A stretch of 64,000 nucleotides of DNA from an uncultured Bacteroidota bacterium. GTDB taxonomy: Bacteria > Bacteroidota > Bacteroidia > Bacteroidales > VadinHA17. The position numbers and the translations under genes are program-made. This document shows positions 1 to 64,000 of this stretch, piece after piece. The DNA is taken from positions 322,400-386,399 of the forward strand of contig CAWJKD010000002.1 of NCBI GenBank assembly GCA_963843415.1, read 5' to 3'. The notes beneath the pieces are model-generated. The model was not told where the DNA came from, ran no database searches, and saw nothing but the letters and a program-made list of their open reading frames with translations. Each line of letters starts with the position of its first letter. Positions within the stretch are counted from its first letter, which is position 1.

Positions 1-365
1 GGAACTATGCAACTCCGTTATTTCTGGTCCTGCTCATTATTGAATCCTCGGATCTTCTGTTTGCAGTTGACAGTATTCCTGCCGTCCTTGCCGTCAGTCA
101 TGAACGATTCATTGTATACACCTCAAATATCTTTGCCATTCTCGGACTCAGGTCACTCTATTTTGCAGTCTCAGGAATAATGGGATTCTTTAGGTTTTTA
201 AAAGTTGGACTGGCTTTTATCCTGACATTTGTCGGAGCAAAGATGTTAGCTTCATTTTTTAACGTAGAGATCCCTATATTAATGTCCCTTGCCGTAATAA
301 TCTCTATACTGTTGATTTCGGTACTTGCATCAGTTCTGATAGCCAGGAAAGAAGATCCGGATTAG
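1..365 (+). CDS. TerC family integral membrane protein, C-terminal part (5' end lies outside the window)
   Basis: Frame 3 is open from base 3. The translation NYATPLFLVLLIIESSDLLFAVDSIPAVLAVSHERFIVYTSNIFAILGLRSLYF... carries the DxxFAxDSIPA motif typical of TerC/Alx proteins. Stop codon at 363-365. Confidence 0.8.
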   Translation, partial: NYATPLFLVLLIIESSDLLFAVDSIPAVLAVSHERFIVYTSNIFAILGLRSLYFAVSGIMGFFRFLKVGLAFILTFVGAKMLASFFNVEIPILMSLAVIISILLISVLASVLIARKEDPD

Positions 366-468
366 CCAGTCTTCCGAATAATAGTATATTATTATCAGGA
401 AAGTATTAATTTTGTGCTGGTTGAAGAAAGTCAAAGTGAAATTCTGATACTATTTAACAGGGCGCGAT

Positions 469-3366
469 ATGAATTCGCAAAAGCAAAAACCGGCTCTCCC
501 ATGGCCGCTTATTGTACTCTTTCTGATATTATCTGCAGCAGCTGTTGTTGTCGGCATCTTATTTTATCAGAATCAGAAAAAACAAAATCTTGGAATAAGT
601 ACCAAAGAGCTTTCGGCTATTGCTGACCTCAAGGTAAAACAGATCATACAATGGCGAAGCGAAAGAATAGCTGACGGATCAAACTTCAGTGAAAATAAAA
701 GTATGATGAGACAGTTTTCACGTTTTATGACTGCCCGCAATAACAGAAGTTTAAAGGATGAACTCTTTCAGGATTTAAAAGCTCTCACCGACAGTTATGA
801 TTACAGGAGCGCCATATTCGTTGATCGTAATTGTAATGTCATACTTTACTATCCTGATCAGGATACAGTTATTGGCACCTATCTTGAAGCGCTTCTGAAC
901 CGTGTTATGCTTAATGAGGAAATAGTTGTTACAGATATGCACCGGGCAGAGGGGATAAGCTTTGATCACCTTGACCTTCTTGTGCCATTAAAAGGTCCTG
1001 AGATTAAGGATACTTCTGTATTCGGAGCGCTGGTGCTCAGGATCGATCCTTCGAAAGTTTTGTTCCCGATTATACAATCGTGGCCTTCCACAACAATTAC
1101 ATCTGAGGTACTATTATTTCACCGTGAAGGCGATTCGATAGTTTACCTGAATGAACTCAGACATCTGGAGAATAAAGCCAAGGTTAAAAAGTCAATAACT
1201 GATGAGAGGCTTGTTGATGCAAAGGCTCTGCAGGGGATATGGGAGACAGATGATGCTGTCGATTACCGTGGTGTTCCGGTCGTTGCAGCCATGAAAAAAG
1301 TCCCGGAATCGTCCTGGTATCTGGTAGCTAAAGTGGACCGGAAAGAAGTGTACAGCTCACTGCAACCTAATCTGAGGCTGATAGTTATAATAATAGTCCT
1401 TTTCATTTTCGCCACCGGATCTTTCCTTGGATTTTTCTGGTGGAACCAGAGAGTACGTTTTTATCGTCAGAAATATGAGACGGAGCTTGACAGACTGGCC
1501 CTCGTCAGACATTTTGATTATATTCTGAAGTACGCAAATGATATTATACTCCTTATTGATAAAGATTTCGTGATCATTGAAGCCAACGATAAGGCTCTTG
1601 AAACATACAGGTATGAAAGGGAAGAGCTTATCGGACAACCATTCAGTATTTTACATTCTTATATATCAATGAAGGAATTTGAGAACGATTTCAAACCGCT
1701 TGATGATATAGGTTATGCAACTTTTGAGGCATTCCATAAGAGGAAAGACGGGTCCATCTTCCCGATTGAGATAAGTGCCCGACGGGTTGATATTGAGGGT
1801 GTAAAGTATTATCAGTCAATTAGTCGCGATATTACTGAAAGGAAGCTTGCAGAAGAAACATTAAAGGAGAGTGAAGAAAAATTCCGTAAGATTTTCGAAG
1901 AGAGCCCACTCAGCATTGCATTAACAGGCAAGGATATGGGAATAATAAGGGCAAATTCAGCCTATTGCCGGATGCTTGGGTATTCAGAGGAAGAGCTGCT
2001 TGGGATGACCTATAAAAATTTTACACATCCCGACCATATTGCAGATGATGAGCTGTCGATACTTCAGCTTGTTGCCAGGAATATTCCGATTTATCATACA
2101 GAGAAACGTTATTTAAAGAATGACGGGTCAATCATCTGGGGTTCAACAACTGTGAGCATTATCAGGAATAAGAATGGGGAGATCCATTTCTTTCTTGAGA
2201 TGGTCGAAGATATTACATCAAAGATCCTGGCCGCAGCTCAGCTTGAGAGATCATTCTCACTTCAGAAGGCAACTCTTGAATCAACTGAAGACGGCATTCT
2301 TGTAATTGATAACAATGGCAAAATGGTCCAGCATAACAGGAAGTTCGCTGACATGTGGAGGATCCCTGACGATATTTTACTGTCAGGTGAAGACGTAAAC
2401 ATAATACATCACGTTCTTGATCAGCTGAAAGAGCCTGAAGAGTTTGTAAACAAGATAAGCAGGCTTTATTCCGATCCTGACGCTATCAGTTCCGATCTGA
2501 TCGAATTTGTTGACGGGAGGTTCTTTGAACGCTATTCACAACCGCAGGAGCTGAGTGGCCAGACAGTGGGACGGGTCTGGAGCTTCAGAGATATTACCCA
2601 ACGTAAAAGATCTGAGGCAGAAATTATCGCTGCAAAGGAAAAAGCTGAAGAGAGCGACAGACTAAAAACAGCCTTCCTCCATAATGTATCACATGAGATA
2701 AGAACTCCTATGAATGCCATAATGGGCTTCTCATCTCTGTTGAATGATCCGGATCTTAAGGTGGATGAGCGGATCCAGTTTATTGAAATCATTATGCAAA
2801 GCGGTAACCAGTTGCTTTCGATAATAAACGATATAGTTGATCTGGCAAGTATTGAAAGCGGCCAGATGAAATTAAACCTCAAAACAATAAATATTAATAC
2901 TGCCCTGAAAAACCTTTGTGAACAGTTTAGCTATAAGGAGAAGCATCAGAAAGTAATTTTGAGATTAAAAACTCCTCTGGAGAACAACGAATCTGAGATA
3001 TTAACAGATGGAACCAAATTGGTCCAGATTCTCTCCAACCTCGTTAATAATGCTTTAAAATTTACAACAGAGGGAAAGATAGATGTCGGGTATAAACTGA
3101 AGGATAGTTTTCTTGAATTCTTTGTTAAAGATACAGGCATAGGGATCCCAAAGGAATACCAATCGAAAGTCTTTGAAAGATTCTACCAGGTCGAAAACAG
3201 GGTTTCCCGACAATACCCGGGAACCGGTCTGGGGTTATCAATATGCAAAGCATACTCTGAACTGCTTGGGGGAAGGATCTGGCTAAAATCAAAGCCTGGA
3301 GAAGGAACAACTTTTATTTTTACAATACCTTATGTCAGACAGGAAGTTCAGCAACCTGAAAAGTAA
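469..3366 (+). CDS. Multi-PAS sensor histidine kinase with an N-terminal periplasmic sensor region
   Basis: 965 aa. It has an N-terminal TM helix (LIVLFLILSAAAVVVGILFY), a second TM helix near residue 300 and about three PAS-like blocks. H-box HNVSHEIRTPMNAIMGF; ATPase boxes NNALKFT, DTGIGIP and GTGLGLSICK. Confidence 0.9.
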   Translation: MNSQKQKPALPWPLIVLFLILSAAAVVVGILFYQNQKKQNLGISTKELSAIADLKVKQIIQWRSERIADGSNFSENKSMMRQFSRFMTARNNRSLKDELFQDLKALTDSYDYRSAIFVDRNCNVILYYPDQDTVIGTYLEALLNRVMLNEEIVVTDMHRAEGISFDHLDLLVPLKGPEIKDTSVFGALVLRIDPSKVLFPIIQSWPSTTITSEVLLFHREGDSIVYLNELRHLENKAKVKKSITDERLVDAKALQGIWETDDAVDYRGVPVVAAMKKVPESSWYLVAKVDRKEVYSSLQPNLRLIVIIIVLFIFATGSFLGFFWWNQRVRFYRQKYETELDRLALVRHFDYILKYANDIILLIDKDFVIIEANDKALETYRYEREELIGQPFSILHSYISMKEFENDFKPLDDIGYATFEAFHKRKDGSIFPIEISARRVDIEGVKYYQSISRDITERKLAEETLKESEEKFRKIFEESPLSIALTGKDMGIIRANSAYCRMLGYSEEELLGMTYKNFTHPDHIADDELSILQLVARNIPIYHTEKRYLKNDGSIIWGSTTVSIIRNKNGEIHFFLEMVEDITSKILAAAQLERSFSLQKATLESTEDGILVIDNNGKMVQHNRKFADMWRIPDDILLSGEDVNIIHHVLDQLKEPEEFVNKISRLYSDPDAISSDLIEFVDGRFFERYSQPQELSGQTVGRVWSFRDITQRKRSEAEIIAAKEKAEESDRLKTAFLHNVSHEIRTPMNAIMGFSSLLNDPDLKVDERIQFIEIIMQSGNQLLSIINDIVDLASIESGQMKLNLKTININTALKNLCEQFSYKEKHQKVILRLKTPLENNESEILTDGTKLVQILSNLVNNALKFTTEGKIDVGYKLKDSFLEFFVKDTGIGIPKEYQSKVFERFYQVENRVSRQYPGTGLGLSICKAYSELLGGRIWLKSKPGEGTTFIFTIPYVRQEVQQPEK

Positions 3367-3499
3367 AACTATCCTCATGTTTTTTCAAATGATATCCCTT
3401 TCTCCCTCATTCAGAGAAGTTTTTTTGGCAAAATGGAATAAATTCAGTTTAAAATAGTCTATTAGTATAGATAATGAATGAATAACGAGTCGTAAGAAT

Positions 3500-4822
3500 A
3501 TGAAAAGAACATTAATTACAACCGCAATTATTTTTGGAGCTATAATTATAGCACTGATTATTTTCAGTAAGTTGACTTCAAGGAAGGATAAATCAAATGA
3601 TTTTACTGAGGCTAAAAAAGGCCTCTTTGAGATATCTGTTACGAATGCCGGTGAATTACTGGCCGAAAAATCATTCGATATAAAGGGACCTGAGATTAAT
3701 CAGAGCGAACAGGAACACGGAGGTCAGGGAGGAAGGGATCATGGAGGTGGCGGTCGTGGCGGAATGCAGATGCGTGCAATGAGTCTTGAAATTCAGGACA
3801 TTGTTGCAGAAGGCACAATGGTCAAGGAAGGTGATTATATAGCCCAGCTGGACAGGTCAAATTATGCAAACACCCTGAATGATGCTCTTCAAAACCTTAC
3901 TACATTACAGACAAGACTGGAAGTCAGGATCCTGGATACTGCGGTGACTCTGTCCACGCTCAGGGATGATATATCGAATCAGAAATTTCAGGTTAAAGAA
4001 GCCCAGATCACTCTTGATGAATCAAAATATGAGCCCCCTGCCACACAACGTAAAGCAGCAATAAATCTGAATAAGCAACAGCGATCACTGGAACAAAAAA
4101 TAAAGGGCTATAATCTCAGACGTGCACAGGCGCTTTCCGACATTGCAACTTCCAGAGACCAGCTCAAAAACGGAGAACAGCTTGTTAAAGATCTTCAGGA
4201 TTACCTGGCAAAGTTTACTATCAGGGCTCCTGCCTCAGGTATAGTAATGTATAAAGAAGAGTTTAACGGATCTAAAAGAAAAGCGGGTTCTTCTGTAAAT
4301 CCTTTTGACCTTGTTATTGCCACACTCCCTGACCTTACTACAATGATCTCCAAGACCTATGTAAGCGAAATTGAAGTGAACAGGATCCAACCCGGACAGA
4401 AGGTACACATATCGATTGATGCTTTACCCGGAAAATCAATAACCGGCACTGTTACATTAATTGCAAATGTGGGAGAAGTACTTCCTAATTCCGATGCAAA
4501 AATGTTCGAAGTACTTATAAAAATTGACGGCTCTGATACTGATCTCAGACCTGCTATGACAACATGGAACAAAATAGTTATTAAAACCGTCAATGATGCA
4601 GTGTTTATACCTCTTGAATGTGTTCATACAGGAGCTGACAGCATCCCCTTTGTCGTTAAAAAGAATAAAACACGTCAGATAGTTGTGCTGGGGGATGTAA
4701 ATGATAAAAATGTAATAGTTAAAGAGGGACTTGATCCCGGTGCCGACATATATGTGGTTCCTCCGATCGATTTTACCAAGTTCAAAATGGTCGGACAAAG
4801 TCTTATTGCCGGCAATCAGTAA
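3500..4822 (+). CDS. HlyD/efflux membrane-fusion (periplasmic adaptor) family protein
   Basis: 440 aa. It has an N-terminal TM anchor, a lipoyl-like hairpin (AEGTMVKEGDYIAQLD ... IRAPASGIVMY) and a long coiled-coil between them. It also has an unusual Gly/His/Arg-rich insert, QEHGGQGGRDHGGGGRGG. Confidence 0.75.
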   Translation: MKRTLITTAIIFGAIIIALIIFSKLTSRKDKSNDFTEAKKGLFEISVTNAGELLAEKSFDIKGPEINQSEQEHGGQGGRDHGGGGRGGMQMRAMSLEIQDIVAEGTMVKEGDYIAQLDRSNYANTLNDALQNLTTLQTRLEVRILDTAVTLSTLRDDISNQKFQVKEAQITLDESKYEPPATQRKAAINLNKQQRSLEQKIKGYNLRRAQALSDIATSRDQLKNGEQLVKDLQDYLAKFTIRAPASGIVMYKEEFNGSKRKAGSSVNPFDLVIATLPDLTTMISKTYVSEIEVNRIQPGQKVHISIDALPGKSITGTVTLIANVGEVLPNSDAKMFEVLIKIDGSDTDLRPAMTTWNKIVIKTVNDAVFIPLECVHTGADSIPFVVKKNKTRQIVVLGDVNDKNVIVKEGLDPGADIYVVPPIDFTKFKMVGQSLIAGNQ

Positions 4823-4982
4823 ATTCCGGACAACAGCCTTCTCTTAAACAGAATTCCATGATTACACCAGGAGTTTAGTCTCCATACTAAAGTCGTCTGA
4901 TCCTTACTGTATTGACTGTAAAAACGTTATATTTACATAACTGAATTAAACCTGCGGTCATATCAATCATTCCGGAGAAAGA

Positions 4983-6218
4983 ATGAAGTTACACTGGCTC
5001 ATACTATCTGTAACCCTCCTGATCGTTCCTGAGTTTCTGAACGCCCAGGTATCCGGATGTACCGATCCAATGGCTGTCAATTACAACAGTACTGCAACCA
5101 TAAATGACGGCAGCTGCTTATACGATCCGGCTTCGGTAAGACCTATATCAGGTGTGGAACTGGCAGTTACTCTTAAAGAGACATCAGGACTCATAAACTG
5201 GAATGATCAGATCTGGACACATAATGATAACAGCGATGTGAATATCTATGGTTTAGATACTGTAAGCGGTAGCATTGTTCAGTCCTGCACGCTTGAAGGG
5301 GCTGTTAATAACGACTGGGAAGAGATCTCGCAGGACAATAATTACATCTACATCGGAGATTTTGGGAATAATGCAAATGGAAACCGGAAGGATCTGAAAA
5401 TTCTGAGGATAGCAAAAAGCAGTGTGCTGTCAGGTGCTCCTGTAATAGAAACAATAAATTTCTCCTATTCAGATCAGGTAAATTTTGACCCTGCAGGGGC
5501 CAATACTACTGATTTCGACTGTGAAGCTTTTATTGTCTCAGCCGACAGTATTTTTTTATTTACAAAACAATGGACCAGCAATAAAACAAGTCTCTATGCT
5601 TTTTTAAAGACTCCCGGAACTCATGTTGCAGAGCTTAGATCAACTTTTGATGTTGAAGGTCTTATAACCGGCGCCGTATCACTTGAATCTAAAAGACTTG
5701 TTGTACTTTGTGGTTACAGCAGCTCACTGGATCCATTCCTTTTTTTGCTTTACGACTTCAGCAACAACATTTTTTTCAGCGGGAATAAGCGAAAGATCAC
5801 AATTGAGCCTTCTTTTCATCAGGTTGAAGGGATAGCAACTCCCAACGGATTGAAATACTATATCTCAAATGAATACTTTTCACTAGGTTCTATTCTCACA
5901 ATTCCCCAGAAATTACGGATCCTCGATCTAAGCTCCTACTTAAGGAACTATCTTAACATTTCCACATCTTCTCCTGAAAATGGGACACAAAATAGTTATA
6001 GTGTTTTTCCTGTTCCGGCGTACGATTATATTTACGTTGCAGGAGATGAAAATCCGGGGAATATGAATTATTCCCTGATAAACATATCCGGGAGTACAGT
6101 TATTTCCGGCAGGCTTCCGGAAGAGAATCCGGCCGTTCCTCTTTCGGGTTTACCTGCAGGTGTTTATTTTCTTAAGATTGAAGGATCTGAAAAAATAATA
6201 AAAGTTATTAAGAGATAA
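4983..6218 (+). CDS. Secreted protein with a T9SS (Por) C-terminal sorting domain
   Basis: 411 aa with signal peptide MKLHWLILSVTLLIVPEFLNAQ. The central region looks beta-propeller-like (ETSGL..HNDN..DWEEIS..IGDFGNN). The C-terminal ~80 aa end in GVYFLKIEGSEKIIKVIKR, typical of Por secretion CTDs. Confidence 0.7.
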   Translation: MKLHWLILSVTLLIVPEFLNAQVSGCTDPMAVNYNSTATINDGSCLYDPASVRPISGVELAVTLKETSGLINWNDQIWTHNDNSDVNIYGLDTVSGSIVQSCTLEGAVNNDWEEISQDNNYIYIGDFGNNANGNRKDLKILRIAKSSVLSGAPVIETINFSYSDQVNFDPAGANTTDFDCEAFIVSADSIFLFTKQWTSNKTSLYAFLKTPGTHVAELRSTFDVEGLITGAVSLESKRLVVLCGYSSSLDPFLFLLYDFSNNIFFSGNKRKITIEPSFHQVEGIATPNGLKYYISNEYFSLGSILTIPQKLRILDLSSYLRNYLNISTSSPENGTQNSYSVFPVPAYDYIYVAGDENPGNMNYSLINISGSTVISGRLPEENPAVPLSGLPAGVYFLKIEGSEKIIKVIKR

Positions 6219-6259
6219 TACAAGGCATCGTCATATGCTTTTATATAAAAAATGACCGG

Positions 6260-7249
6260 ATGAACAGAGTAAAAGAACGAACAATATGGCGCGAATATCT
6301 TCAGATCAGGGAGGTGAATGTATTCATTGCTCTGATCTGCCTTGTAATTCTGATGAGTGTATCAAGTCCGTATTTTCTGAAGCCAGACAATATTTTCAAT
6401 GTCCTCAGGGGTATGTCAACTATAGGAATTATGGCAATCGGGCAGACAATGGTCATCATTACGGGAGGTATAGATCTTTCGGTTGGATCACTGATGGCAG
6501 TATCTTCAATGCTGACAGCAAGGTTAATAACGGTGCATGATGAAAATGCATTTCTATCAGTTCTGTGTGGTCTCTCTTTTGGATTATTGCTGGGAACTAT
6601 AAGCGGTTTGATCATAACCAGGTTAAAAATAAATGCATTCATTACAACGCTGGGAATGCTGAGCATAGGACGAGGCCTTACTTATCTTCTGGCCACAGGG
6701 ATCAAAGGTGGTGTTGCATCGAATATTCCTGTGCAAAATGCATCGATAATTTTTCTGGGTAACGGATATCTGGGACCTGTACCATTCTCTGTTGTGCTCC
6801 TGCTCATTCTGGTAATTCTGGCGGCCGTCTTCTTAAAGCGTACTGTTCCCGGACGGTATATCTATGCTGTAGGGAGTAATGAAAGATCAGCAAGGCTATC
6901 AGGCGTCCCGGTAAATAAAGTACGCGTTTTTGTCTATGCAATAACAGGATTTTTCTGTGCTCTCGCAGGCATCATGGTGTCAGGAAGGTTATCGACTGCT
7001 GCAACAAATATTGGAATCGGGAATGAATTGGATGTCATTGCAGCGGTAGTCATTGGAGGAGCGAGTTTACAGGGCGGAGAAGGAACTGTTACAGGAGCAA
7101 TAATAGGTGCGACAATTATGGCAATAGTTCGGAATGCATTTGTTCTGTTGCACATCCCCAACCATTTTCAAACTATAACAATTGGAGTTGTGATCATTCT
7201 TGCAGTCGGTCTTGATCAAATCTTAAACAGGAAAGCGAAAAATGAATAA
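6260..7249 (+). CDS. Sugar ABC transporter permease (RbsC/AraH, CUT2 type)
   Basis: 329 aa and highly hydrophobic. Ribose-type permease motifs are present: GIDLSVGS and ERSARLSGVPVNKVR. Confidence 0.85.
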   Translation: MNRVKERTIWREYLQIREVNVFIALICLVILMSVSSPYFLKPDNIFNVLRGMSTIGIMAIGQTMVIITGGIDLSVGSLMAVSSMLTARLITVHDENAFLSVLCGLSFGLLLGTISGLIITRLKINAFITTLGMLSIGRGLTYLLATGIKGGVASNIPVQNASIIFLGNGYLGPVPFSVVLLLILVILAAVFLKRTVPGRYIYAVGSNERSARLSGVPVNKVRVFVYAITGFFCALAGIMVSGRLSTAATNIGIGNELDVIAAVVIGGASLQGGEGTVTGAIIGATIMAIVRNAFVLLHIPNHFQTITIGVVIILAVGLDQILNRKAKNE

Positions 7250-8306
7250 TCATCTTAAAATGTACAGAAATATATTTCTGTTGATTCTGGCTCTTTTACC
7301 CCTTAATTATTCATGTCAGAGATCTTCATCTAATAAGAGCTCCCGGGTGTTACCTCCTCCTCCTCCATATTTCTCCGAAGGAAGAGCAGCAGATCAGGGA
7401 AAAGTGATGCCTGTTGAAAACAAAAAGAATGAGAAAATAAGGATTGCTTTTCTGGCAATGGAGACTAATCCGTGGTGGGTCCCTGTCAAAGCAGGAGTTA
7501 TGGAGGCGAAGGATATTCTAAAGGATTTTAATACGGAAGTCGACTGGATAGTGGCGGGCGATCGTCATACTGCGGATGTATTCGGAGTTGCCCTCGAAGC
7601 TGTTATTGCACAAAATTACGATGGTGTTGCATGTCTTGCCGGAGATGAAGGAATGCTTCCGTTCATTCAAAAAGCGGTTGAAGCCAATATTGCTGTTGCA
7701 ACATACAATTCCGAGACTAATAAGGAATCGTCGAGGGCATTTTTTGTCGGAGCCGATAACTATGAACAAGGCAGAATCTGTGGAGAAAAAATGGCTCAGT
7801 TGATCGGCGGAAAGGGAGAAGTAGCGATCATCACAGGTTTTTTTTCAGTGGAGGCCCATGAACTTCGACGGACAGGTTTTAAAGATGTGCTGGCAGAAAA
7901 GTATCCTGAAATTAAAATTGTCGGAGAAGTTGAAAATACTGATCTGGCTGATATAGCGTATACACAGGCTAATGATTTCATGAGCTCTTTCCCTGGTCTT
8001 TCGGGTATTTATATTACTGCAAGCGGACAATTCGGGGCCGCAAATGCGGTTAAAGACTCAGGGAAAAAGAATTCCGTCAGTGTCGTTTGTCATGATTTTT
8101 TACCTGAAACAATGGGACTTGTAAGGGAAGGAGTTATTCAGGGGGTAATAGATCAGAGTACCAGATTACAGGGTCGCGATCCTGTGATCAGGCTTTATAA
8201 TTATATTGTTGGCGGGATTATCCCTCCTTTTGGAAAACTTTTACTGGACACTCCTGTGGCAACTCCTGAAAATATTGACCAGTATTGGCCAGACTCTGAT
8301 GATTAA
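7242..8306 (+). CDS. Sugar ABC transporter substrate-binding lipoprotein (RbsB-like periplasmic binding protein fold)
   Basis: 354 aa. Lipobox LLPLNYSC is followed by a PPPPP linker. The type I PBP-like body includes IAFLAMETNPWW and AVATYNSE. The start overlaps the permease stop by 8 nt. Confidence 0.75.
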   Translation: MNNHLKMYRNIFLLILALLPLNYSCQRSSSNKSSRVLPPPPPYFSEGRAADQGKVMPVENKKNEKIRIAFLAMETNPWWVPVKAGVMEAKDILKDFNTEVDWIVAGDRHTADVFGVALEAVIAQNYDGVACLAGDEGMLPFIQKAVEANIAVATYNSETNKESSRAFFVGADNYEQGRICGEKMAQLIGGKGEVAIITGFFSVEAHELRRTGFKDVLAEKYPEIKIVGEVENTDLADIAYTQANDFMSSFPGLSGIYITASGQFGAANAVKDSGKKNSVSVVCHDFLPETMGLVREGVIQGVIDQSTRLQGRDPVIRLYNYIVGGIIPPFGKLLLDTPVATPENIDQYWPDSDD

Positions 8307-8349
8307 TAATCTGACCAAAAACGTAAGATTATATTAAAGTTGGGAAATC

Positions 8350-9861
8350 ATGTCAGAGCGCTCCGGATATATTCTACAGGCACAAGGCATTTCAAAAAGC
8401 TATGGAGGTGTTCATGCATTGTCAGATGTCGATTTGTCAGTGCTGGGAGGAGAGGTACACGCGGTGGTTGGTGAGAACGGAGCGGGAAAGACAACCCTTA
8501 TGAATATTCTCGGAGGGATCATAAAGCCTGACGAAGGTAAAATAGTATTCAACGGAGAAAAGATAGATCTCAATTCACCCAAGGGGGCTTTTAGAAAAGG
8601 GATCTCAACAATTCATCAGGAGCTGACAATGATTCCTCATTTAAACGTCATGGAGAATATATTCATGGGGGATCTTCAGAAATTCACTTATTCCTCAAAG
8701 GGTATCATCAATCATAATAAACTAGAATATGCTGCAAAAGAAGCTCTCGATTTAATTGAGCTGTCGATTGACCCTCACAGGCTTGTCAAAAGCCTGAGTA
8801 TCTCGGAGCAGCAGGAGATAGAAATTATCAAAGCTGTCTCAGCCGATTCACGGCTTATTATTATGGATGAGCCTAATTCTTCATTAACTGATCCGGAAAC
8901 AAAGCGGCTTTTCAATATTATCAACAAGCTGAAGAAGAGGGGTGTATCTATTGTATATGTATCCCACAAAATTGAAGAAGTTCTGCAAATTGCTGACAGG
9001 ATAACAATATTGCGTGATGGTCGTTCCATAGGGACACTCGGGAGAAGTGAGGCGACTGATGAGCGCTTATTCGGCATGATTGCGGGGAGGGATAAGATTA
9101 AAAAAGAATCCCGCAAGACTAATATGACCGATGAGATACTTCTTTGCGTTAAAGGACTGAACGGTAAGCGGTTCAACGATATCAGCTTTAATCTCAGGAA
9201 GGGCGAAGTGCTCGGATTTTACGGACTTGTAGGGTCTGGCAGAAGCGAACTTGGACGGGCATTGTTCGGAGCGGATAAGATCAACGCCGGGACAATCTCT
9301 CTGGATGGCAAGTCAGTGGTAATAGATTCACCACGGAAAGCGATGGAACTTGGAATAGCAATGGTCCCTGAGGACCGGAAGGAACAAGGTCTGTTCATGA
9401 ACCTGCCGGTTATATCAAATATGACAATCTCGAACCTGCCTGATCTTAGTTATCTGAATTTCCTTATCAGGTCAAAAAAGGAAAAAAGCATAATAAATGA
9501 TTTTATCAGATTGCTCAATATCAGGATGAAACTAAGCAGTCAGCCGATCAAAGCTCTAAGTGGCGGAAATCAGCAAAAAGTTGTTCTGTCCAGATATCTG
9601 ATGATAAAGCCGCGGGTACTTATTTTAGACGAGCCGACACATGGCATTGATGTTGGAGCCAGGGAAGAAGTACATAATCTTATTGAAAAGAGCTCTGCCG
9701 GAGGATTAGGTGTCATCTTTATCTCATCGGAGATGCCTGAAATTATTTCTGTATCAGACAGGATAGCTGTGTTGCACGAAGGTGAGCTGGCAGGTATCTT
9801 CAATCGTGAAGATGTATCTGAAGAAAAGCTTATTGCCTGTGCAACAGGTTACAGGATGTAA
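8350..9861 (+). CDS. Sugar ABC transporter ATP-binding protein with two fused ATPase domains (RbsA/LsrA-like)
   Basis: 503 aa. Walker A GENGAGKTT and GLVGSGRSE; signature-like LSISEQQ and LSGGNQQK; Walker B IIMDEP and LILDEP. Confidence 0.9.
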   Translation: MSERSGYILQAQGISKSYGGVHALSDVDLSVLGGEVHAVVGENGAGKTTLMNILGGIIKPDEGKIVFNGEKIDLNSPKGAFRKGISTIHQELTMIPHLNVMENIFMGDLQKFTYSSKGIINHNKLEYAAKEALDLIELSIDPHRLVKSLSISEQQEIEIIKAVSADSRLIIMDEPNSSLTDPETKRLFNIINKLKKRGVSIVYVSHKIEEVLQIADRITILRDGRSIGTLGRSEATDERLFGMIAGRDKIKKESRKTNMTDEILLCVKGLNGKRFNDISFNLRKGEVLGFYGLVGSGRSELGRALFGADKINAGTISLDGKSVVIDSPRKAMELGIAMVPEDRKEQGLFMNLPVISNMTISNLPDLSYLNFLIRSKKEKSIINDFIRLLNIRMKLSSQPIKALSGGNQQKVVLSRYLMIKPRVLILDEPTHGIDVGAREEVHNLIEKSSAGGLGVIFISSEMPEIISVSDRIAVLHEGELAGIFNREDVSEEKLIACATGYRM

Positions 9862-9872
9862 AAAACAGAGAT

Positions 9873-11387
9873 ATGACTTCAGATGTAGTTATAGGTATAG
9901 ATAGCAGCACAACGGCCACTAAAGTGATAGCATGGGATTGCCTGGGAAACAATATTGCTGAGGCAAGCAGCCCTGTTCCGCTGATCTCCCCAATGTCATG
10001 CTATTATGAACAGAATCCTGACGACTGGTGGCTGTCTGCGGTAAAAGCCCTGAATAGGTTATTGCATCAGATCGATAAAGAACGGGTCGCGGCTCTTTCA
10101 ATCGCAAATCAGAGAGAAACTTTTGTAGCATTGAATAAAGATGGTGAGCCCGTCAGACCCGCCATTATATGGCTTGATGAGCGATGCAAAGAACAGGTGG
10201 ATAAATTCGCCGCGATTATTGGGGAGGATCGGATACACCGGATAACCGGTAAACCCAAAGATTATGCACCTGTGGCTTATCGTCTGGCCTGGATGAAGGA
10301 GCATGAGAACGATCTGTACAGAAAAGTTGACAAATTCTGTGATGTGTTGTCTTACCTGGTCCACAGGTTGACAGGCAATTTTAATACCAGCTGGGCGAGT
10401 GCCGATCCTCTCGGGATTTTCGATCTTGAAAATAAAAAGTGGTCATCTGATATTCTGCAAAAACTTGAAATAGTCACTGATCAGCTGCCTGTTCCATGTT
10501 GTCCGGGAACAGTGATCGGACAGATCACAAAAGCTGCAGCAGAGGCAACAGGATTAATTACCGGTACACCTGTAGTTGCCGGTGGTGGTGATGGTCAGTC
10601 GGCAGGACTGGGTGTTAATGCCTTAACTCCGGAGAGGGCTTACCTGAATCTTGGAACTGCGGTTGTTTCCGGGACGTTTGTTAAAGATTATGTTACTGAT
10701 AAGGCATTTCGCACAATGTCGAGTTGTTCGGATAACGGGTATTATTGTGAGACAAGTTTACGTGCAGGTACATTTCTCATCGACTGGTTGATTCATCAGG
10801 TACTTAAGATTGATACATCTGCACATAAGGATATTTATCAGCTTCTTGAAGAGGAAGCAAGGATGATTCCAGAAGGAAGCGAGGGACTGTTGATACTTCC
10901 ATATTGGAATGCTGTAATGAACCCCCACTGGGACTCTGATGCCCGTGGTTGTATGATAGGTCTTTCGCCGGGTCACCACCGTGGCCATCTTTACAGGGCA
11001 ATTCTTGAAGGAATAGCGATGGAGCAGTCTCTTGCAACAGGATCGGTTGAAAGATCGGTCGGGAGAAAAATAGAAGAATTTGCGCTCATCGGCGGCGGGG
11101 CAAGAAGTGAACTGTGGCGTCAGATTATCGCCGACACCTGCAATAAAAAGATACTTCAAATGGCTTCTGAGGAAGCATCCTCTCTTGGTGCAGGAATCTC
11201 GGCGGCTGTTGCCGTCGGTTGGTACCCGTCATTTGAAGCAGCTGCAAAGAATATGACTCATGTAATAAACGTTACTGAGCCGATACCCCAGAATGTGAAA
11301 CAGTATCAGGATCTGTTATTGATTTATAGTGACATCTACCCGAATAATAAGGGGATCTTTAAAAAGATACGTTCTTTTATATCCTGA
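9873..11387 (+). CDS. FGGY-family carbohydrate kinase (xylulokinase/LsrK-like)
   Basis: 504 aa. The N-terminus IGIDSSTTATKVIAW and later motifs (GGGDGQSAGLG, LIGGGARSELW) are typical of FGGY kinases. It ends in a TGA stop. Confidence 0.85.
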   Translation: MTSDVVIGIDSSTTATKVIAWDCLGNNIAEASSPVPLISPMSCYYEQNPDDWWLSAVKALNRLLHQIDKERVAALSIANQRETFVALNKDGEPVRPAIIWLDERCKEQVDKFAAIIGEDRIHRITGKPKDYAPVAYRLAWMKEHENDLYRKVDKFCDVLSYLVHRLTGNFNTSWASADPLGIFDLENKKWSSDILQKLEIVTDQLPVPCCPGTVIGQITKAAAEATGLITGTPVVAGGGDGQSAGLGVNALTPERAYLNLGTAVVSGTFVKDYVTDKAFRTMSSCSDNGYYCETSLRAGTFLIDWLIHQVLKIDTSAHKDIYQLLEEEARMIPEGSEGLLILPYWNAVMNPHWDSDARGCMIGLSPGHHRGHLYRAILEGIAMEQSLATGSVERSVGRKIEEFALIGGGARSELWRQIIADTCNKKILQMASEEASSLGAGISAAVAVGWYPSFEAAAKNMTHVINVTEPIPQNVKQYQDLLLIYSDIYPNNKGIFKKIRSFIS

Positions 11388-13368
11388 CACCTATAACCAG
11401 TATATCATCCGTCTGATCCTCCTTATACTCTTCCCTCCATGCTTCAATCTCCTCATTCAGTCTGTCACTCTGTTCAGGCATTGATAATTCCTGTATGCTT
11501 GTGAGGAAGGATTTAAACCTGCCACTCTGATATTTTTTACGAAGCTTACCTCCAAACTGATCAATAAAACCATCGGAGAATAAATAAAGTGTATCATCTA
11601 CACTTAATAGAATTTTCTCTGACATAAACTGACTTCTGCCTGTTTCACTTTGCTCTTCCCTCAGATTTCTGGCCTTGTATTCAATTAGTTCACCATCTGA
11701 CACTCTGTATAAGGGATTCATTACGCCTGCATAGGTCACAATATTTGTATTAATATCAAGCACACAAAGAGCTATATCCATATCATCCGACAAACCTGCT
11801 CCTGATGTACCCTGGCCCAGGAACCTGTGTATTTTTGCATATAAATGTTGTAAAATACTATACGGATCAGTCAGTTTAATCTCATTTACTGCCTGGTCGA
11901 GGATACCGTAACCCAGAGTACTTAGGAGCGCTCCGGGGATCCCGTGTCCTGTGCAATCAGCTGCAGCAAATATTACCAGACTACCCTGTCTGCTGAAAAA
12001 GTAGAAATCACCACTGACAATATCCTTGGGTTTAAACAAAACGAAGCTCTCAGGCAGGCACTCACGGATAAAAAGGTCATCAGGCAGATAAGTCCCCTGG
12101 ATACGTCTCGCAATATTATAACTTCCCTCAACTTCCCTGATGGCCTCTTCAATTTTTCTGTTCCTTATCCCGAATATTTTGTCAACTTCAGGAGGTATCG
12201 TGACCATGCTCCTGATCTGTAAATTCATTTCCCTGATTTCATTTAAGATCCTCTGGATATTACCATGAGGTTTGATGGCATATGATAGTTTTCTGATCCT
12301 GTTCGGATTGACAGGATATGCTTCGTAATCAATATCCTTCAAAAGTGAAGGGATCATTCTGACAAGCTCACGGTCTTTTTCTTTTTCAGCTTCAGACAGG
12401 TCTTCATACGGAATGATGCTTGGATGGGTCTTCCTGGTATTATCCTTTGCAGGGCCGAAGAACCAGCCGTGTAGTATTTTATCCCAGCACCATCTTATAT
12501 GTTCAACTTTTGCCATTGTTTCGATCTCTTCTACAGTGAGATGAAGAGCTGCTGATTTATATCCCTTCCCGACTGGGCGTATCTTAAAACCTATTGACAA
12601 CAGCTTGGTCGGGATATGAAATGCATTATCAAGATTTGAGTGTTTGATCTCCTCGGGCAGTTTGTCAAATTCGGTTATATTTTTATCGCCCGTATTGAGG
12701 ATCCATGGAATATAAATTTTCTTTTGAGATCCTGAAGTCTGTTTTCTCATCTCATTCAAATACTTTGAATGGATAACTCTGGCAAGCCTCGCAACCATTT
12801 TATCGTTTATTTCCGTGATCTCCTCAGACCGTATCACTTCATATCCGATTTTTTTCAGCTCAACAGGAATCAGATGATTCAACTCAATGAAAAAGCGTTT
12901 TCTCTTATCCGGTAAATCCTGAAAAGATATCCGGTCAGGATCAGATTCTTTATTTGGTGCATCCGTATGTGCAAGGAGAGATTTTTTCCCCGGGGCTCCT
13001 TCATAGTCAATCCTTGCCATCTGCTCAAGTTCATTATAAGGTATCAGGCATGTCCTGCAGAAATCTCTGTACTGGCGGATACAGAGGTTTAACGACCTGA
13101 GCTTCACAGGTACCTTTAAGGCATATGCATACCAATCAAATTTCTCCTCATCCGAAAGTTTGCTGAACTCTTTTTTGAACGTATATGGCGAAGAAAATAA
13201 GTGTTTAGTGCGCTGAATATCTTTGTAGAAATACCTCGCAATAGAGTCAATGAAGATCTTTCTATGATCGGACCAGTTATTTGACAGATCCTGAATCAGG
13301 TTATTATCAGGATCATAAATAATCTCAGTCCATGGCAGTATTTCATTATTTAAAGCCTGTGTTGTCAT
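11377..13368 (-). CDS. RyR-domain protein with a C-terminal SpoIIE/PP2C-type serine phosphatase domain (SiaA/RsbU-like)
   Basis: 663 aa.
- The RyR-like block is MAKVEHIRWCWDKILHGWFFGPAKDNTRKTHPSIIPYEDLSEAEKEKDRELVRMIP.
- A weaker upstream copy reads ARLARVIHSKYLNEM...NLDNAFHIPTKLL.
- C-terminal PP2C/SpoIIE motifs are SGDFYFF, ADCTGHGIPGALLS and SDGFIDQFGG. Confidence 0.75.
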   Translation of the reverse strand: MTTQALNNEILPWTEIIYDPDNNLIQDLSNNWSDHRKIFIDSIARYFYKDIQRTKHLFSSPYTFKKEFSKLSDEEKFDWYAYALKVPVKLRSLNLCIRQYRDFCRTCLIPYNELEQMARIDYEGAPGKKSLLAHTDAPNKESDPDRISFQDLPDKRKRFFIELNHLIPVELKKIGYEVIRSEEITEINDKMVARLARVIHSKYLNEMRKQTSGSQKKIYIPWILNTGDKNITEFDKLPEEIKHSNLDNAFHIPTKLLSIGFKIRPVGKGYKSAALHLTVEEIETMAKVEHIRWCWDKILHGWFFGPAKDNTRKTHPSIIPYEDLSEAEKEKDRELVRMIPSLLKDIDYEAYPVNPNRIRKLSYAIKPHGNIQRILNEIREMNLQIRSMVTIPPEVDKIFGIRNRKIEEAIREVEGSYNIARRIQGTYLPDDLFIRECLPESFVLFKPKDIVSGDFYFFSRQGSLVIFAAADCTGHGIPGALLSTLGYGILDQAVNEIKLTDPYSILQHLYAKIHRFLGQGTSGAGLSDDMDIALCVLDINTNIVTYAGVMNPLYRVSDGELIEYKARNLREEQSETGRSQFMSEKILLSVDDTLYLFSDGFIDQFGGKLRKKYQSGRFKSFLTSIQELSMPEQSDRLNEEIEAWREEYKEDQTDDILVIGVRI

Positions 13369-13370
13369 TT

Positions 13371-14288
13371 TTAAACATCACTGCTGCTCTTCTTTATGAA
13401 TTCAAACGGGAATTTTGACATCCTCGATAACTCTTTACCGACCTCAAGCATATCCATGTCATCTGCTTCATAATGCCATCTGATTGCAGTGTCTTTTCCT
13501 TTTGAAGGAATTGTAGCTATCTTTTTGCAAAAATCCAGTATGTATTTTGCTGACGAAGAGTTAAAATATTCAAAATCAAAGTCAAAAACAACCGGATCCT
13601 TCCTTTCATTATATCTCACCAGATGCTGCGAATAATCGTCCATCCAACTTAGTATTTCCCCATAGAAATTGCCTACATCAGGAGGTCGCGATTCGCCTGA
13701 AATTTGAAACTTACTGTTTTCAGGATCGAGAATTACTCCCGGTGAATTTGTTGTCTGATCAATAATTAACTTTCTCATGACAGATTTATTTATTGATATA
13801 TCTATATTGAATTCAGAGATGTTCTTATTAATACTCTGGAAGGTGAAATCAATTTTATTCCCCGACTTTAATCTTAGTATAATAAAGCCCAGTCCTGCAC
13901 CATTTTCAAAATCCAGCGGTTCCTTGTTGATCATATGCTCGTACATAACAGTAAGGACTTCACGTTCCATCTGATTAATATGGGTAAGCTTGTCTGTAAG
14001 CTTCTTTCTTTCAACTTCTTCAATGGGATTGCCGGCTCTGATAACAATCTTGTCATTTTTTTCTTCAACTGAGAGAAAGGGTTGAAATTTCAGATTTTCG
14101 GGGAATTGTTTTACCGAATGTCTTGCTATATTTTCAAGACACTCAACAACTATTGCATATACCCTTTTCCCGGTTGTTTTTTGTAATCTGGTGAACTCCC
14201 GGGTGTTCTTCAATTTTATTAAGAGGTGATCAATCTTATCGTGATCGACAGGTCCTTTGTAACTCAGGATTATCCCTGACTCATGCAT
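13371..14288 (-). CDS. Fusion of a SiaB-like kinase domain (DUF6272, GHKL-like) and a SiaC-like regulatory phosphoprotein domain (DUF1987)
   Basis: 305 aa.
- The N-terminal half (GIILSYKGPVD...VVECLENIARHS...ENGAGLGFIILRLKSGNKIDF) matches the SiaB-family pattern as I recall it.
- The C-terminal half (SPGVILDPENSKFQISGESRPPDVGNFYGEILSWMDDY...FDFEYFNSSSAKYILDF...IRWHYEADDMDMLEVGKE...FPFEFI) matches DUF1987 closely.
- The gene ends 3 nt upstream of the phosphatase gene. Confidence 0.7.
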   Translation of the reverse strand: MHESGIILSYKGPVDHDKIDHLLIKLKNTREFTRLQKTTGKRVYAIVVECLENIARHSVKQFPENLKFQPFLSVEEKNDKIVIRAGNPIEEVERKKLTDKLTHINQMEREVLTVMYEHMINKEPLDFENGAGLGFIILRLKSGNKIDFTFQSINKNISEFNIDISINKSVMRKLIIDQTTNSPGVILDPENSKFQISGESRPPDVGNFYGEILSWMDDYSQHLVRYNERKDPVVFDFDFEYFNSSSAKYILDFCKKIATIPSKGKDTAIRWHYEADDMDMLEVGKELSRMSKFPFEFIKKSSSDV

Positions 14289-14496
14289 TTTACTTTGTTT
14301 TATCCTTATGAATATGAAAATAATGATTGCCGGCCGAATGATTTAACAGTCACGTTTGTAGAGCCACCAAAAATATTTTTCTATAATCATAATATTTGCT
14401 AACTTGAATATCTTTAAGCAAAGATAAACTATAAGATTCTGATAGGGTATATCGACTGGTTTTATTTTCTGGCAGAATTCACTTTATTTAATATCT

Positions 14497-17400
14497 ATGA
14501 GCGAATCCATTTTAAAAGCGTTGATGCAGCTCTTTGCACTTATGGTCGACGTACATGATGATACTGTCATCACAGTCTCAGAAAGAGATATCGTAAGATC
14601 GTTCCTGTCACGTCTTCTTAATAATGAGTTGGTTGACAGGTATTTGAAAATGTTTGAAGAATTCCTTCAGCTTTATAATACAGAGAAGATAGTTAAAAAC
14701 AGTATAAAGGACAGGAAGCGCACTTCACTGAATGCCGTGAGAATACTTGCAATATGTGAAAAGATTAACAACGAGCTCCAGCAGAAACAGAAAATATATG
14801 TTCTGGTACAGCTGATGGACTTTATATCTTCAGGTAAAGAAATAACGGAAAACAAGCTGGACTTTATTCAGACTGTCGCAAATGCATTTTATATATCTGA
14901 GAATGAATATCAGGACATTAAAAGCTTCATCCTTGGAACTTTATATGATATTCCGGGGAAGGGGAAAGTGCTGATTATTGATAATAAGAAGGAAAAAGAT
15001 CTTGAAGATGTAAAGCATATCTTCAACGAAAACCTGAAAGGCCGGATCTCATTTCTTAATATTTCCAGTACAAATACATACATTTTGCGATACTCAGGTG
15101 ACGGAGATCTCTATCTTAATGGTCAGCACATTCATGAAAGCCAGACCTATATTTTTGATCATGGTTCATCAGTCAGGGGATCAGGGATAAATCCTGTGTA
15201 TTATACAGAAATTGTAAGCCTTATCTCAGAAGCGACAGATGGATTAAAAGTAATTTTTGAAGCCCATGATGTCTCTTTTGAATTCACGAACAGCGAAAAT
15301 GGCATTCATAATCTGGAGTTTTATGAAGAATCAGGCAAACTTGTCGGTATCCTGGGCGGAAGCGGGGTTGGCAAATCCACTACCTTAAGTGTTCTCAGCG
15401 GAACTTTGGAACCCCAGAACGGAAACGTAATGATAAATGGATACAACCTTTACATTGATAATGAAAGGGACAGTCTGAAAGGGATCATCGGTTTTGTTCC
15501 GCAGGACGATCTTTTAATAGAGGAGCTGACAGTTTATCAGAACCTTTATTATAATGCAAGGATGTGCCTCGATAAATTCCCTGAAAACAAGATAGTTGAG
15601 ATAGTAAACAAGACACTTTCCGATCTCGATCTTGATGAAATCAAAGATCTGAAAGTAGGTAATCCCCTAAAAAAAATAATTAGCGGCGGACAAAGAAAAA
15701 GAGTCAATATAGCCCTTGAACTCCTTCGGGAGCCAACAATCCTCTTTGTTGATGAGCCAACCTCAGGTCTCTCCTCAGTCGATTCGGAAATCGTAATGAA
15801 CCTGCTCAAGGAACAGACATATATCGGGAAGCTTGTTATTGTGAATATCCATCAGCCATCTTCTGAACTGTACAAGATGTTCGATAAAATAATGATTATT
15901 GACAAAGGTGGGTACCAGATCTATTATGGAAATCCAACAGAAGCCATTGTCTATTTTAAAACCCAAAGCAATCACCCTAATCCTGATGAAGATCAATGTG
16001 TTAAATGCGGAAATATAAACACCGACCAGATCCTTCAGATAGTGGAGGCAAAGGTCGTTGATGAGCATGGAAAAGCAACTCAGATAAGGAAAGTCACACC
16101 ACTGGAATGGGCTGAAAAGTTCAGGCAGATCGTTCCCGAGGTAAAGGGAAAGGTTACATCTGAGAAGCAAAAACTTCCGGAAAATAATTATAGCATCCCC
16201 GGATTATTAAAACAATCAAGGATATTCTTTACACGTGATGTATTATCAAAACTAGCCGACAAACAATATATCCTGATAGGCTTGCTTGGTCCACCGTTTC
16301 TTGCCTTTCTTCTTGCATATTTCACCAGATATTCAGAGGAATCGTCATATAAATTCAGTGAAAATGAAAATATCCCGGCATTCATGTTCATGTGTGTTAT
16401 AACTTCAATGTTCTTCGGGTTGATGATCAGTTCGGAAGAAATAGTGAAAGACAGGAAGATACTAAAAAGGGAATCATTTCTTAACCTGAGCTGGTTCAGT
16501 TACCTTAATTCGAAGATCATGATAATGTTCATACTGTCAGCTGTTCAGACTTTATCCTTTGTCCTTATCGGTAATTTTATTCTCGGAATTAAGGGAATGA
16601 CGCTGAGCTACTGGCTTGTTCTGTTTACCACCTCCTGTTTTGCAAATGTGCTGGGCTTAAATATTTCATCAGCATTTAATTCAGTAATTACGATTTACAT
16701 TCTGATTCCGTTTGTAATCATCCCTCAGCTTTTGTTCAGCGGAGTTCTTGTAAAGTTTGATAAGCTTCATATAAGTAAATTTTCCACCCGTGAATTTGTT
16801 CCGGTGATAGGAGATGTAATGACTGCCCGATGGGCGTTTGAGGCACTTTCGGTACATCAGTTCAAGGACAATAAGTTTGAAAAGAATTTTATAGAATATG
16901 ACATTGCAGAAAGCCAGAATAACTATTACGCATCTTTCCTGATTGATAATTTAAAACTTAAGCTTCAGGAGTTCAATTCGGATAAGGAAAATCCTGATCG
17001 TTTAAATGATCTTAAAGACAATTTTGCAAAATTTAGTCATTATATGAATGATTTATCCTTACTGGCACATTTATCAACAGGTACCTGGAAAGATTCACTT
17101 AACATTGAATTCTTTAATCCGGCGATAAGCAAAAAAGCCGAAAATCATCTTAACTCTTTAAAATACAAATTCATCCAATTCAGGAAGAGGGCCACAAATT
17201 TAAGAGATTCTGTATCAGGATCACTTATTGAGCTGTTGGGCAGAGATCAACTGGTTGTACTTCAGGATGATTATGTGAATTTAAGACTTTCAGACATTAT
17301 CCTTGACAGACCAACGCTTGATGCTTCTTACGAAACTCATAACAGAATAATTCAAAAATATGAACCGGGCTTTATGAAGCCCGAAGCAAAATTCGGGAGG

Positions 17401-17577
17401 GCTCATTTTTTTGCTCCCTTCAAAAAAACAGGAAATATCGAGATTGATACTTACTGGTTTAATCTGATAGTTATCTGGATAGTATCGATATTATTGTACC
17501 TTATTTTGTATTATAAGATATTGCAGAGGTTTGTCACATTTTACGGAAATCTTCGCATTAAACCACCCGAAAAATAA
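14497..17577 (+). CDS. ABCG-like (ATPase + ABC-2 permease) half-transporter with a ~270-aa N-terminal TerB-like/beta-rich region and a long C-terminal extension
   Basis: 1026 aa. Walker A GGSGVGKST, signature ISGGQRKRV and Walker B LFVDEPTSGLS. About six TM helices lie at residues 590-790. The C-terminal extension ends in one more TM helix (FNLIVIWIVSILLYLILYY). Confidence 0.8.
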   Translation: MSESILKALMQLFALMVDVHDDTVITVSERDIVRSFLSRLLNNELVDRYLKMFEEFLQLYNTEKIVKNSIKDRKRTSLNAVRILAICEKINNELQQKQKIYVLVQLMDFISSGKEITENKLDFIQTVANAFYISENEYQDIKSFILGTLYDIPGKGKVLIIDNKKEKDLEDVKHIFNENLKGRISFLNISSTNTYILRYSGDGDLYLNGQHIHESQTYIFDHGSSVRGSGINPVYYTEIVSLISEATDGLKVIFEAHDVSFEFTNSENGIHNLEFYEESGKLVGILGGSGVGKSTTLSVLSGTLEPQNGNVMINGYNLYIDNERDSLKGIIGFVPQDDLLIEELTVYQNLYYNARMCLDKFPENKIVEIVNKTLSDLDLDEIKDLKVGNPLKKIISGGQRKRVNIALELLREPTILFVDEPTSGLSSVDSEIVMNLLKEQTYIGKLVIVNIHQPSSELYKMFDKIMIIDKGGYQIYYGNPTEAIVYFKTQSNHPNPDEDQCVKCGNINTDQILQIVEAKVVDEHGKATQIRKVTPLEWAEKFRQIVPEVKGKVTSEKQKLPENNYSIPGLLKQSRIFFTRDVLSKLADKQYILIGLLGPPFLAFLLAYFTRYSEESSYKFSENENIPAFMFMCVITSMFFGLMISSEEIVKDRKILKRESFLNLSWFSYLNSKIMIMFILSAVQTLSFVLIGNFILGIKGMTLSYWLVLFTTSCFANVLGLNISSAFNSVITIYILIPFVIIPQLLFSGVLVKFDKLHISKFSTREFVPVIGDVMTARWAFEALSVHQFKDNKFEKNFIEYDIAESQNNYYASFLIDNLKLKLQEFNSDKENPDRLNDLKDNFAKFSHYMNDLSLLAHLSTGTWKDSLNIEFFNPAISKKAENHLNSLKYKFIQFRKRATNLRDSVSGSLIELLGRDQLVVLQDDYVNLRLSDIILDRPTLDASYETHNRIIQKYEPGFMKPEAKFGRAHFFAPFKKTGNIEIDTYWFNLIVIWIVSILLYLILYYKILQRFVTFYGNLRIKPPEK

Positions 17578-17643
17578 TTTTCATTTTCCGGCCGCTGTTT
17601 TAATCAGTTTTTGCTTATTGCCGGATTAAGGCTAATTTTGATC

Positions 17644-18621
17644 ATGAAACATTCGGAAATGAACCTGATACAAACGACAGATAAAATGATCGCTTCAAGT
17701 CTGTTATTACTTTTATTCCTTGATGCAGTCAGTTGCAGTAATCCGGTTGACGAAAAAAAGGTTTCACAGGAAGTTAAAAGTGTTAAGTCGACTGGTTATA
17801 ATTTATCGGTTCCCGATAAAACAATTCTTTTGCCGGGGGAACTTCACGAGATATCGGGAATAACTTTGATTGATCCATCTTCTCTGGCATGTGTTCAGGA
17901 TGAAAATGGGGTGATTTTCATATTTGACCTCTTGAAAAATGAAATAAGGGATCATCTGTTTTTTTATACCGACGGAGACTATGAAGGAATAGCCAGGGTC
18001 GATAATAAATATTATGTTCTGAGAAGCGATGCAACATTGTTTGAAATTTCAGATAACAGGTCTTTAAATACTGAACCGAAAATTTATTCAACAGGTATTC
18101 CGGCAAGCGATAGTGAAGGCCTCTGTTACGATAAGAAAACTAAAAGACTTCTGATCGCTCACAAAAGTAAACTTGAAAAAAGTCCTGAATTTAAAGACCG
18201 AAGTCTTATTTACGGATTTGATCTGAGATCCGGGACCCTTGTTGAACAACCGGTTTATGATTTTGATATGCAGGCAATAACGAGGTTCGCTCTGGATAAT
18301 AAGATTATTGTGCCGGATACGGACAAAAAGAAATCGAAAAAAGGTAAAAAGAAATCTAAGGAAAAAGAACCGGAAATTAATTTAAGACCTTCTGCCATCG
18401 GTATTCACCCTGTTACAAATAAATTATTTGTTCTCTCTGCCATGGAGAATAAGTTGTTCATATTCAGCAGGAACGGGACTATTGAACATATAGAAAAGCT
18501 CGATAAAGATATATTCAATATGCCTGAAGGGATAACCTTTTTTGATAACGGAGATATGCTTATATCAAATGAAGGTCAGAATAGTATAGCTACATTGTTG
18601 AGATTTAACTATAAACAGTAA
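17644..18621 (+). CDS. SdiA-regulated/YjiK-like beta-propeller domain protein (exported)
   Basis: The ATG at 17644 gives MKHSEMNLIQ... followed by a hydrophobic signal; the ORF-track TTG at 17611 is less likely. Motifs ISGITL, EGIA, SEGLCYD, PSAIGIHPVTNKLFVLS and PEGITF fit the family. It also has a Lys-rich insert, DKKKSKKGKKKSKEKE. Confidence 0.65.
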   Translation: MKHSEMNLIQTTDKMIASSLLLLLFLDAVSCSNPVDEKKVSQEVKSVKSTGYNLSVPDKTILLPGELHEISGITLIDPSSLACVQDENGVIFIFDLLKNEIRDHLFFYTDGDYEGIARVDNKYYVLRSDATLFEISDNRSLNTEPKIYSTGIPASDSEGLCYDKKTKRLLIAHKSKLEKSPEFKDRSLIYGFDLRSGTLVEQPVYDFDMQAITRFALDNKIIVPDTDKKKSKKGKKKSKEKEPEINLRPSAIGIHPVTNKLFVLSAMENKLFIFSRNGTIEHIEKLDKDIFNMPEGITFFDNGDMLISNEGQNSIATLLRFNYKQ

Positions 18622-18678
18622 TAGAATAAAATACCAAATCCTTATTCTCGCTCTCCGGAGCAATGAAAAGAAGCGGAT

Positions 18679-19275
18679 TCAATCCCTGTAATAAATTTCC
18701 AGAACCGCAACTTTTTCTTTAAAATCAATTTTTCTGATCTTTATTCTCACAATTTCTCTCCCGGTCAGCTCTGATACATCTTTTAACAGCTTTTGCTTTT
18801 TCCCTGCTTTGAGCAAATCGAGATTCTCGTAAACAATGCAGTGTGTTGTGCTATTGTATTTAATTGAGAATTTTTCAAGAATAAGTGCTGAAAGACAGAT
18901 TACTGAATCGAAGATCACAACTGCAATCCCGGGGATTTTCCCTAGCTTTAATGAAGTTATCACTGAAATCCCGATAACTGCAAAGATATAGGACATATCC
19001 TTTAGGCTAAAATTCCTTGTTCTGAACCTGAGTATGGCAAATATAGCAAACAGGCCAAAACCCATACCCATTTGCACAAACGCTGAATCCATCGCTGCCG
19101 CAAGGAAAAAGACTACTATACCCATCAGGAAAAAAGTAAAAACGAACTTTTCTTTCTTGGAGTACCTGAAATAAACAAGACGGATAAGTATGAATAGAAA
19201 AAACATGGTTATTACAAACCGTATTAACAACTCCCAAAAGTTCGGGTTACTCAGATCAAAGTAATCTTTAAACAT
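18679..19275 (-). CDS. DUF4956 domain membrane protein
   Basis: 198 aa with four or five TM helices. AILRFRTRNFSLKDMSYIF resembles the conserved xRFRTxxKxxxD block of DUF4956, a family usually found with CotH and VTC genes. Confidence 0.65.
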   Translation of the reverse strand: MFKDYFDLSNPNFWELLIRFVITMFFLFILIRLVYFRYSKKEKFVFTFFLMGIVVFFLAAAMDSAFVQMGMGFGLFAIFAILRFRTRNFSLKDMSYIFAVIGISVITSLKLGKIPGIAVVIFDSVICLSALILEKFSIKYNSTTHCIVYENLDLLKAGKKQKLLKDVSELTGREIVRIKIRKIDFKEKVAVLEIYYRD

Positions 19276-19294
19276 TGTATTAATTATTATAGAG

Positions 19295-20362
19295 TTATAG
19301 TTTCTTACAACTGTTCAGAAAGATATCAATAATGTTATTTCTTCTGTCAAACATATCATAAAATTCCTCAATATAAGCAATCATATCCTTTTTTGAATTC
19401 TGATTCAAATAGGGAAATTCATTGATAACTCTGATCATCTCTTCCTTTTTATTAGAGAATTCTTCCAGATCTTTTGTGAAGACTTCCCTTGTCCGGCATA
19501 TCCCGGCAAAAAACCGTTCCCGTATATTGTTGATACCCACATTATCAGCAGGAATTGCGTATGAAGCATTTACAATACCGGTCCAGTCGAAATCATATGG
19601 GATTGCAATCGGCTTATTATTCGCACCGAAATCCGCCGGCCGGAATATTTTGACGTTATGCTCACCAGGGATACCCCAATCGTAGTTGCCGATCATGTAA
19701 TTGAAGATCGCGAGCCTGTCCATCACCCTCTCGGCTATATATTTCTGGTTCAGAGCCTGTTTTGTCTGGATTAAATTTGTCCGGGCAGCTAATATTTCAA
19801 CCGGCTCTATGAAAAATCCATATTGTCTGATCGGCTTCCTTTTTTTAACTGTATCGACATAGTTGATAATAAGTAATCTCACCCTGAAGCTTGTATCCGT
19901 CATCACATTAAACAACTTATAGGTCAGATACTCCCTCAGGAGATAATATTCATATTCTTTTCTTGTATCACATTGTGCCACGAGCTTTATTTTACCAATT
20001 TTGTTCAGATCAGCATAGCCGAAATCAACCTTTTTAAAGTTCAGTTCAATAGGTGCGAAGTAGCAGTTCATATTACGGTATTCCCCTCGCGTTCTTAGTC
20101 TTATATTCTTGTTAATTGAGTCTGATCCACTGAAATTAAAAGTCATACTGGCTTTTATATACTCTTCCTTTGGTTTGGTTCTTAAATAAGTATTCATATC
20201 GAACCTCAGGGAGATCTCAATGGGCTCATCGTTTTCAAAAAGTCCGAAATTCTTTAGGGTAGATAGTGAAGCCTGGGATTCAGTGACGGTATCATTCTGA
20301 CCAGAAACCGGTAAAACCAGCAAAGGTATCAGACAAATCAGAAAGATGATCTTTATTTTCAC
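19295..20362 (-). CDS. Secreted hypothetical protein, possibly a distant CotH-like fold
   Basis: 355 aa with signal peptide MKIKIIFLICLIPLLVLPVSGQ. The blocks RLRTRGEYRN..C, LLREYLTYKLFN and MIGNYDWGIPGEHNVKIF...IPYDFDWTG parallel the order of CotH motifs. The assignment is by eye only. Confidence 0.5.
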   Translation of the reverse strand: MKIKIIFLICLIPLLVLPVSGQNDTVTESQASLSTLKNFGLFENDEPIEISLRFDMNTYLRTKPKEEYIKASMTFNFSGSDSINKNIRLRTRGEYRNMNCYFAPIELNFKKVDFGYADLNKIGKIKLVAQCDTRKEYEYYLLREYLTYKLFNVMTDTSFRVRLLIINYVDTVKKRKPIRQYGFFIEPVEILAARTNLIQTKQALNQKYIAERVMDRLAIFNYMIGNYDWGIPGEHNVKIFRPADFGANNKPIAIPYDFDWTGIVNASYAIPADNVGINNIRERFFAGICRTREVFTKDLEEFSNKKEEMIRVINEFPYLNQNSKKDMIAYIEEFYDMFDRRNNIIDIFLNSCKKL

Positions 20363-20671
20363 ATTATTAGGATTAATGCCTGTTGTCTGATTCTCTTTAC
20401 ATTATAAAGTAAAGTTAAGAAAATATTTAATTCAGGAATATTACACTCCAAATAAAATATAACTGAAGTGGATTTTGATGACCATTTATAGGAGGAGGAG
20501 AAACCTTTTCAGGATGACAACCGGCCACCGGTTTCCTGCTTCCGGAAAGCCAAGGGACTGTGTGATGATAAGACCGTGCGATTACTTAATTGAATTATTC
20601 ACGACTGCAAGACAACTTTTATTTGACTTGTGTTCAACACTTTTGTAACTTTAACAAAATGATATAGTAAT

Positions 20672-23113
20672 ATGTCCAGTTTAATAGCAGGTTACGAATA
20701 TGATATCTTTATCAGCTACCGCCAGAAAGACAATAAATATGACGGATGGGTTACTGAGTTTGTGGATAATCTACAAAGGGAACTGGAAGCAACATTTAAA
20801 GAGGATATCAGTGTTTATTTTGATATCAATCCTCATGACGGGCTATTAGAGACTCATGATGTTGATGCCTCGCTGAAGGAGAAAATGAAGTGTCTGATCT
20901 TTATTCCGATTATTTCACGTACTTATTGCGATCCTAAATCTTTTGCGTGGGAACATGAATTTAAAGCCTTTATTGAACAGGCTTCAAAGGATCAATTCGG
21001 ACTTAAGGTTAAGTTGCCAAATGGGAATGTTGCAGGCAGAGTTTTACCGGTCCGCATACATCAGCTTGATAATGATGACATTAAATTGTGTGAGTCCCTT
21101 CTGGGAGGTGTGCTCAGGGGAGTTGAATTCATTTACAAATCTGCCGGTGTAAACCGGCCTTTAAGATTAAAAGAAGATAATCCGCACGATAATCTTAACA
21201 GAACAATTTACCGCGATCAGATAAATAAAGTAGCAAATTCAATCAGTGAGATTATCTCCGGCCTGAAAATAATTCAACCTTCTCCTACAGGGTTAAAGAC
21301 TGAAGCAATTACTGCTTCTGATGCCGGAACTTCAGAAGAATCTGATGCCATGCACAATCCGATTGGAAAAGTGTCTGATAAACGACATTTAGCAAAGTTT
21401 TATGAGCCAAAAAGAAGAAGATTGATCTATTCATTAACATCTTCCGCAGTTGTTATCCTGTCGCTCGTAACACTGCTCCTTTTTTCCAGTGGGAGTACTT
21501 TCCCGTTCTCTAAACGGGATTGGGTATTAATAACTGATTTTGAGAACCTTACAAAAGACAGCGTTTTTAATAAATCTCTTTATACTGCATTCTCCCTTAG
21601 TACAAGTCAATCAAGATATGTTAACGTTTTTCCAAGATCAAGGATGATTGAAGCCCTTGAAATGATGGATCTTAAGGATCAGACATCAGTCAACGAGATA
21701 ACAGGAAGGGAGATGGCAGAGCGTAAAGGGATTAACATTTATATCGTACCCAGCATCAGTGAAGTCGGAAAAAGATATGTAATTACTGCAAAGATTATTG
21801 ATGTGAAATCAGATGATCTTCTTAGTTCAGAAATATTATATGCAGAAACGAAGGATGCAATTCTGCCGGTCTTGGATAAGTTGTGCAGAAAACTGAGAAG
21901 AACGCTGGGGGAATCAAGATATAATATTGCAACTCAGGATAAACCATTAAAGACAGTTACAACCTCATCTCTGGAAGCTTTAAAGTTATATTCCCTGGGT
22001 ATTGATCATCATCTCAAGCTTGATTTCGTTGGAGCCAGGGGTTATTATGAAAACGCATTGAAGATCGATTCAGGATTTACTTCTGCAAAGGCTTCACTCG
22101 GATCTATTCTGTTGGAGAGATTCAACGTTCAGGATAAAGGACGGGAGTTATTGGATGAAGCAGTTAAATCAGCTGATAACCTTACTGACAGAGAAAAATA
22201 TGGGATAATTGCATTCCATGCTGTAAATGTTGAAAAAGATATTAAAAAGGGAATTGAAAATACAAGGGTGCTGTCAAGATTGTATCCTGACGATCCGGTT
22301 CCGCATAATAACCTTGGATATTATTATAAGTTGACCGGACAGTTTGAAGACGCTGTCAGAGAGTATAAGATAGCTATACGCTTAGATCCTGCCCAGGCTC
22401 TGAGCTATGGTGGCATCTTATGGATTTATTTTGAGGATCTGGGAAGGGTCGACTCACTGTTAATATGGTCCGGTAAGATGATCGCGGATAATCCGCAGAA
22501 CGCCTGGGGGTATATGTATCAGGGTTCTGCATGGTTCATGATGGACAGCCTTGATAAGGCTGAAGCCTCTCTTGTGAAATCCAGGGAGATTAATCCCCGG
22601 CTGACCCTGAACCTTTTTATCCTCAGCCATACTTATCGCCGCTCAGGGCGTTATAATGATGCAGTTAGTATTCTTAAAAACATTCTTGAAATAGAGCCGA
22701 CAGAATTCGCAGCTTATTATGTGCAGGGTGTAGTATATCAGTCAATGGGAAAGCCTGAAGAAGCCAGGGAATATTTTACCACTTTCAGAGAGAAAATTTC
22801 GGAATTCTGGATAAAATGGTGGCCCGATGATGTTGGTACATATGCCTCAATTGCTGCAGTGTCGGCAAGGCTTGGCGATATGGCATCTTCTGAAGAGATG
22901 CTTAAGAAAGCTCTTGAAATAGATTCCACAGCGCATGAACGCTTTGCTGAAGTCCTTTGTTTACAGGGGAAAGTGTCTGAAGCTCTTGATGAACTGACAA
23001 AAGACCTGGATAATGGGTACCGAAACCTTTACCAGTTAAAGGCAGCTCCTGACCTTCAGATATTGGATTATGATGTCCGGTTCCGTAACCTGCTTGAAAA
23101 ATATTTTAAATAG
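20672..23113 (+). CDS. TIR domain - TM helix - periplasmic TolB-N-like module - TPR repeat protein
   Basis: 813 aa.
- N-terminal TIR hallmarks: YDIFISYRQKDN, FIPIISRTYCDPKSFAWEHEF.
- One TM helix: SAVVILSLVTLLLF.
- These are followed by TPR-like repeats: YYENALKIDSGF, YKIAIRLDPAQA, KNILEIEPTEF.
- It is a paralog of 56901-59222. Confidence 0.8.
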   Translation: MSSLIAGYEYDIFISYRQKDNKYDGWVTEFVDNLQRELEATFKEDISVYFDINPHDGLLETHDVDASLKEKMKCLIFIPIISRTYCDPKSFAWEHEFKAFIEQASKDQFGLKVKLPNGNVAGRVLPVRIHQLDNDDIKLCESLLGGVLRGVEFIYKSAGVNRPLRLKEDNPHDNLNRTIYRDQINKVANSISEIISGLKIIQPSPTGLKTEAITASDAGTSEESDAMHNPIGKVSDKRHLAKFYEPKRRRLIYSLTSSAVVILSLVTLLLFSSGSTFPFSKRDWVLITDFENLTKDSVFNKSLYTAFSLSTSQSRYVNVFPRSRMIEALEMMDLKDQTSVNEITGREMAERKGINIYIVPSISEVGKRYVITAKIIDVKSDDLLSSEILYAETKDAILPVLDKLCRKLRRTLGESRYNIATQDKPLKTVTTSSLEALKLYSLGIDHHLKLDFVGARGYYENALKIDSGFTSAKASLGSILLERFNVQDKGRELLDEAVKSADNLTDREKYGIIAFHAVNVEKDIKKGIENTRVLSRLYPDDPVPHNNLGYYYKLTGQFEDAVREYKIAIRLDPAQALSYGGILWIYFEDLGRVDSLLIWSGKMIADNPQNAWGYMYQGSAWFMMDSLDKAEASLVKSREINPRLTLNLFILSHTYRRSGRYNDAVSILKNILEIEPTEFAAYYVQGVVYQSMGKPEEAREYFTTFREKISEFWIKWWPDDVGTYASIAAVSARLGDMASSEEMLKKALEIDSTAHERFAEVLCLQGKVSEALDELTKDLDNGYRNLYQLKAAPDLQILDYDVRFRNLLEKYFK

Positions 23114-23141
23114 GGGAGAGCATATATCAGCTTTTACAGTT

Positions 23142-24365
23142 ATGAAACTCAATTGGAAGTTTTCTTTCACATTTTTGTTTTACATCCTTACTATCTCCGT
23201 TTCCAATAGCCAACCTCTCCAGTCGGATTATATAAAGTTAAACCTGACTGATCCGGGCAGAAAAATTGAAAATTCTATTTGTTTTAATATCACTAATTCA
23301 GCATACGAAAATATTAAAACCACCACCGGACAAAAAGTTAATATAAAAGCGACTGCACTGGTAATAAACGGGGATACTATTGAACCAGAAGAAATAAGAA
23401 CAAGGGGAAAGTCAACACTGTATATGAGAAGGAAAAGTTACAATTTCAGTCTCAGAGCAGAAGCTTCATTTCATCATGGTGAAACATCAGAAACATTCAA
23501 AAAGTTCTATGTATTGAGCCTTTCAATGGACAAGAACTACAGCAGTAACCGCCTGGCATTGGAAATGATGGAAGCTTCGGGACTTTTTAACCTTTTCTAT
23601 TCTTTTTGCGAATTACAGATAAATGGTAATAGTGAAGGGATCTGTATGGTCATTGAACGTCCGGAGGATTGGGCGATGAAAAAGAAAGATTCACCACTTG
23701 TAATACGCAGGGGATTCAATAACGAAATAGATAAAATCAAAACTGGGAAAAAAACCGATAAGGAGGATACTAAAAAGTACCGGGACAATTTCAGACAAAT
23801 TTACAGGTCAATGCATAAATATGAAGGAGAGGAGCTTTATAATAATCTTGCAGGGTGGCTCGACATAAATACTTATATGAAATGGCTTGCTTTCAATTTC
23901 TTCGTCAGGAATGGTGACTATACTGATGAGGTCTGGTTCTTTGTCGATCCGGCTACTGAAAAATTCGGCATCATCCCATGGGATTATGATGACCTGTTTG
24001 CCAGCGCCCCTCATGAAAGAAATCTTGAAAGCATAAGGGCTCTTGGAGGCAAGTTGTTTTTTTCAACCGAAGATCTGCTTGATAAAAAGATAGTTAATGA
24101 CCCGTACCTGTACAGGATCTATCTTGCTCAATTTAAGGAATTGATGGAACAGTTATCACCTGATGTTTTAAAACGTGTTTTTGAAAATACTTATGCAGAG
24201 TTACACCCATATTATTCAAACTATAAGATCATCAGTAATTCGAAATATGATCTTCGTGGGGAAACTAATTTATCGGAAATGGAAAGCAACTTGCAGTCAT
24301 TATATGAACAGTTGGTAACTCACAGAGAAGTCTATTTGAAATATCTTGAAGACAATATTTTTTAG
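23142..24365 (+). CDS. CotH kinase family protein (secreted)
   Basis: The ATG at 23142 gives MKLNWKFSFTFLFYILTISVSNSQ, a signal peptide. The ORF-track start at 23070 would overlap the TIR gene. CotH-like blocks are IRTRGKSTLYMRRKSYNF, NGNSEGICMVIERPE and RNGDYTDEVWFFVDP...GIIPWDYDDLF. Confidence 0.75.
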   Translation: MKLNWKFSFTFLFYILTISVSNSQPLQSDYIKLNLTDPGRKIENSICFNITNSAYENIKTTTGQKVNIKATALVINGDTIEPEEIRTRGKSTLYMRRKSYNFSLRAEASFHHGETSETFKKFYVLSLSMDKNYSSNRLALEMMEASGLFNLFYSFCELQINGNSEGICMVIERPEDWAMKKKDSPLVIRRGFNNEIDKIKTGKKTDKEDTKKYRDNFRQIYRSMHKYEGEELYNNLAGWLDINTYMKWLAFNFFVRNGDYTDEVWFFVDPATEKFGIIPWDYDDLFASAPHERNLESIRALGGKLFFSTEDLLDKKIVNDPYLYRIYLAQFKELMEQLSPDVLKRVFENTYAELHPYYSNYKIISNSKYDLRGETNLSEMESNLQSLYEQLVTHREVYLKYLEDNIF

Positions 24366-24424
24366 CTGCCCGGCTCAATGTTTGAAGTAAGCAGCAAACA
24401 TTTGACTTTTATTTAAACATGGCG

Positions 24425-24432
24425 TAACTTTG
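24425..24432 (+). promoter_or_regulatory. Bacteroidota -7 promoter box TAACTTTG with an upstream TTTG
   Basis: TAACTTTG matches the TAnnTTTG consensus, and a TTTG lies about 20 nt upstream. It is 75 nt upstream of the 24507 start codon. The same extended 12-mer, TAACTTTGGTAT, precedes the TIR gene at 59222. Confidence 0.45.
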
Positions 24433-24506
24433 GTATAAGGAAAAGAGAGTTGTATATAACCTTTCTTCTTTTCAGTTGTTAAATTATAAATAAAGCGATT
24501 TTTAAA

Positions 24507-25190
24507 ATGAAAATTAAATTATTATTAATAGTACTTATCTCTTTCACAATGTTTTCCGGTATGACTGCCCAGAAAACCAGAAAGATGATAACTATAACCG
24601 GTAAAGTATCCGATTTGTTTAAATACCCGGTTTATGGGGCTGTAGTTTTAATTGATGGAAAAGATACAGGGATAAAGACCAACGATAATGGAGATTTTAA
24701 GATCAAAGTCAGTCCATCAGATTTAAATATCGGCATTTTTACTACTTCTTCAGGAGTTTCAGAAGAACCGATTAATGGAAGAACAAGAATAAATTTCCTT
24801 CTTGATAAATATGTCCCTGCGGCAATAGCCCCTGAAAGGGACCTCGAGGGACAAAAAGTTATCGATGATGGGTACAGTTCTGCCAGAAAAAGGAATATGA
24901 CAATGCCTGCTACTACAACTGATGTAAGCGGCCGGGAATTTGCTTCTTTTACAACTATCTATGAGATGCTGAGGATGGTCCCGGGTGTTGCTGTAGTAGC
25001 AGGAGGAACAGAGACTGATGTCTTTCTTAGGAATCAGACTCCTTTATTCGTCGTAAACGGATCAGTTTTAAATTCTATCAGTTCAATCGATCCTTCAATG
25101 GTTAAATCCATTGTTGTTCTGAAAGGTCCGTCCGCTTCAGTTTATGGGTTGCAGGGAGCAAATGGAGTAATAATATTCGAAATGAAATAA
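24507..25190 (+). CDS. Small exported protein: CarboxypepD_reg-like domain plus TonB-dependent-receptor plug-like domain, with no beta-barrel
   Basis: 227 aa with a signal peptide. ITGKVSD..PVYGAVVLIDGKDTGIKTNDNGDFKI is the carboxypeptidase-regulatory-like fold. MLRMVPGVAV...LFVVNGS...IVVLKGPSASVYGLQGANGVIIFEMK is SusC/TBDR plug-like. The ORF stops where a barrel would begin. Confidence 0.65.
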   Translation: MKIKLLLIVLISFTMFSGMTAQKTRKMITITGKVSDLFKYPVYGAVVLIDGKDTGIKTNDNGDFKIKVSPSDLNIGIFTTSSGVSEEPINGRTRINFLLDKYVPAAIAPERDLEGQKVIDDGYSSARKRNMTMPATTTDVSGREFASFTTIYEMLRMVPGVAVVAGGTETDVFLRNQTPLFVVNGSVLNSISSIDPSMVKSIVVLKGPSASVYGLQGANGVIIFEMK

Positions 25191-25243
25191 ACAAGATCTG
25201 AAATTCATTACTTTGTTAACTGTATGCCCACGGAAGTATTCTA

Positions 25244-25398
25244 GTCACTCCGTTAACCGGTTTTAATTTATACGGATTAGCTTCGCTGATCCGGTTCTGG
25301 GGGCCCCAACAACCAAAAACCGTCACTCCGTTATCCTTTTTTATTTATACGGATTAGCTTCGCTGATCCGGTTCTGGAGGCCCCAACAACCAAAAACC
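25244..25398. repeat. Two tandem ~78-bp direct repeats (25244-25321 and 25322-25398), with a diverged third unit running to about 25518
   Basis: The units share GTCACTCCGTTA...ATTTATACGGATTAGCTTCGCTGATCCGGTTCTGG(G/A)GGCCCCAACAACCAAAAACC. The 3' 17-mer CCAACAACCAAAAACCG is the reverse complement of the sequence abutting the 3' end of tRNA-Val (25506-25520). Confidence 0.8.
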
Positions 25399-25428
25399 GT
25401 CACTCCGCCTGCGGCGTCGTTCCCCGTT

Positions 25429-25508
25429 TTTTATTTTATACGCCCTTTTAAGAGCAAGCTCTTAACGGGCGTATAAAATAAAAACCGGTCCCGCTTTCGC
25501 GGGATCGG
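25429..25508. terminator. Two consecutive strong hairpins (25429-25483 and 25485-25508) downstream of tRNA-Val
   Basis: The first is TTTTATTTTATACGCCC...GGGCGTATAAAATAAAA, with 17-bp arms, A/T runs on both sides and a palindromic centre TTAAGAGCaaGCTCTTAA. The second is CCGGTCCCGC-TTTC-GCGGGATCGG. Confidence 0.6.
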
Positions 25509-25518
25509 TTTTTGGTTG

Positions 25519-25593
25519 TGGGCGATTACGGATTCGAACCGCAGACCCTCTGCTTGTAAGGCAGATGCTCTGAACCAGCTGAGCTAATCGCCC
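25519..25593 (-). tRNA. tRNA-Val (anticodon TAC)
   Basis: The reverse complement GGGCGATTAGCTCAGCTGGTTCAGAGCATCTGCCTTACAAGCAGAGGGTCTGCGGTTCGAATCCGTAATCGCCCA folds as a cloverleaf. It has a 7-bp acceptor stem, anticodon loop CTTACAA and T-loop TTCGAAT. CCA is not encoded. Confidence 0.93.
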
Positions 25594-25606
25594 TGAAAAG
25601 AGACTG

Positions 25607-25614
25607 CAAATATA
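25607..25614 (-). promoter_or_regulatory. -7 promoter box TATATTTG for tRNA-Val
   Basis: The reverse complement of CAAATATA is TATATTTG (TAnnTTTG). It lies 14 nt upstream of the mature tRNA 5' end. Confidence 0.55.
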
Positions 25615-25841
25615 AAGGACATTTTAAATTCTGCAAAATAAAACCTCCCGCAATATTAATTGCCATTGTTAATATGTTGAAAACACTTGAAAAATATAGT
25701 GTTACAAGTGAACTAAAATTTCTTAAATTCGCTTGAGTTTATTATCATGCGAGAAATATGTGGATTAAACCTGATCATCTGCATTATCTTAGTATTAGAT
25801 GTTATGTGATGCAATAACTGATTAAACTGAACCTGACCTCT

Positions 25842-28800
25842 ATGAAACATGTGAGCTGTTCTTCAGTAATAAATCCGGATAAAAAATTTCTTACCCGGAA
25901 AAATACCTCTTTGTCCCGTATTCTGTTTTCCGATTTACATGTACTCCCATCATTTAAACAAATACATGTCAGCCTGATATTCCTTTGTACATGCTTGTTG
26001 CTCCTCTGCAGCCCAATATCTTTGCATGCAAAAATAAAATCAGCCGAAAATATTCTCTCACCGGTACTCCCTCCGGTTGCTATATGTAAGAATATTACTG
26101 TTCAGCTGGGTTCGGGAGGATCAGTCACTGTAACAGGTTCCCAGATCAATGGCGGGTCATACGATCCCGACGGTACAATAACAAGCCTGGTTGCTTCTCC
26201 TGGTACATTTACATGTTCAAACACCGGACCAAATAATGTAACTCTGACTGTTACTGATAACACCGGGATGACTGCCACATGTACAGCAATAGTAAACGTT
26301 CGGGACAATACTCCACCGGTAATGGTATGTAAAAATATAACTTTGTATCTTGGCCAGTCAGGCTCTGCAACAATAAATCCCGCGGATTTAAATAACGGTT
26401 CATCTGATAATTGTCCGGGAACATTGATATTCTATATCAGCCGTACAAACTTTTCCTGTTCAGATGTTGGTGCCCCGGTATCAGTAACCCTTACAGGAAC
26501 TGATGCTTCCGGAAATACTGCATTCTGTACCTCACAGGTCACTGTTCTTGACACAGTACCTCCGGTTGTAAATGTGAAAACCTTTACACTGGTTCTGGAT
26601 TCTGACGGGACAAGTACTCTGCTGCCTGCCAATATCGATAACGGATCATTCGATAACTGTGGGACTGTTACTCTTTCAGTTTCGCCGGATACTTTTACCT
26701 GCGGCAGTGTGGGGAAAAGAACAGTGACCCTTACAGCTACAGATTCTCAGGGGAATTCATCATCGAAAAATGTCACTATTAAAGTAGAGTCATCTGTTAA
26801 GATTGAAAGTATGGCGCTGAATAATTGTGATCTTGCCGTACCTTACGCCCTCTACAAAGCAAATATCAATGGTGTTGACTCTCTTTATACATATTTCTGG
26901 GACGGACTTGAGGATCTGGTAAAACCGTTCCTCTCTTTTATACCTAACCCTCCTTACCTGATTCCGACAAATACCAGTACATTGAGGACACCCTTCTTCA
27001 ATAATGCCACATTACCTGACGGGACTTATCATATCAGACTGATCGTAAGCGATAGTATCGGATGCAGGGATACATCTGAGATGGTTTTCACTAAATCCGG
27101 CCCGGTATTTAATAATATCACAGGCATATTTTCAGAAACATGCGAAGGCAGCACCCAGATTTATACTGTTAACAGGGACTCAGGTGCATTATACACCTGG
27201 GCAATTGAAAACGGGACAATCCTTTCTGCAGATCAGGATACTAACCGGATAGAGGTGCAATGGGATTTAGGAGTTCCACAGGGGGTCGTGAGCGCAACTG
27301 TTACAAAACCGAACATCGCCGGTGATCCTTGTGTGTCCTATATGATCGATACTGTGAAAATTAATTCTGTACCTGCGCCAGTTTTTGATACACCGGCACT
27401 TGTCGCCTGCTCAGATTCAGAGTACACATATACTTTGTTAAGCAGCTTCCTGTCACACACGTGGAGCGTTACAGGAGGGTATATAACCGCAGGAGGATCT
27501 TCCGGAGATAGTTTTGTTAAAGTCCGATGGGGAGCAGTACCTGCAGGCCGGGTAACAATAAGCGCCGGGAATATCTTCACATGTTCCGGTTCGGCATTTG
27601 TGGACGTCGCTATTGACAATCTTAGCGGTTCTGTTACATCACTGACAAATATTTCCTGCAATGGTGGTTCTGACGGAAAGGTTACCGTTGCGGTAACCCC
27701 GGGGTCAGGACAGCCTCCATATTTATACTCTCTGGACGGAGGGGCATTTGTCGTAAGCGGTTCTTTTGCAGGTATCTCACTTGGTAACCATATTGTGACG
27801 ATAAGAGATGCAAACCTTTGTACTTTCGAAGTCCCCTTCGTTATCACACAACCTTCGGTACCCCTTGCCAGCTCGGCATCTGTAACGAATGTGTCATGTT
27901 TTGGAGCCAGTACCGGGACAGTCAACCTGACAGTAACGGGAGGGACTGCACCATATACATTCCTATGGAACAATGGAGCAGTGACAGAAGATCTTACAAA
28001 TGTTACAGCCGGAGTATATGCAGTAACTGTTACAGATGCAAATTTATGTACGACTTCATCTGCGGCAACAGTAGCACAACCCACAGCAGCATTAAGCGGA
28101 ACTGCAGCTGTAACCAATGTGGCATGTTATGGAGGTTCAACAGGAGCAGTTAACCTTACAGTATCCGGAGGCACAATGCCATATACATTCCTGTGGAGTA
28201 ATGGTTCAGTTACGGAAGATCTGGTAAATGTCGCAGCCGGCGTATATTCAGTGACAATTACAGATGCAAATGCATGTACCACAACAGCTTCAGCGACAGT
28301 AGCACAACCTGCCGCAGCCCTGAACGGAACAACTGCGGTGACTAATGTGGCTTGTTTTGGGAACGCCACGGGAGTCGTTAATCTGACAGTAACCGGTGGA
28401 ACGGCGCCATATACGTACTTCTGGAGCAACGGAGCAGTAACAGAAGATCTGACGAATATTACAGCAGGTGTATATACAGTAACTATCACGGATGTAAATT
28501 CCTGTACAACAGTGGCTTCAGGAACTGTCACACAACCGGCAGCAGCCCTGAGCGGCACTACATCTGTGATAAATGTAGCCTGTTTTGGAGGTGCAACAGG
28601 ATCAGTTAACCTGACGGTAACCGGAGGCACTACTCCATATTCTTTCCTGTGGAGTAACAGTGCAGTTACGGAAGATCTGGTCAACGTGGCTGTGGGTGTT
28701 TATACAGTTACCATTACTGATGCAAATTCATGTACTACTGTTGCATCAGGAACTGTTACACAGCCGGCAGCAGCATTGAACGGAACGACAGCAGTAACAA

Positions 28801-31800
28801 ATGTAGCCTGTTACGGCAACTCAACAGGGGCTGTTAATCTGACAGTAACCGGTGGAACGGCACCATATTCATACCTCTGGAGCAGCGGAGCGGTGACAGA
28901 AGACCTGATCAACGTGGCAGCTGGTGTTTATACAGTGACAATTACTGATGCAAACTCATGTACTACTATCGCAACAGGAACTGTTACACAGCCAGCCGCA
29001 GCATTGAACGGAACGACAGCAGTAACAAATGTAACCTGCTACGGATACTCTAACGGAGCTGTCAACCTTACTGTTACAGGCGGTACTTCACCATATACAT
29101 TCCTGTGGAGTAACGGTGCCCTGACAGAAGATCTGACCGGTGTTGCTGCCGGAGTCTATACAGTCACAATCACAGATGCTAATTCATGTAAAACAACAGC
29201 TTCAGGAACTGTTTCACAACCACCATTGCTCATAGCGACTGCAGGAAATAATGGTCCTTTGTGTGTCAATACTGCTCTCAACCTGTACGCCGGTCCCAAC
29301 GGGATGACAAGCTACTCATGGACAGGCCCCAACGGCTTTACTTCATCTGCACAGAATCCGGTCGTATCGTTAAATGCTACCCTTTCAATGGCCGGAATAT
29401 ATTCTCTTCTCATTACTGATTCAAACGGATGTACGGCATCAACTACCACAAGTGTGACAATTATTGATAATAACACAATCAGTTTATCGTCAGGTGCCGG
29501 AACATCTGACCAGACTATCTGCATAAACACTCCTCTTACCAATATTACATTTAGTACAACAATTGCAACGGGTGCAACCTTCTCGGGGTTACCGGCCGGA
29601 GTTACTGGTGTATGGGCATCAAATGTTGTTACAATAAGCGGAACCCCGACTGAATCGGGAGTTTTCAATTACTCTGTTACTCTTACAGGAGGATGCGGAA
29701 CAATACCACCGGCTACGGGTACGATTACGGTTAATGCATTTCCGGTTAGCGTATCAATAGCAGCAGATGCAAATCCTGTTTGTGAAGGAACCATGGTTAC
29801 CCTTACAGCAACACCGGTAAACGGCGGAGCTTCACCTGCTTACCAGTGGCAGGTTAATGGTATCAACGTTGGTACAAATGCGAATAACTACTCTTATACC
29901 CCATTGAATAACGATATTGTCAGAGTTACTCTGACTTCCGATGTCGTATGTGCAACAGGAAATCCTTCAACCTCAGTTCCGGTTACGATGATCGTCAATG
30001 CAAATCCGGCAATTTCAGTCACCGATCCTGCACCGGTATGTTCACCTGCTACAGCTGACCTCACGGCAGCAGCAGTAACCAGTGGTTCAACTCCAGGGTT
30101 GATATTTACATACTGGACTGATGCTGCAGCAAGTGTATCATATGAAACACCGGCAACAGCAACAGCCGGAACATATTACATCAAAGGTACAGACGCGAAA
30201 GGCTGCTTTAATATCGAACCTGTTTCTGTCACTGTCAATCCGTTACCAGTTGTTTCGTCCACGCAGACAAACATATTGTGCGGAGGAACTTCGACAGGTG
30301 CAATTGATATAACAACCAGCGGAGGAACAGGTCCATATACCTATGCATGGACAGGAGCCGGAATTGTTCCTGCTGTTGAAGACCAGACTGGCCTGGCAGC
30401 CGGATTATATACAGTTATAGTTTCGGATGCCAATAACTGTCTGTCAGCAGAGCTGCCGGTGACCATCACTGAGCTTCCAGCTCTTTCAGGTAGCATTGTT
30501 TCGCAGACAAACGTTACGGTAGCAGGAGGTAATGACGGAAGTGTTACAGTCAGCGGAACACAAGGGACTCCGCCTTACCAGTACAGGCTTGATGCAGGTG
30601 CTTTCCAGCCTTCAGGGACGTTCAGTACGCTTACGGCAGCAGTATATATTGTAACTGTACTGGATTTTAACCTTTGTGAATTTACTTTTCCTGTGACGAT
30701 TACGCAGCCCGGGTGGCCACTGTCAGGTACAGTTACATCGCAGACTAATGTTCTCTGTTTTGGGGAAGCCACGGGTATTGTAAGTGTTACAGGCTTAGGG
30801 GGAGAAGAACCTTATGAATATCGGCTAGATGGAGGCGCTTATCAACCATCAGGCACCTTCAGCCTTTTACTTGCCGGAACGCATACAGTAACTGTAAGGG
30901 ATGCTCTTTCCGACACTTACGATGTAAACGTTTTAATAACGGAACCTGCTGCAGCACTGACAGTTACAACTACAAAAGTTAACGTGCTCTGTGCAGGCGG
31001 ATCAACCGGGAGTGCAACTGCAACAGCAGCCGGAGGTTTCGGACCATATACTTACTCCTGGAGCACTTCACCTGTTCAGACTGGCCCGGCTGCGACAGGG
31101 TTGGGATCTGGTACTTACACGGTTACTGTAACCGATGCTAATGGTTGTATTGTGAGTACCGATGTCACAATTTCAGAAACGGTTTCTCTGACAATAAATA
31201 TTACTCAGGTAAATGTCCGGTGTTATGGGGATGCGAACGGCAGTGCGACGGCTGAAGCTACCGGAGGTACAGGGCCGTATGCTTACTCGTGGAACACATC
31301 TCCTGTTCAGACAACAGACGGGATAACGAATCTTGCCAGAGGTTCTTATATTGTAACAGTCACCGATGCTAATGGATGTACTGCTTCGGAGACAGTCCAG
31401 ATAACAGAACCGGAAGTCCTTGCTGTATTTGCCACTGCTACTGATGCTGACTGTCCTGATACTAATGAAGGTTCAATAACACTCGAAATTACAGGTGGTA
31501 CAGGACCCTACAGTGTTATTTGGATGGATGGTGTCCCGACTCAGAACAGGGAGGAACTGTACCCTAAAACATACAGCGTAGTGGTCTCTGATGCCAATGC
31601 TTGTCCGGTTTCAACAAGTGTTGATGTAGGATTTGTCAGAACGTTTGATTGTATTGAAATCCCGGATATCATAACCCCAGATGGCAACGGTCATAACGAC
31701 GAATGGCAGATCAGGAATATTGATATTTATCCGGATGCCGAAATCCTGGTTTACTCAAGATGGGGAAGGCTCGTTTACCGGACAAAGAATATTTCGGATA

Positions 31801-31922
31801 ATCCGTGGAATGGCCAGTACCGAAATAGCGGAGACCTGATGCCGACAGATTCATATCATTATATATTACACCTGAATGACGGATCTCAGCCAAGATCAGG
31901 TGTTATAAGCGTAATAAGGTAA
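25842..31922 (+). CDS. Giant T9SS-secreted cell-surface adhesin: HYR-like N-terminal repeats, SprB-type repeats and a gliding-motility-type (type B) C-terminal sorting domain
   Basis: 2026 aa.
- It has three ~80-aa repeats with PPV..CKNITV...NGGSYD/NGSSDNC.
- It has more than 12 repeats of type TNVxCxGxxTGxVNLTVTGGTxPYxxxW.
- The C-terminus IPDIITPDGNGHNDEWQIRNIDIYPDAEILVYSRWGRLVYRT is typical of the CHU_C/type B CTD. Confidence 0.9.
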   Translation: MKHVSCSSVINPDKKFLTRKNTSLSRILFSDLHVLPSFKQIHVSLIFLCTCLLLLCSPISLHAKIKSAENILSPVLPPVAICKNITVQLGSGGSVTVTGSQINGGSYDPDGTITSLVASPGTFTCSNTGPNNVTLTVTDNTGMTATCTAIVNVRDNTPPVMVCKNITLYLGQSGSATINPADLNNGSSDNCPGTLIFYISRTNFSCSDVGAPVSVTLTGTDASGNTAFCTSQVTVLDTVPPVVNVKTFTLVLDSDGTSTLLPANIDNGSFDNCGTVTLSVSPDTFTCGSVGKRTVTLTATDSQGNSSSKNVTIKVESSVKIESMALNNCDLAVPYALYKANINGVDSLYTYFWDGLEDLVKPFLSFIPNPPYLIPTNTSTLRTPFFNNATLPDGTYHIRLIVSDSIGCRDTSEMVFTKSGPVFNNITGIFSETCEGSTQIYTVNRDSGALYTWAIENGTILSADQDTNRIEVQWDLGVPQGVVSATVTKPNIAGDPCVSYMIDTVKINSVPAPVFDTPALVACSDSEYTYTLLSSFLSHTWSVTGGYITAGGSSGDSFVKVRWGAVPAGRVTISAGNIFTCSGSAFVDVAIDNLSGSVTSLTNISCNGGSDGKVTVAVTPGSGQPPYLYSLDGGAFVVSGSFAGISLGNHIVTIRDANLCTFEVPFVITQPSVPLASSASVTNVSCFGASTGTVNLTVTGGTAPYTFLWNNGAVTEDLTNVTAGVYAVTVTDANLCTTSSAATVAQPTAALSGTAAVTNVACYGGSTGAVNLTVSGGTMPYTFLWSNGSVTEDLVNVAAGVYSVTITDANACTTTASATVAQPAAALNGTTAVTNVACFGNATGVVNLTVTGGTAPYTYFWSNGAVTEDLTNITAGVYTVTITDVNSCTTVASGTVTQPAAALSGTTSVINVACFGGATGSVNLTVTGGTTPYSFLWSNSAVTEDLVNVAVGVYTVTITDANSCTTVASGTVTQPAAALNGTTAVTNVACYGNSTGAVNLTVTGGTAPYSYLWSSGAVTEDLINVAAGVYTVTITDANSCTTIATGTVTQPAAALNGTTAVTNVTCYGYSNGAVNLTVTGGTSPYTFLWSNGALTEDLTGVAAGVYTVTITDANSCKTTASGTVSQPPLLIATAGNNGPLCVNTALNLYAGPNGMTSYSWTGPNGFTSSAQNPVVSLNATLSMAGIYSLLITDSNGCTASTTTSVTIIDNNTISLSSGAGTSDQTICINTPLTNITFSTTIATGATFSGLPAGVTGVWASNVVTISGTPTESGVFNYSVTLTGGCGTIPPATGTITVNAFPVSVSIAADANPVCEGTMVTLTATPVNGGASPAYQWQVNGINVGTNANNYSYTPLNNDIVRVTLTSDVVCATGNPSTSVPVTMIVNANPAISVTDPAPVCSPATADLTAAAVTSGSTPGLIFTYWTDAAASVSYETPATATAGTYYIKGTDAKGCFNIEPVSVTVNPLPVVSSTQTNILCGGTSTGAIDITTSGGTGPYTYAWTGAGIVPAVEDQTGLAAGLYTVIVSDANNCLSAELPVTITELPALSGSIVSQTNVTVAGGNDGSVTVSGTQGTPPYQYRLDAGAFQPSGTFSTLTAAVYIVTVLDFNLCEFTFPVTITQPGWPLSGTVTSQTNVLCFGEATGIVSVTGLGGEEPYEYRLDGGAYQPSGTFSLLLAGTHTVTVRDALSDTYDVNVLITEPAAALTVTTTKVNVLCAGGSTGSATATAAGGFGPYTYSWSTSPVQTGPAATGLGSGTYTVTVTDANGCIVSTDVTISETVSLTINITQVNVRCYGDANGSATAEATGGTGPYAYSWNTSPVQTTDGITNLARGSYIVTVTDANGCTASETVQITEPEVLAVFATATDADCPDTNEGSITLEITGGTGPYSVIWMDGVPTQNREELYPKTYSVVVSDANACPVSTSVDVGFVRTFDCIEIPDIITPDGNGHNDEWQIRNIDIYPDAEILVYSRWGRLVYRTKNISDNPWNGQYRNSGDLMPTDSYHYILHLNDGSQPRSGVISVIR
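27882..29249 (+). repeat. Six perfectly phased 228-bp (76-codon) tandem repeats inside the adhesin gene
   Basis: Repeat starts (GTAAC/GTGAC..AATGT, encoding VTNV/VINV) fall at 27882, 28110, 28338, 28566, 28794 and 29022. Units 4-6 are nearly identical at the DNA level over long stretches. Confidence 0.9.
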
Positions 31923-31936
31923 TAACCGGTTAAGTG

Positions 31937-32947
31937 ATGAAAAAACATATGAGATCTATAAAGAGTATAATATTGCTGATTTCCCTGAGCCTTTATTGCG
32001 GTGTCTCATTTGCTCAGCAGGTACCAATGTACAGCCAATACATCATGAATGGATTTCTTGTGAATCCGTCATTTGCCGGGCGTGATGGTTATTCAACCGT
32101 CACACTTACCACAAGAAAGCAATGGATAGGACTTGAACAGGCACCCAGCACTTATGCAGCAAGTTTTCAGACTAGGATATTGAAAAACAGCTATATCTCA
32201 AAATCCACATCTGTTAAGAAGAAGCTGGTCAGGCCGACAAAAGGAGGCAGAGTTGGTGTTGGCGGTTATGTTTTTAACGATGAGAATGGCATTATGAGAC
32301 GAACCGGGATTCAGGCCATTTATGCTTATCATATCCCCATGGGATCTACAGATGGATATCCAAATGACCTTGCTTTCGGACTTGCGCTTACAGCTTACCA
32401 GTTCGCTATAAATACAAATGGACTTATTTATGATTACAGCGATCCTCTTTTGAACAACTACGACAGATCAGTCTTTATTCCTGATTTCAACTTTGGTGCA
32501 AGCTTTACTACTTCAAAATATTACGTCGGATTTGCTATGACCAACATTTTAAGAGGCTCCCTGCTGTTCGGCGATACTACAAGAACAAACAGGAATGAAC
32601 TTGGTCACTATTTCCTTACCGGCGGAATTAAATTTCCTCTGAGTGAAAACTGGACAATTGAGCCATCTGCTTATATTAAGGCATCCGATATGTTTTTCAA
32701 ATCGCTCCAGCTTGACCTGACAGGCAGGATCTACTACATGGAAGATTACTGGCTGGGATTGTCATACCGGACGAATGATGCCATTATTCTGATGCTCGGA
32801 ATTAAGTATGACCGGTTCTATTTTGCATATGCAGTGGACTTTACTTTAACCGAGATAAGAACCCAAAGCTTCGGTTCGCATGAGCTTACTCTGGCGGTAA
32901 AATTTGGCGAAAGCGCCAGAAGATACCGCTGGATAAACGCCTACTGA
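31937..32947 (+). CDS. PorP/SprF family type IX secretion system membrane protein
   Basis: The mature N-terminus AQQVPMYSQYIMNGFLVNPSFAGRDGY is the family hallmark. The gene lies directly downstream of the type B CTD adhesin. I prefer the ATG at 31937 over the GTG at 31934. Confidence 0.88.
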   Translation: MKKHMRSIKSIILLISLSLYCGVSFAQQVPMYSQYIMNGFLVNPSFAGRDGYSTVTLTTRKQWIGLEQAPSTYAASFQTRILKNSYISKSTSVKKKLVRPTKGGRVGVGGYVFNDENGIMRRTGIQAIYAYHIPMGSTDGYPNDLAFGLALTAYQFAINTNGLIYDYSDPLLNNYDRSVFIPDFNFGASFTTSKYYVGFAMTNILRGSLLFGDTTRTNRNELGHYFLTGGIKFPLSENWTIEPSAYIKASDMFFKSLQLDLTGRIYYMEDYWLGLSYRTNDAIILMLGIKYDRFYFAYAVDFTLTEIRTQSFGSHELTLAVKFGESARRYRWINAY

Positions 32948-32968
32948 GAGTATTCTTTATCATAAAAT

Positions 32969-33994
32969 ATGTCAAAAGGTATCGTATCAGGATTTACCGG
33001 TACCCTTTCGCTGCTGATGTTATTATTTACTGAAGGATATCCGCTTAATGCCCAGGAGCATTCTGTGAGACTTCTATTTTATAACGTTGAAAACCTGTTT
33101 GATATACATGATGATACTCTCATCGATGACAATGAGTTTCTGCCACATTCAGCCAGACGATGGAATTTTAAAAGATATCAAAACAAGATAAATTCGGTTT
33201 ATAAAGTAATCACAGCAGCGGGGGAGTGGTCTCCGCCGGATCTTATCGCTTTATGTGAAATTGAAAACAGAACGGTTCTGGAGGATCTGGTATACCGGAC
33301 AAACCTGATAAAATATGATTTTGGTATCGTACATGAAGATTCCCCTGATCCAAGAGGAATAGATGTATGTCTGATATTCAGGAAAGAGCTTGTTGAGGTC
33401 ATCAGTTACCAGTATTTTAATCCCGGGCCTCTTCAAAAAGATGACTTTTCAACCAGAAGTATACTTTATGCTAAGTGCCTGATATCCGGAGATACAATAC
33501 ATCTTTTCGTAAATCACTGGCCTTCGAGAAGGGGAGGAGTGCTGGCGGGTGAGTTGAAGAGAACAAAAATAGCTGAGATGGTCAGAAGTAAGGCAGATTC
33601 TGTCGCTGCCGGAAGTGTCGGGGGTAAGATCATAATTGTCGGCGATTTCAACTCGTCGCCTGATGATAAGGAGATCAGTAGATTAACTGCAGGATCAGAA
33701 TCAGGATTTTCAATGATAAATCTGTCTGAGAAGATATCTGATGGATCAGGTACATACAGGTATCAAGGCATCTGGGAAATGCCCGATCAGGTGATTGTAT
33801 CAGATGAGCTTTTAAACTGCCGTGAAGGGATTTATACCGAACCGGGTTTTCTCAGAGTGTTCAGTCCTGATTTTCTTTTAATTAAAGATCCCGTTTACCC
33901 GGGGATCAGCCCTTACTCAACCTGGCGGGGGTATAATTATCAGGGGGGCTTCAGCGATCATCTGCCCGTTATACTTGATCTTTTTGTCAGATAA
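32969..33994 (+). CDS. Endonuclease/exonuclease/phosphatase (EEP) family protein, exported
   Basis: 341 aa. Motifs are [39 protein letters not shown] and [11 protein letters not shown]. Confidence 0.85.
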
Positions 33995-35411
33995 CGGTAC
34001 CGGATGGTTTTAATCCGAGCTCTTTTCCTTTTTTTATCATAAGTTTTTTGGCGGCTTCATGTTCGTTGGGGATAATCCCGTCAAGGATTGCTTCTCTGAT
34101 AGCATTCTTTATTATCCCTACCTCTCTGCCCGGTTTTATTCCAAATGTTTCGATAATCTCAGTTCCATCAACAGGAGGCTGGAAGTTCCTTATCGCGTCT
34201 TTTTCTTCAATTTCAAGGAGCTTTTTCCTGACATATTTGAAATTTTCAAGATGCCTGGCTTTCTTTGCTTCATTCTTAGAAGTAATATCAGCTTCGCATA
34301 ACATCATAAGGTCATCAATATCGTCTCCTGCCTCAAAAAGTAATCTCCTTATTGCCGAATCAGTGATCTCTTCCTGCGATAATACAATAGGTCTGAGATG
34401 AAGGTCAACAAGCTTCTGAACATATTTCATCTTATCATCCAATGGCAGCTTAAGCTTCCTGAAGATGTCAGGGATCATTTTGGAACCAATAAATTCGTGG
34501 CCGTGAAATGACCACCCGGTTTCAGGTATGTATTTTTTAGTGACCGGTTTGGCGATATCGTGAAGAAGCGCAGCCCATCTTAACCAGAGATTATCAGTGT
34601 GCACAGCGATGTTATCAAGCACCTTGATTGAATGCAGAAAATTGTCCTTATGTGCCTTTCCATCTTTTGTGTCTACTCCTTTCAGTTTACTGAGCTCAGG
34701 GAAGATAATCCCCAGAAGTCCGGATTCCTCAAGAAGGATAAGTCCTGTGGATGGATTGTCGCACATTATGATCTTGTTCAGTTCAGTGATTATCCTTTCC
34801 TTCGAAACAATACTTATGCGTTCGGTATTTTCTTTTATCGAATTAAAAGTATCTTTTTCGATGATGAATTTTAGCTGGCTAGCAAACCTTATTGCCCTTA
34901 ACATTCTCAGAGGATCATCTGAGAATGTTTTATCCGGATCAAGGGGTGTCCGTATGACCTTACTGCTGAGGTCTTTCCTCCCACCGAAGGGATCAATAAG
35001 CAGTCCATACGTATCTTTATTGAGACTGATGGCAAGAGCGTTAATCGTAAAATCCCTTCGCAACTGATCGTCTTCGAGAGTGCCATCTTCAACAACAGGT
35101 TTCCTGGATCCTCTTCTGTACGACTCTTTTCTTGCACCCACAAACTCAATTTCATATTCATTCCACCTGAACATTGCTGTTCCAAAATTCTTAAAAACAT
35201 TTACCTTGATTTTAGGATCAATACTTCTGGCGATCTTTCTGGCAATCGCAATGCCGCTGCCAGCAACAACAATATCGATATCTTTCCCCGGATGATCCCT
35301 CTTTAGCAGACAGTCTCTTACCCAGCCTCCGATTACAAATGCCCTTACATTCTCTGCAGTTACTACCTCCGACACTATCCCGAAAATCTTGTCATTTAGA
35401 CATATATTCAT
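33987..35411 (-). CDS. CCA-adding tRNA nucleotidyltransferase / poly(A) polymerase family protein with an HD domain
   Basis: Motifs are [11 protein letters not shown]...[16 protein letters not shown] and LLHDIAKP. I prefer the ATG at 35411 (MNICLND); the ORF-track start at 35426 is a TTG. Confidence 0.85.
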
Positions 35412-35444
35412 ATATAGATATGACAATTTGTTTATTAATCATGA

Positions 35445-35452
35445 CAAAGTTA
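35445..35452 (-). promoter_or_regulatory. -7 promoter box TAACTTTG for the CCA-enzyme gene
   Basis: The reverse complement of CAAAGTTA matches TAnnTTTG. It lies 19-34 nt upstream of the candidate start codons. Confidence 0.45.
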
Positions 35453-35562
35453 CAATTATTAACTTATTTTTATCATTTTGAATAGCGACAGCCTGAATGG
35501 CACAGAGGTTGTCGTACTTTAAATAATTACACTATTCTTATGTTTAATAAAAAAATTGAGAT

Positions 35563-35922
35563 ATGACTGAACATTTGACAAAAGAGACCTTCTTAAGCAA
35601 AGTCTTCAATTTCGAGAAGAATAAAGAATGGAAATTTGAAGGTGAAAAGCCATGTGTTATTGATTTTTACGCTGACTGGTGTGGGCCCTGTAAAATGGTA
35701 GCCCCTGTCCTTGAGGAGCTTGCAACGGATTATGACGGCAAGCTTGATGTTTATAAGATAAATACCGAGGATGAGCAGGAGCTTGCTTCCGTTTTTGGTA
35801 TAAGGAGCATTCCTTCAATCCTCTTCGTACCTTTAAATGGTCAGCCTCAGATGGCTATGGGAGCATTACCTAAAGAAACCTTTGTTAAAGCATTCAAAGA
35901 TGTTCTTGGTGTCGATAAATAG
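35563..35922 (+). CDS. Thioredoxin family protein
   Basis: 119 aa with the active site DFYADWCGPCKMVAP and an IRSIPS cis-Pro region. Confidence 0.9.
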   Translation: MTEHLTKETFLSKVFNFEKNKEWKFEGEKPCVIDFYADWCGPCKMVAPVLEELATDYDGKLDVYKINTEDEQELASVFGIRSIPSILFVPLNGQPQMAMGALPKETFVKAFKDVLGVDK

Positions 35923-36065
35923 GTGATTAATCAAAAAAGATCATTTTGTTAGAAAATTTATGTTTTTCAGTGAAACATTATAACCTCCGTTTACGTTTAA
36001 CAACAGAAATAGCAGAATCGTAGGTAAACACGAGTTTTTCATGGATTTAGGTTTAGGGTGGTAAT

Positions 36066-36089
36066 AAATCAGGACTTCGGTCCTGATTT
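36066..36089. terminator. Bidirectional rho-independent terminator between thioredoxin and xseB
   Basis: AAATCAGGAC-TTCG-GTCCTGATTT is a perfect 10-bp stem with a TTCG tetraloop. A/T runs flank it on both sides, and it sits 3 nt from the xseB stop. Confidence 0.75.
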
Positions 36090-36092
36090 ATT

Positions 36093-36290
36093 TTATACGA
36101 GGTCCTTGAAAATGCTGTTAATCTCCTCCTCGGTTGTCCGAAGTTTCTTCTGACATTGTTTTATCAGTTCTGATGCCCTCTTTACTTCAACGGATAATTT
36201 ATCTACATCCAGATCACCGCTTTCAATGATCCTGAGGATCTTTTCAATCTCAATAACCGCTTCATTAAATGAAAATTCCTTTTTTGCCAT
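36093..36290 (-). CDS. xseB: Exodeoxyribonuclease VII small subunit
   Basis: MAKKEFSFNEAVIEIEKILRIIESGDLDVDKLSVEVKRASELIKQCQKKL resembles XseB and lies downstream of xseA. The alternative starts at 36296 and 36332 are less likely. Confidence 0.8.
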   Translation of the reverse strand: MAKKEFSFNEAVIEIEKILRIIESGDLDVDKLSVEVKRASELIKQCQKKLRTTEEEINSIFKDLV

Positions 36291-36386
36291 AGTCATATAT
36301 ACTTTAAAAAAAATTTTAACACATTGTTGCACTAAAGGTTATCACCAGGGTCCACCAATGACTCTCAAAAACATGGTCACTCAGTT

Positions 36387-37784
36387 TTATCTGTCGTTAT
36401 ATTCTTCTTTTATTATCTTTCCCACTACTTTACTTTCAGCTTTCCCATCATAGAACTGTGTCTCAATAATATCATCCTTCCCTATCTGACTGACACTTTT
36501 TATTATTCTGCCCCCGATGGCTGTTAATGTAAATCCTCTTTTCAGAACATTCTCAGGATTCAGGATATTGAGGCTATTAAGCAATCCATCAATCCTTATT
36601 TTTACTTTTGTAAGGATGTTGAGAGTCGTTTTTACAAGGTTTATTCTGTTCTTTTCAACAAGAGTCTCCTTCCCCAGTGAAAATGCTCTTGCAGAGGAGG
36701 TCAGTCTCGATTTTTGATTTGCCGGTATCATTCCTGCCCTGAGGATATATTCTTTTCCGAAATTAATCATTTCAATTTTCACGTTCGAAAGATATTCCTT
36801 CCTGTCAGAGATCATAAGTTTTGCTACCGGCAACAATTTTATCTTAAAAGACCCGGTTAGATTCCTGTATTCTTCGATAATTGACAGTGAATTTTCAGCT
36901 ATTTCAGAGCTCATTTCATTCAGGTGGTTCTCGGCCCCGGCAACGTATTCTATTATAAAGTCAGCTACTGCTGTGGGTGTTTTAAGCGATCTGTATGCAA
37001 CCATATCGGTGACCGAAAGATCTTTCTCATGGCCAATTCCGGTAATCACAGGGACCGGAAACTGTGTAACAAAATAGGCAATATTATAACTGTCAAACCA
37101 GCTGAGGTCACTTTGCGATCCGCCGCCCCTGATAATAACAACTACATCAAAAAGTCCGGGATGATCTGCTATTCTTGTAAAAGCGTTAATAACGCTTCCT
37201 TCAGTGTCAGTCCCCTGCATGATTGTATCGAACAATGCTGTATAAAAAACGTAACCATAGCTGTTCTCATGAAGGTGTCTGATGAAATCCGAATATCCTG
37301 CGGCATTGTTCGAAGAAATTATGGCAATCCTCTGAGGAACAGCAGGGAACTCAAGCTCTTTATTCATTTCGAACACACCGTCCTCCTCCAGTTTTTTAAT
37401 CACCATCTGTCTTTTCATGGCCATTTCACCAATTGTGAAGGATGGATCGATGTCGGATATTATCAGGCTGAGTCCGTACAATTCATGATACTCTATCTTT
37501 GTTCTCACGAGTATTTTCATTCCAATCTTAAGTGGTTCACCCGTAATATTTTCAAAGAATGAACAGAGAAAACTATATCGTTTGCTCCAGATTATCGCTT
37601 TTATACGCGCTCTGACATTTTTGTCTTCGGGGTGTTTTTCAATGAGCTCGAGGTAGCAGTGACCGGCATAGTTCTCCTTTATTTCAGAGATCTCGGCAAC
37701 GACCCAGTACATATCAGGTAAGGCTAAATAAAGCGAATCCTTTATTATGAGCTGTAATTCCGTTAGTGATAGCTTCTCAGTCAT
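36387..37784 (-). CDS. xseA: Exodeoxyribonuclease VII large subunit
   Basis: 465 aa. It has an OB-fold N-terminus (LSLTELQLIIKDSL...YWVVAEISE), IIRGGGSQSDLSWFD, GIGHEKD and a C-terminal coiled coil. Confidence 0.9.
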   Translation of the reverse strand: MTEKLSLTELQLIIKDSLYLALPDMYWVVAEISEIKENYAGHCYLELIEKHPEDKNVRARIKAIIWSKRYSFLCSFFENITGEPLKIGMKILVRTKIEYHELYGLSLIISDIDPSFTIGEMAMKRQMVIKKLEEDGVFEMNKELEFPAVPQRIAIISSNNAAGYSDFIRHLHENSYGYVFYTALFDTIMQGTDTEGSVINAFTRIADHPGLFDVVVIIRGGGSQSDLSWFDSYNIAYFVTQFPVPVITGIGHEKDLSVTDMVAYRSLKTPTAVADFIIEYVAGAENHLNEMSSEIAENSLSIIEEYRNLTGSFKIKLLPVAKLMISDRKEYLSNVKIEMINFGKEYILRAGMIPANQKSRLTSSARAFSLGKETLVEKNRINLVKTTLNILTKVKIRIDGLLNSLNILNPENVLKRGFTLTAIGGRIIKSVSQIGKDDIIETQFYDGKAESKVVGKIIKEEYNDR

Positions 37785-39141
37785 TACCGGCCATCTTTAC
37801 AATTTTATGCAAATATATACCTGTTCCGGTTAAAAGCCTGATAAAATAGAGTCCCTGTTGCCTGTTATTCAAAGCGGATATAATCAGGTTACGGCCTGCA
37901 TAATCAGGGAACTCTTTTTTGAATATTATTACTCCTGATGAAGTAAAGATTTCTAAAGTTATTCTTCCCGGTGGTTGCCTGAAAATTATTTCGACATCGC
38001 CGGTTGTGGGATTTGGTCCTGCGATAGTCTGATTAGCTGGTCTCTTCAGGTGGATATCCTGAAGCGTTGCAAGGGCATTCGCCATATCCGGTATCCCGTA
38101 TCCGTACAGAGAATCCGGGAATAGATATCTGTCGGCTGAAGAATGAAGGACGTCTATTATTTCTTTGTTTGTAGCTTCAGGTACTGCCTGCATAAGGCAT
38201 GCTGACATACCGCTTAATATGGGGCACGAAAAAGAAGTGCCGTTTGATCTTGCCGTTCCGGTAAGGGAAGTCTGTATAATAACCCCGACGCCAAGAGCCA
38301 CATTATCGGGTTTCACCCTGCTGTCGGCTGAAGGACCGGCTGAAGAAAATACGGATATTATTTTATCACTGTCTACAGCCCCGGCGCAGACAACACTGTC
38401 GCCGTCTGAAGGTGAAATAATGCGCAACCAATCATTAATTCTTTCATTGCCGGCGCTATTGACGACCAGGATCCCTTTCGAAGCTGCAATATCTGCTGCC
38501 CTGGTTATAAATGCGGTGTTACCGTCGAGATCTGAAAAGGTGTAATTAAGTGAGGGATCATCAAAGCTGTAATATCCCAGTGATGAAGAGATTATATCGG
38601 CACCGGCACTATCAGCAAATTCCGCACCCGCTATCCAGAAATCCTCTTCAGCAGCTGTTTCACTTTCAACGTCTTCAGTTCTGAGAAGCATATAATCTGC
38701 CCCGGGTGCCGTTCCCCGGATTATGTTATCAATCTGTCCTGCAAGAATTGACATTACAGCTGTTCCATGAGTATGAAAGTCATAAACATAAGGATCATTC
38801 CTTACAAAATCGTAAGTAAATTTTATGCCTTTACGGATGTGCAGATCAAGTAGAGAAGGGATCTGGTCAGCATTGAGAAATCCTCCGTCGAGCACAGCAA
38901 TAAGGATACCTGAACCTATATATCCGGAGGAGTGCAGGGTAGTTCCGTTCAACATACTGATATGGCGATAGGTTGGAGATGTATCATACTGCTCTGCCGG
39001 CTCTTGCGGGAAGTCAAGCTTGTCGGAATAGATACTTTTAGTTCCTGGTTTTTTCACAATCCTGACATCCGCAACAAACGGCAGGTTAATCAGATTATCG
39101 GTGCCATCATACTGCCGGGTCTTAAAAAGTGCCGTATTCAT
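37777..39141 (-). CDS. S8 (subtilisin-like) serine peptidase with a T9SS C-terminal sorting domain; the true 5' end probably lies near 39417
   Basis: The catalytic triad context is IAVLDGGF, HGTAVMSILAG and GTSFSCPILSG. The CTD ends in GLYFIRLLTGTGIYLHKIVK. The frame stays open upstream to 39429 and encodes a signal peptide and propeptide, but it has no ATG, GTG or TTG (see findings). Confidence 0.8.
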   Translation of the reverse strand: MNTALFKTRQYDGTDNLINLPFVADVRIVKKPGTKSIYSDKLDFPQEPAEQYDTSPTYRHISMLNGTTLHSSGYIGSGILIAVLDGGFLNADQIPSLLDLHIRKGIKFTYDFVRNDPYVYDFHTHGTAVMSILAGQIDNIIRGTAPGADYMLLRTEDVESETAAEEDFWIAGAEFADSAGADIISSSLGYYSFDDPSLNYTFSDLDGNTAFITRAADIAASKGILVVNSAGNERINDWLRIISPSDGDSVVCAGAVDSDKIISVFSSAGPSADSRVKPDNVALGVGVIIQTSLTGTARSNGTSFSCPILSGMSACLMQAVPEATNKEIIDVLHSSADRYLFPDSLYGYGIPDMANALATLQDIHLKRPANQTIAGPNPTTGDVEIIFRQPPGRITLEIFTSSGVIIFKKEFPDYAGRNLIISALNNRQQGLYFIRLLTGTGIYLHKIVKMAGND

Positions 39142-39450
39142 CCATTTTGATGTGCAGTGAAGCTCGAATCCCAGGGATTTAATAATTTCAATATATTCTG
39201 ATGAGACAGGAATATCTCTGAGATCAGGAACTAATATTCCTGACTTCTCCCTGCGATTTACAGCCCTTTCTGAAAGAAGGTCCGTTGGTAAATAATTCCC
39301 GGTCTGATTTTCTCCTTTATCAGCGAAATAAACTCTGTAAAAATAACTGAAGGGTATCTCCTGTCCGCTAAGGTCAAAATCTGTCAGTATGAGTAACAGG
39401 GCAAGAATTATTTTTACCCTCTCTCTTCCTTAGAGGATCAATGATGTTCA

Positions 39451-40239
39451 TTATTTTATCTCCCCTGTTTTTTCAGGATCGGGAATTCTTCCCTGGTTCT
39501 TTTCGAGCCTCTCCATCAGGTCGCTGGCATCAATATCCATCTGGCGATCTTTTGTTTTCCCCATAATATAATCCATTTTATATCTGAGAGTTCCGTCTTC
39601 ATTATATATGAGCCATGTCCCATCGCGGAGGTTATTTTTATAGTTTCCCGAGATCTCGATCCGGCCATTTTCATACCACACTTCAAATTTGCCGGTCAGA
39701 AGGTCTCCGGAATAATTTGATTTAAGAGAAATCTTTCCGCCGGGGTAGAATTGAAGCCATTCCCCTTCTTTCCTGTCGTTGATGTAAATTGTTTTCTCTG
39801 CCACAGTGGTATCGGGAAAGAATTTCAGGGATGGACCGTTTCTCTTGTTTTTCAGGTATGATTCTTCATTGATAAGGTATCCTTCAAAAAAAGAAGAGAA
39901 GAATTTCCATTCTCCTTCTTTGAGCTGGTCGATATATTTTCCGCTTGCCGCGATGAAACCGTTTGGATGGTATAATGTTGCATCAGCCTGTTTCCCGTCG
40001 TCACTGTAAATGAGGACTGAACTAAATTTTTTATTCTCATAGTATCTTTTAAACTCTCCTACAGGATGATCATCTTTAAACACTCCTTCGTATTGGATAT
40101 TGCCGTCAGGATAATTTTTGATCCAAGGTCCCTGTCTCCGTCCCTGCTGATCGGTTTTATTAATGACTGGAGCGTTCTGCCCCGACAACAGGACAGAAAC
40201 GGTTAACAGTATTATTGTGTCAAGTATTTTCCGGTTCAT
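39451..40239 (-). CDS. MORN-variant repeat protein (YwqK-like), exported
   Basis: The ATG at 40239 gives MNRKILDTIILLTVSVLLSGQN, a signal peptide. It has repeated G.W..YY.NG....G.Y.....G.W units, for example GPWIKNYPDGNIQYEGVFKDDHPVGEFKRYY. The ORF-track start at 40266 is a TTG. Confidence 0.7.
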   Translation of the reverse strand: MNRKILDTIILLTVSVLLSGQNAPVINKTDQQGRRQGPWIKNYPDGNIQYEGVFKDDHPVGEFKRYYENKKFSSVLIYSDDGKQADATLYHPNGFIAASGKYIDQLKEGEWKFFSSFFEGYLINEESYLKNKRNGPSLKFFPDTTVAEKTIYINDRKEGEWLQFYPGGKISLKSNYSGDLLTGKFEVWYENGRIEISGNYKNNLRDGTWLIYNEDGTLRYKMDYIMGKTKDRQMDIDASDLMERLEKNQGRIPDPEKTGEIK

Positions 40240-40283
40240 ATGCAGGAAACGCAAAATATTCCACAAAATTACAAATTATAATT

Positions 40284-40358
40284 GTAAGGGCGTTGCATGC
40301 AACACCCAAACCGTGTTAGCCCATAACCAAGTAAGGGCGTTGCACGCAACGCCCCTAC
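40284..40358. repeat. Two direct copies of a GC-rich palindromic REP-like element
   Basis: GTAAGGGCGTTGCATGCAACACCC lies at 40284-40307 and GTAAGGGCGTTGCACGCAACGCCCCTAC at 40331-40358. Each is a near-perfect palindrome around GGGCGTTGCA/TGCAACGCCC. Confidence 0.75.
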
Positions 40359-40377
40359 ATCGTATTATTAACCGACA

Positions 40378-40395
40378 CCCGGAATATCTCCCGGG
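40378..40395 (-). terminator. Hairpin immediately after the dnaK stop
   Basis: CCCGGGA-GATAT-TCCCGGG on the dnaK strand starts 3 nt after the stop codon. The following T-tract is weak. Confidence 0.45.
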
Positions 40396-40397
40396 TA

Positions 40398-42323
40398 TTA
40401 TTTCACCTCTTCGAAGTCGACATCAGTCACCTCGTCGCTTCCTGATTTTGTACCTTTTCCGCTATTCTGATCAGGACCTGGCTGTTCAGGACCGGGTTGT
40501 GATGCACTCTGACCGGAAGCCTGTGCCGTCTTGTACATCTCTTCAGACGCGGTCTGCCATACGGCATTCAGATCGGCGAGTGCTTTGTCAATTGCAGCGA
40601 CGTCCTGGCTTTTATGAGCTTCCTTAAGGCTGGCAAGAGAGCTTTCAATTGCAGATTTTTTATCAGCAGGGATCTTATCCCCAAACTCTTTGAGTTGTTT
40701 TTCGGTAGTAAAGATCATGCTGTCAGCGGTATTTACCTTATCGACTTTTTCCCGTGCTTTTCTGTCGGTTTCCTCATTGGCTTTAGCCTCATCGCGCATT
40801 CTGCGTATTTCATCGTCACTCAGACCAGAAGATGCTTCAATCCTGATCCTCTGCTCTTTACCTGTGCCACGGTCTTTTGCAGCCACATGCAGGATCCCGT
40901 TAGCATCAATATCGAATGTTACTTCGATCTGCGGAATTCCTCTTGGGGCAGGCGGGATACCGTCGAGATGGAAACGTCCGATCGTTTTGTTTCCGACAGC
41001 TATAGGTCTTTCACCCTGCAGAACATGTATCTCAACAGAAGGCTGGCTGTCTGCAGCAGTTGTAAACACTTCTGTTTTTTTAGTCGGGATTGTAGTGTTC
41101 GATTCTATAAGCTTAGTCATAACGCCACCCATAGTTTCAATACCTAACGAAAGCGGAGTTACATCAAGCAGAAGCACATCCTTAACTTCACCTGTAAGCA
41201 CACCACCCTGGATAGCTGCTCCAACGGCAACAACCTCATCGGGATTCACCCCCTTTGAAGGAGTTTTACCAAAGAATTTTTCAACAAGCTGCTGTATTGC
41301 AGGTATTCGTGTTGATCCACCTACCAGCAATACTTCGTTAATCTCGGACACCTTGAATCCTGAATCATCGAGAGCTTTCTGGCAAGGTCCGAGACATGAC
41401 TGGAAGAGTTTATCACATATTTGCTCCAAGTGTGCGCGGGTCAGCGTTTTGACAAGATGCTTTGGAATACCATCTACCGGCATTATATATGGAAGATTGA
41501 TCTCAGTTGTTGTTGAGCTTGACAACTCGATCTTGGCTTTTTCGGCTGCCTCTTTAAGACGCTGAAGAGCCATGGGATCTTTTCTCAGGTCGATACCTTC
41601 CTCTTTCAGGAATTCCTCGGCCATCCAGTCAATTATAAGGTGATCGAAATCGTCTCCGCCAAGATGCGTGTCTCCGTTTGTCGATTTGACTTCAAATACA
41701 CCATCTCCAAGCTCGAGAATTGATATGTCAAATGTTCCTCCGCCAAGGTCAAATACAGCGATCTTCAGATCCTGTGATTTCTTATCCAGACCATAGGCAA
41801 GGGATGCTGCAGTCGGTTCATTAATGATTCTTTTTACATTCAGTCCGGCTATTTCACCAGCCTCCTTTGTTGCCTGACGCTGTGAATCGCTGAAATAAGC
41901 AGGCACTGTTATAACGGCATCGGTAACTTCCTGACCAAGATAGTCTTCAGCTGTCTTTTTCATCTTCTGAAGTATCATTGCAGAGATCTCCTGAGGAGAG
42001 TACATCCTGTTATCGATTTGTACCCTGGGAGTGTTATTATCACCCTTGACTACCGTATAAGTTACTCTCTTTATTTCTTTGTTCAGTTTATCATATGTTT
42101 CACCCATGAACCTTTTGATAGAGTAAACAGTTTTTTTGGCATTGGTTATTGCCTGACGTTTGGCCGGATCTCCTACTTTTCTCTCCCCGTTTTCAACAAA
42201 TGCCACGATTGAAGGTGTAGTTCTTTTTCCTTCACTGTTTGGGATAACTACAGGCTCATTGCCTTCCATAACAGCAACACATGAGTTGGTTGTTCCCAGA
42301 TCTATACCGATTATTTTTCCCAT
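40398..42323 (-). CDS. dnaK: Molecular chaperone DnaK (Hsp70)
   Basis: 641 aa. It carries [26 protein letters not shown] and [12 protein letters not shown], and ends in EEVK. Confidence 0.98.
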
Positions 42324-42444
42324 TTTATAATGTTTTTAAAATTTCAATTTGATATTATATTTCCGCAATGATTATGCCATTAGAGAAGAATGTGACAAAA
42401 CGACAGTAACTATATCCCAAACTGCCAATATTAAAAGAAATAAG

Positions 42445-42452
42445 TACCTTTG
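42445..42452 (+). promoter_or_regulatory. -7 promoter box TACCTTTG upstream of panB
   Basis: It matches TAnnTTTG and lies 27 nt upstream of the ATG at 42479. Confidence 0.45.
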
Positions 42453-42478
42453 TGACCTGATCAAGCAATAAGTGAATT

Positions 42479-43294
42479 ATGGAGATACATAAAATGGTAA
42501 GAAGGGTCACCACGCATGTCCTGAGTGAGATGAAGAATAAAGGCGAGAAAATCGCGATGCTCACAGCGTATGATTACTCAATAGCAAGGATCCTGGATGA
42601 AGCAGAAATTGATGTTATTCTTGTCGGTGATTCAGCATCGAACGTGATGGCCGGTTTTAACACTACACTGCCAATTACTCTGGATAATATGATTTATCAT
42701 GCAGCATCGGTGGTCAGGGGAGTAAAAAGAGCTCTCGTTGTTGTTGATCTGCCATTTGGTACTTACCAGGGTAATTCTAAAGAAGCACTGGCTTCGTCGA
42801 TCAGGATTATGAAGGAAACCGGAGCCGCTGCTGTTAAACTTGAAGGCGGTCAGCAGATTGTTGAATCTGTAGAGAGGATCCTGTCGGCAGGCATTCCGGT
42901 TATGGGGCATCTTGGTCTGACTCCGCAGGCTATTCATAAATTTGGTACTTATGTAGTGCGGGCGCAGGAAGAGGAAGAAGCAGAACGTCTTTTAGAAGAT
43001 GCTAAGCTGCTTGAGAAAACCGGATGTTTTGGAATAGTACTTGAAAAGATCCCCGCCAGACTGGCCGGGGAGGTAACAGCCAGTGTAAGGATACCGGTTA
43101 TTGGTATAGGTGCCGGCCCAAAGACAGATGGGCAGGTGCTTGTCCTCCACGACATGCTGGGTATCACGCAGGAATTTTCGCCAAGATTCCTCAGAAGATA
43201 TCATAACCTTCATGCAGAAATAAAAAGTGCGGTTCAGGCTTATATAAGTGACGTAAGAACTTCGCAGTTCCCAAATGAAAAGGAACAATATTAA
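42479..43294 (+). CDS. panB: 3-methyl-2-oxobutanoate hydroxymethyltransferase
   Basis: 271 aa. [33 protein letters not shown] and [10 protein letters not shown] are colinear with PanB. Confidence 0.93.
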
Positions 43295-43296
43295 TT

Positions 43297-43977
43297 ATGC
43301 CTGAGATACTCTACGAAGACAATCACATAATTGCTGTCAACAAAAGATCTTCCGATCTTTCGCAGGCTGATAAGACAGGCGACACCTCGCTTGATACAGA
43401 GGTAAAGCAATACCTTGCTCAAAAGTATAAAAAGCCCGGTGATGTTTTCCTGGGTATTGTTCACAGGCTGGACCGCCCGGTCAGCGGTGTGATCCTTTAT
43501 GCACGCACATCAAAAGCCCTGGCAAGACTGAATGAGATGTTCAGGAGCACTCAGGTTAAGAAGATCTACCTTGCGATAGTCAGGGAGAGACCTCCGGAGG
43601 ACGAGGCTACAATTACGCATTTTCTGAAAAAGAACGAGAAACAGAATAAGACCTTTGTTTATGATCATGAGGTGAAAGGTTCTAAAGAAGCCAGTTTGTC
43701 ATACCGGATTGCAGGCCGGTCAGACCGCTATTATCTGCTTGAGGTTGAGCTTCATTCGGGCCGGCATCACCAGATCAGGGCACAACTGGCAAAAATAGGT
43801 TGCCCGGTTAAGGGAGATCTGAAATATGGATTCGCACGATCAAATGAGGATGGCGGAATAAGCCTTATAGCCAGGCGGATCGAATTTATTCATCCGGTAA
43901 AGAAGGAAAATATTGTAATTACTGCGCCATTCCCGAAAGGAGATATCTGGGATGCATTTAAAAATTCTAATCTGTAA
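43297..43977 (+). CDS. RluA-family pseudouridine synthase
   Basis: 226 aa with HRLDRPVSGVILYARTSKA (catalytic Asp motif) and GRHHQIRAQLA. Confidence 0.88.
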   Translation: MPEILYEDNHIIAVNKRSSDLSQADKTGDTSLDTEVKQYLAQKYKKPGDVFLGIVHRLDRPVSGVILYARTSKALARLNEMFRSTQVKKIYLAIVRERPPEDEATITHFLKKNEKQNKTFVYDHEVKGSKEASLSYRIAGRSDRYYLLEVELHSGRHHQIRAQLAKIGCPVKGDLKYGFARSNEDGGISLIARRIEFIHPVKKENIVITAPFPKGDIWDAFKNSNL

Positions 43978-44071
43978 AGATCTGCGAAAATCAGAGAGAT
44001 CCGGGGGAAACAGTAAGTATTTTCCCGCAGATCGCGCAGATTAACACATATTTATAAGAAATTAAAAAAAA

Positions 44072-44096
44072 ATGAGCCGGGAAACCCCGGACTCAT
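44072..44096. terminator. Bidirectional rho-independent terminator
   Basis: ATGAGCCGGG-AAAC-CCCGGACTCAT is preceded by A9 and followed by TTTT. The T-run is longer on the minus strand. Confidence 0.6.
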
Positions 44097-44243
44097 TTTC
44101 AGGAATAAACATGAAAGCCTTTTCAGAATTCTGATACCAAAGTTACATCATACTATCTATAAGGGCGTTAATTTGAGGTTAATAAGAGTTAACGAAAAGT
44201 TAAAACATTTACAATATAGAGTGCTATAAGTTAATTTTGTGCT

Positions 44244-45863
44244 ATGAATAAGAAGAAATTCATAGTCCTCATACTGATGATGCTCTTTTCTCTTGTCGGT
44301 ATTATCTGGGTTCAGATAATATGGATAAGTAATGATGTACAGATACGGAACGAGAATTTTGATTATTACGCGAACGCAAGTATCCGGAATGCTGCCGTAG
44401 AGATCGAGACATCAAGAAAAATGAGTTTTTTCAATGATATGCTGTTCCCCGGGGTAAGTTCATTTCCTGATACAACATCAGGAATTTCGGGTTATATGAG
44501 TATGGGCAGCTATTCAACAGGAGGTGACGGGAATTTCAGTATTCGTATAACCAATCAGACTGTTACGCAAAATCCCGGAGAAGATCCGGTTGTTGTTACC
44601 CACGATACTATTTTTTCAACAGATTCAGGATCAGTCATAACGACCTCCCCGGATGATCCGGGTAAAATGGTCATCGTAAACGGGGGGGACAGTATGTTGA
44701 ATAATAACGGTGGAACATATGTTGATCAGAAGGAATTCCTTGAGCGGGTCAGAAAAAGGGGAGAAGAATTCCGTAATATGAGTGACCAGATGATCACTGA
44801 GGTCTATCAGTGGGAGAAAACGATGGATATTGACAAAAGAGAAATTGAGTTCGCTCTCAGACAATCACTTATGTATTCGAATATCCGGACGCCATTTGAA
44901 TTTGCAGTCTTAAAGAATGGGGTAGTGACAGATGGTACCTTCAAAAAAGCAGGCAGGAATGATTTCCTGAAAAGCAAATATATGGTCAGTCTCTTTGCTG
45001 ATAATATTATAAGACAGGATCTGATATTATCGGTGGTCTTCCCTGAACGGACCAATTATGTACTGGGGAAGATGGCGTGGATATTGGGAGGATCACTCCT
45101 GTTTTCGATAATAATACTTGCTACATTTGCATTGAGTCTCTTTTTCATCATCCGCCAAAAGAAGATTTCGGAGATGAAGTCCGATTTTATAAATAACATG
45201 ACTCATGAGTTCAAAACGCCAATTGCAACAATTTCACTTGCAGCTGATACGATAACTAATCCGAAGGTAATAAAAGATGAATCGAGTGTCAGACATTTTA
45301 TCAACATGATAAAAAAGGAAAACAGCAGGATGGACAAGAAGGTGGAAACTATTCTGCAGATTGCATATCTCGATAAAAATGAGATTCATTTTAAATTCGA
45401 AAATCTGTCATTGCATACAATTATTGAACGTGCTGTGGATACAATTGATATAATTGTAAAGCAGCGGAATGGGAAGATCACAATGAACCTTAATGCAGCG
45501 GAACCGGTTATTTACGGCGACAATGAACACCTGTTCAATCTGGTAAATAATCTGCTTGATAATGCGATCAAATATTCACCTGAATCGCCTGATATTACAA
45601 TCGGGACCAGAAATGAAAGAAACGGAATAATTTTGTATGTGAACGACAAGGGTATCGGTATGAGCAGGAGTGTTCAGGGAAAAATATTTGAACGTTTCTA
45701 CCGTCAGGCTTCAGGAAATGTGCATGATGTAAAAGGATTCGGACTGGGTCTTAATTATGTGCGTGCGATCGTTGAAGCTCACAAAGGAGATATTTCCGTA
45801 CAGAGCGAACCCGGTAAAGGAAGCCGGTTCGATGTATTTTTACCATTTAACTGTGAAAATTAA
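44244..45863 (+). CDS. Sensor histidine kinase (RprX-like) with a periplasmic loop between two TM helices
   Basis: 539 aa. H-box FINNMTHEFKTPIATISL; ATPase boxes LDNAIKYS, DKGIGMS and GFGLGLNYV. Confidence 0.88.
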   Translation: MNKKKFIVLILMMLFSLVGIIWVQIIWISNDVQIRNENFDYYANASIRNAAVEIETSRKMSFFNDMLFPGVSSFPDTTSGISGYMSMGSYSTGGDGNFSIRITNQTVTQNPGEDPVVVTHDTIFSTDSGSVITTSPDDPGKMVIVNGGDSMLNNNGGTYVDQKEFLERVRKRGEEFRNMSDQMITEVYQWEKTMDIDKREIEFALRQSLMYSNIRTPFEFAVLKNGVVTDGTFKKAGRNDFLKSKYMVSLFADNIIRQDLILSVVFPERTNYVLGKMAWILGGSLLFSIIILATFALSLFFIIRQKKISEMKSDFINNMTHEFKTPIATISLAADTITNPKVIKDESSVRHFINMIKKENSRMDKKVETILQIAYLDKNEIHFKFENLSLHTIIERAVDTIDIIVKQRNGKITMNLNAAEPVIYGDNEHLFNLVNNLLDNAIKYSPESPDITIGTRNERNGIILYVNDKGIGMSRSVQGKIFERFYRQASGNVHDVKGFGLGLNYVRAIVEAHKGDISVQSEPGKGSRFDVFLPFNCEN

Positions 45864-45865
45864 AA

Positions 45866-46561
45866 ATGAGTACAAAGCCTGTTAAGATATTTCTTGTTGA
45901 AGATGACCTGAGCTTCGGTTCGGTTCTGAAATCCTATCTCGAAATAAATGATTTCTCTGTCGATTGGGTTGATGACGGAAAATATGCTGTTGATCATTTC
46001 AGAAAAGGGATGTTCGATATCTGTATCCTTGATGTAATGCTCCCTCATGTTGATGGATTCACTATCGCAAATGAAATAAGACAGATCAATAATGTTGTCC
46101 CCATTATTTTTCTTACAGCAAAAAAGTTGAAAGATGATGTCCTGCACGGATATGGAGTTGGCGGTGACGACTATATAACAAAACCATTTGATACCGATAT
46201 CCTGCTGGCCAAGTTGCGTGCAATACTTGCCAGACGTGATTTTCAGGACGGTACAAGAGATATCTATGAGATCGGAAAATTCATTTTCAATTCAAAGCTC
46301 AGGACTCTTACGGCAGGTGATGTTGAGAAAAAGCTTTCACCAAAAGAAGCGCAGCTTCTCGAATTGCTTGCAATAAATCCCAATGCGCTTATCAGCAGGG
46401 AAATAGCTTTGAAGAAAATCTGGGGCAATGACGATTATTTTACTGCCCGCAGCATGGATGTTTATATAACGAAACTCAGAAAATTCCTTTCTGAGGATCC
46501 CAGGCTGAATATAAAAAATATTCACGGAGCAGGCTTCCAGCTGATTATCAGCGAGAGTTGA
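45866..46561 (+). CDS. OmpR/PhoB-family response regulator (RprY-like)
   Basis: 231 aa. The receiver domain carries KIFLVEDD and DICILDVMLP. The winged-helix C-terminus includes LSPKEAQLLELLA and VYITKLRKFL. Confidence 0.9.
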   Translation: MSTKPVKIFLVEDDLSFGSVLKSYLEINDFSVDWVDDGKYAVDHFRKGMFDICILDVMLPHVDGFTIANEIRQINNVVPIIFLTAKKLKDDVLHGYGVGGDDYITKPFDTDILLAKLRAILARRDFQDGTRDIYEIGKFIFNSKLRTLTAGDVEKKLSPKEAQLLELLAINPNALISREIALKKIWGNDDYFTARSMDVYITKLRKFLSEDPRLNIKNIHGAGFQLIISES

Positions 46562-47045
46562 CTTCAAGGTTGTTCCTGTTGAACTGAAGAGGCAGAAGAT
46601 CTCCTCCTTTTTCAATAACCTTTATTTTTGTTTTGCTGCTCAGGATTATCCTGATGCTGTTCCCATTCCTGAATTCTTCCTCGGCAATTACCTGACGGCA
46701 ATTACCGCATGGTGATACAGTTTCTTCCGTAAAACCTTTTTCTGTAGTTGCAGCAATTGCAATAGCTACAGGCTTGTCCTCAGGGTAATTTGATGAAGCA
46801 GCTGAGAGCGCGCTTCTTTCAGCGCAGATACCTGAAGGGAAAGCGGCATTTTCAACATTGGTCCCCAGTACAATTTTCCCGCTTTCAAGCCGGACTGCTG
46901 CTCCTACCTTAAAAAGAGAATAAGGGGCGTATGCATTATTTGCTGTCCCGCGTGCAGCCATAACAAGCTGGTTGTCCAACGGATCCATCTTTTCAGGATC
47001 ATCAAATTCTTTGTAAGTGAATGATATATTATTGGTTTTTATCAT
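46548..47045 (-). CDS. cdd: Cytidine deaminase
   Basis: 165 aa with zinc ligand motifs CAERSAL and PCGNCRQ. Confidence 0.9.
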   Translation of the reverse strand: MIKTNNISFTYKEFDDPEKMDPLDNQLVMAARGTANNAYAPYSLFKVGAAVRLESGKIVLGTNVENAAFPSGICAERSALSAASSNYPEDKPVAIAIAATTEKGFTEETVSPCGNCRQVIAEEEFRNGNSIRIILSSKTKIKVIEKGGDLLPLQFNRNNLEVNSR

Positions 47046-47069
47046 AACCCTCTTATTTGAGATAGTTTA

Positions 47070-47077
47070 CAAAGGTA
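47070..47077 (-). promoter_or_regulatory. -7 promoter box TACCTTTG for cdd
   Basis: The reverse complement of CAAAGGTA matches TAnnTTTG. It lies 25 nt upstream of the cdd ATG. Confidence 0.45.
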
Positions 47078-47204
47078 ATAAATAGTGTTAAAAGTGCCTA
47101 AGGTGCCTAAAGTGACCTGAATTGAGAATAAGTAACTCTAAGTACTTTAGTCACTCTAGGCACTTCTGACTCTTTTTATTATTTTTGTCCGAAACCGGAA
47201 AGTT

Positions 47205-48284
47205 ATGTCCCGTTCATTGTATCTGATTTTTCTGTTACTTCTTTTTATGGGTTTTACCTCCTGCAGGGTAAGCAGACCTGTGGCTGCATCATACCGGACG
47301 GCACCTGATCAGCAGGCATATATCAACAGATATAAAGATCTCGCAATAAGTGAGATGTACAGAACAGGTGTCCCTGCCAGCATAACCCTGGCTCAGGGTA
47401 TGATAGAATCGGATTTCGGGAGGAGCAGCCTTGCTGTCCAGGGCAACAATCATTTCGGTATCAAATGCCACAACGACTGGAGCGGACCAACGATTATCCA
47501 TCACGATGACAGGAGGAATGAATGTTTCAGAAAATATGCTAGAGTTGAAGACTCCTTTTCCGATCATTCCGATTTTCTAAGAACAGGATCAAGGTACAGC
47601 TCCCTTTTTGACCTGTCAGCTTCTGATTATAAAGGGTGGGCAAAAGGATTGAAAAAAGCAGGTTACGCTACAAATCCTGATTATGCAAATATGCTGATAA
47701 CAAAAATTGAGGAGAATAACCTTCAGTTCTTTGACAGACAATCCCCTGTGCAGGATGTTTCTGATGTTAAAGTTACTGCCACTGCACCGGTCAGAACCGA
47801 ACCCTTGAAAAACGGACCTGTTAAAACGGACCCCGTAAAGGAAGTACCGGTTAAGGTTGAGGAGGTAAATGAATCTCCGTTACAACCACAGCCTGTTATT
47901 AACGATAACTTCATTGTTTCAGCAACGGTATCAAGAGTGAAAGAGAATAACCGTATACAGTACATAATTGTTAAGGACGGTGAATCAATTGCGATGATTG
48001 AGAGGGAATTTCAGCTCCTGAAATGGGAACTTCAAAGGTATAATGAGCTTGGGGAGGATTTTACACCTGTTGCCGGCCAGATTCTCTATCTTCAACCAAA
48101 ACGGGACAAGGCTGAAGCAGGAAATGAATTACATACTGTCGTCGCCGGAGATACAATGTACTCAATATCTCAGAAGTACGGAGTCAAAAAGAAAAAATTA
48201 TACGAATATAACAAGATCCCGGAAGGTGCAGAGCCATCTCAGGGACAAAAGATCTGGCTTAGAACAATGCTCCCGGTTGACTGA
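47205..48284 (+). CDS. Glucosaminidase (FlgJ-like muramidase domain) protein with two C-terminal LysM domains
   Basis: 359 aa with a lipoprotein-like signal ending in GFTSC. The glucosaminidase block is ITLAQGMIESDFGRSSLAVQGNNHFGIKC. The LysM blocks are YIIVKDGESIAMIEREF and HTVVAGDTMYSISQKYG. Confidence 0.85.
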   Translation: MSRSLYLIFLLLLFMGFTSCRVSRPVAASYRTAPDQQAYINRYKDLAISEMYRTGVPASITLAQGMIESDFGRSSLAVQGNNHFGIKCHNDWSGPTIIHHDDRRNECFRKYARVEDSFSDHSDFLRTGSRYSSLFDLSASDYKGWAKGLKKAGYATNPDYANMLITKIEENNLQFFDRQSPVQDVSDVKVTATAPVRTEPLKNGPVKTDPVKEVPVKVEEVNESPLQPQPVINDNFIVSATVSRVKENNRIQYIIVKDGESIAMIEREFQLLKWELQRYNELGEDFTPVAGQILYLQPKRDKAEAGNELHTVVAGDTMYSISQKYGVKKKKLYEYNKIPEGAEPSQGQKIWLRTMLPVD

Positions 48285-49242
48285 CCGGTATAGTGCATCC
48301 TGCAATTTTAAAGCCTCTTAGGAATTCCGGAGTACTCATTCTCTTTTTGCCTTCAGTCTGGAGGCTTAAAATATTCACAAATCCGTTTTTGCAGGTGACT
48401 TTCAAAAAGGTCTTTCCATCAGAGACAATGATTCCCGGATTGATTGTCTGTCCGGAAATTTCAGGTTGACTTTCGAATATTTTAAATGAAATGGTTTCTT
48501 CTTTACACCTTAGAAATGATCTGGCGCAAGGATATGGTGCCAGTCCCCTTATCAGATTATGGATCTTAAATGGTTCATCATTCCAGTTGATAATACAATT
48601 TTCCGGGAAGATTTTAGGAGCCGGTTTTGGTAACTCTCCGGGTTTGAGGAATATTGATTGCAAATGTGGCTTCAGGCTATTATCAGCTAGGCTTTTCAGG
48701 GTTCTTATAACAAGTCTGGCACCAGTTTTCATCAGCCTGTTTTGAAGATCTCCGGCATTTTCAGAAGGAAATATCTGTACTTCTTCCCTGAGAAGAATAT
48801 TCCCTGTATCAATTTTCCCGTCGATGAAGAATGTTGTAACGCCGGTCGAAGTTTCTCCGTTTATTATAGCATGATTGATCGGAGCTGCTCCACGATAATG
48901 GGGTAAAAGTGAAGCATGGAGGTTGATTGTACCGTATTCAGGCATCTTCCACACAATTTCGGGGAGCATCCGGAATGCCACAACAACGAATATTTCAGCA
49001 TTCAGATCATTAAGGTTCTTAATAAATTCCGGATCTTTAAGATTATCAGGTTGAAGGATCGGCAGATTACTCATTTCTGCAAATTCTTTAACTGCGGATT
49101 TTGTTATTGTTTTCCCTCTTCCTGCAGGCTTATCTGGGGCGGTAACAACACCGGCTACATTAAAACCGTTCATAAGAAGCGCACCAAGTGTTGCCACAGC
49201 AAACTCAGGCGTGCCCATAAATACTATCCTGAGATTATTCAT
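48259..49242 (-). CDS. fmt: Methionyl-tRNA formyltransferase
   Basis: 327 aa with RIVFMGTPEFAV and NLHASLLPHYRGAAPI. Confidence 0.93.
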   Translation of the reverse strand: MNNLRIVFMGTPEFAVATLGALLMNGFNVAGVVTAPDKPAGRGKTITKSAVKEFAEMSNLPILQPDNLKDPEFIKNLNDLNAEIFVVVAFRMLPEIVWKMPEYGTINLHASLLPHYRGAAPINHAIINGETSTGVTTFFIDGKIDTGNILLREEVQIFPSENAGDLQNRLMKTGARLVIRTLKSLADNSLKPHLQSIFLKPGELPKPAPKIFPENCIINWNDEPFKIHNLIRGLAPYPCARSFLRCKEETISFKIFESQPEISGQTINPGIIVSDGKTFLKVTCKNGFVNILSLQTEGKKRMSTPEFLRGFKIAGCTIPVSQPGALF

Positions 49243-49283
49243 TAATGGATTGTTCCGGTTTCAGGACAAATCTATTAAAAATA

Positions 49284-50516
49284 TCAATCCTTGACAATAT
49301 GCTTGTAACAGGTAAGATTGTGGCCCATCTTATTAGCTTTTGTCTCTAGGTAGAATTGATTATGGGGATTGGATTCGATTATAAGAGGTATTGTTTCAAC
49401 AATCTTAATACCGTATCCTTCAAGGCCTGCTCTTTTGACAGGATTATTTGAGATCAGGCGCACTTTTCCCAGGCCGAGTTCTCTCATTATGCTGGCCCCT
49501 ACACCATAGTCCCTCTCATCTTCACCGAATCCAAGCTGCAGGTTTGCCTGGACAGTATCCATCCCTTCATCCTGGAGGCGATAAGCTTTTATTTTATTGA
49601 AAAGTCCGATACCCCGTCCTTCCTGGCTGAGATAAATAACCACACCCTTACCTTCTTTCTCAACCATTTCCATAGCCTTACGCAGCTGTTGCCCGCAGTC
49701 GCACCTCATCGATCCGAATATATCACCTGTAAAGCATGATGAATGGACACGCACGAGAACAGGTTCTTCTTTTGTCCATGTACCTTTAACAAGTGCGCCA
49801 TGTTCTAGCCCGTTGCTTGTTTGTCTGAAAGGTATGAAATCAAACTCGCCTCTGTCTGTTGGCAGTTTGACCTTTTCACCTTTTTCAATTATTGAATCTC
49901 TCTCGAGTTTAAATTTGATCAGGTCGCTGATGGAAATAATTTTTATTCCGAATTTCTTCCTTATTTTAATAAGGTCACTGAGTCTGGCCATAGAACCGTC
50001 GTCGTTCATTATCTCGACAAGTGCTCCTCCGGGGTTTAAACCGGCAAAACGTGTAAGGTCAACAACCGCTTCAGTATGACCGGCTCTTCTGAGGACACCT
50101 TTGGATTTTGATTTTAGAGGAAATATATGTCCCGGACGACCAAGATCTGATGGTTTAGTGGAAGGATTCACAAGGGCTTTAATTGTCAGAGCCCTGTCTT
50201 TTGTTGAAACACCTGTGGTAGTCTCCTCGCTTTTCAGGTCAACCGACACCGTGAACTGTGTTTCATGAAGTGAAGTGTTATTTCCAACCATAAGATTAAG
50301 GTCAAGCTCTTCGCATCTCTCCTCAGGAAGGGCTGCGCAAATTAATCCGCGTCCATGTTTTGCCATGAAGTTGACAATTTCCGGAGTTATAAGTTCGGCA
50401 GCACAGATAAAGTCGCCTTCATTCTCACGATCCTCGTCATCGACAACAATAAGAAGCCTGCCATTCTTAATGTCTTCAATAGCTTCTTCAATAGTGTTTA
50501 GTTTGTTATTAGCCAT
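49284..50516 (-). CDS. ribBA: Bifunctional 3,4-dihydroxy-2-butanone-4-phosphate synthase / GTP cyclohydrolase II
   Basis: 410 aa. The RibB block is [14 protein letters not shown]. The GCH II block is [23 protein letters not shown]...EGRGIGL. Confidence 0.93.
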
Positions 50517-52017
50517 CAGAATTATTATTCTTACCAGATTTTCTTATTCTTCCCTGAAAAAAAATCCTGTAAATATAGTCTTTAATCTTACGGAAGAATT
50601 GCAGATATGTATCAACATTCATAATTACCGAGTCGTTTGAAGCTTTATAAGTCAGAAAAATACCTACCGGCAGCAATATATATGAAGATGCCCACATTCC
50701 GGGAATATTCCCTATAACATTTTCTTCAACAAGCTTTTCTCCCGACAGTGAAATGACGTACCAGACCACAAAGAAAAAGATAGAGATTACCGATGGTGTT
50801 CCCAGTCCGCCTTTTCTTATGATAGCACCCAGCGGGGCTCCTATGAAGAAAAAAACAAGGCAGGCAAAAGGGAGGGTGAATTTTTTATGCCAGTCGATCT
50901 CATACTTTTTAATACCCCTTATTGTTATTTTCATCGTTTCAGTCTTTGATGAAACGTAATTGCTTGCCTCTCTTAATGTCTCAAGCGCCCTTTCAAGTAC
51001 CATTGTTTTGCTCTCCCTCCTGAGTGTGTCAAAAATAACAACTGAATTGAATTTTAATGATTCCCCAGGATAACTGGCACTGTCTGGTCTTAAGTAGTTT
51101 GGAATCGGATTTTGTTCTATATAGAATTTTGTATTTCTGAATTCCCTGTACTGCAAATCACCTTTTTCATTATAGTCTTTTGCGAGGGAGTCAGAGAAAT
51201 GTGAAAGTTGTTCCAGATTGAGCATCCAGGAAGTCGATTTGAACATATCATTACCGCTTCGCTCGAGGTCAAAACCGGTCAGAGAAAGCACTATAGTCTC
51301 TTCCTTGAAGCTATCTTTTCTGCTGGGAAATTTTTTATTGTCATACGCAACATTATTCTCTTCTATTTCATTATAAGTTCTGCCGTTATACAAAGTCATT
51401 ATCATGCCGGTTTCATCCGATGTGATCTTCATATATCCTGAGTCGGCATAGGTTACTGATACGTTCCCTTTATTGCTTCTGTGATCATAGATAAGGAGTT
51501 TATCGAGCCTGTTGGTTTCAGGATCTTTATAAGCTATTTTGATGCTGAATCCATCGATATCATTGTTAAATGTTCCGGCCTGAAGGTTTATGTCAGGGCG
51601 TTTGCGCCTGATATCGTAGAGAAGTAATCTGGCCTGCCGGTTGGAGTAGGGCAGGATATAGTTTGAAAATAGGAACGACACAAGTACCAGGAATGAAATA
51701 AGTATAATTAGTGGTTTCATTATTCTCTTCAGCGGGATGCCGGATGATTTCAGTGCTGTGAGTTCACTGAATTCCCCCATATTCCCGAATGTCATCAGTG
51801 CTGCAAGGAGGATCGCAAGAGGAAGGGCTGTCGGAACAAATGAAAGGCTGAACTGGAACAGGAGTTCGGCAAGTATATTTAGCTCGAGACCTTTTCCAGC
51901 AAGTTCATCGATATACATCCACAGGAACTGAAGGAGAAGTATTATAAGCACAATAAAAAATGTGAGTATAAGGGGACCTATGAATGATTTTATGACGAAT
52001 TTGTCGAGTTTCTTCAC
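50509..52017 (-). CDS. LptF/LptG family LPS export permease
   Basis: 502 aa. [33 protein letters not shown] is typical of YjgP/YjgQ. It has a large periplasmic loop and three C-terminal TM helices. Confidence 0.85.
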
Positions 52018-52094
52018 CGTATGGAGAATTTGGATGCAAAACTACTTGATTTTTGGCAGAAAATATACGGGTTCAGGTCTTTTAACAATTTCAG

Positions 52095-52272
52095 GACGGC
52101 GCAACGGCGCAAGGGCGCAAAGGCGTAATGGCGTGAAGGCTTAATGGCTAATGGATATAAGCTCAGTCTTTATTTCATGATCCTTTTCTGATTGCCATAC
52201 ATGTGGCTCTGGAAAATTTCCAGTTGCACCGCTGAGCCGCTGCGCCGTTGCACCGTTGCACCGTCGCACCGT
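52095..52272. repeat. Two inverted arrays of degenerate 8-bp tandem repeats flanking an AT-rich spacer
   Basis: Left arm, 52095-52154: GCGCAACG GCGCAAGG GCGCAAAG GCGTAATG GCGTGAAG GCTTAATG GCTAATGG. Right arm, 52221-52272, read on the other strand: ACGGTGCG ACGGTGCA ACGGTGCA ACGGCGCA GCGGCTCA GCGGTGCA. Confidence 0.8.
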
Positions 52273-52646
52273 TATATCCCCAGAACCCTCTTAAGATCAG
52301 TGATCTGAGTATCCCAGAGATATATAGCATCATCTTTTTCCTCTGTTTCGGCGAAATCGATAATAATTAACGCGAGGCTGCCGCTGATCTCCTCAATTAT
52401 TATCCTGAATTCGAAATAGTTTGATTCTTTATCGGGGTTACCGAGCCATTCAAACCTCACAAATTTATTTTCCTTGAATGCTGATAATTTTGCTTTAGCT
52501 TCTGTTTTGCCCCATAAAAAAGTAAAGATATCACCATCAACATTAACGTCATCGGCAAACCATTCACAGAGTCCCTCGGGGGTACTGAGTCTTGAGAAGA
52601 GCACTTTGGGTGAGCAATTCAGCGTATATTCAAGTTCATACTTCAT
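52272..52646 (-). CDS. START-like / SRPBCC (AHSA1-like) domain protein
   Basis: 124 aa. MKYELEYTLNCSPKVLFSRLSTPEGLCEWFADDVNV resembles the Bacteroidota START-like family. The assignment is from memory of that pattern. Confidence 0.6.
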   Translation of the reverse strand: MKYELEYTLNCSPKVLFSRLSTPEGLCEWFADDVNVDGDIFTFLWGKTEAKAKLSAFKENKFVRFEWLGNPDKESNYFEFRIIIEEISGSLALIIIDFAETEEKDDAIYLWDTQITDLKRVLGI

Positions 52647-52738
52647 TTTAATCCTGGTATCAGATCTTTACTGAATCGCAATATAGAAAAAATATTGGTA
52701 GATAAAAAAATCTTATTGTTATTTAGCGTCAGACTCCT

Positions 52739-52746
52739 TATATTTG
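52739..52746 (+). promoter_or_regulatory. -7 promoter box TATATTTG upstream of tRNA-Met
   Basis: It matches TAnnTTTG and is the same octamer as the tRNA-Val promoter. It lies 76 nt upstream of the mature tRNA 5' end, which implies a GC-rich structured leader. Confidence 0.5.
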
Positions 52747-52821
52747 CACCCGCAAAAGTTCCGCCTCTGCCAAGGCTTCGGTTGGCGAATTCCTCCTTCG
52801 CTATAGCTACGGAGGACAAAA

Positions 52822-52895
52822 GGCGAGATAGCTCAGTTGGTTAGAGCGCATGATTCATAATCATGAGGTCCGGGGATCATTCCCCCGTCTCGCTA
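52822..52895 (+). tRNA. tRNA-Met (anticodon CAT, elongator-like) with an atypical T-loop
   Basis: GGCGAGATAGCTCAGTTGGTTAGAGCGCATGATTCATAATCATGAGGTCCGGGGATCATTCCCCCGTCTCGCTA folds as a cloverleaf.
- The D-arm and anticodon arm (CATGA-TTCATAA-TCATG) resemble elongator tRNA-Met.
- There is no GGG/CCC initiator anticodon stem.
- The T-loop reads ATCATTC instead of TTCRANN. Confidence 0.8.
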
Positions 52896-53066
52896 CACTG
52901 AAAATCAGTCACTTACAATGTTTGTAAAAAGTCATGACTTTTTTATTTTCATACAATTTTCATACAATTAGAGCTTATAATAGCCCATTTGGTACATAAC
53001 TCATTGTGTGTTTGGAATGACAAACTTGGTGCGTTTAGGTTATAGATTTCCCACTAAAGTCAAAAT

Positions 53067-53508
53067 TCAAAGGGTAATATTATACTTATTAAACCACTCA
53101 TAAAGACATACATCAAAGCTACCATTGATCTCGGTTATGACAGATATGCCAAGAGGTGTAAGTTTATAGCGGTTGTATCCTTTGATGATCTCAGCCAGTT
53201 GGATCATTCCTTTACTCTGAAGCGAGTTTAAGTAATACTTGATCTTACCAAGGTTATAATAACCGATATACTTCAGACAGCCATCCTGATGATATGCATG
53301 TGCTTTCATGCTTACAGTAAAGATAAATACCATTCAGGAAGATTATTTCATTAATTGATAGCTTGTATTTGCGTCTGAGTGGCTTAAGTCCTCGGAACAG
53401 GTTGTGTAAGATATAATGTACGTTAGTAGCAGGAATATTATATAGCTGAAGGTTATTTGAAGGTTGACCTGTGGTTGCGGAGTCCGTATCTTCTTGTTTG
53501 TTCGTCAT
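53067..53508 (-). pseudogene. Probable frameshifted winged-helix (MarR-like) DNA-binding protein gene
   Basis: ORFs 53254-53508 and 53067-53333 overlap by 80 nt in different frames. Joined, they read ...RRKYKLSINEIIFLNGIYLY.../...YHQDGCLKYIGYYNLGKIKYYLNSLQSKGMIQLAEIIKGYNRYKLTPLGISVI. That looks like one wHTH protein (recognition helix plus wing, RYKLTPLG). Confidence 0.4.
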
Positions 53509-53748
53509 AAATGCAAAGGTACTTCAATCTATTAACTTGTCTGAAATACCCTTTTTTCTGCTCTAGGCTGAAGATGTTTTTTAGAGAACAGGAACTGATT
53601 GATTATATTTTTTCTTTTGAGTGGTAAAAAAGAATTCTTATTTGAGGGATAGGGATATCGACAAATTGCACGTCCATTAAATTATCACCTCCCCAAATGA
53701 TAGGTCAAGTAACTGATGTTTTAATGTTTGGATTCTGATTTCATTATT

Positions 53749-53784
53749 CACTGGTTAAAGTTACTAAGCTAAAATTAACCAGTG
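53749..53784 (-). terminator. Hairpin downstream of the 53793 stop codon
   Basis: CACTGGTTAA...TTAACCAGTG has perfect 10-bp arms and a 16-nt loop. It lies 9 nt beyond the stop on the minus strand. Confidence 0.5.
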
Positions 53785-53792
53785 GTCTTAAT

Positions 53793-55040
53793 TCAGCGCG
53801 TTAATCCAGAGTAAAAAAAGTATGCCGTGACATTCTTGTTCCCATTCATCGTAATCGTCACCTGATTGGACGTCCCGGTCACATCGCCATCCCATCCGAC
53901 GAATGAATAGTTGTTTGCAGGATACGCCCTAAGCGTCACGTTCGTTCCAGCATTGTAGTAACTCTGGTCGGGTGACTTACCGACTACACCTCCATTTGTG
54001 GGTAAGACCGCAACAGTGAGGGTATAATGATTTATGCCTGCTGGTATAAACGGTTCATTGTTGCCATACTTTGTCCCTCCGCAATTAACTGCTTTTACTC
54101 TGTAATAATATTCGACATTTAATGAAAATTCTGTGATTGCTACCTCTGCATTTACTGCCAAGAGCTCTCCTGTCCCGGTTAGCGGGCTCTGGACAGCTGT
54201 TACTGTCTTATCCAATCCTAAGACATTTGTCCCGTATTCAAAAGTAACTGTAGTTGGGGAAAAACTTGCATTTACAGTTCCGTTAAATGTTACAGTTGTT
54301 CCACTATAGGTCTCAGAATTTGTTACTGCGGAAGGTTCGTAGCATGGATTGTGGAAAGGTATATTATTCCCAAAATTTATCCCAACACTATTTATGGCAT
54401 ATGCTCTCACATGGTAATCCTTGCCGGGCAGTAATCCTGAAATATAACTAGTGTAACTATCGTTTCCGGTTCCGTCAGATGTTTTATTGGTTAAATCCGG
54501 ATTTTCAATGGTTCCCCAGCAAACACCTTTTGCAGTAATTGCACTGCCCCCGTCATCAGTGATGTCTCCGCCTGAAGTTGCAGAATTATAAGCAAGATTA
54601 GAAATTGGTTTTGTCGAGAGCGTTGCTTTTGTGATAGCTTTTGTGGTAAATGAAATTTCATTACCGTAAGCTGTTCCATGATCATTAGTCGCGTAGGCTC
54701 TGACATAATATAAAGTATTTTCGGTCAATTGTGTCAGGCTGCCAGTAAAGGGGCCTATACCGGAACTATCAACATCAACACTGTATCTGTTGTCAGCTAT
54801 AGTCGGAGACGGATTTGTACTCCAGCAGACCCCGAGTTCTGAACAATCACAGAATCCTCCTCAATCATCAATTACTACTCCGCCACATAATGCACTGGTT
54901 CTTCCAATTTCAGTTGCCTGACTGGTCGTTACCATCGGAAGTGTATTACAGCAGGAACTGGCAAAAAACAATATTACCAGTTCCACCATAAAAAACACTC
55001 CTGAAAACTGATAAATGAACCTTTTTTTGAATGATTTCAT
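53793..55040 (-). pseudogene. Surface lipoprotein with repeated YYVRAYATN-type domains and a C-terminal InlB B-repeat (List-Bact) domain, interrupted by an in-frame TGA
   Basis: The ATG at 55040 gives MKSFKKRFIYQFSGVFFMVELVILFFASSCC (lipobox). The same frame continues ...LCGGVVIDD-TGA-GGFCDCSELGVCWSTNPSPT... into ORF 53793-54728. The TGA lies at 54861-54863. The C-terminus YTLTVAVLPTNGGVV...YSFVGWDGDVTG is InlB-B-repeat-like. Confidence 0.7.
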
Positions 55041-55258
55041 TGGTTAAGTATTTAGTATGAACATTGCCTAATGCTGTTTAGCTTAATTATTGAGCTATGA
55101 CGATCATTTCATTATGAAAAAAAATCTCCTAAGTGAATACACATTCACGATGACACCATAAATGGGTTTGTCATCGCTATTGTTTTCCTCAGCTGTCTGA
55201 AAAACACCCCACTTTTAGTTTATTTAAAATAAGTAAAGTTACCCCCCAAAAAGGCAAA

Positions 55259-55415
55259 AGTCAAATTTATTTTAGAATCATACCTTCTTTCATCCTGTAT
55301 AGGTACCGTGTAAGGGTATATTGTCGGGGTGATACCTTACTATCACCCGAGTCTTTTATGTCGACATAGGGGGGACACTGATAGGACACCTCAGGTAAAA
55401 AACCGGCAGGATGTT
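55259..55415 (-). repeat. 157-bp intergenic module, copy A (paralog of 56572-56728)
   Basis: It aligns to copy B without gaps. Conserved blocks are AGTCAAATTTATTTT, CTGTATA, GTGATAC-TTA-CTATCAC, TTATG-CGAC and TCAGGTAAAAAA-CGGCAGGATGTT. It contains a TAAATTTG -7 box on the minus strand at 55262-55269. Confidence 0.75.
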
Positions 55416-55634
55416 TCGTACGAAAGAAAAAATCCTCGGAGATGATTTCCGAGGGCTTGGTATAAGTCATTGTTAATTTAAAGCGGTATTTCCTATTTGT
55501 AAAACCTCATGCTAAAAGGGAATATGTCTCGCTGCTTGCTACATTAAATAGTATAAAAGGGAATGCTGCTAAGATTGAAATTATGGATTATTAGTATGCG
55601 ATGCCATTTAAAGCTGTTTGTCTGCTACTAATAC

Positions 55635-56492
55635 TTATTTTTTAGTAATAGTAACTAATACTCCATCCGGAGTGGTTTCTTGCATATAAATAGCCCCCAT
55701 ATAGTCAGCTGCCTTTTCACATATTACCCTGTAAAATGTCAGGTAATCATCGTAAGTTACGTTATATTGTGGACCCGCTTTTAATCCTGCAAGCATTTTA
55801 CTGACACTAAAAATAAGATGATTATTATCCTGTTCCTGGATTTTAAGTTTTCCTATCGGTACCACGGAACGCCAGAAACTTAATATACTATTCACAAAAC
55901 CGTTGTAACCGCTGGCTTGATTCCAGCTTTTCTTATATTGATCTCCTGTGAATCCGGCTAAATCTTCCACACTTTTTCCAAGCGATTTCGCATAATTTAT
56001 TGAGTTCAAAATATAAGGATCTGGATTAGAATAAGTAGAAGCTTGTATAGAATTCCGGTAAACTATTTTCCATGTGCCGTCATGTTTCTCCAGAAAATAA
56101 GTTATAAATTGTTCTCCCGTTAATTCACCATTAAGAGTTTCATTATCGTAAAGAATCCAGGCAGTTTCTCCATAAATTTTAATTCTGATGGGGGTTTTTA
56201 CTTGTTTCCGTACTTCCTTTTTATTGAGAACCTGTGGCTTCCAAATGGGAAGTATAGAATCCCAGCCGGATAGAATAGAAAATCCTGATTTAGACTCTAA
56301 TGTATATACAGCAGTCGAATCTTGAAGATAGAATGTACACCAGCGTTCAAAATCACTGGCGTAATATGCTGCCGTTTCTTCCTTAATGACAGCCATAATG
56401 GCTTCTTTTTCTTTTCCAAAGTCAATCTTTTCCTTACAGGAATAGTTGACGATATTAACAAATGCAATTAAAACTGTAATTACTTTTTTCAT
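55635..56492 (-). CDS. Lipoprotein with an N-terminal NTF2/SnoaL-like (DUF4440-like) domain and a C-terminal domain of unknown function
   Basis: The ATG at 56492 gives MKKVITVLIAFVNIVNYSC (lipobox). AVIKEETAAYYASDFERWCTFY...YGETAWILYD...HDGTWKIVY fits an NTF2-like fold pattern. The ORF-track start at 56549 is a TTG. Confidence 0.6.
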   Translation of the reverse strand: MKKVITVLIAFVNIVNYSCKEKIDFGKEKEAIMAVIKEETAAYYASDFERWCTFYLQDSTAVYTLESKSGFSILSGWDSILPIWKPQVLNKKEVRKQVKTPIRIKIYGETAWILYDNETLNGELTGEQFITYFLEKHDGTWKIVYRNSIQASTYSNPDPYILNSINYAKSLGKSVEDLAGFTGDQYKKSWNQASGYNGFVNSILSFWRSVVPIGKLKIQEQDNNHLIFSVSKMLAGLKAGPQYNVTYDDYLTFYRVICEKAADYMGAIYMQETTPDGVLVTITKK

Positions 56493-56571
56493 AATGCCGA
56501 AGATTAAAAGATTAAGAAAATTCTTTATCCAAGGAGTGATATTGATCAAATTTACGCTATTGAAAAGCCAT

Positions 56572-56728
56572 AGTCAAATTTATTTTGAAATCTTCCCGCG
56601 TATACTGTATATAGGGTTTATATAAGGCCATATACCCTCAAGTGATACTTAACTATCACTTGAACCTATTATGCCGACCCCTCACCCCTATACCAGGGAC
56701 ACATCAGGTAAAAAATCGGCAGGATGTT
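56572..56728 (-). repeat. 157-bp intergenic module, copy B (paralog of 55259-55415)
   Basis: It has the same length and block structure as copy A. It contains a TAAATTTG -7 box on the minus strand at 56575-56582, 83 nt upstream of the ATG at 56492. Confidence 0.75.
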
Positions 56729-56900
56729 ACTTGTGGAAAAAGAATGTTCTTTGCTTCCTATTTTAGATAAGAATAAAAGAATGCTTTTCTTAGGGTAGTG
56801 GGATAGATTATTCTGATCTCCTTCTGAAAGTGGTATCCCTGTAATAATAGTAATGACCTCTCTTGTGGATGTTTGTTTGTAACATGAAATTCAAAATACT

Positions 56901-59222
56901 TTAATTCTTTTGCTCGGCAACAGCCTTTTTTGTTGCTTCGAGATGAATATATGCTTCACGATCATATACAGCTTTCTCCATTCTTAAATCCCAACTTTTT
57001 TGAAGTATCTTTAACGCTTCCTGGTATTTCCCTTGTTTATATAATCCCCAGCCTTTGGTGTGTAAATAATTAAAATCATCAGGACTTAATTCCAATGCTT
57101 TTTGGGCAAGTTCCAAGCCTTCTTCAATGTTCCGATCTTTATCAATCAGGAAATAAGCAAGATTATTAATCCTCTCAGGGGCTTTAGGTTCTAATGAGAT
57201 TGGCTGACGATAATATTCTTCTGATATATCCAGAACACCTGCCTCAGAATAAATTGAAGCCAAGCTTGTTGTTATATCTGCATCAGAGACTGAATTGGCT
57301 CTACAAATAGATTTGTATTTCTCAATATATTCAGATGCAGTTTTCGTTTCTCCTTCAGTCAATGATAGCACTGCTTGCCTGTAGATCAGATCGGGATCAT
57401 CAGGAAAATCAAGTTCAGCTCTTCTATAAAGTTCTTTCTCTTTATTAAATTGACTGGTCTGATGATATGCATTTCCAAGGTATGTATAATCAAATACCCA
57501 CTGCGGTTTTACTCCCCAGTTTTTATATATTTGAAGTGCTTTTTCTAATTCAAGAATGACCTTCTCATGTTGGAATAGTTTTGAGTAGCTATTTGCAAGT
57601 CTGTAATAAAAATGAGGGGATTGGTCATCAATCTCCAAAAGCTGTTGACAATATTTGATCTCTTCAACTGGAGTTTCAAAATAACTGGCATATGCCATAT
57701 CAATATTATGTCTGAGCTTTAAAGAAGATTGATTCTTTTTCCTATAGGCCTTCAAGCACCATTTTTTAGCATCGTCATACATTGATTGATTTCCATATGA
57801 ATATGAAATCATTATAGTAGCCCCGACAAAATTGGAATCAATATTCAATGCCTGTTTAAACAAATTCCTTGCTGCAGAATAATCTTTTTTATCATAGAAA
57901 ATATGAAACCCTAACGTATAATACCTGGACGCTTCAGGAGAGAACGTGGTACCAATATGCTGAACATCAGGAGGTACTTCCTTATTCAATTTTGAGATTA
58001 TTAGATAATCCCTCACCATTTTTGATAGTGAATCAATGATTAGATAGATCTTCTCGGTAACTCCTTCTATTTGGAAAGCCTTAATAATCTCTTCTGTTCT
58101 CGTACTAATTAATTGTGCATTAAGACGTATTATTGATCCTGCTTTGCTTATACTCCCATAGGCAAAGACATTTACATCCAGTTTCTTTGAGATTGAACTT
58201 GCGACTGACGGTGTTATTGAGGCATAGTTTGTAATTATTTTGCTCTGTATAAGATTTTCTATTGATTCTATTTGTCTTATTTTTAGTTCTTCAGAGTTCG
58301 ATAGGAAGTTGATCAAATTATCCTGAATTATATCTTGCCATATGTTCCAGATTGTGTCATTAGTCATATTTTGAAACGGCATTACTGCAATGGAGATTCT
58401 TCCGTCAGAAGATTTCAGATTTTCAAGCTTGTCTATTTTGAATAATCTAGGATAAACAAATATTGCAACAGCAACTAAAATTGTTATAATGATACTACTT
58501 AAAAGTAGCTTCCGCTTAGGTAATCTGGAAGGTTTCTCCTGTACTTCCATTTTATCCACCTTCCCCAGTTCCTCCAATGGTTCTATGTAAAATGTATTTT
58601 CTTTTACCGGTGCAGTCTGAACATTCTTAAGGCTGATAATTATTTCATCAATCGCATTAGCTACTTTGTTTATTTGATTTAGGTAAAATGTTTTATTCAG
58701 GTTGTTACTAGGATGATCTTCATTAACCCTGAGAGGACGGTTTACACCAGGTTCTTTATATACAAATTCAATCGGCCTGAGTATTCCTCCCAATTCCCTT
58801 TCAATATGTGATTTATCATCAGCAGCTATTTCGTGAATCAGGATTGGAAGTACCCTGTTTGCAATATTACCATTTGGAAGTCTGACCTTTAGTCCGAACT
58901 GATCTTTGGAAGCCAATTCTACAAATGCTTTGAATTCATGTTCCCATGCAAATGACTTCGGGTCACAGTAGGTTCTGGATATGATAGGGATAAATACGGA
59001 GCATTTCAGCTTCTCCTTCAGAGATTCATCTACATCATGTGTCTCTAGAAGTCCATCATGAGGATTGATGTCAAAATAAACACTGATTTCTTCCTTGAAT
59101 GTTGATTCCAGTTCCCCTTTCAGGTTATTCACAAATTCAGTCACCCAGCCGTCATGCTTATTATCCTTCTGGCGGTAGGAGATGAAGATGTCGTATTCGT
59201 AACCTTCAATGATGCTTGACAT
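56901..59222 (-). CDS. TIR domain - TM helix - periplasmic TolB-N-like module - TPR repeat protein (paralog of 20672-23113)
   Basis: 773 aa.
- N-terminus: MSSIIEGYEYDIFISYRQKDNKHDGWVTEF...FIPIISRTYCDPKSFAWEHEFKAF.
- TM helix: LLLSSIIITILVAVAIFVY.
- Periplasmic module: ISIAVMPFQNMTND.
- Several TPR-like repeats follow: FKQALNIDSNF, LEKALQIYKNW, AQKALELSPDD. Confidence 0.8.
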   Translation of the reverse strand: MSSIIEGYEYDIFISYRQKDNKHDGWVTEFVNNLKGELESTFKEEISVYFDINPHDGLLETHDVDESLKEKLKCSVFIPIISRTYCDPKSFAWEHEFKAFVELASKDQFGLKVRLPNGNIANRVLPILIHEIAADDKSHIERELGGILRPIEFVYKEPGVNRPLRVNEDHPSNNLNKTFYLNQINKVANAIDEIIISLKNVQTAPVKENTFYIEPLEELGKVDKMEVQEKPSRLPKRKLLLSSIIITILVAVAIFVYPRLFKIDKLENLKSSDGRISIAVMPFQNMTNDTIWNIWQDIIQDNLINFLSNSEELKIRQIESIENLIQSKIITNYASITPSVASSISKKLDVNVFAYGSISKAGSIIRLNAQLISTRTEEIIKAFQIEGVTEKIYLIIDSLSKMVRDYLIISKLNKEVPPDVQHIGTTFSPEASRYYTLGFHIFYDKKDYSAARNLFKQALNIDSNFVGATIMISYSYGNQSMYDDAKKWCLKAYRKKNQSSLKLRHNIDMAYASYFETPVEEIKYCQQLLEIDDQSPHFYYRLANSYSKLFQHEKVILELEKALQIYKNWGVKPQWVFDYTYLGNAYHQTSQFNKEKELYRRAELDFPDDPDLIYRQAVLSLTEGETKTASEYIEKYKSICRANSVSDADITTSLASIYSEAGVLDISEEYYRQPISLEPKAPERINNLAYFLIDKDRNIEEGLELAQKALELSPDDFNYLHTKGWGLYKQGKYQEALKILQKSWDLRMEKAVYDREAYIHLEATKKAVAEQKN

Positions 59223-59245
59223 CTGAGAATTATATGCTTAAATAC

Positions 59246-59253
59246 CAAAGTTA
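59246..59253 (-). promoter_or_regulatory. -7 promoter box TAACTTTG for the TIR gene
   Basis: The reverse complement of CAAAGTTA matches TAnnTTTG. It lies 24 nt upstream of the ATG at 59222. The related TGTAACTTTA sits at the same relative position before the paralog at 20672. Confidence 0.5.
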
Positions 59254-59318
59254 CATCTTGTTTAAGCCAAAGTCAACTTTATTTGCTGATTCAATATAAA
59301 TTTCCGAAATTTGATCTG

Positions 59319-59394
59319 AGCGGTATTTCCATATGAGATTCTCATATTGGGTATCATTCATTGACGATGTATATACTCCCCTGGAAATACCGCT
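59319..59394. promoter_or_regulatory. Perfect 13-bp inverted repeat enclosing 50 bp, with a nested 17-bp palindrome
   Basis: AGCGGTATTTCCA lies at 59319-59331 and TGGAAATACCGCT at 59382-59394. The nested palindrome ATATGAGA-T-TCTCATAT lies at 59331-59347. The structure sits about 100-170 bp upstream of the TIR gene start. Confidence 0.6.
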
Positions 59395-60225
59395 TTCTTT
59401 AAATAAAATCAACCATGAAATTATTGATCACTTTAAACCTTCGCTAATTGAATTATTTTTCCGATATTTGATAATGGTGGCATCTCCAATTCGTAAAACC
59501 TTACTTTAAACTAAGTAGGTTTAAATGCAGCGAGACATATTTATTCCACAAGGAGATGCGCATGTTTACTCGTGAAAATCATTTATCTTTGTAAGGCATC
59601 AAGAATTCCTTAAATGGATACCAACCGAGTCAAACACCACGGTGGTAAAACGATGTGGACAGTCCGTCAAAAATGTTTATAAATCACCATGGCTTTCCGA
59701 GATTGATCTTGATGTGAAAATTGATTTTTATTATTCACTTTTAACTTTTTGCATTATGAAAGACAACAAGAGAAAAGCAGCCGAACCAGTACATTATCGA
59801 CAATCGGAGAACGGCAGAGCAGTTTTGGGAAGATTTGATGAACACACCCTATAACGAAGATAAGGTAGGGCAGGCTTTTGTAAAAGTATCATGGAAACGA
59901 TTACCGGAATCTGAAAAACCCCAACCAAATAAAACTGATGAAAAAGAAAATAAATAAGGATGAATTAGCTACAGAGCAAAAATCAACTTCTTTGGAGAGG
60001 GAGAATATAGAGAAACTCTTTCCAAATTTAAAGATAGTGGACGCTACGGACGAGATGATTGGAAAGACCTTTCTGTTTACGTGGATAAGGCCCACTAAAA
60101 AATCGAATCAGGACGACGTTTAGAAATTCCACTTTTAGCCAAATATGGTTACTTTTAGCAGAAAAGATACGTTTTGTTTACAATTACTGAGTGACATTTT
60201 AGAGGCCAATAAAGAGAAAATTATT

Positions 60226-61167
60226 ATGAAGAAATCCGAAAAGATTAGAATTTCCCTTCTGGGTTTGATGTCAATTTTGGTATCATGTAGTACAAATCCA
60301 GTTGACAAATTTCAAGGTGTTTATATCGCTGATAAGGATTCCTTGAGAGTACTTTTACAAAAGGATATGGATGATGATAATGCTTTTGCAGTTAATTTGT
60401 TGAATATAGCGATTGAAAATGCTGTTATTGAGTTTGAAATTAAAGGAGACTCGATAAATGGATTAATGTTTCTGGCAGGTGAAAGCACTACTATTAACTC
60501 AAAAATAGTTACAAGAAATGATGGCATGATTATTAAGGTTGGTGAGGTTGAAGCGAATTTAACACCCACGCCAACTGGTTTATTATTCGGCAGATCAAAT
60601 TCAGATTTAAGTATTCACCTGATTAAATCAGAACGAACTAAATTATCTGAGGAAACGTGGCAGGCAATAAAAGAGGAGAAAGAGTATGAGAAAAGTCTTG
60701 GGAAATGGCAACTCAGAAATTTTGTCGATGACTTTGGTGATTCTACAAGTAGTAAATATATCAAAACACAGGTAGAAGGTACATTCTCTAATTCTGCTAC
60801 CAGTAATTCATATTTATTTGCTGAGGTTTTATTTACTAAAAGTGCAATAGGTATTTTTTTCCATGAATATAGTATTTCGTCACCCAATGCTAGATTTATT
60901 GAAGATGACTACATTCTAGCGACGGTTAACCTAAAAAACTCCAAAGGAGAGACGCTATTCTTGGGTTCTTCTCTTGAATGGGGGGATGATGGCGGAATTA
61001 GCTTTAGAAGAAAGAGTAATGATCCTGATGATGATTATACAAAATCTAAGAATTTTATTCAAAACAACACGGGCAAAATAAAAGTAGTTGTTAAAGATCG
61101 ATTTGGATCATCATATCTATTCTCAATAGATTCCACAGGATTTACAGAAGGGCTTGCGCTGTTGTGA
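60226..61167 (+). CDS. Hypothetical lipoprotein
   Basis: The ATG at 60226 gives MKKSEKIRISLLGLMSILVSCSTNP (lipobox). I recognise no family. The ORF-track start at 60145 adds an unlikely 27-aa extension. Confidence 0.6.
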   Translation: MKKSEKIRISLLGLMSILVSCSTNPVDKFQGVYIADKDSLRVLLQKDMDDDNAFAVNLLNIAIENAVIEFEIKGDSINGLMFLAGESTTINSKIVTRNDGMIIKVGEVEANLTPTPTGLLFGRSNSDLSIHLIKSERTKLSEETWQAIKEEKEYEKSLGKWQLRNFVDDFGDSTSSKYIKTQVEGTFSNSATSNSYLFAEVLFTKSAIGIFFHEYSISSPNARFIEDDYILATVNLKNSKGETLFLGSSLEWGDDGGISFRRKSNDPDDDYTKSKNFIQNNTGKIKVVVKDRFGSSYLFSIDSTGFTEGLALL

Positions 61168-61308
61168 AAAACAACTCAATTTTTAGACTTCATTATCATA
61201 TAAAGACATATAAACACTCGAAGAACGTAAAGCAGTGCAGCGAGACAAATTTATTCGACTAGGAGATGCCGCTTTCTTAGATAATCTTTTTTTTCACAAT
61301 TTTACACT

Positions 61309-61869
61309 ATGGGATCATTCATTATTGTCGTAATCATTTTGGTGGTTGTAATTACTTTTTTTCTTAAGAAAGCCAGAAAGTTTGATGAAGAGGTAGAAGA
61401 GAGAAAATCTACATCAAAGAAGAAATCAATTAAGGAAAAGAAAACCGCACCACATCACACAGATTTAACTTTTGAAGAATACAATTCTAAATGGGATAGT
61501 TATTATGGCATTAGAACAGACGAACCTTTTACCACAACATTATCTGGAACAAAATATAATGATTGTCAATCTGTAATTAAAAAATTAGTTAAGGAAGGAG
61601 ATGAACTAATGTTGCTACCTGACCTTGAGAACGAACATGATAAAACAGCAACACGTGTATGCACTAAAGATGGTTGGATGGTCGGCTGGATACCAAATCA
61701 AGAGTGGAGCGATAGGATATTTACTGACTTACTGAAAGGGAGGAGATGGGATGCTTATGTAAAGGAGATCAGACAACCTTCAAAAGAATGGAATTTTTAT
61801 AATGTAGTTGTTGAATTATGGCGATATGAACTAGGTACCGTTATTGATTTGACGTTTTTAAATCAATGA
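61309..61869 (+). CDS. Membrane-anchored HIRAN-domain protein
   Basis: 186 aa.
- N-terminal TM helix: FIIVVIILVVVITFFL.
- A Lys-rich linker follows.
- The HIRAN-like block is TTLSGTKYNDCQSVIKKLVKEGDELMLLPDLENEHDKTATRVCTKDGWMVGWIPNQEWSDRIFTDLLKG. Confidence 0.6.
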   Translation: MGSFIIVVIILVVVITFFLKKARKFDEEVEERKSTSKKKSIKEKKTAPHHTDLTFEEYNSKWDSYYGIRTDEPFTTTLSGTKYNDCQSVIKKLVKEGDELMLLPDLENEHDKTATRVCTKDGWMVGWIPNQEWSDRIFTDLLKGRRWDAYVKEIRQPSKEWNFYNVVVELWRYELGTVIDLTFLNQ

Positions 61870-62043
61870 TAGAAGGTTTAATTTTACAAGCTAAGTTAGG
61901 AAAAGGAATAAAGAAACCAAAGTAAAAGCAAGCATCATCTTACTTTCTCAAACCGTCTAAACATCAACAAGTTGATTCTGGTATTATTGGAATAAAATGT
62001 GCGATAAAAAGAAATTTGCTTACTCCAAAAGAAAACGATATTA

Positions 62044-63449
62044 CTAATTTGAAGGGATCAAGTTAAAATAGAAATCTCCAGTAAGTGAAGTCGACTCCCA
62101 AGGTATTTGTTGTTTTTTCGTTCTCTGGGAAACAACATTCCTTACATTCTGGAACATCTGAATTATTGTGAGATTGGGGATTTGGATGTTTTCTAATACA
62201 GCAGTTGTATAAGGACTGTTACTTCCACTACCATCTGATGCCGTATTCCCCGGTGCGGTTGAATAGGCAATAAGTGTACCTGTGGGGGCATTCATAAATG
62301 CAAGTCCCCTCCCGAAGGAGAGCGAGTCCAGCTTCGTTCAAATGGATTATTTCGGCAAGCATCTAATACAATAACATTGACTTTCGTACCAGATGTCTCC
62401 ATAAGGGCCAGAACACGATCTGCTCGCACACAATCATATTCAACTTGCTCTTCTGTTGTAAGCTGTGCATCAACTGGTATTAAATAATTATAACCCTTGG
62501 CCTGAAGACCATGGCCAGCATAATAGAATAATCCTACATCATTGCCCTTAAGTTTTGATCCAAATTCGTCAATCGCTCTCTTCATCTGACTTCCATTCAG
62601 ATTCTTATAAGAATAAACTTCAAATCCGAGCTTCTTTAAAATATCGGTCATTGATCTCGCATCATTTTCAGGATTTGCCAGAATACTCCCAATATAATTG
62701 CCATTGCCGATTACTAAAGCAATCCTTTTTCCCGGTTTATTTGTCTCAAAATTTGTGATCTTTGATGAACTGGCTTTCAAACCAGCGCTTTCCGAAGAAG
62801 CAACTTCCTTTTGATCTAATAAAGGAAGCTCATCCTCCTTATCATTCACACTTTCCTTTATAACCGTATTTGCTACATAATCTCCAATACTAATTTTTAA
62901 AGGTTCATATTCGTTTACCACTTTCTGGCCTTTAAATGTGAGGCTATCTTGATAGTGATAACGATATGTCTTGCCATTAGATGGGTTAGTAATTATGAGA
63001 CTTATTAATGCAAAGCCTTTTGTTGTTAATGCATAGTCTGGTTTGGAAAATATAAGGGATAAAATATTACTTTCAAAAGATGAGGCTTCATTATCTGCGA
63101 TCGGAACTTCTATATAAATTGCAGGAAGAGAACGAATTATTAATTTGTAAACCTCATTATCAGCATCATATTCTGCTTGTTTGATTCCAAATACAATTTC
63201 CTGGCTGGCGAGATTATTGATACTACTCTTTACTAAATCATCGATTTTTTGTTGCCTATTTAAAGGAGTAATCCTTTTTTCATAATCAATTGTGTTTTCA
63301 TATCTACCCCGTACCTGCCACTTACTTATTTCATTACTTGCAAAGTCTCCAATATGCTCAACAATTTTATTCAAATCTAAATTAGACTCATATAGATAGT
63401 ACTCTATTGAGTCCTTTCTCAGTTGTAATTCCTTTGTTATTTCAGCCAA
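62044..63449 (-). pseudogene. Caspase-like (peptidase C14) protein with a ~230-aa N-terminal domain of unknown function, split by a frameshift
   Basis: ORF 62292-63449 carries the His and Cys motifs FYYAGHGLQAKGYNYLIPVD and VIVLDACRNNPF. ORF 62044-62295 in another frame continues with the p10-like part (GRGLAF)MNAPTGTLIAYSTAPGNTASDG. The frames switch near the G-run TCGGGAGGGGAC at about 62300-62312. Confidence 0.7.
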
Positions 63450-63529
63450 GGCATCTTTAATAGGTTTATTTAATTTCTCAGTAAACTTGATTGACGGTGA
63501 ACCTATCTTATTATAAAAAAAGGATACAG

Positions 63530-64000
63530 CTAAGGTCTCTTTTTTATTGTATTGTAGCTATATAACAAAGTATCCTCTGTCTGAACCTTAAGCTGAACAT
63601 TAGCAACGATATTATCAAAATACCATGGAGATCCGATTAATGACAATAGAATAAATGGGACCTTTAGTATCATACCTCCGTATGAAAGTATATGATCATA
63701 AGATTCAATGATTATTTCAGCATAGATATCCTTTGCTGTCGGGTCGTTTGTAAAAAGATCCGTAAAATCATCTGATATAAAATTCTTGAACTCTTGTTCG
63801 CTTAATCCCAATTTTCTTGGCACTTTCCATTTAGGTGTGTATTTGAGTAAGTTGACTGAAATATTTAATTTCGCATCTATCTTTTTGTGAGACTCTATAT
63901 TATTTTTCTTTTCATAATATGGGATATAGGAGTTTTTCACAACACACGAAGTAGCTATTATCGTTATTCCAATGACGAATACCTTTGTGAATGGTCTCAT
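63530..64000 (-). CDS. Hypothetical lipoprotein
   Basis: The ATG lies exactly at 64000-63998, giving MRPFTKVFVIGITIIATSC (lipobox). 156 aa, and I recognise no family. Confidence 0.55.
   Translation of the reverse strand: MRPFTKVFVIGITIIATSCVVKNSYIPYYEKKNNIESHKKIDAKLNISVNLLKYTPKWKVPRKLGLSEQEFKNFISDDFTDLFTNDPTAKDIYAEIIIESYDHILSYGGMILKVPFILLSLIGSPWYFDNIVANVQLKVQTEDTLLYSYNTIKKRP

Follow-up and report, generated by a model that had tools for sequence, protein, structure and literature searches.

The switch operon and its fused kinase-phosphoprotein

The window, i.e. the whole 64-kb stretch of DNA analysed here, comes from an uncultured Bacteroidales bacterium and contains two ORFs on the minus strand, at 13371..14288 (305 aa) and 11377..13368 (663 aa), in the positions and with all the motifs given in an earlier sequence-only reading. 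As this reading had also noted, the second ORF lies 3 nt downstream of the first (junction ...GTT TAA aa ATG...); the spacer itself is 2 nt, so that the next start codon begins 3 nt past the last base of the stop codon. A divergent intergenic region of 208 bp (14289..14496), which probably holds both promoters, separates this operon from the plus-strand gene for an ABCG-type half-transporter (14497..17577), and the gene for a TIR-like-TM-TPR membrane protein lies on the plus strand at 20672..23113. We compared sets of 81 and 80 related loci, ~160 in all, and every homologue came from uncultured MAGs or metagenomes. The divergent layout, with gaps of ~100-250 bp, was found again in most loci. 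The locus is on the chromosome, synteny is kept between species at 42-77% identity, and the module neighbours are housekeeping genes (lysyl-tRNA synthetase, FGGY kinase and UPRTase) with no variable defence island. No Rfam families were detected in 9-19 kb of the window.

The 305-aa protein consists of a GHKL-type Ser/Thr kinase half (residues 1-168; 13785..14288), with the N-box 'VECLENIARHS' (E49, N53, H57) and the G-box 'NGAGLGF', and a STAS-like phosphoprotein half (residues 171-305; 13371..13778), which starts at M171 (codon 13776-13778) and contains the predicted phospho-acceptor S244 (13557-13559) in the motif 'YFNSSSAKY'. The sequence-only reading had recognised a SiaB-like and a DUF1987/SiaC-like half and had proposed HMM searches for DUF1987, DUF6272, SpoIIE and RyR; these searches recovered all four families and bear out its description of the fusion. 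Residues 35-160 match Pfam DUF6272 (93.7 bits, cutoff 26.6), residues 176-299 match Pfam SiaC PF09345 (100.1 bits, cutoff 24.5), and the protein scores 96.2 against NCBIfam SiaB_fam_kinase NF038262 (cutoff 85). For an AlphaFold model of the fusion (pLDDT 88), the closest solved structures are P. aeruginosa SiaB (6kko_A, TM 0.78), of which residues 17-178 align with the kinase half, and SiaC (7e6g_D, TM 0.88). Among 34 divergent fusions, E49, N53 and G134 are invariant, and E49 is aligned to SiaB Glu61, the predicted catalytic residue (PMC7647112). Similarly, S244 is aligned to SiaC T68 (in 'YLNTSS'), a proven phosphosite (PMC7647112), and in the same 34 fusions this position is S in 27 and T in 7, and nothing else.

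The fusion has 679 homologues, the best 120 of which are all ~300 aa long with both domains. All domain scores, including those of the phosphatase, exceed the curated cutoffs by a wide margin, and hundreds of homologues share the architecture; thus, the assignment is more than a chance match. Scores far under the equivalog cutoffs for SiaA (164 vs 700) and SiaC (59 vs 150) identify the proteins as family members and not as orthologues. Based on homology and predicted structure, we conclude that ORF 13371-14288 is a genuine SiaB-family kinase joined to a SiaC-family phosphoprotein. Phosphorylation could take place in cis or in trans, with the modelled interdomain geometry being uncertain at pTM 0.65.

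Loci with the same context encode the two halves either as one protein (47 loci) or as two (21 loci). In split loci, siaB ends with '...NK*', followed by 3 nt and 'ATG AGA AAG' in the same frame, and the SiaC gene starts at the Met equivalent to M171 of the fusion. In the window, the junction reads 'NKSVMRK', with the sense codons TCT GTC where split loci have the stop codon and spacer. These alignments identify M171 as the ancestral SiaC start codon and indicate that the fusion arose by loss of a stop codon between tightly packed siaB and siaC genes. Kinase and substrate thus form one polypeptide, as had been pointed out, but this is a less exotic trait than that reading suggested: the fusion reads through the stop codon between neighbouring genes and is one among many DUF6272/SiaC domain combinations. 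It is extremely improbable that two separate genes were instead joined by an assembly or frameshift artefact: related loci have two genes, and three of them (L066, L071 and L078) look frameshifted, but hundreds of proteins keep the fused form, the 47 fused loci come from different species, an independent gene call on a 1.6-Mb contig gave the identical 305-aa protein, and the junction in the window is an uninterrupted reading frame.

A RyR-PP2C phosphatase and no diguanylate cyclase

The 663-aa protein has no TM segment by TM prediction and ends in a PP2C catalytic domain (residues 402-663; 11377..12165) with the metal-binding motifs SGDFYFF, DCTGHG, DGFIDQFGG and QTDDI, in agreement with its earlier description as a soluble protein with a C-terminal SpoIIE/PP2C domain. 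Residues 465-662 match Pfam SpoIIE (54.7 bits), residues 402-662 match the crystal structure of the SiaA PP2C domain 6k4e (E=4e-32; aligned to 6k4e_A residues 43-299), and the metal motifs are at least 90% conserved over 38 orthologues. ORF 11377-13368 is therefore best described, by homology, as a SiaA-type PP2C phosphatase that would dephosphorylate the SiaC half of the fusion. In 37/64 loci, the gene immediately downstream of the switch genes is an orthologue of this phosphatase; of the same 64 loci, 18 have another SpoIIE phosphatase and nine have none. The RyR phosphatase is the only type in these loci that lacks a membrane or receiver sensor of its own, and its RyR region is presumably the sensor domain.

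One clear and one weaker RyR domain had been proposed. The clear one is a canonical RyR/R12 repeat (residues 278-352; 12313..12537), of which residues 282-345 match Pfam RyR with 58 bits (cutoff 27.4) and which also matches eukaryotic RyR and B. thetaiotaomicron RyR-like structures. The weak repeat, by contrast, is not single: when compared with the canonical repeat profile by hhalign, residues 110-179 (probability 97.5%, E=9e-12) and, weakly, residues 187-266 (39%, E=3e-4) are degenerate RyR-like repeats (12571..13041), and residues 68-99 retain a mere trace of another.

The ligand of RyR domains in bacteria had been described as unknown, which is partly outdated: phage RyR/R12 domains bind or cleave 2'/3'cADPR signals (PMC13232231, a 2026 preprint), and adenine nucleotides are ligands of R12 in human RyR3 (cited in PMC13232231). 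The ligand residues of the phage protein RyDEP are H75, W78, H100 and D117 (PMC13232231). In the phosphatase, H290, W293, H315 and D332 have the identical spacing (+3, +25, +42), and each is conserved in 38/38 orthologues. Based on this residue conservation and the preprint, we infer that the phosphatase may be controlled by an adenine- or ADP-ribose-type nucleotide that is bound or cleaved by the RyR repeats.

A diguanylate cyclase was not detected. The motif GG[DE]EF is absent from all six frames of the 64-kb window, phmmer with two GGDEF domains (both checked as real GGDEF domains, E~1e-50) gave no match in the window at E<=1, and Pfam scans of the proteins surrounding the module and of most large proteins in the window contained no GGDEF, as the sequence-only reading had stated. 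The 81 and 80 related loci gave no phmmer match either, at thresholds of 1e-5 and 1e-4; hence, none of the ~160 loci has an adjacent GGDEF gene by this search. By homology, the module is a SiaA/B/C-type Ser/Thr phospho-switch without a diguanylate cyclase, which agrees with its proposed identity as a partner-switching module.

A candidate output and a candidate input

The divergent gene (14497..17577) encodes a 1026-aa protein with Pfam ABC_tran and ABC2_membrane domains and a match to TIGR00955 (E=2e-74). It has a cytoplasmic N-terminal extension (14497..15180), an NBD at ~255-490, an ABC-2 membrane domain at 573-758, and, in its C-terminal extension, a further predicted TM helix (~990-1008). 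Orthologues (1250-1800 bits) are adjacent and divergent to the switch in 57/65 loci. The exporter is the single most conserved neighbour across 42-75% identity, while flanks and phosphatase type vary, and no other effector (sigma factor, cyclase or transcription factor) recurs in the switch loci. Because the exporter is kept as a neighbour more than the phosphatase type, it is the best candidate output. The earlier statement that the downstream target is not c-di-GMP synthesis stands with the lack of GGDEF, but the target now has a candidate. That the exporter is the output we infer from conservation of gene neighbourhood, and adjacency is no proof of physical interaction.

In a reverse scan from the exporter family, SiaB/C adjoin in 45/70 loci, in at least three arrangements (divergent, convergent and 5 kb upstream). 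The remaining 25/70 loci form a subclade with no SiaB/C within the DNA retrieved but with the same N-terminal extension, implying that the extension has a function independent of the switch. Six to eight switch loci are without the exporter, and distant B-C fusions are found in other contexts without it, with neighbours that include extra free SiaC genes.

In an AlphaFold model of the extension (pLDDT 84, pTM 0.82), residues 3-146 form a TerB-like bundle of seven helices, and residues 158-228 fold into a small beta domain of FHA-like type. Foldseek ranks FHA domains (probability 0.9-1.0, although with E of 0.02-0.5) and P. gingivalis PG1108 (2h5n) at the top, and Pfam TerB matches weakly (E=0.0014). 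Conservation of the motif S69/K74/R75/S77 is restricted to transporters associated with SiaB/C. Inspection of the FHA-like domain revealed no recognisable pThr-binding residues and the phosphosite is a Ser; therefore, simple binding of phospho-SiaC by the FHA-like domain is unlikely.

The candidate input is an 813-aa protein (20672..23113), of which residues 1-170 (nt 20672-21181) form a TIR-like domain; TM prediction places a helix at 251-269, and the extracytoplasmic part carries TPRs. Its body matches TIGR04510 (E=4e-60), and the TIR-like domain stands in place of the unmatched N-terminal part of the 'cyclase' receptor family. Pfam TIR_2 matches sub-threshold (18 bits vs 28), yet 12/12 orthologues match (best E=4.7e-5), and the best PDB profile matches are plant TIR domains (E=0.017). 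The catalytic Glu of this domain is putative, being predicted from a sequence motif.

The TIR-like gene accompanies RyR-type phosphatases in 34/68 loci versus 2/90 loci with other or no phosphatase types (Fisher p=2e-13, inflated by shared ancestry); no TIR-like gene is within reach in the other half of the RyR-type set. The association is present in both a one-genome-per-species set (24/43 vs 2/35) and a metagenome set (10/25 vs 0/55), each with p~2e-6, likewise inflated by shared ancestry. Counting only loci with DNA reaching far enough beyond the phosphatase gene, the TIR-like gene lies <600 nt from its 3' end in 15/42 loci, with gaps of ~4-260 nt and in 12 of 15 cases on the same strand. 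A second TIR-like paralogue in the window (56901-59222) has no RyR gene close by.

A proposed signalling pathway and its relation to known systems

These observations are consistent with a Sia-type Ser/Thr phospho-switch rewired at both ends. The PP2C phosphatase would strip the phosphate from S244, giving dephospho-SiaB~C. The TerB-like/FHA-like extension of the exporter would be the likely docking site, where the unphosphorylated SiaC half, or the kinase half released from it, could bind and change transport, so that the relay would end in an exporter that is switched on or off. Such docking would parallel the binding and activation of SiaD by unphosphorylated SiaC. At the other end, a nucleotide bound or cleaved by the RyR repeats would control PP2C activity. 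More speculatively, the TIR-like membrane TPR receptor might perceive an extracytoplasmic cue, and its cytoplasmic TIR-like domain might make this adenine/ADP-ribose-type nucleotide. A pathway from TIR via RyR, PP2C and SiaB~C to the ABC exporter is plausible, and we assign a probability of roughly 0.55 to this explanation as a whole.

The input end has a competing explanation, which we regard as doubtful but deserving attention, in which the RyR repeats sense a general metabolite (ATP, ADP or ADPR, and with it the NAD or energy status) or mediate dimerisation or protein-protein contacts, while the TIR-like-TPR protein is an abundant paralogue whose proximity is inherited synteny. Binding of adenine nucleotides by human RyR3 R12 (PMC13232231) and the response of the P. 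aeruginosa Sia system to carbon availability (PMC7647112) fit with this, as do the sub-threshold TIR assignment, the presence of the TIR-like gene in only about half of RyR-type loci and the unlinked second paralogue. However, the specificity of the TIR-like gene for RyR-type phosphatases in two independent datasets, its frequent same-strand, operon-like spacing and the invariance of the whole H/W/H/D set, including the RyDEP catalytic dyad, speak for a TIR-derived signal. At the output end, the switch may be functional with the exporter not as its target but co-regulated via the shared divergent promoter, or acting upstream as a sensor of flux or substrate, just as Bce-type transporters signal to their kinases. 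Partner-switch outputs are often unlinked, many exporter orthologues have the extension without an adjacent switch, some switch loci lack the exporter, and the free SiaC genes beside distant fusions could be the real output carriers. Nevertheless, we consider this unlikely given the conservation of the exporter in 57/65 loci, its retention through rearrangements into different relative positions and the lack of any recurring sigma factor, cyclase or transcription factor.

It is improbable that the cluster is a Thoeris-type anti-phage system rather than a housekeeping one, with a TIR generator, a RyR receiver and an ABC membrane effector. Almost all bacterial TIR signalling described to date belongs to defence, phages counter TIR defence with RyR-domain proteins (PMC13232231), and a caspase-domain protein is encoded elsewhere in the window. 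On the other hand, PADLOC recognises no module protein, the exporter giving generic ABC-ATPase matches only; the chromosomal, syntenic locus lies among housekeeping genes; the TIR-like protein has the appearance of a transmembrane receptor, with TPRs in a large extracytoplasmic part; and a systematic survey of TIR defence systems names no RyR, PP2C or ABC partners. Even more improbable is a classical anti-sigma switch, in which the kinase half holds a sigma factor until the SiaC half, once dephosphorylated, rebinds to the kinase. The anti-sigma kinases SpoIIAB, RsbW and UsfX are the next structural neighbours of the kinase half behind SiaB, but its family is SiaB/DUF6272 and not RsbW, the substrate belongs to DUF1987 and not to the canonical STAS proteins, the loci share no conserved sigma factor gene, and the one characterised member acts via SiaC on an enzyme (PMC8457831).

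The proposed pathway from a TIR-like receptor to an ABC exporter shares parts of its logic with several known systems. RyDEP and the phage RyR/R12 proteins have the same PF02026 repeat and ligand contacts, but RyDEP, a small phage protein that stands alone, acts by destroying or sequestering Thoeris signals (PMC13232231), whereas the repeat described here is one of ~3-4 tandem, mostly degenerate copies joined to a PP2C domain in a cellular operon. HptB-HsbR-HsbA-HsbD and BgrSTUWV are partner switches with an enzyme and not a sigma factor as output (cited in PMC8457831); however, this enzyme is a diguanylate cyclase in both and the antagonists are canonical STAS proteins. In Thoeris and other bacterial TIR signalling, effectors carry a dedicated domain that binds a nucleotide produced from NAD by a TIR enzyme, a logic that could apply here; by contrast, PADLOC does not recognise the present locus, which lies outside a defence island, the TIR-like domain is divergent and part of a transmembrane TPR receptor, and the reader would be a phosphatase feeding a phospho-switch and not a SIR2/SLOG or Macro effector.

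Two proteins of M. tuberculosis provide further parallels. Rv1364c is a multidomain partner-switch protein that combines phosphatase, kinase/anti-sigma and antagonist/substrate in one polypeptide of the RsbU/RsbW/RsbV (STAS) families and phosphorylates itself, with a sigma factor as presumed output; its fused components set a precedent, although it is not SiaB/SiaC, includes the phosphatase in the fusion and has neither exporter nor RyR. Rv1747 is an ABCG-like exporter with N-terminal FHA domains that is regulated by Ser/Thr phosphorylation. It resembles the exporter described here in its ABC-2/ABCG type, N-terminal cytoplasmic FHA-fold module and coupling to Ser/Thr phosphorylation; here, however, the FHA-like domain is minimal (~70 aa), has no recognisable pThr-binding residues and is preceded by a TerB-like bundle, and the linked kinase is of the GHKL SiaB type and not Hanks-type.

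The closest relative is the SiaABCD system of P. aeruginosa (PA0172-PA0169), in which the phosphatase SiaA and the kinase SiaB toggle phosphorylation of SiaC, and unphosphorylated SiaC binds and activates SiaD. Both systems use the same three families, with a GHKL kinase and a PP2C phosphatase acting on a hydroxyl residue (T68 there, S244 here) at the N-terminal end of helix alpha2 in a DUF1987/SiaC protein, and no solved structures are closer, in fold or in sequence, than those of SiaB, SiaC and SiaA-PP2C. In the present module, by contrast, one polypeptide carries kinase and substrate, and the soluble phosphatase has RyR repeats at the place of the N-terminal sensor of SiaA, a transmembrane and HAMP region; a SiaD or GGDEF output is absent, and the conserved neighbour is an ABC exporter.

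Identity of the switch proteins and origin of the fusion

The SiaB-SiaC fusion (13371-14288, minus strand, 305 aa) and the RyR-PP2C phosphatase (11377-13368, minus strand, 663 aa) lie at the positions that the sequence-only reading had given, and every motif it quoted is present in their translations. The DUF1987, SiaB-like, SpoIIE and RyR domains it had recognized were all recovered in Pfam and NCBIfam searches. Fusion residues 35-160 match Pfam DUF6272 (93.7 bits) and residues 176-299 match SiaC/DUF1987 (PF09345; 100.1 bits, cutoff 24.5), while phosphatase residues 282-345 match RyR (PF02026; 58 bits, cutoff 27.4) and residues 465-662 match Pfam SpoIIE (54.7 bits). Moreover, the N-terminal half of the fusion matches the NCBIfam SiaB family protein kinase (NF038262; 96.2, cutoff 85). 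The NCBIfam equivalog models for SiaC, SiaB and SiaA gave matches below their cutoffs only; thus, the fusion and the phosphatase are members of these families rather than Pseudomonas orthologues. For the full-length SiaA equivalog (NF038263), the phosphatase scored 164.5 against a cutoff of 700 because its N-terminal sensor part differs. The phosphatase ATG lies 2 nt past the fusion stop codon (...GTT TAA aa ATG...), i.e. the phosphatase gene begins 3 nt after that stop. At its other end, the phosphatase gene shares its last 11 nt (11377-11387) with the 3' end of a convergent FGGY sugar-kinase gene (9873-11387), which is the last gene of a sugar ABC-uptake operon (6260-11387).

In a PDB search with the profile of the fusion family, the sole matches were SiaB (6kko_A) and SiaC (6k4f, 6kko_C), and phosphatase residues 402-662 match the crystal structure of the SiaA PP2C domain (6k4e; E=4e-32). 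The solved structures nearest to the fusion as modelled by AlphaFold (pLDDT 88) are SiaB (TM 0.78) and SiaC (TM 0.85-0.88), followed by the kinases SpoIIAB, RsbW and UsfX; with a pTM of 0.65, the relative placement of the two domains in this model is too uncertain to tell phosphorylation in cis from that in trans.

SiaC is phosphorylated by SiaB and dephosphorylated by SiaA at T68 (PMC7647112). By profile alignment, T68 in 'YLNTSS' pairs with S244 in the invariant 'YFNSSSAKY' of the fusion, and this position is Ser or Thr in 34/34 fusions down to 23% identity (27 S, 7 T). Similarly, E49 of 'VECLEN' aligns with SiaB E61, the predicted catalytic Glu, and E49, N53 and G134 are invariant in the 34 fusions. 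Finally, the PP2C metal-binding motifs GDFYFF, DCTGHG, DG..DQFGG and QTDDI are at least 90% conserved among 38 orthologous phosphatases. Nothing in these sequences suggests a dead enzyme among kinase, acceptor and phosphatase.

The absence of a GGDEF gene from the 64 kb, as originally proposed, holds in every search made. A scan of all frames of the window gave no GG[DE]EF-like motif; phmmer with two probe domains, both confirmed as Pfam GGDEF (E ~1e-50), matched no window sequence at E<=1; and Pfam scans of the module-flanking proteins and most of the large window proteins gave no GGDEF domain. A hidden GGDEF gene in the window is thereby ruled out. In 81 and 80 related loci, the same phmmer searches found nothing at 1e-5 and 1e-4, respectively. 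Thus, the SiaD-type GGDEF output that defines a strict SiaABCD system is absent from the window and from ~160 related loci. Altogether, homology and conservation show a predicted cycle of reversible phosphorylation that consists of a SiaB-type kinase, a SiaC-type acceptor (S244) and a SiaA-type PP2C phosphatase and has no cyclase.

The claim that kinase and substrate are one polypeptide proved sound. A one-genome-per-species scan yielded 78 loci, essentially all from uncultured Bacteroidales/Bacteroidota metagenome-assembled genomes (MAGs), and the SiaB and SiaC halves are fused in 47 of these and encoded by separate adjacent genes in 21. Among 5.8 billion proteins, 679 relatives of the fusion were found, the best 120 of which are all ~300 aa long with both Pfam domains, and the identical 305-aa protein is recorded on a 1.6-Mb contig. 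These observations exclude an assembly or frameshift artefact as the origin of the fusion.

The split loci point to how the fusion arose. In five of them, the siaB-like gene ends '...NK*' and is followed, after a 3-nt gap and in the same frame, by 'ATG AGA AAG' (MRK...); in two more, siaB and siaC overlap as ATGA, and two others have spacers of 39-41 nt. The junction in the window reads '...INK-SV-MRKLII...', in which two sense codons replace the stop codon and the 3-nt spacer, and the start Met of SiaC in split loci corresponds to the nearly invariant M171 within the fusion. These junctions show that the fusion arose when siaB and siaC, packed closely together, came to be read through the lost stop codon between them.

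An exhaustive search of 1.8 billion cluster representatives yielded 4,969 relatives, and the architectures in a Pfam-scanned sample included DUF6272-SiaC (several lineages, 25-31% identity), DUF6272x2-SiaC, DUF6272x2, SiaCx2 and DUF6272-SiaCx3. The B-C fusion by itself is ordinary, and kinase and substrate genes are readily fused through loss of a stop codon. Proteins with duplicated kinase domains, with and without SiaC (kinase x2-SiaC, ~500 aa), with duplicated SiaC and with one kinase and three SiaC domains (654 aa) are found among P0364, P0506, P0395, P0379, P0365, P0431 and P0440.

A gene for a 2026-aa T9SS cargo protein with SprB repeats and a CHU_C sorting domain and the PorP/SprF gene after it (both within 25842-32947) confirm a Bacteroidota host for the window. 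Separately, one contig labelled as a Chloroflexota MAG (L038, JBLNAO010000339.1) carries a typical Bacteroidales locus with exporter, fusion, RyR phosphatase and TIR-like gene, and this contig is probably mis-binned.

An ABC exporter as conserved neighbour of the switch

Divergent from the switch genes and separated from them by a 208-bp spacer is a gene for an ABCG-type ABC half-transporter (14497-17577, plus strand, 1026 aa) with the Pfam domains ABC_tran (PF00005) and ABC2_membrane (PF01061) and a match to TIGR00955 (E=2e-74). Among the loci with at least 3.4 kb of upstream DNA, 57/65 have an orthologue of this exporter (1250-1800 bits) in the same divergent position, and exporter fragments remain in at least two of the exceptions (L051, L065). 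The phosphatases are more changeable: the RyR-SpoIIE phosphatase adjoins the switch in 37/64 loci, a different SpoIIE protein (REC-SpoIIE, Reg_prop/Y_Y_Y-SpoIIE, HAMP-SpoIIE or TPR-SpoIIE) in 18/64, and no SpoIIE protein does so in 9/64. Thus, the exporter is a steadier partner of SiaB/SiaC than any one type of phosphatase. The genes flanking the trio of exporter, switch and phosphatase vary between loci. An Rfam search of the 9-19 kb region, which includes the intergenic region, gave no match to a regulatory RNA.

In the reverse test, metagenome contigs were scanned with the N-terminal domain of the exporter, and SiaB/C genes were sought by profile HMM at any position and on either strand; phmmer searches with single sequences, restricted by strand and distance, had given too low a count of SiaB/C around distant exporters. 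SiaB/SiaC lay beside this transporter family in 45/70 loci; the remaining 25/70 are from a transporter subclade that has no switch in the retrieved DNA. The arrangements were divergent-upstream, convergent-downstream (L155, L161) or ~5 kb upstream (L153, L159). That the pairing is kept despite rearrangement argues for a functional link between SiaB/C and the exporter.

As a general rule, 'fusion implies exporter' is ruled out. Distant B-C fusions sit in other contexts, for example with a Y_Y_Y-SpoIIE phosphatase and a free SiaC, with a sacsin-like ATPase, or with a REC-SpoIIE phosphatase, FIST sensors and a histidine kinase, so that only the present clade has the coupling to the exporter. The last of these contexts is seen in L171 (3069-9582), in which a 523-aa N-terminally extended B-C fusion is accompanied by the REC-SpoIIE phosphatase, then the histidine kinase and two FIST-domain sensors, an arrangement that would be a two-component input into the same switch. 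Stand-alone SiaC genes (L165 7592-7969, L169 2400-2780, L163 3479-3889) lie beside B-C fusions of distant lineages and, in one close relative, ~4 kb off; in those loci the fused SiaC half might be regulatory and the free SiaC the output carrier.

Residues 1-250 of the exporter precede its nucleotide-binding domain; in an AlphaFold model (pLDDT 84, pTM 0.82), residues 3-146 are a bundle of seven helices and residues 158-228 a small beta domain. The bundle is similar to PG1108 of P. gingivalis (2h5n) and weakly matches Pfam TerB (E=0.0014). For the beta domain, the top Foldseek matches are all FHA domains, with a probability of 0.9-1.0 but E-values of 0.02-0.5 and TM scores of 0.3-0.5. Its conserved residues are N208, G209, G223, S224 and R227; by inspection, the canonical FHA set GR...SxxH...NG is not among them, and Pfam gave no FHA match in the exporter. 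An exporter FHA domain that binds phospho-SiaC was set aside on these grounds and because the phosphosite in this clade is a Ser; thus, simple pThr recognition is not proposed. In SiaB/C-associated exporters, S69, K74, R75 and S77 ('S....KR.SL', residues 69-78, window 14701-14730) are at least 85% conserved; the motif is variable in exporters without an adjacent switch, a comparison confounded by shared ancestry. This basic, Ser-containing motif is a candidate contact surface that could serve as a docking or phosphorylation site. At the other end of the protein, residues 800-1026 form a C-terminal extension of ~225 aa past the ABC-2 domain, with the last predicted TM helix at ~990-1008, and this extension had no Pfam match.

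Downstream of the exporter, a cluster at 17611-24365 includes genes for an SdiA-regulated-like protein (17611-18621), a DUF4956 membrane protein (18679-19275), a 355-aa secreted protein with no Pfam match (19295-20362) and a CotH kinase-like protein (23070-24365). The DUF4956 and 355-aa pair is repeated in 20/78 related loci, and in L050 the phosphatase position, immediately after the fusion gene, is taken by the genes for a 336-aa SdiA-regulated-like protein, DUF4956 and a ~355-aa protein.

RyR repeats and a TIR-like membrane protein at the proposed input side

No membrane segment is predicted in the phosphatase. Profile-profile comparison placed a canonical RyR repeat at residues ~278-352 and degenerate copies before it, at residues 110-179 (97.5%, E=9e-12), 187-266 (39%) and 68-99 (trace). 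The N-terminal 350 residues of the phosphatase are therefore a tandem array of RyR repeats.

In RyDEP, a phage protein with a RyR/R12 domain described in a preprint of May 2026, the ligand is contacted by H75, W78, H100 and D117, and the preprint reports their conservation throughout the Pfam family as well as in the R12 domains of animal RyR, which bind adenine ligands (PMC13232231). The statement in the sequence-only reading that the ligand of bacterial RyR domains is unknown has thus been overtaken as far as the phage protein is concerned (PMC13232231), and the phosphatase repeat carries the same four residues: matched by motif and spacing, H290, W293, H315 and D332 have the RyDEP spacing (+3, +25, +42), and each is present in 38/38 orthologues. 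From these matches and this conservation, the repeat may reasonably be predicted to bind a nucleotide of the adenine or ADP-ribose type.

A candidate source of such a signal is encoded at 20672-23113 (plus strand), where an 813-aa TIR-like-TM-TPR protein starts with 'YDIFISYRQKD...'. Its residues 12-103 match Pfam TIR_2 below threshold (18 bits, cutoff 28; E=0.003-0.006 for the window proteins); TIR_2 also matches 12/12 orthologues, the best at E=4.7e-5 and still sub-threshold. In the PDB, the domain profile matches plant L6 TIR domains best (E=0.017), and the window paralogue weakly matches NCBIfam 'TIR-like protein FxsC' (E=0.003). TIR NADases carry a catalytic Glu in W-x-x-x-E; with the register taken from this motif, the invariant E96 in 'S-F-A-W-x-x-E-F' presumably lies at about that position. 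A single TM helix (251-269), which follows a KRRR patch, divides the TIR-like domain from a TPR-containing stretch of ~540 residues. The TM and extracytoplasmic body matches TIGR04510 ('putative peptide modification system cyclase'; E=4e-60), with residues 253-564 aligned to its positions 215-523 of 814. Thus, the sensor body is common to that receptor family, the unmatched N-terminal part of which is replaced by the TIR-like domain, and this suggests a family of membrane receptors that differ by an exchange of their cytoplasmic signalling domain.

The TIR-like gene is present in 34/68 RyR-type and 2/90 other loci (Fisher p=2e-13); with one genome per species, the counts are 24/43 and 2/35 (p=2e-6), and on metagenome contigs 10/25 and 0/55 (p=2e-6), the loci in all three comparisons being phylogenetically related. 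Among the 42 RyR-type loci with at least 2.7 kb of DNA beyond the phosphatase gene, 15 have the TIR-like gene at most 600 nt from the phosphatase 3' end, in 12 of them on the same strand, with gaps of ~4-260 nt. Of the phosphatase types in the loci, the RyR phosphatase is the sole one that has no membrane or receiver sensor of its own, and the co-occurrence fits this domain logic.

A second TIR-like-TM-TPR paralogue (56901-59222, minus strand, 773 aa), which over its first 170 residues has ~77% identity to the protein encoded at 20672-23113, adjoins no RyR, SiaB/C or exporter gene; thus, the family has members outside the module. Near the window end, a caspase-domain (Peptidase_C14) protein is encoded at 62292-63449.

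Proposed pathway and comparison with known systems

The main reading is that a cyclase-free switch is coupled to the exporter, to which we assign a probability of roughly 0.55. The phosphatase would flip the phosphorylation state of the fused SiaB~SiaC, and the switch would, as neighbourhood conservation suggests, control the adjacent exporter, probably via its cytoplasmic N-terminal extension. This control would parallel the binding and activation of SiaD by unphosphorylated SiaC (PMC8457831). Upstream, residue conservation together with the RyDEP work (PMC13232231) suggests that a nucleotide bound at the RyR repeats would gate the PP2C phosphatase. Speculatively, this nucleotide would be derived from NAD and made by the cytoplasmic TIR-like domain of a transmembrane TPR receptor, and the RyR repeats might also hydrolyse it. 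The full chain, a chromosomal and non-defence pathway from TIR-like receptor via nucleotide, RyR-PP2C and SiaB~SiaC to exporter, is unlikely to hold in its entirety, and we offer it as a tentative scheme.

The same neighbourhood could also arise if the exporter is co-regulated with the switch or acts upstream of it and is not its target; the pairing kept through rearrangement speaks for a functional link. At the input, the RyR repeats could sense a general metabolite, with the TIR-like neighbour incidental. Half of the RyR-type loci have no TIR-like gene within reach, and the enrichment of this gene in RyR-type loci recurs in genomes and on metagenome contigs.

A nucleotide-making TIR-like protein next to a nucleotide-binding one would also be the outline of a Thoeris-like anti-phage defence system, but we disfavour this explanation: PADLOC recognized neither the fusion nor the phosphatase nor the TIR-like N-terminus, its sole matches being one of the TPR region to a candidate family and generic ones to ABC ATPases; the locus context is housekeeping and syntenic; and a survey of TIR systems has no mention of RyR or PP2C and contains nothing similar. 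Finally, the structural likeness of the fusion to SpoIIAB and RsbW would suit a classical anti-sigma switch, but no sigma factor gene is conserved across the loci. We retain the coupling of the switch to the exporter as the preferred reading.

To our knowledge, a single organism and a single output, c-di-GMP synthesis, have been described for the Sia switch. In open-access PMC and bioRxiv, we found no literature on DUF6272 proteins, on SiaB and SiaC fused to each other, on phosphatases that combine RyR with PP2C or on Sia switches linked to ABC exporters, and the only DUF1987 literature found there was the SiaC-SiaD paper. The locus in the window and its ~160 relatives present the core of kinase, phosphatase and phosphoprotein as a portable module, which across many uncultured Bacteroidales appears to be coupled to an ABC exporter and not to c-di-GMP, and in which the phosphatase input is exchangeable (RyR, REC, HAMP, Y_Y_Y propeller, TPR). 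The conserved exporter wiring is new, as is the specific RyR/TIR-like association, which coincides with RyR domains having been shown to bind TIR-made nucleotides. The locus is a testable context for two questions, namely which ligands are bound by the RyR domains of bacterial cells, the contact residues defined in RyDEP being invariant here, and whether TIR-like enzymes can be ordinary signalling enzymes beyond immunity. If the full chain were true, cellular bacterial RyR domains would have a physiological role as receptors of TIR signals, and TIR-nucleotide signalling would serve ordinary signal transduction and not immunity alone. In animals, the link between cADPR and the ryanodine receptor has long been debated, and the full chain would echo it.

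Compared with the FHA-regulated exporters of the Rv1747 type, the ABC_tran and ABC-2 core is common to both, but the present exporter does not have a bona fide FHA domain with pThr-binding Arg/Ser/Asn residues. In contrast to SiaA, the phosphatase is without the SiaA sensor part. Compared with SiaABCD proper, two defining features are missing, i.e. the SiaD output and a kinase that is a different protein from its substrate; kinase and substrate are one polypeptide in the window and 47 related loci, whereas they are encoded by separate genes in 21. In its core, the present system resembles SiaABC and appears to work likewise, with its three core proteins in the same three families.

What the first reader, a model, noticed from the sequence alone, without database searches (positions are those of the whole stretch)
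52896..64000. Accessory island next to tRNA-Met that combines TIR, caspase-like and HIRAN proteins with decayed genes and private repeats
The character of the DNA changes from the tRNA-Met 3' end to the window edge.
- It looks more AT-rich by eye; this was not computed.
- Intergenic regions are long (up to 1 kb).
- Three of about nine genes are disrupted: a wHTH frameshift, an in-frame TGA and a caspase frameshift.
- Several repeat families occur only here.
- The intact or near-intact genes carry domains enriched in conflict systems. These are a transmembrane TIR-TPR protein (56901-59222), a C14 caspase-like peptidase with an unknown N-terminal domain (62044-63449) and a membrane-anchored HIRAN protein (61309-61869).
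- Three lipoproteins of unknown function sit among them.
- No integrase is visible, and the far boundary lies outside the window.

This may be a degraded defence or surface-variation island.
Basis: partly seen in the sequence, partly recalled or inferred. Interest (0 to 1): 0.6.

Follow-up and report, generated by a model that had tools for sequence, protein, structure and literature searches.

The report
Decaying low-GC gene islet beside tRNA-Met
The stretch after this tRNA-Met gene is a real, species-specific, AT-rich and partly decayed patch of accessory genes in an uncultured Bacteroidales genome, but it is a loose grab-bag at a variable site rather than a working defence system or a mobile element.

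Summary
The observation mostly holds.
- Composition: window 54600-65600 has GC 0.354 against 0.404 for the genome, which puts it in the lowest 1.2% of 11-kb windows.
- Coding density: it lies in the lowest 2.2% of windows.
- Broken genes: three genes are broken in the assembly, namely a wHTH frameshift, an in-frame TGA in an Ig-like lipoprotein, and a caspase frameshift.
- Mobility: I found no integrase and no tRNA-derived repeat up to 60 kb downstream.

In 18 genomes of the same genus the START2-lptFG-tRNA-Met side is conserved. The DNA beyond the tRNA differs in each of four relatives examined: thi genes, type I RM plus Mrr, IS21, and a SusCD locus. Most island genes have no homologue in those genomes.

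The "TIR" head fails Pfam's cut-off, but a confident model matches TIR structures. It belongs to a family with about 15 copies in this genome and thousands of members in Bacteroidales MAGs.

PADLOC finds no complete defence system, and homologues of the island genes do not co-occur elsewhere. The repeats called "private" also occur outside the island and look mostly like promoter or leader sequence.

Verdict: an ordinary flexible-genome islet, partly a mosaic of intragenomic duplicates. A SAM-I/IV riboswitch was overlooked.

The parts
52822..52896 (+). tRNA-Met (CAT). It is the conserved anchor of the variable site.
   Evidence: ARAGORN and Rfam tRNA at 65.5 bits. The same tRNA sits next to START2-lptFG in at least 8 genus relatives.
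53067..53508 (-). Small wHTH-like gene broken by a 1-nt frameshift near 53285-53292. It is probably an old neighbour of the tRNA rather than island cargo.
   Evidence: - Two overlapping ORFs of 88 and 84 aa.
- The intact 146-aa paralogue at C5:318826-319266 is about 80% identical and also lies just after tRNA genes.
- Only weak HTH hits: EarA and SarA/Rot, both below cut-off.
- A 39%-identical homologue lies beside tRNA-Met in relative G005.
53793..55040 (-). Ig-like repeat lipoprotein (Flg_new_2 / fn3-like) with an in-frame TGA at 54861-54863 (codon 60).
   Evidence: Translation, DNA and Pfam Flg_new_2 at 53.9 bits. It belongs to a large repeat family present in all relatives.
55235..55431 (-). 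Upstream promoter/leader module. It is similar to 56548-56744 and in part to 59247-59296, and it contains the Bacteroidota -7 box TAAATTTG on the minus strand.
   Evidence: the repeat finder families D1 and D2. Similar stretches lie upstream of unrelated small membrane or lipoprotein genes on C1, C3, C4 and C5.
55635..56549 (-). SnoaL_3-domain lipoprotein with an unknown C-terminal half. The likely start is the ATG at 56492.
   Evidence: Pfam SnoaL_3 at 26.2 bits. Relatives hold only fragmentary matches of 30-40% identity.
56901..59222 (-). Intact 773-aa single-pass membrane protein. It has a divergent TIR-fold head (residues 1 to about 200), a TM helix (about 238-258), a TolB-like domain and a TPR tail.
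   Evidence: - TPR Pfam hits.
- TIR_2 reaches only 17.6 bits against a cut-off of 28.
- The AlphaFold model of the head has pLDDT 87.8.
- Its best roughly 45 PDB matches are TIR domains, at probability 1.00.
- There are about 15 head-bearing loci in this genome and 12-34 in several relatives.
- More than 7000 clusters exist in public data, named TolB-like or TPR protein.
59591..59684 (+).
   Evidence: Rfam RF01725 at 57.7 bits against a gathering score of 41.1. It is one of only two in the genome.
59757..60123 (+). Two short overlapping ORFs downstream of the riboswitch. The first is frame-broken relative to its C5 copy.
   Evidence: Window 59583-60144 is 86.5% identical to C5:90325-90878. Reading the alignment, the C5 copy gives an intact 66-aa ORF and the 61-aa ORF is kept in both copies. 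No family hits.
60145..61167 (+). Lipoprotein of unknown function. The likely start is at 60226 (MKKSEK...LVSC).
   Evidence: ORF and lipobox. No Pfam, NCBIfam, PADLOC or PHROG hit. Only its C-terminal half matches roughly 200-aa ORFs in 3 relatives, at 33-35% identity.
61309..61869 (+). Membrane-anchored HIRAN-domain protein (N-terminal TM helix, Lys/Glu-rich linker, HIRAN).
   Evidence: - Pfam HIRAN at 28.5 bits against 24.7.
- The PADLOC PDC-M03B match covers the HIRAN part only.
- Only 5 relatives, at 50-60% identity, in 5.8 billion proteins.
- No homologue in 30 relatives.
- The two other contexts examined share no partner gene with this locus.
62044..63449 (-). Caspase-like (C14) gene with an orphan N-terminal domain of about 235 aa. 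A 1-nt frameshift after the His/Cys-bearing part splits it.
   Evidence: - Pfam Peptidase_C14 on both pieces.
- The junction DNA reads TCGGGAGGGGAC.
- An intact WD40-caspase paralogue lies at C6.
- The N-domain has no relative in the large protein collection.
- It has only 25-27% matches in two genomes of other families.
63530..64000 (-). 156-aa lipoprotein of unknown function, 80 nt upstream of the caspase gene on the same strand.
   Evidence: ORF with an ATSC lipobox. No family hits. No homologue in 30 relatives.

Best explanation
This is a flexible-genome islet of about 12 kb, running from window 52897 (or 53509) to about 65250. It sits at a variable site next to a conserved tRNA-Met in an uncultured Bacteroidales genome.

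Contents:
- It holds lineage-specific, AT-rich genes that mostly encode envelope-associated proteins, each with its own promoter.
- These are four lipoproteins, one member of a large family of TIR-headed single-pass membrane receptors, a membrane-anchored HIRAN protein, and a caspase fused to an orphan domain.

Origin and state:
- Part of it is a mosaic of sequences duplicated from other AT-rich tracts of the same genome.
- Several genes are decaying, as expected under relaxed selection.
- The genes do not form one functional system.
- There is no sign that the region is, or still is, a self-mobile element.

Shown: atypical composition, low coding density, broken reading frames in the assembly, the break of synteny at the tRNA, absence of most genes from relatives, intragenomic duplicates, and the TIR fold of the head.

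Inferred: relaxed selection, the lack of functional coupling, and the origin of the tract. That origin could be recombination among flexible tracts, or an old integration whose integrase and att sites are gone.
For: - Composition and density: GC 0.354 is in the lowest 1.2% of 11-kb windows, and tetranucleotide distance is in the top 5%. ORF coverage is 66.5% against a median of 92.3%.
- The left flank is conserved. START2-lptFG-tRNA-Met is present in at least 8 genus relatives.
- The DNA beyond the tRNA differs in all four relatives read:
  - G001 has thiD-thiC-thiE-thi4.
  - G004 has Mrr plus type I RM.
  - G006 has IS21 plus hypothetical genes.
  - G014 has pirin, YceI, AraC and SusCD.
- Island genes in 30 relatives: HIRAN, the 156-aa lipoprotein and orf189 have no homologue. 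Others give only fragments. No hit lies at the relatives' tRNA-Met locus.
- Right side: the p102-FeADH-fucosidase-HAL block is conserved and syntenic in the genus (HAL 86-90% identical). It lies 35-100 kb from lptFG in G003, G004 and G008.
- Mosaic origin:
  - The wHTH gene is about 80% identical to its copy at C5:318.8 kb.
  - Window 59583-60144 is 86.5% identical to C5:90.3 kb.
  - The TIR-like receptor is 55-58% identical to copies on C5 and C8.
  - Window 53582-53667 is 82% identical to DNA beside the C8 copy.
- Decay: three broken genes, a frame-broken small ORF, and orf189 without a signal peptide or ATG.
- No coherent system: PADLOC finds nothing complete, and HIRAN homologues sit in unrelated contexts.
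Against: - The closest available genomes are only genus-level (core proteins 60-72% identical). Loss of synteny is therefore weaker evidence than an empty site in a close strain would be.
- Low GC is also typical of the native TIR-headed family (mean GC 0.388; the closest paralogues are 0.35-0.38). AT-richness therefore need not mean foreign origin.
- The frameshifts could not be checked against reads, and the caspase one lies at a G-run.
- TIR, caspase and HIRAN domains are all enriched in conflict systems. A relative also carries a caspase-TPR gene between two TIR-like-headed genes within 13 kb. Some functional link therefore cannot be excluded.
Confidence: 0.65

Rival explanations
1. Degraded defence island. 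On this reading the TIR-headed receptor, the caspase and the HIRAN protein are remnants of one or more abortive-infection or conflict systems that clustered at a defence hot spot and are now decaying.
For: - The head has a TIR fold with an invariant Glu (E96) in the helix where TIR enzymes carry their catalytic Glu.
- The caspase keeps its His/Cys dyad.
- HIRAN matches the PADLOC candidate PDC-M03B at E 7e-9.
- Relative G004 carries a type I RM system plus Mrr at the same tRNA-Met site, so the site can host defence genes.
- Kaur et al. 2020 (PMC7159879) describe caspase- and TIR-bearing conflict systems in Bacteroidetes.
Against: - There is no complete PADLOC system, and no partner gene for PDC-M03B.
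- The EACC1-type caspase model scores 48.9 bits against a cut-off of 140.
- The upstream 156-aa protein matches no model.
- The TIR-headed gene is one of about 15 paralogues in this genome, and several relatives carry 12-34. That pattern looks like a receptor repertoire.
- The three genes lie on different strands with separate promoters.
- Homologues do not co-occur elsewhere.
Confidence: 0.15
2. Remnant of a tRNA-targeting integrative element (genomic island or prophage) whose integrase and att sites have eroded.
For: - The position is right after a tRNA gene, the composition is atypical and the content is lineage-specific.
- Other genus members carry an IS21 or RM cargo at the same site.
- A RAYT-like remnant between two REP-like hairpins lies at the right edge of the AT-rich tract, at window 64977-65222.
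Against: - There is no integrase, recombinase, transfer or phage gene from the tRNA to 25 kb downstream.
- There is no direct repeat of the tRNA 3' end within 60 kb.
- The first gene after the tRNA (wHTH) is also next to tRNA-Met in relative G005, so it is probably ancestral.
- REP-like hairpins occur at 20 places in the genome.
Confidence: 0.15
3. Ordinary chromosomal region whose 'pseudogenes' are assembly errors. On this reading the genes are intact, lowly expressed, fast-evolving envelope genes.
For: - The genome has 8 contigs. Related records are long-read MAGs, where indel errors occur.
- The caspase frameshift lies in GGGAGGGG.
- No reads could be found to check.
Against: - The wHTH frameshift is not in a homopolymer.
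- The lipoprotein defect is a substitution-type in-frame TGA.
- Flanking core genes (ribBA, lptFG, HAL) are intact.
- Composition, coding density and gene distribution are atypical regardless of the frameshifts.
Confidence: 0.1

Closest known systems
tRNA-adjacent genomic islets / regions of genome plasticity (flexible-genome hot spots)
   Same: - It sits next to a tRNA gene.
- Its composition is atypical.
- Its content is lineage-specific and differs between relatives at the same anchor.
- It contains pseudogenes.
   Different: It has no integrase, no att direct repeat and no transfer genes. Part of the content is duplicated from elsewhere in the same genome rather than clearly foreign.
Defence islands (clusters of anti-phage systems)
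   Same: It carries proteins with TIR-fold, caspase and HIRAN domains. A relative has a type I RM system plus Mrr at the same site.
   Different: PADLOC models recognise no complete known or candidate system. The genes are not co-conserved, and one of the three is broken.
Bacterial TIR-domain proteins (TIR_2 / PF13676; AbTir, BtpA, ThsB)
   Same: The predicted fold of the head matches TIR structures. The head starts with the usual strand motif (YDIFISY) and has an invariant Glu in the third helix.
   Different: - It scores below the Pfam cut-off.
- It is about 60 residues longer than the TIR domain chains it matched.
- It is fused through one TM helix to a TolB-like plus TPR tail, predicted to be periplasmic.
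- It occurs in many copies per genome.
- No enzymatic activity has been tested.
EACC1-caspase two-gene conflict system (Kaur et al. 2020, PMC7159879)
   Same: A caspase gene is preceded on the same strand by a small gene for a membrane-associated protein.
   Different: The caspase scores far below the family cut-off. Here the caspase domain is C-terminal to an orphan domain, whereas in the EACC1 system the variable region follows the caspase. The upstream protein matches no model.
CadC/ToxR-type one-component transmembrane regulators
   Same: The layout is a cytoplasmic output domain, one TM helix and a periplasmic sensor. In relative G007 the same kind of TPR tail carries an AraC-type HTH head or a caspase head.
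   Different: Here the output domain is a TIR fold, not a DNA-binding domain.

Membership tests
Classical genomic island | Insertion next to a tRNA gene | tested here: met
   tRNA-Met at 52822-52896. Synteny with relatives ends there or one gene later.
Classical genomic island | Composition different from the rest of the genome | tested here: met
   GC 0.354 is in the lowest 1.2% of 11-kb windows. Tetranucleotide distance is in the top 5%.
Classical genomic island | Integrase or other mobility gene | tested here: not met
   No such ORF or Pfam/PHROG hit from 52897 to window 78000. There is only a RAYT-like fragment of about 80 aa without a Pfam hit.
Classical genomic island | Flanking direct repeats derived from the tRNA 3' end | tested here: not met
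   No match longer than 14 nt within 60 kb downstream.
Classical genomic island | Sporadic distribution among related genomes | tested here: met
   Most island proteins are absent from 30 relatives, and none lies at the homologous locus. Only genus-level relatives were available.
Defence island / known anti-phage system | A complete set of genes of a known or candidate system | tested here: not met
   PADLOC-DB gives a HIRAN-part match to PDC-M03B without a partner, plus a weak generic caspase match.
TIR domain | Match to the family profile above the curated cut-off | tested here: not met
   TIR_2 scores 17.6 bits against 28. Thirteen heads in the genome score 13-18 bits. FxsC TIR-like scores 17.7 bits against 130.
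TIR domain | TIR (flavodoxin-like) fold | tested here: met
   The AlphaFold2 model has pLDDT 87.8 and pTM 0.86. The top Foldseek PDB matches are SNC1, AbTir, RPP1, BtpA, RUN1, SARM1 and MyD88 TIR domains, at probability 1.00 and TM-score up to 0.66 (normalised to target length).
TIR domain | Catalytic Glu and NAD+ cleavage | tested here: inconclusive
   E96 is invariant in 70 sequences and lies in helix 91-105. I could not make a residue-level superposition, and activity is not testable here.
Peptidase C14 (caspase) | Profile match and His/Cys dyad | tested here: met
   97.2 and 56.5 bits against 21.4. The YAGHG and DACRN motifs are present.
Peptidase C14 (caspase) | Uninterrupted reading frame | tested here: not met
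   A frameshift near 62300-62312 splits the domain. The paralogue on C6 is uninterrupted.
HIRAN domain | Profile match above the cut-off | tested here: met
   28.5 bits against 24.7, over residues 75-131.
EACC1-caspase system | Caspase of the EACC1-associated type and an EACC1 gene upstream | tested here: not met
   NF047832 scores 48.9 bits against 140. The upstream 156-aa protein has no hit in Pfam, NCBIfam or PADLOC.
SAM-I/IV riboswitch | Covariance-model score above the gathering threshold | tested here: met
   57.7 bits against 41.1 at 59591-59684.
Phase- or surface-variation locus | Site-specific recombinase with an invertible, repeat-flanked promoter | tested here: not met
   There is no recombinase in the region. 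No repeat-flanked segment of promoter size was found: the only inverted-repeat arms over 30 nt are 0.7-4.4 kb apart and only 71-74% complementary.

The most novel reading that the evidence does not exclude
The intact TIR-headed receptor may be a working envelope-sensing immune or signalling unit, possibly together with the neighbouring membrane-anchored HIRAN protein and the caspase. On this reading it belongs to a very large, unannotated Bacteroidales repertoire of receptors. Each has a periplasmic TolB-like/TPR sensor, one TM helix and a cytoplasmic TIR head. That is the layout of Toll-like receptors. In this repertoire the head can be swapped for a caspase or a DNA-binding domain. AT-rich islets such as this one would then be where new receptor variants are generated and discarded.
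Probability: 0.15. Interest if true: 0.65.

Novelty: new member of a known kind. Interest (0 to 1): 0.3.

Why it matters
As an island it matters little. Variable, decaying gene patches beside tRNA genes are common.

Its value is as context.
- In this lineage, TIR-fold, caspase and HIRAN proteins sit in AT-rich flexible tracts without forming recognisable defence systems. That is a caution against reading a domain combination as a system.
- It adds one more read-out of a large TIR-headed membrane-receptor family. Current domain libraries miss the head, and its function is unknown.

Tried and rejected
- Public reads to verify the frameshifts: none were listed.
- First structure prediction of the head, with 31 near-identical sequences: pLDDT 46.9, unusable. 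A 70-sequence alignment worked.
- Sequence search of the head against PDB: no hit.
- The exhaustive representative search returned only close heads (63% identity or more) among the 150 shown, so I could not build a deep profile.
- tRNA-derived att repeat: none.
- Conserved partner of the HIRAN gene: the ORFs upstream of the two homologues examined are unrelated to the 340-aa lipoprotein.
- N-terminal domain of the caspase: no relatives in the large collection.
- Thiamine genes that follow the tRNA in G001: absent from this genome altogether, so they give no right-hand anchor.
- The riboswitch-linked 562-nt stretch in the genus: only the aptamer part matches, in two genomes.
- RAYT-like fragment: no Pfam hit.
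- Loci taken from relatives' genomes were not available in the Python box, so I compared synteny through search coordinates and ORF lists.

Full report
**Where the window lies.**
- The window is C2:322400-386399 of a 3.70-Mb, 8-contig genome with GC 0.404.
- Related records that carry the same gene family are uncultured Bacteroidales and Rikenellaceae MAGs from fens, peat, lake sediment and Danish soils.
- The nearest genomes available are genus-level. Their core proteins are 60-72% identical.

**Checking the observation: composition and coding density.**
- The tRNA-Met is at 52822-52896.
- GC falls to 0.33-0.365 in 2-kb windows from about 54600 to about 65600. It recovers to 0.44 by about 67600.
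- The 11-kb tract has GC 0.354. That is lower than 98.8% of 11-kb windows of the genome. Its tetranucleotide usage is among the 5% most deviant.
- The fall starts about 1.7 kb after the tRNA, not at its end.
- ORFs of 100 aa or more cover 66.5% of 52897-64000, against a genome median of 92.3% (lowest 2.2% of windows).

**Checking the observation: broken genes.**
- The small wHTH-like gene is split into two overlapping frames. Its paralogue on C5 is one 146-aa frame. The shift is at ...ATATCATCAGG..., which is not a homopolymer.
- The Ig-like lipoprotein (53793-55040) has an in-frame TGA at codon 60.
- The caspase gene shifts frame in TCGGGAGGGGAC. A WD40-caspase paralogue on C6 reads straight through the same place.
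- Two further defects are likely:
  - The first small ORF after the riboswitch is frame-broken relative to its C5 copy.
  - orf189, just beyond the window, has no ATG and no signal peptide. Its frame opens with a sequence that looks like the residues just after a signal-peptide cleavage site.
- I could not check any of these against reads.

**Mobility.**
- No integrase, recombinase, transposase or phage gene lies between the tRNA and window 78000.
- No repeat of the tRNA 3' end lies within 60 kb.
- At the right edge of the AT-rich tract (window 64977-65222) there is a short remnant resembling the genome's single RAYT-type transposase. It lies between two REP-like hairpins, but such hairpins occur at 20 places in the genome.

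**The repeats.**
- The modules 55235-55431, 56548-56744 and 59247-59296 lie just upstream of three consecutive minus-strand genes.
- On the coding strand they contain TAAATTTG, which fits the Bacteroidota -7 promoter box known from the literature.
- Similar stretches lie directly upstream of unrelated small membrane or lipoprotein genes on C1, C3, C4 and C5.
- The motif at 59523-59550 has a perfect 28-nt copy at C2:1020855.
- The repeats are therefore not private to the island.

**Comparison with relatives: the left side and the site itself.**
- The left side (ribBA, lptFG, START2, tRNA-Met) is conserved in at least 8 genus members.
- Beyond the tRNA every relative I read is different:
  - G001 has thiamine genes.
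  - G004 has Mrr plus a type I restriction system.
  - G006 has an IS21 element and hypothetical genes.
  - G014 has pirin, YceI, AraC and a SusCD locus.
- A wHTH homologue lies beside tRNA-Met in G005. The wHTH gene is therefore probably an old neighbour of the tRNA, and the islet proper starts after it.

**Comparison with relatives: the island genes.** I searched 30 relatives with a concatenated query of island proteins.
- The HIRAN protein, the 156-aa lipoprotein and orf189 have no homologue.
- The 340-aa lipoprotein and the SnoaL lipoprotein give only partial matches of 30-40% identity.
- The caspase catalytic domain is found at 56-71% identity, fused to other domains.
- The caspase N-domain is nearly unique. 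It also has no relative in the large protein collection.
- None of these hits lies at the relatives' tRNA-Met locus.

**Comparison with relatives: the right side.** The p102-FeADH-fucosidase-HAL block (window about 73500-78000) is conserved and syntenic across the genus. It lies 35-100 kb from lptFG in three relatives. The whole interval between the two anchors is therefore variable in this genus.

**Mosaic origin.** Several pieces have copies in other AT-rich tracts of the same genome.
- The wHTH gene is about 80% identical to its copy at C5:318.8 kb, which also lies after tRNAs.
- Window 59583-60144 is 86.5% identical to C5:90.3 kb.
- The TIR-headed gene is 55-58% identical at protein level to copies on C5 and C8.
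- Window 53582-53667 is 82% identical to DNA beside the C8 copy.

**The three 'conflict' proteins: the TIR-like head.**
- The head of the 773-aa protein fails Pfam TIR_2 (17.6 against 28 bits). So do 12 other heads in the genome.
- A model built on 70 sequences is confident (pLDDT 87.8). Its best roughly 45 PDB matches are TIR domains.
- E96 is invariant and lies in the third helix.
- The family is very large. More than 7000 clusters exist, annotated as TolB-like or TPR proteins and never as TIR. More than 500 representative clusters share a head at least 63% identical among those shown.
- This genome has about 15 head-bearing loci, and several relatives have 12-34, often in tandem.
- One protein in the C6 array has a canonical TIR_2 head (81.5 bits) on a TM plus FGE-sulfatase/hydrolase-type tail.
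- In G007 the same kind of TPR tail carries a caspase head or an AraC HTH head.
- This pattern fits a repertoire of single-pass receptors with exchangeable cytoplasmic output domains. Earlier notes of this scan reached the same reading on other genomes. I count those as leads only.

**The three 'conflict' proteins: HIRAN and caspase.**
- The HIRAN protein passes Pfam and is rare, with 5 relatives. Its homologues sit among unrelated genes, one beside a block of small ORFs that ends in a serine recombinase gene.
- The caspase keeps its catalytic dyad but is split.

**Is it a defence system?**
- PADLOC finds no complete system.
- The caspase is far below the cut-off of the EACC1-associated type (Kaur et al. 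2020, PMC7159879).
- The three genes are on different strands.
- Their homologues do not travel together.
- I therefore read the combination as co-residence in the flexible compartment, not as a system. I give the defence-remnant reading about 15%.

**Overlooked feature.** A SAM-I/IV riboswitch lies at 59591-59684 (57.7 bits against 41.1).
- It is one of only two in the genome. The other heads the duplicated stretch on C5, upstream of a rhodanese-like lipoprotein (the domain is my reading of the sequence and was not scanned).
- What it controls here is unknown. Candidates are the two short ORFs, the 340-aa lipoprotein and HIRAN.

**Verdict.** The 'defence' and 'surface-variation' labels are not supported. 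This is an ordinary flexible-genome islet at a variable tRNA-adjacent site.

Noticed in passing
window 59591-59684 (+), with the duplicate at C5:90334-90425: - A SAM-I/IV riboswitch lies inside the island. It and its duplicate are the only two in the genome.
- Both are followed by about 450 nt that are 86.5% identical and hold two short overlapping ORFs of 66 and 61 aa.
- The first ORF is frame-broken in the window copy.
- The regulated function is unknown. The C5 copy precedes a rhodanese-like lipoprotein.
   Followed up: partly
L004:2977-3222 (window 64977-65222, just outside the window): - A remnant of a RAYT-type (REP-associated tyrosine transposase) gene lies between two REP-like hairpins (GGGCGTTRCATGYAACGCCC) at the right edge of the AT-rich tract.
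- The hairpin occurs at 20 places in the genome.
- One full RAYT-like gene lies at C2:760254-760922.
   Followed up: partly
window about 20672-23100 (+), inside a second AT-rich tract at 13000-21000: Another TIR-headed receptor paralogue (816-aa frame, head 75% identical) lies in the same window, next to a second low-GC stretch (GC 0.35-0.37).
   Followed up: no
G000 C6:284337-286940: A protein with a canonical TIR_2 head (81.5 bits), one TM helix and an FGE-sulfatase/hydrolase-type tail sits within an array of the divergent TIR-headed genes on C6 (242-302 kb).
   Followed up: partly
L108 (G007:C33:33001-53000): An AT-rich tract of a relative carries the following genes side by side:
- a TIR-like head fused to DUF6272-SiaC
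- a response regulator-SpoIIE phosphatase
- an 1801-aa Ser/Thr kinase-STAND-GAF-histidine kinase
- a caspase-TPR protein
- an AraC HTH-TPR protein
The output heads appear to be swapped on similar tails.
   Followed up: partly
whole genome G000: There is no thiC, thiD or thi4 homologue anywhere in the assembly (97.5% complete). Relative G001 has these genes right after the homologous tRNA-Met. This suggests thiamine auxotrophy.
   Followed up: no
G000 C2:1083942-1085859: A paralogue (69-74% identical) of the 640-aa cupin-SMP30/gluconolactonase protein is also split into two frames. Broken paralogues are therefore not confined to the island.
   Followed up: no
L010 (G005:C15:127693-129010): In relative G005 a wHTH homologue, tRNA-Met and START2 keep the same mutual arrangement as in the window, but lie 14 kb from lptFG.
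   Followed up: partly
window 52096-52273: Two facing arrays of 8-nt tandem repeats lie upstream of lptFG, between it and START2. Tandem Repeats Finder gives 4.8-7.2 copies.
   Followed up: no
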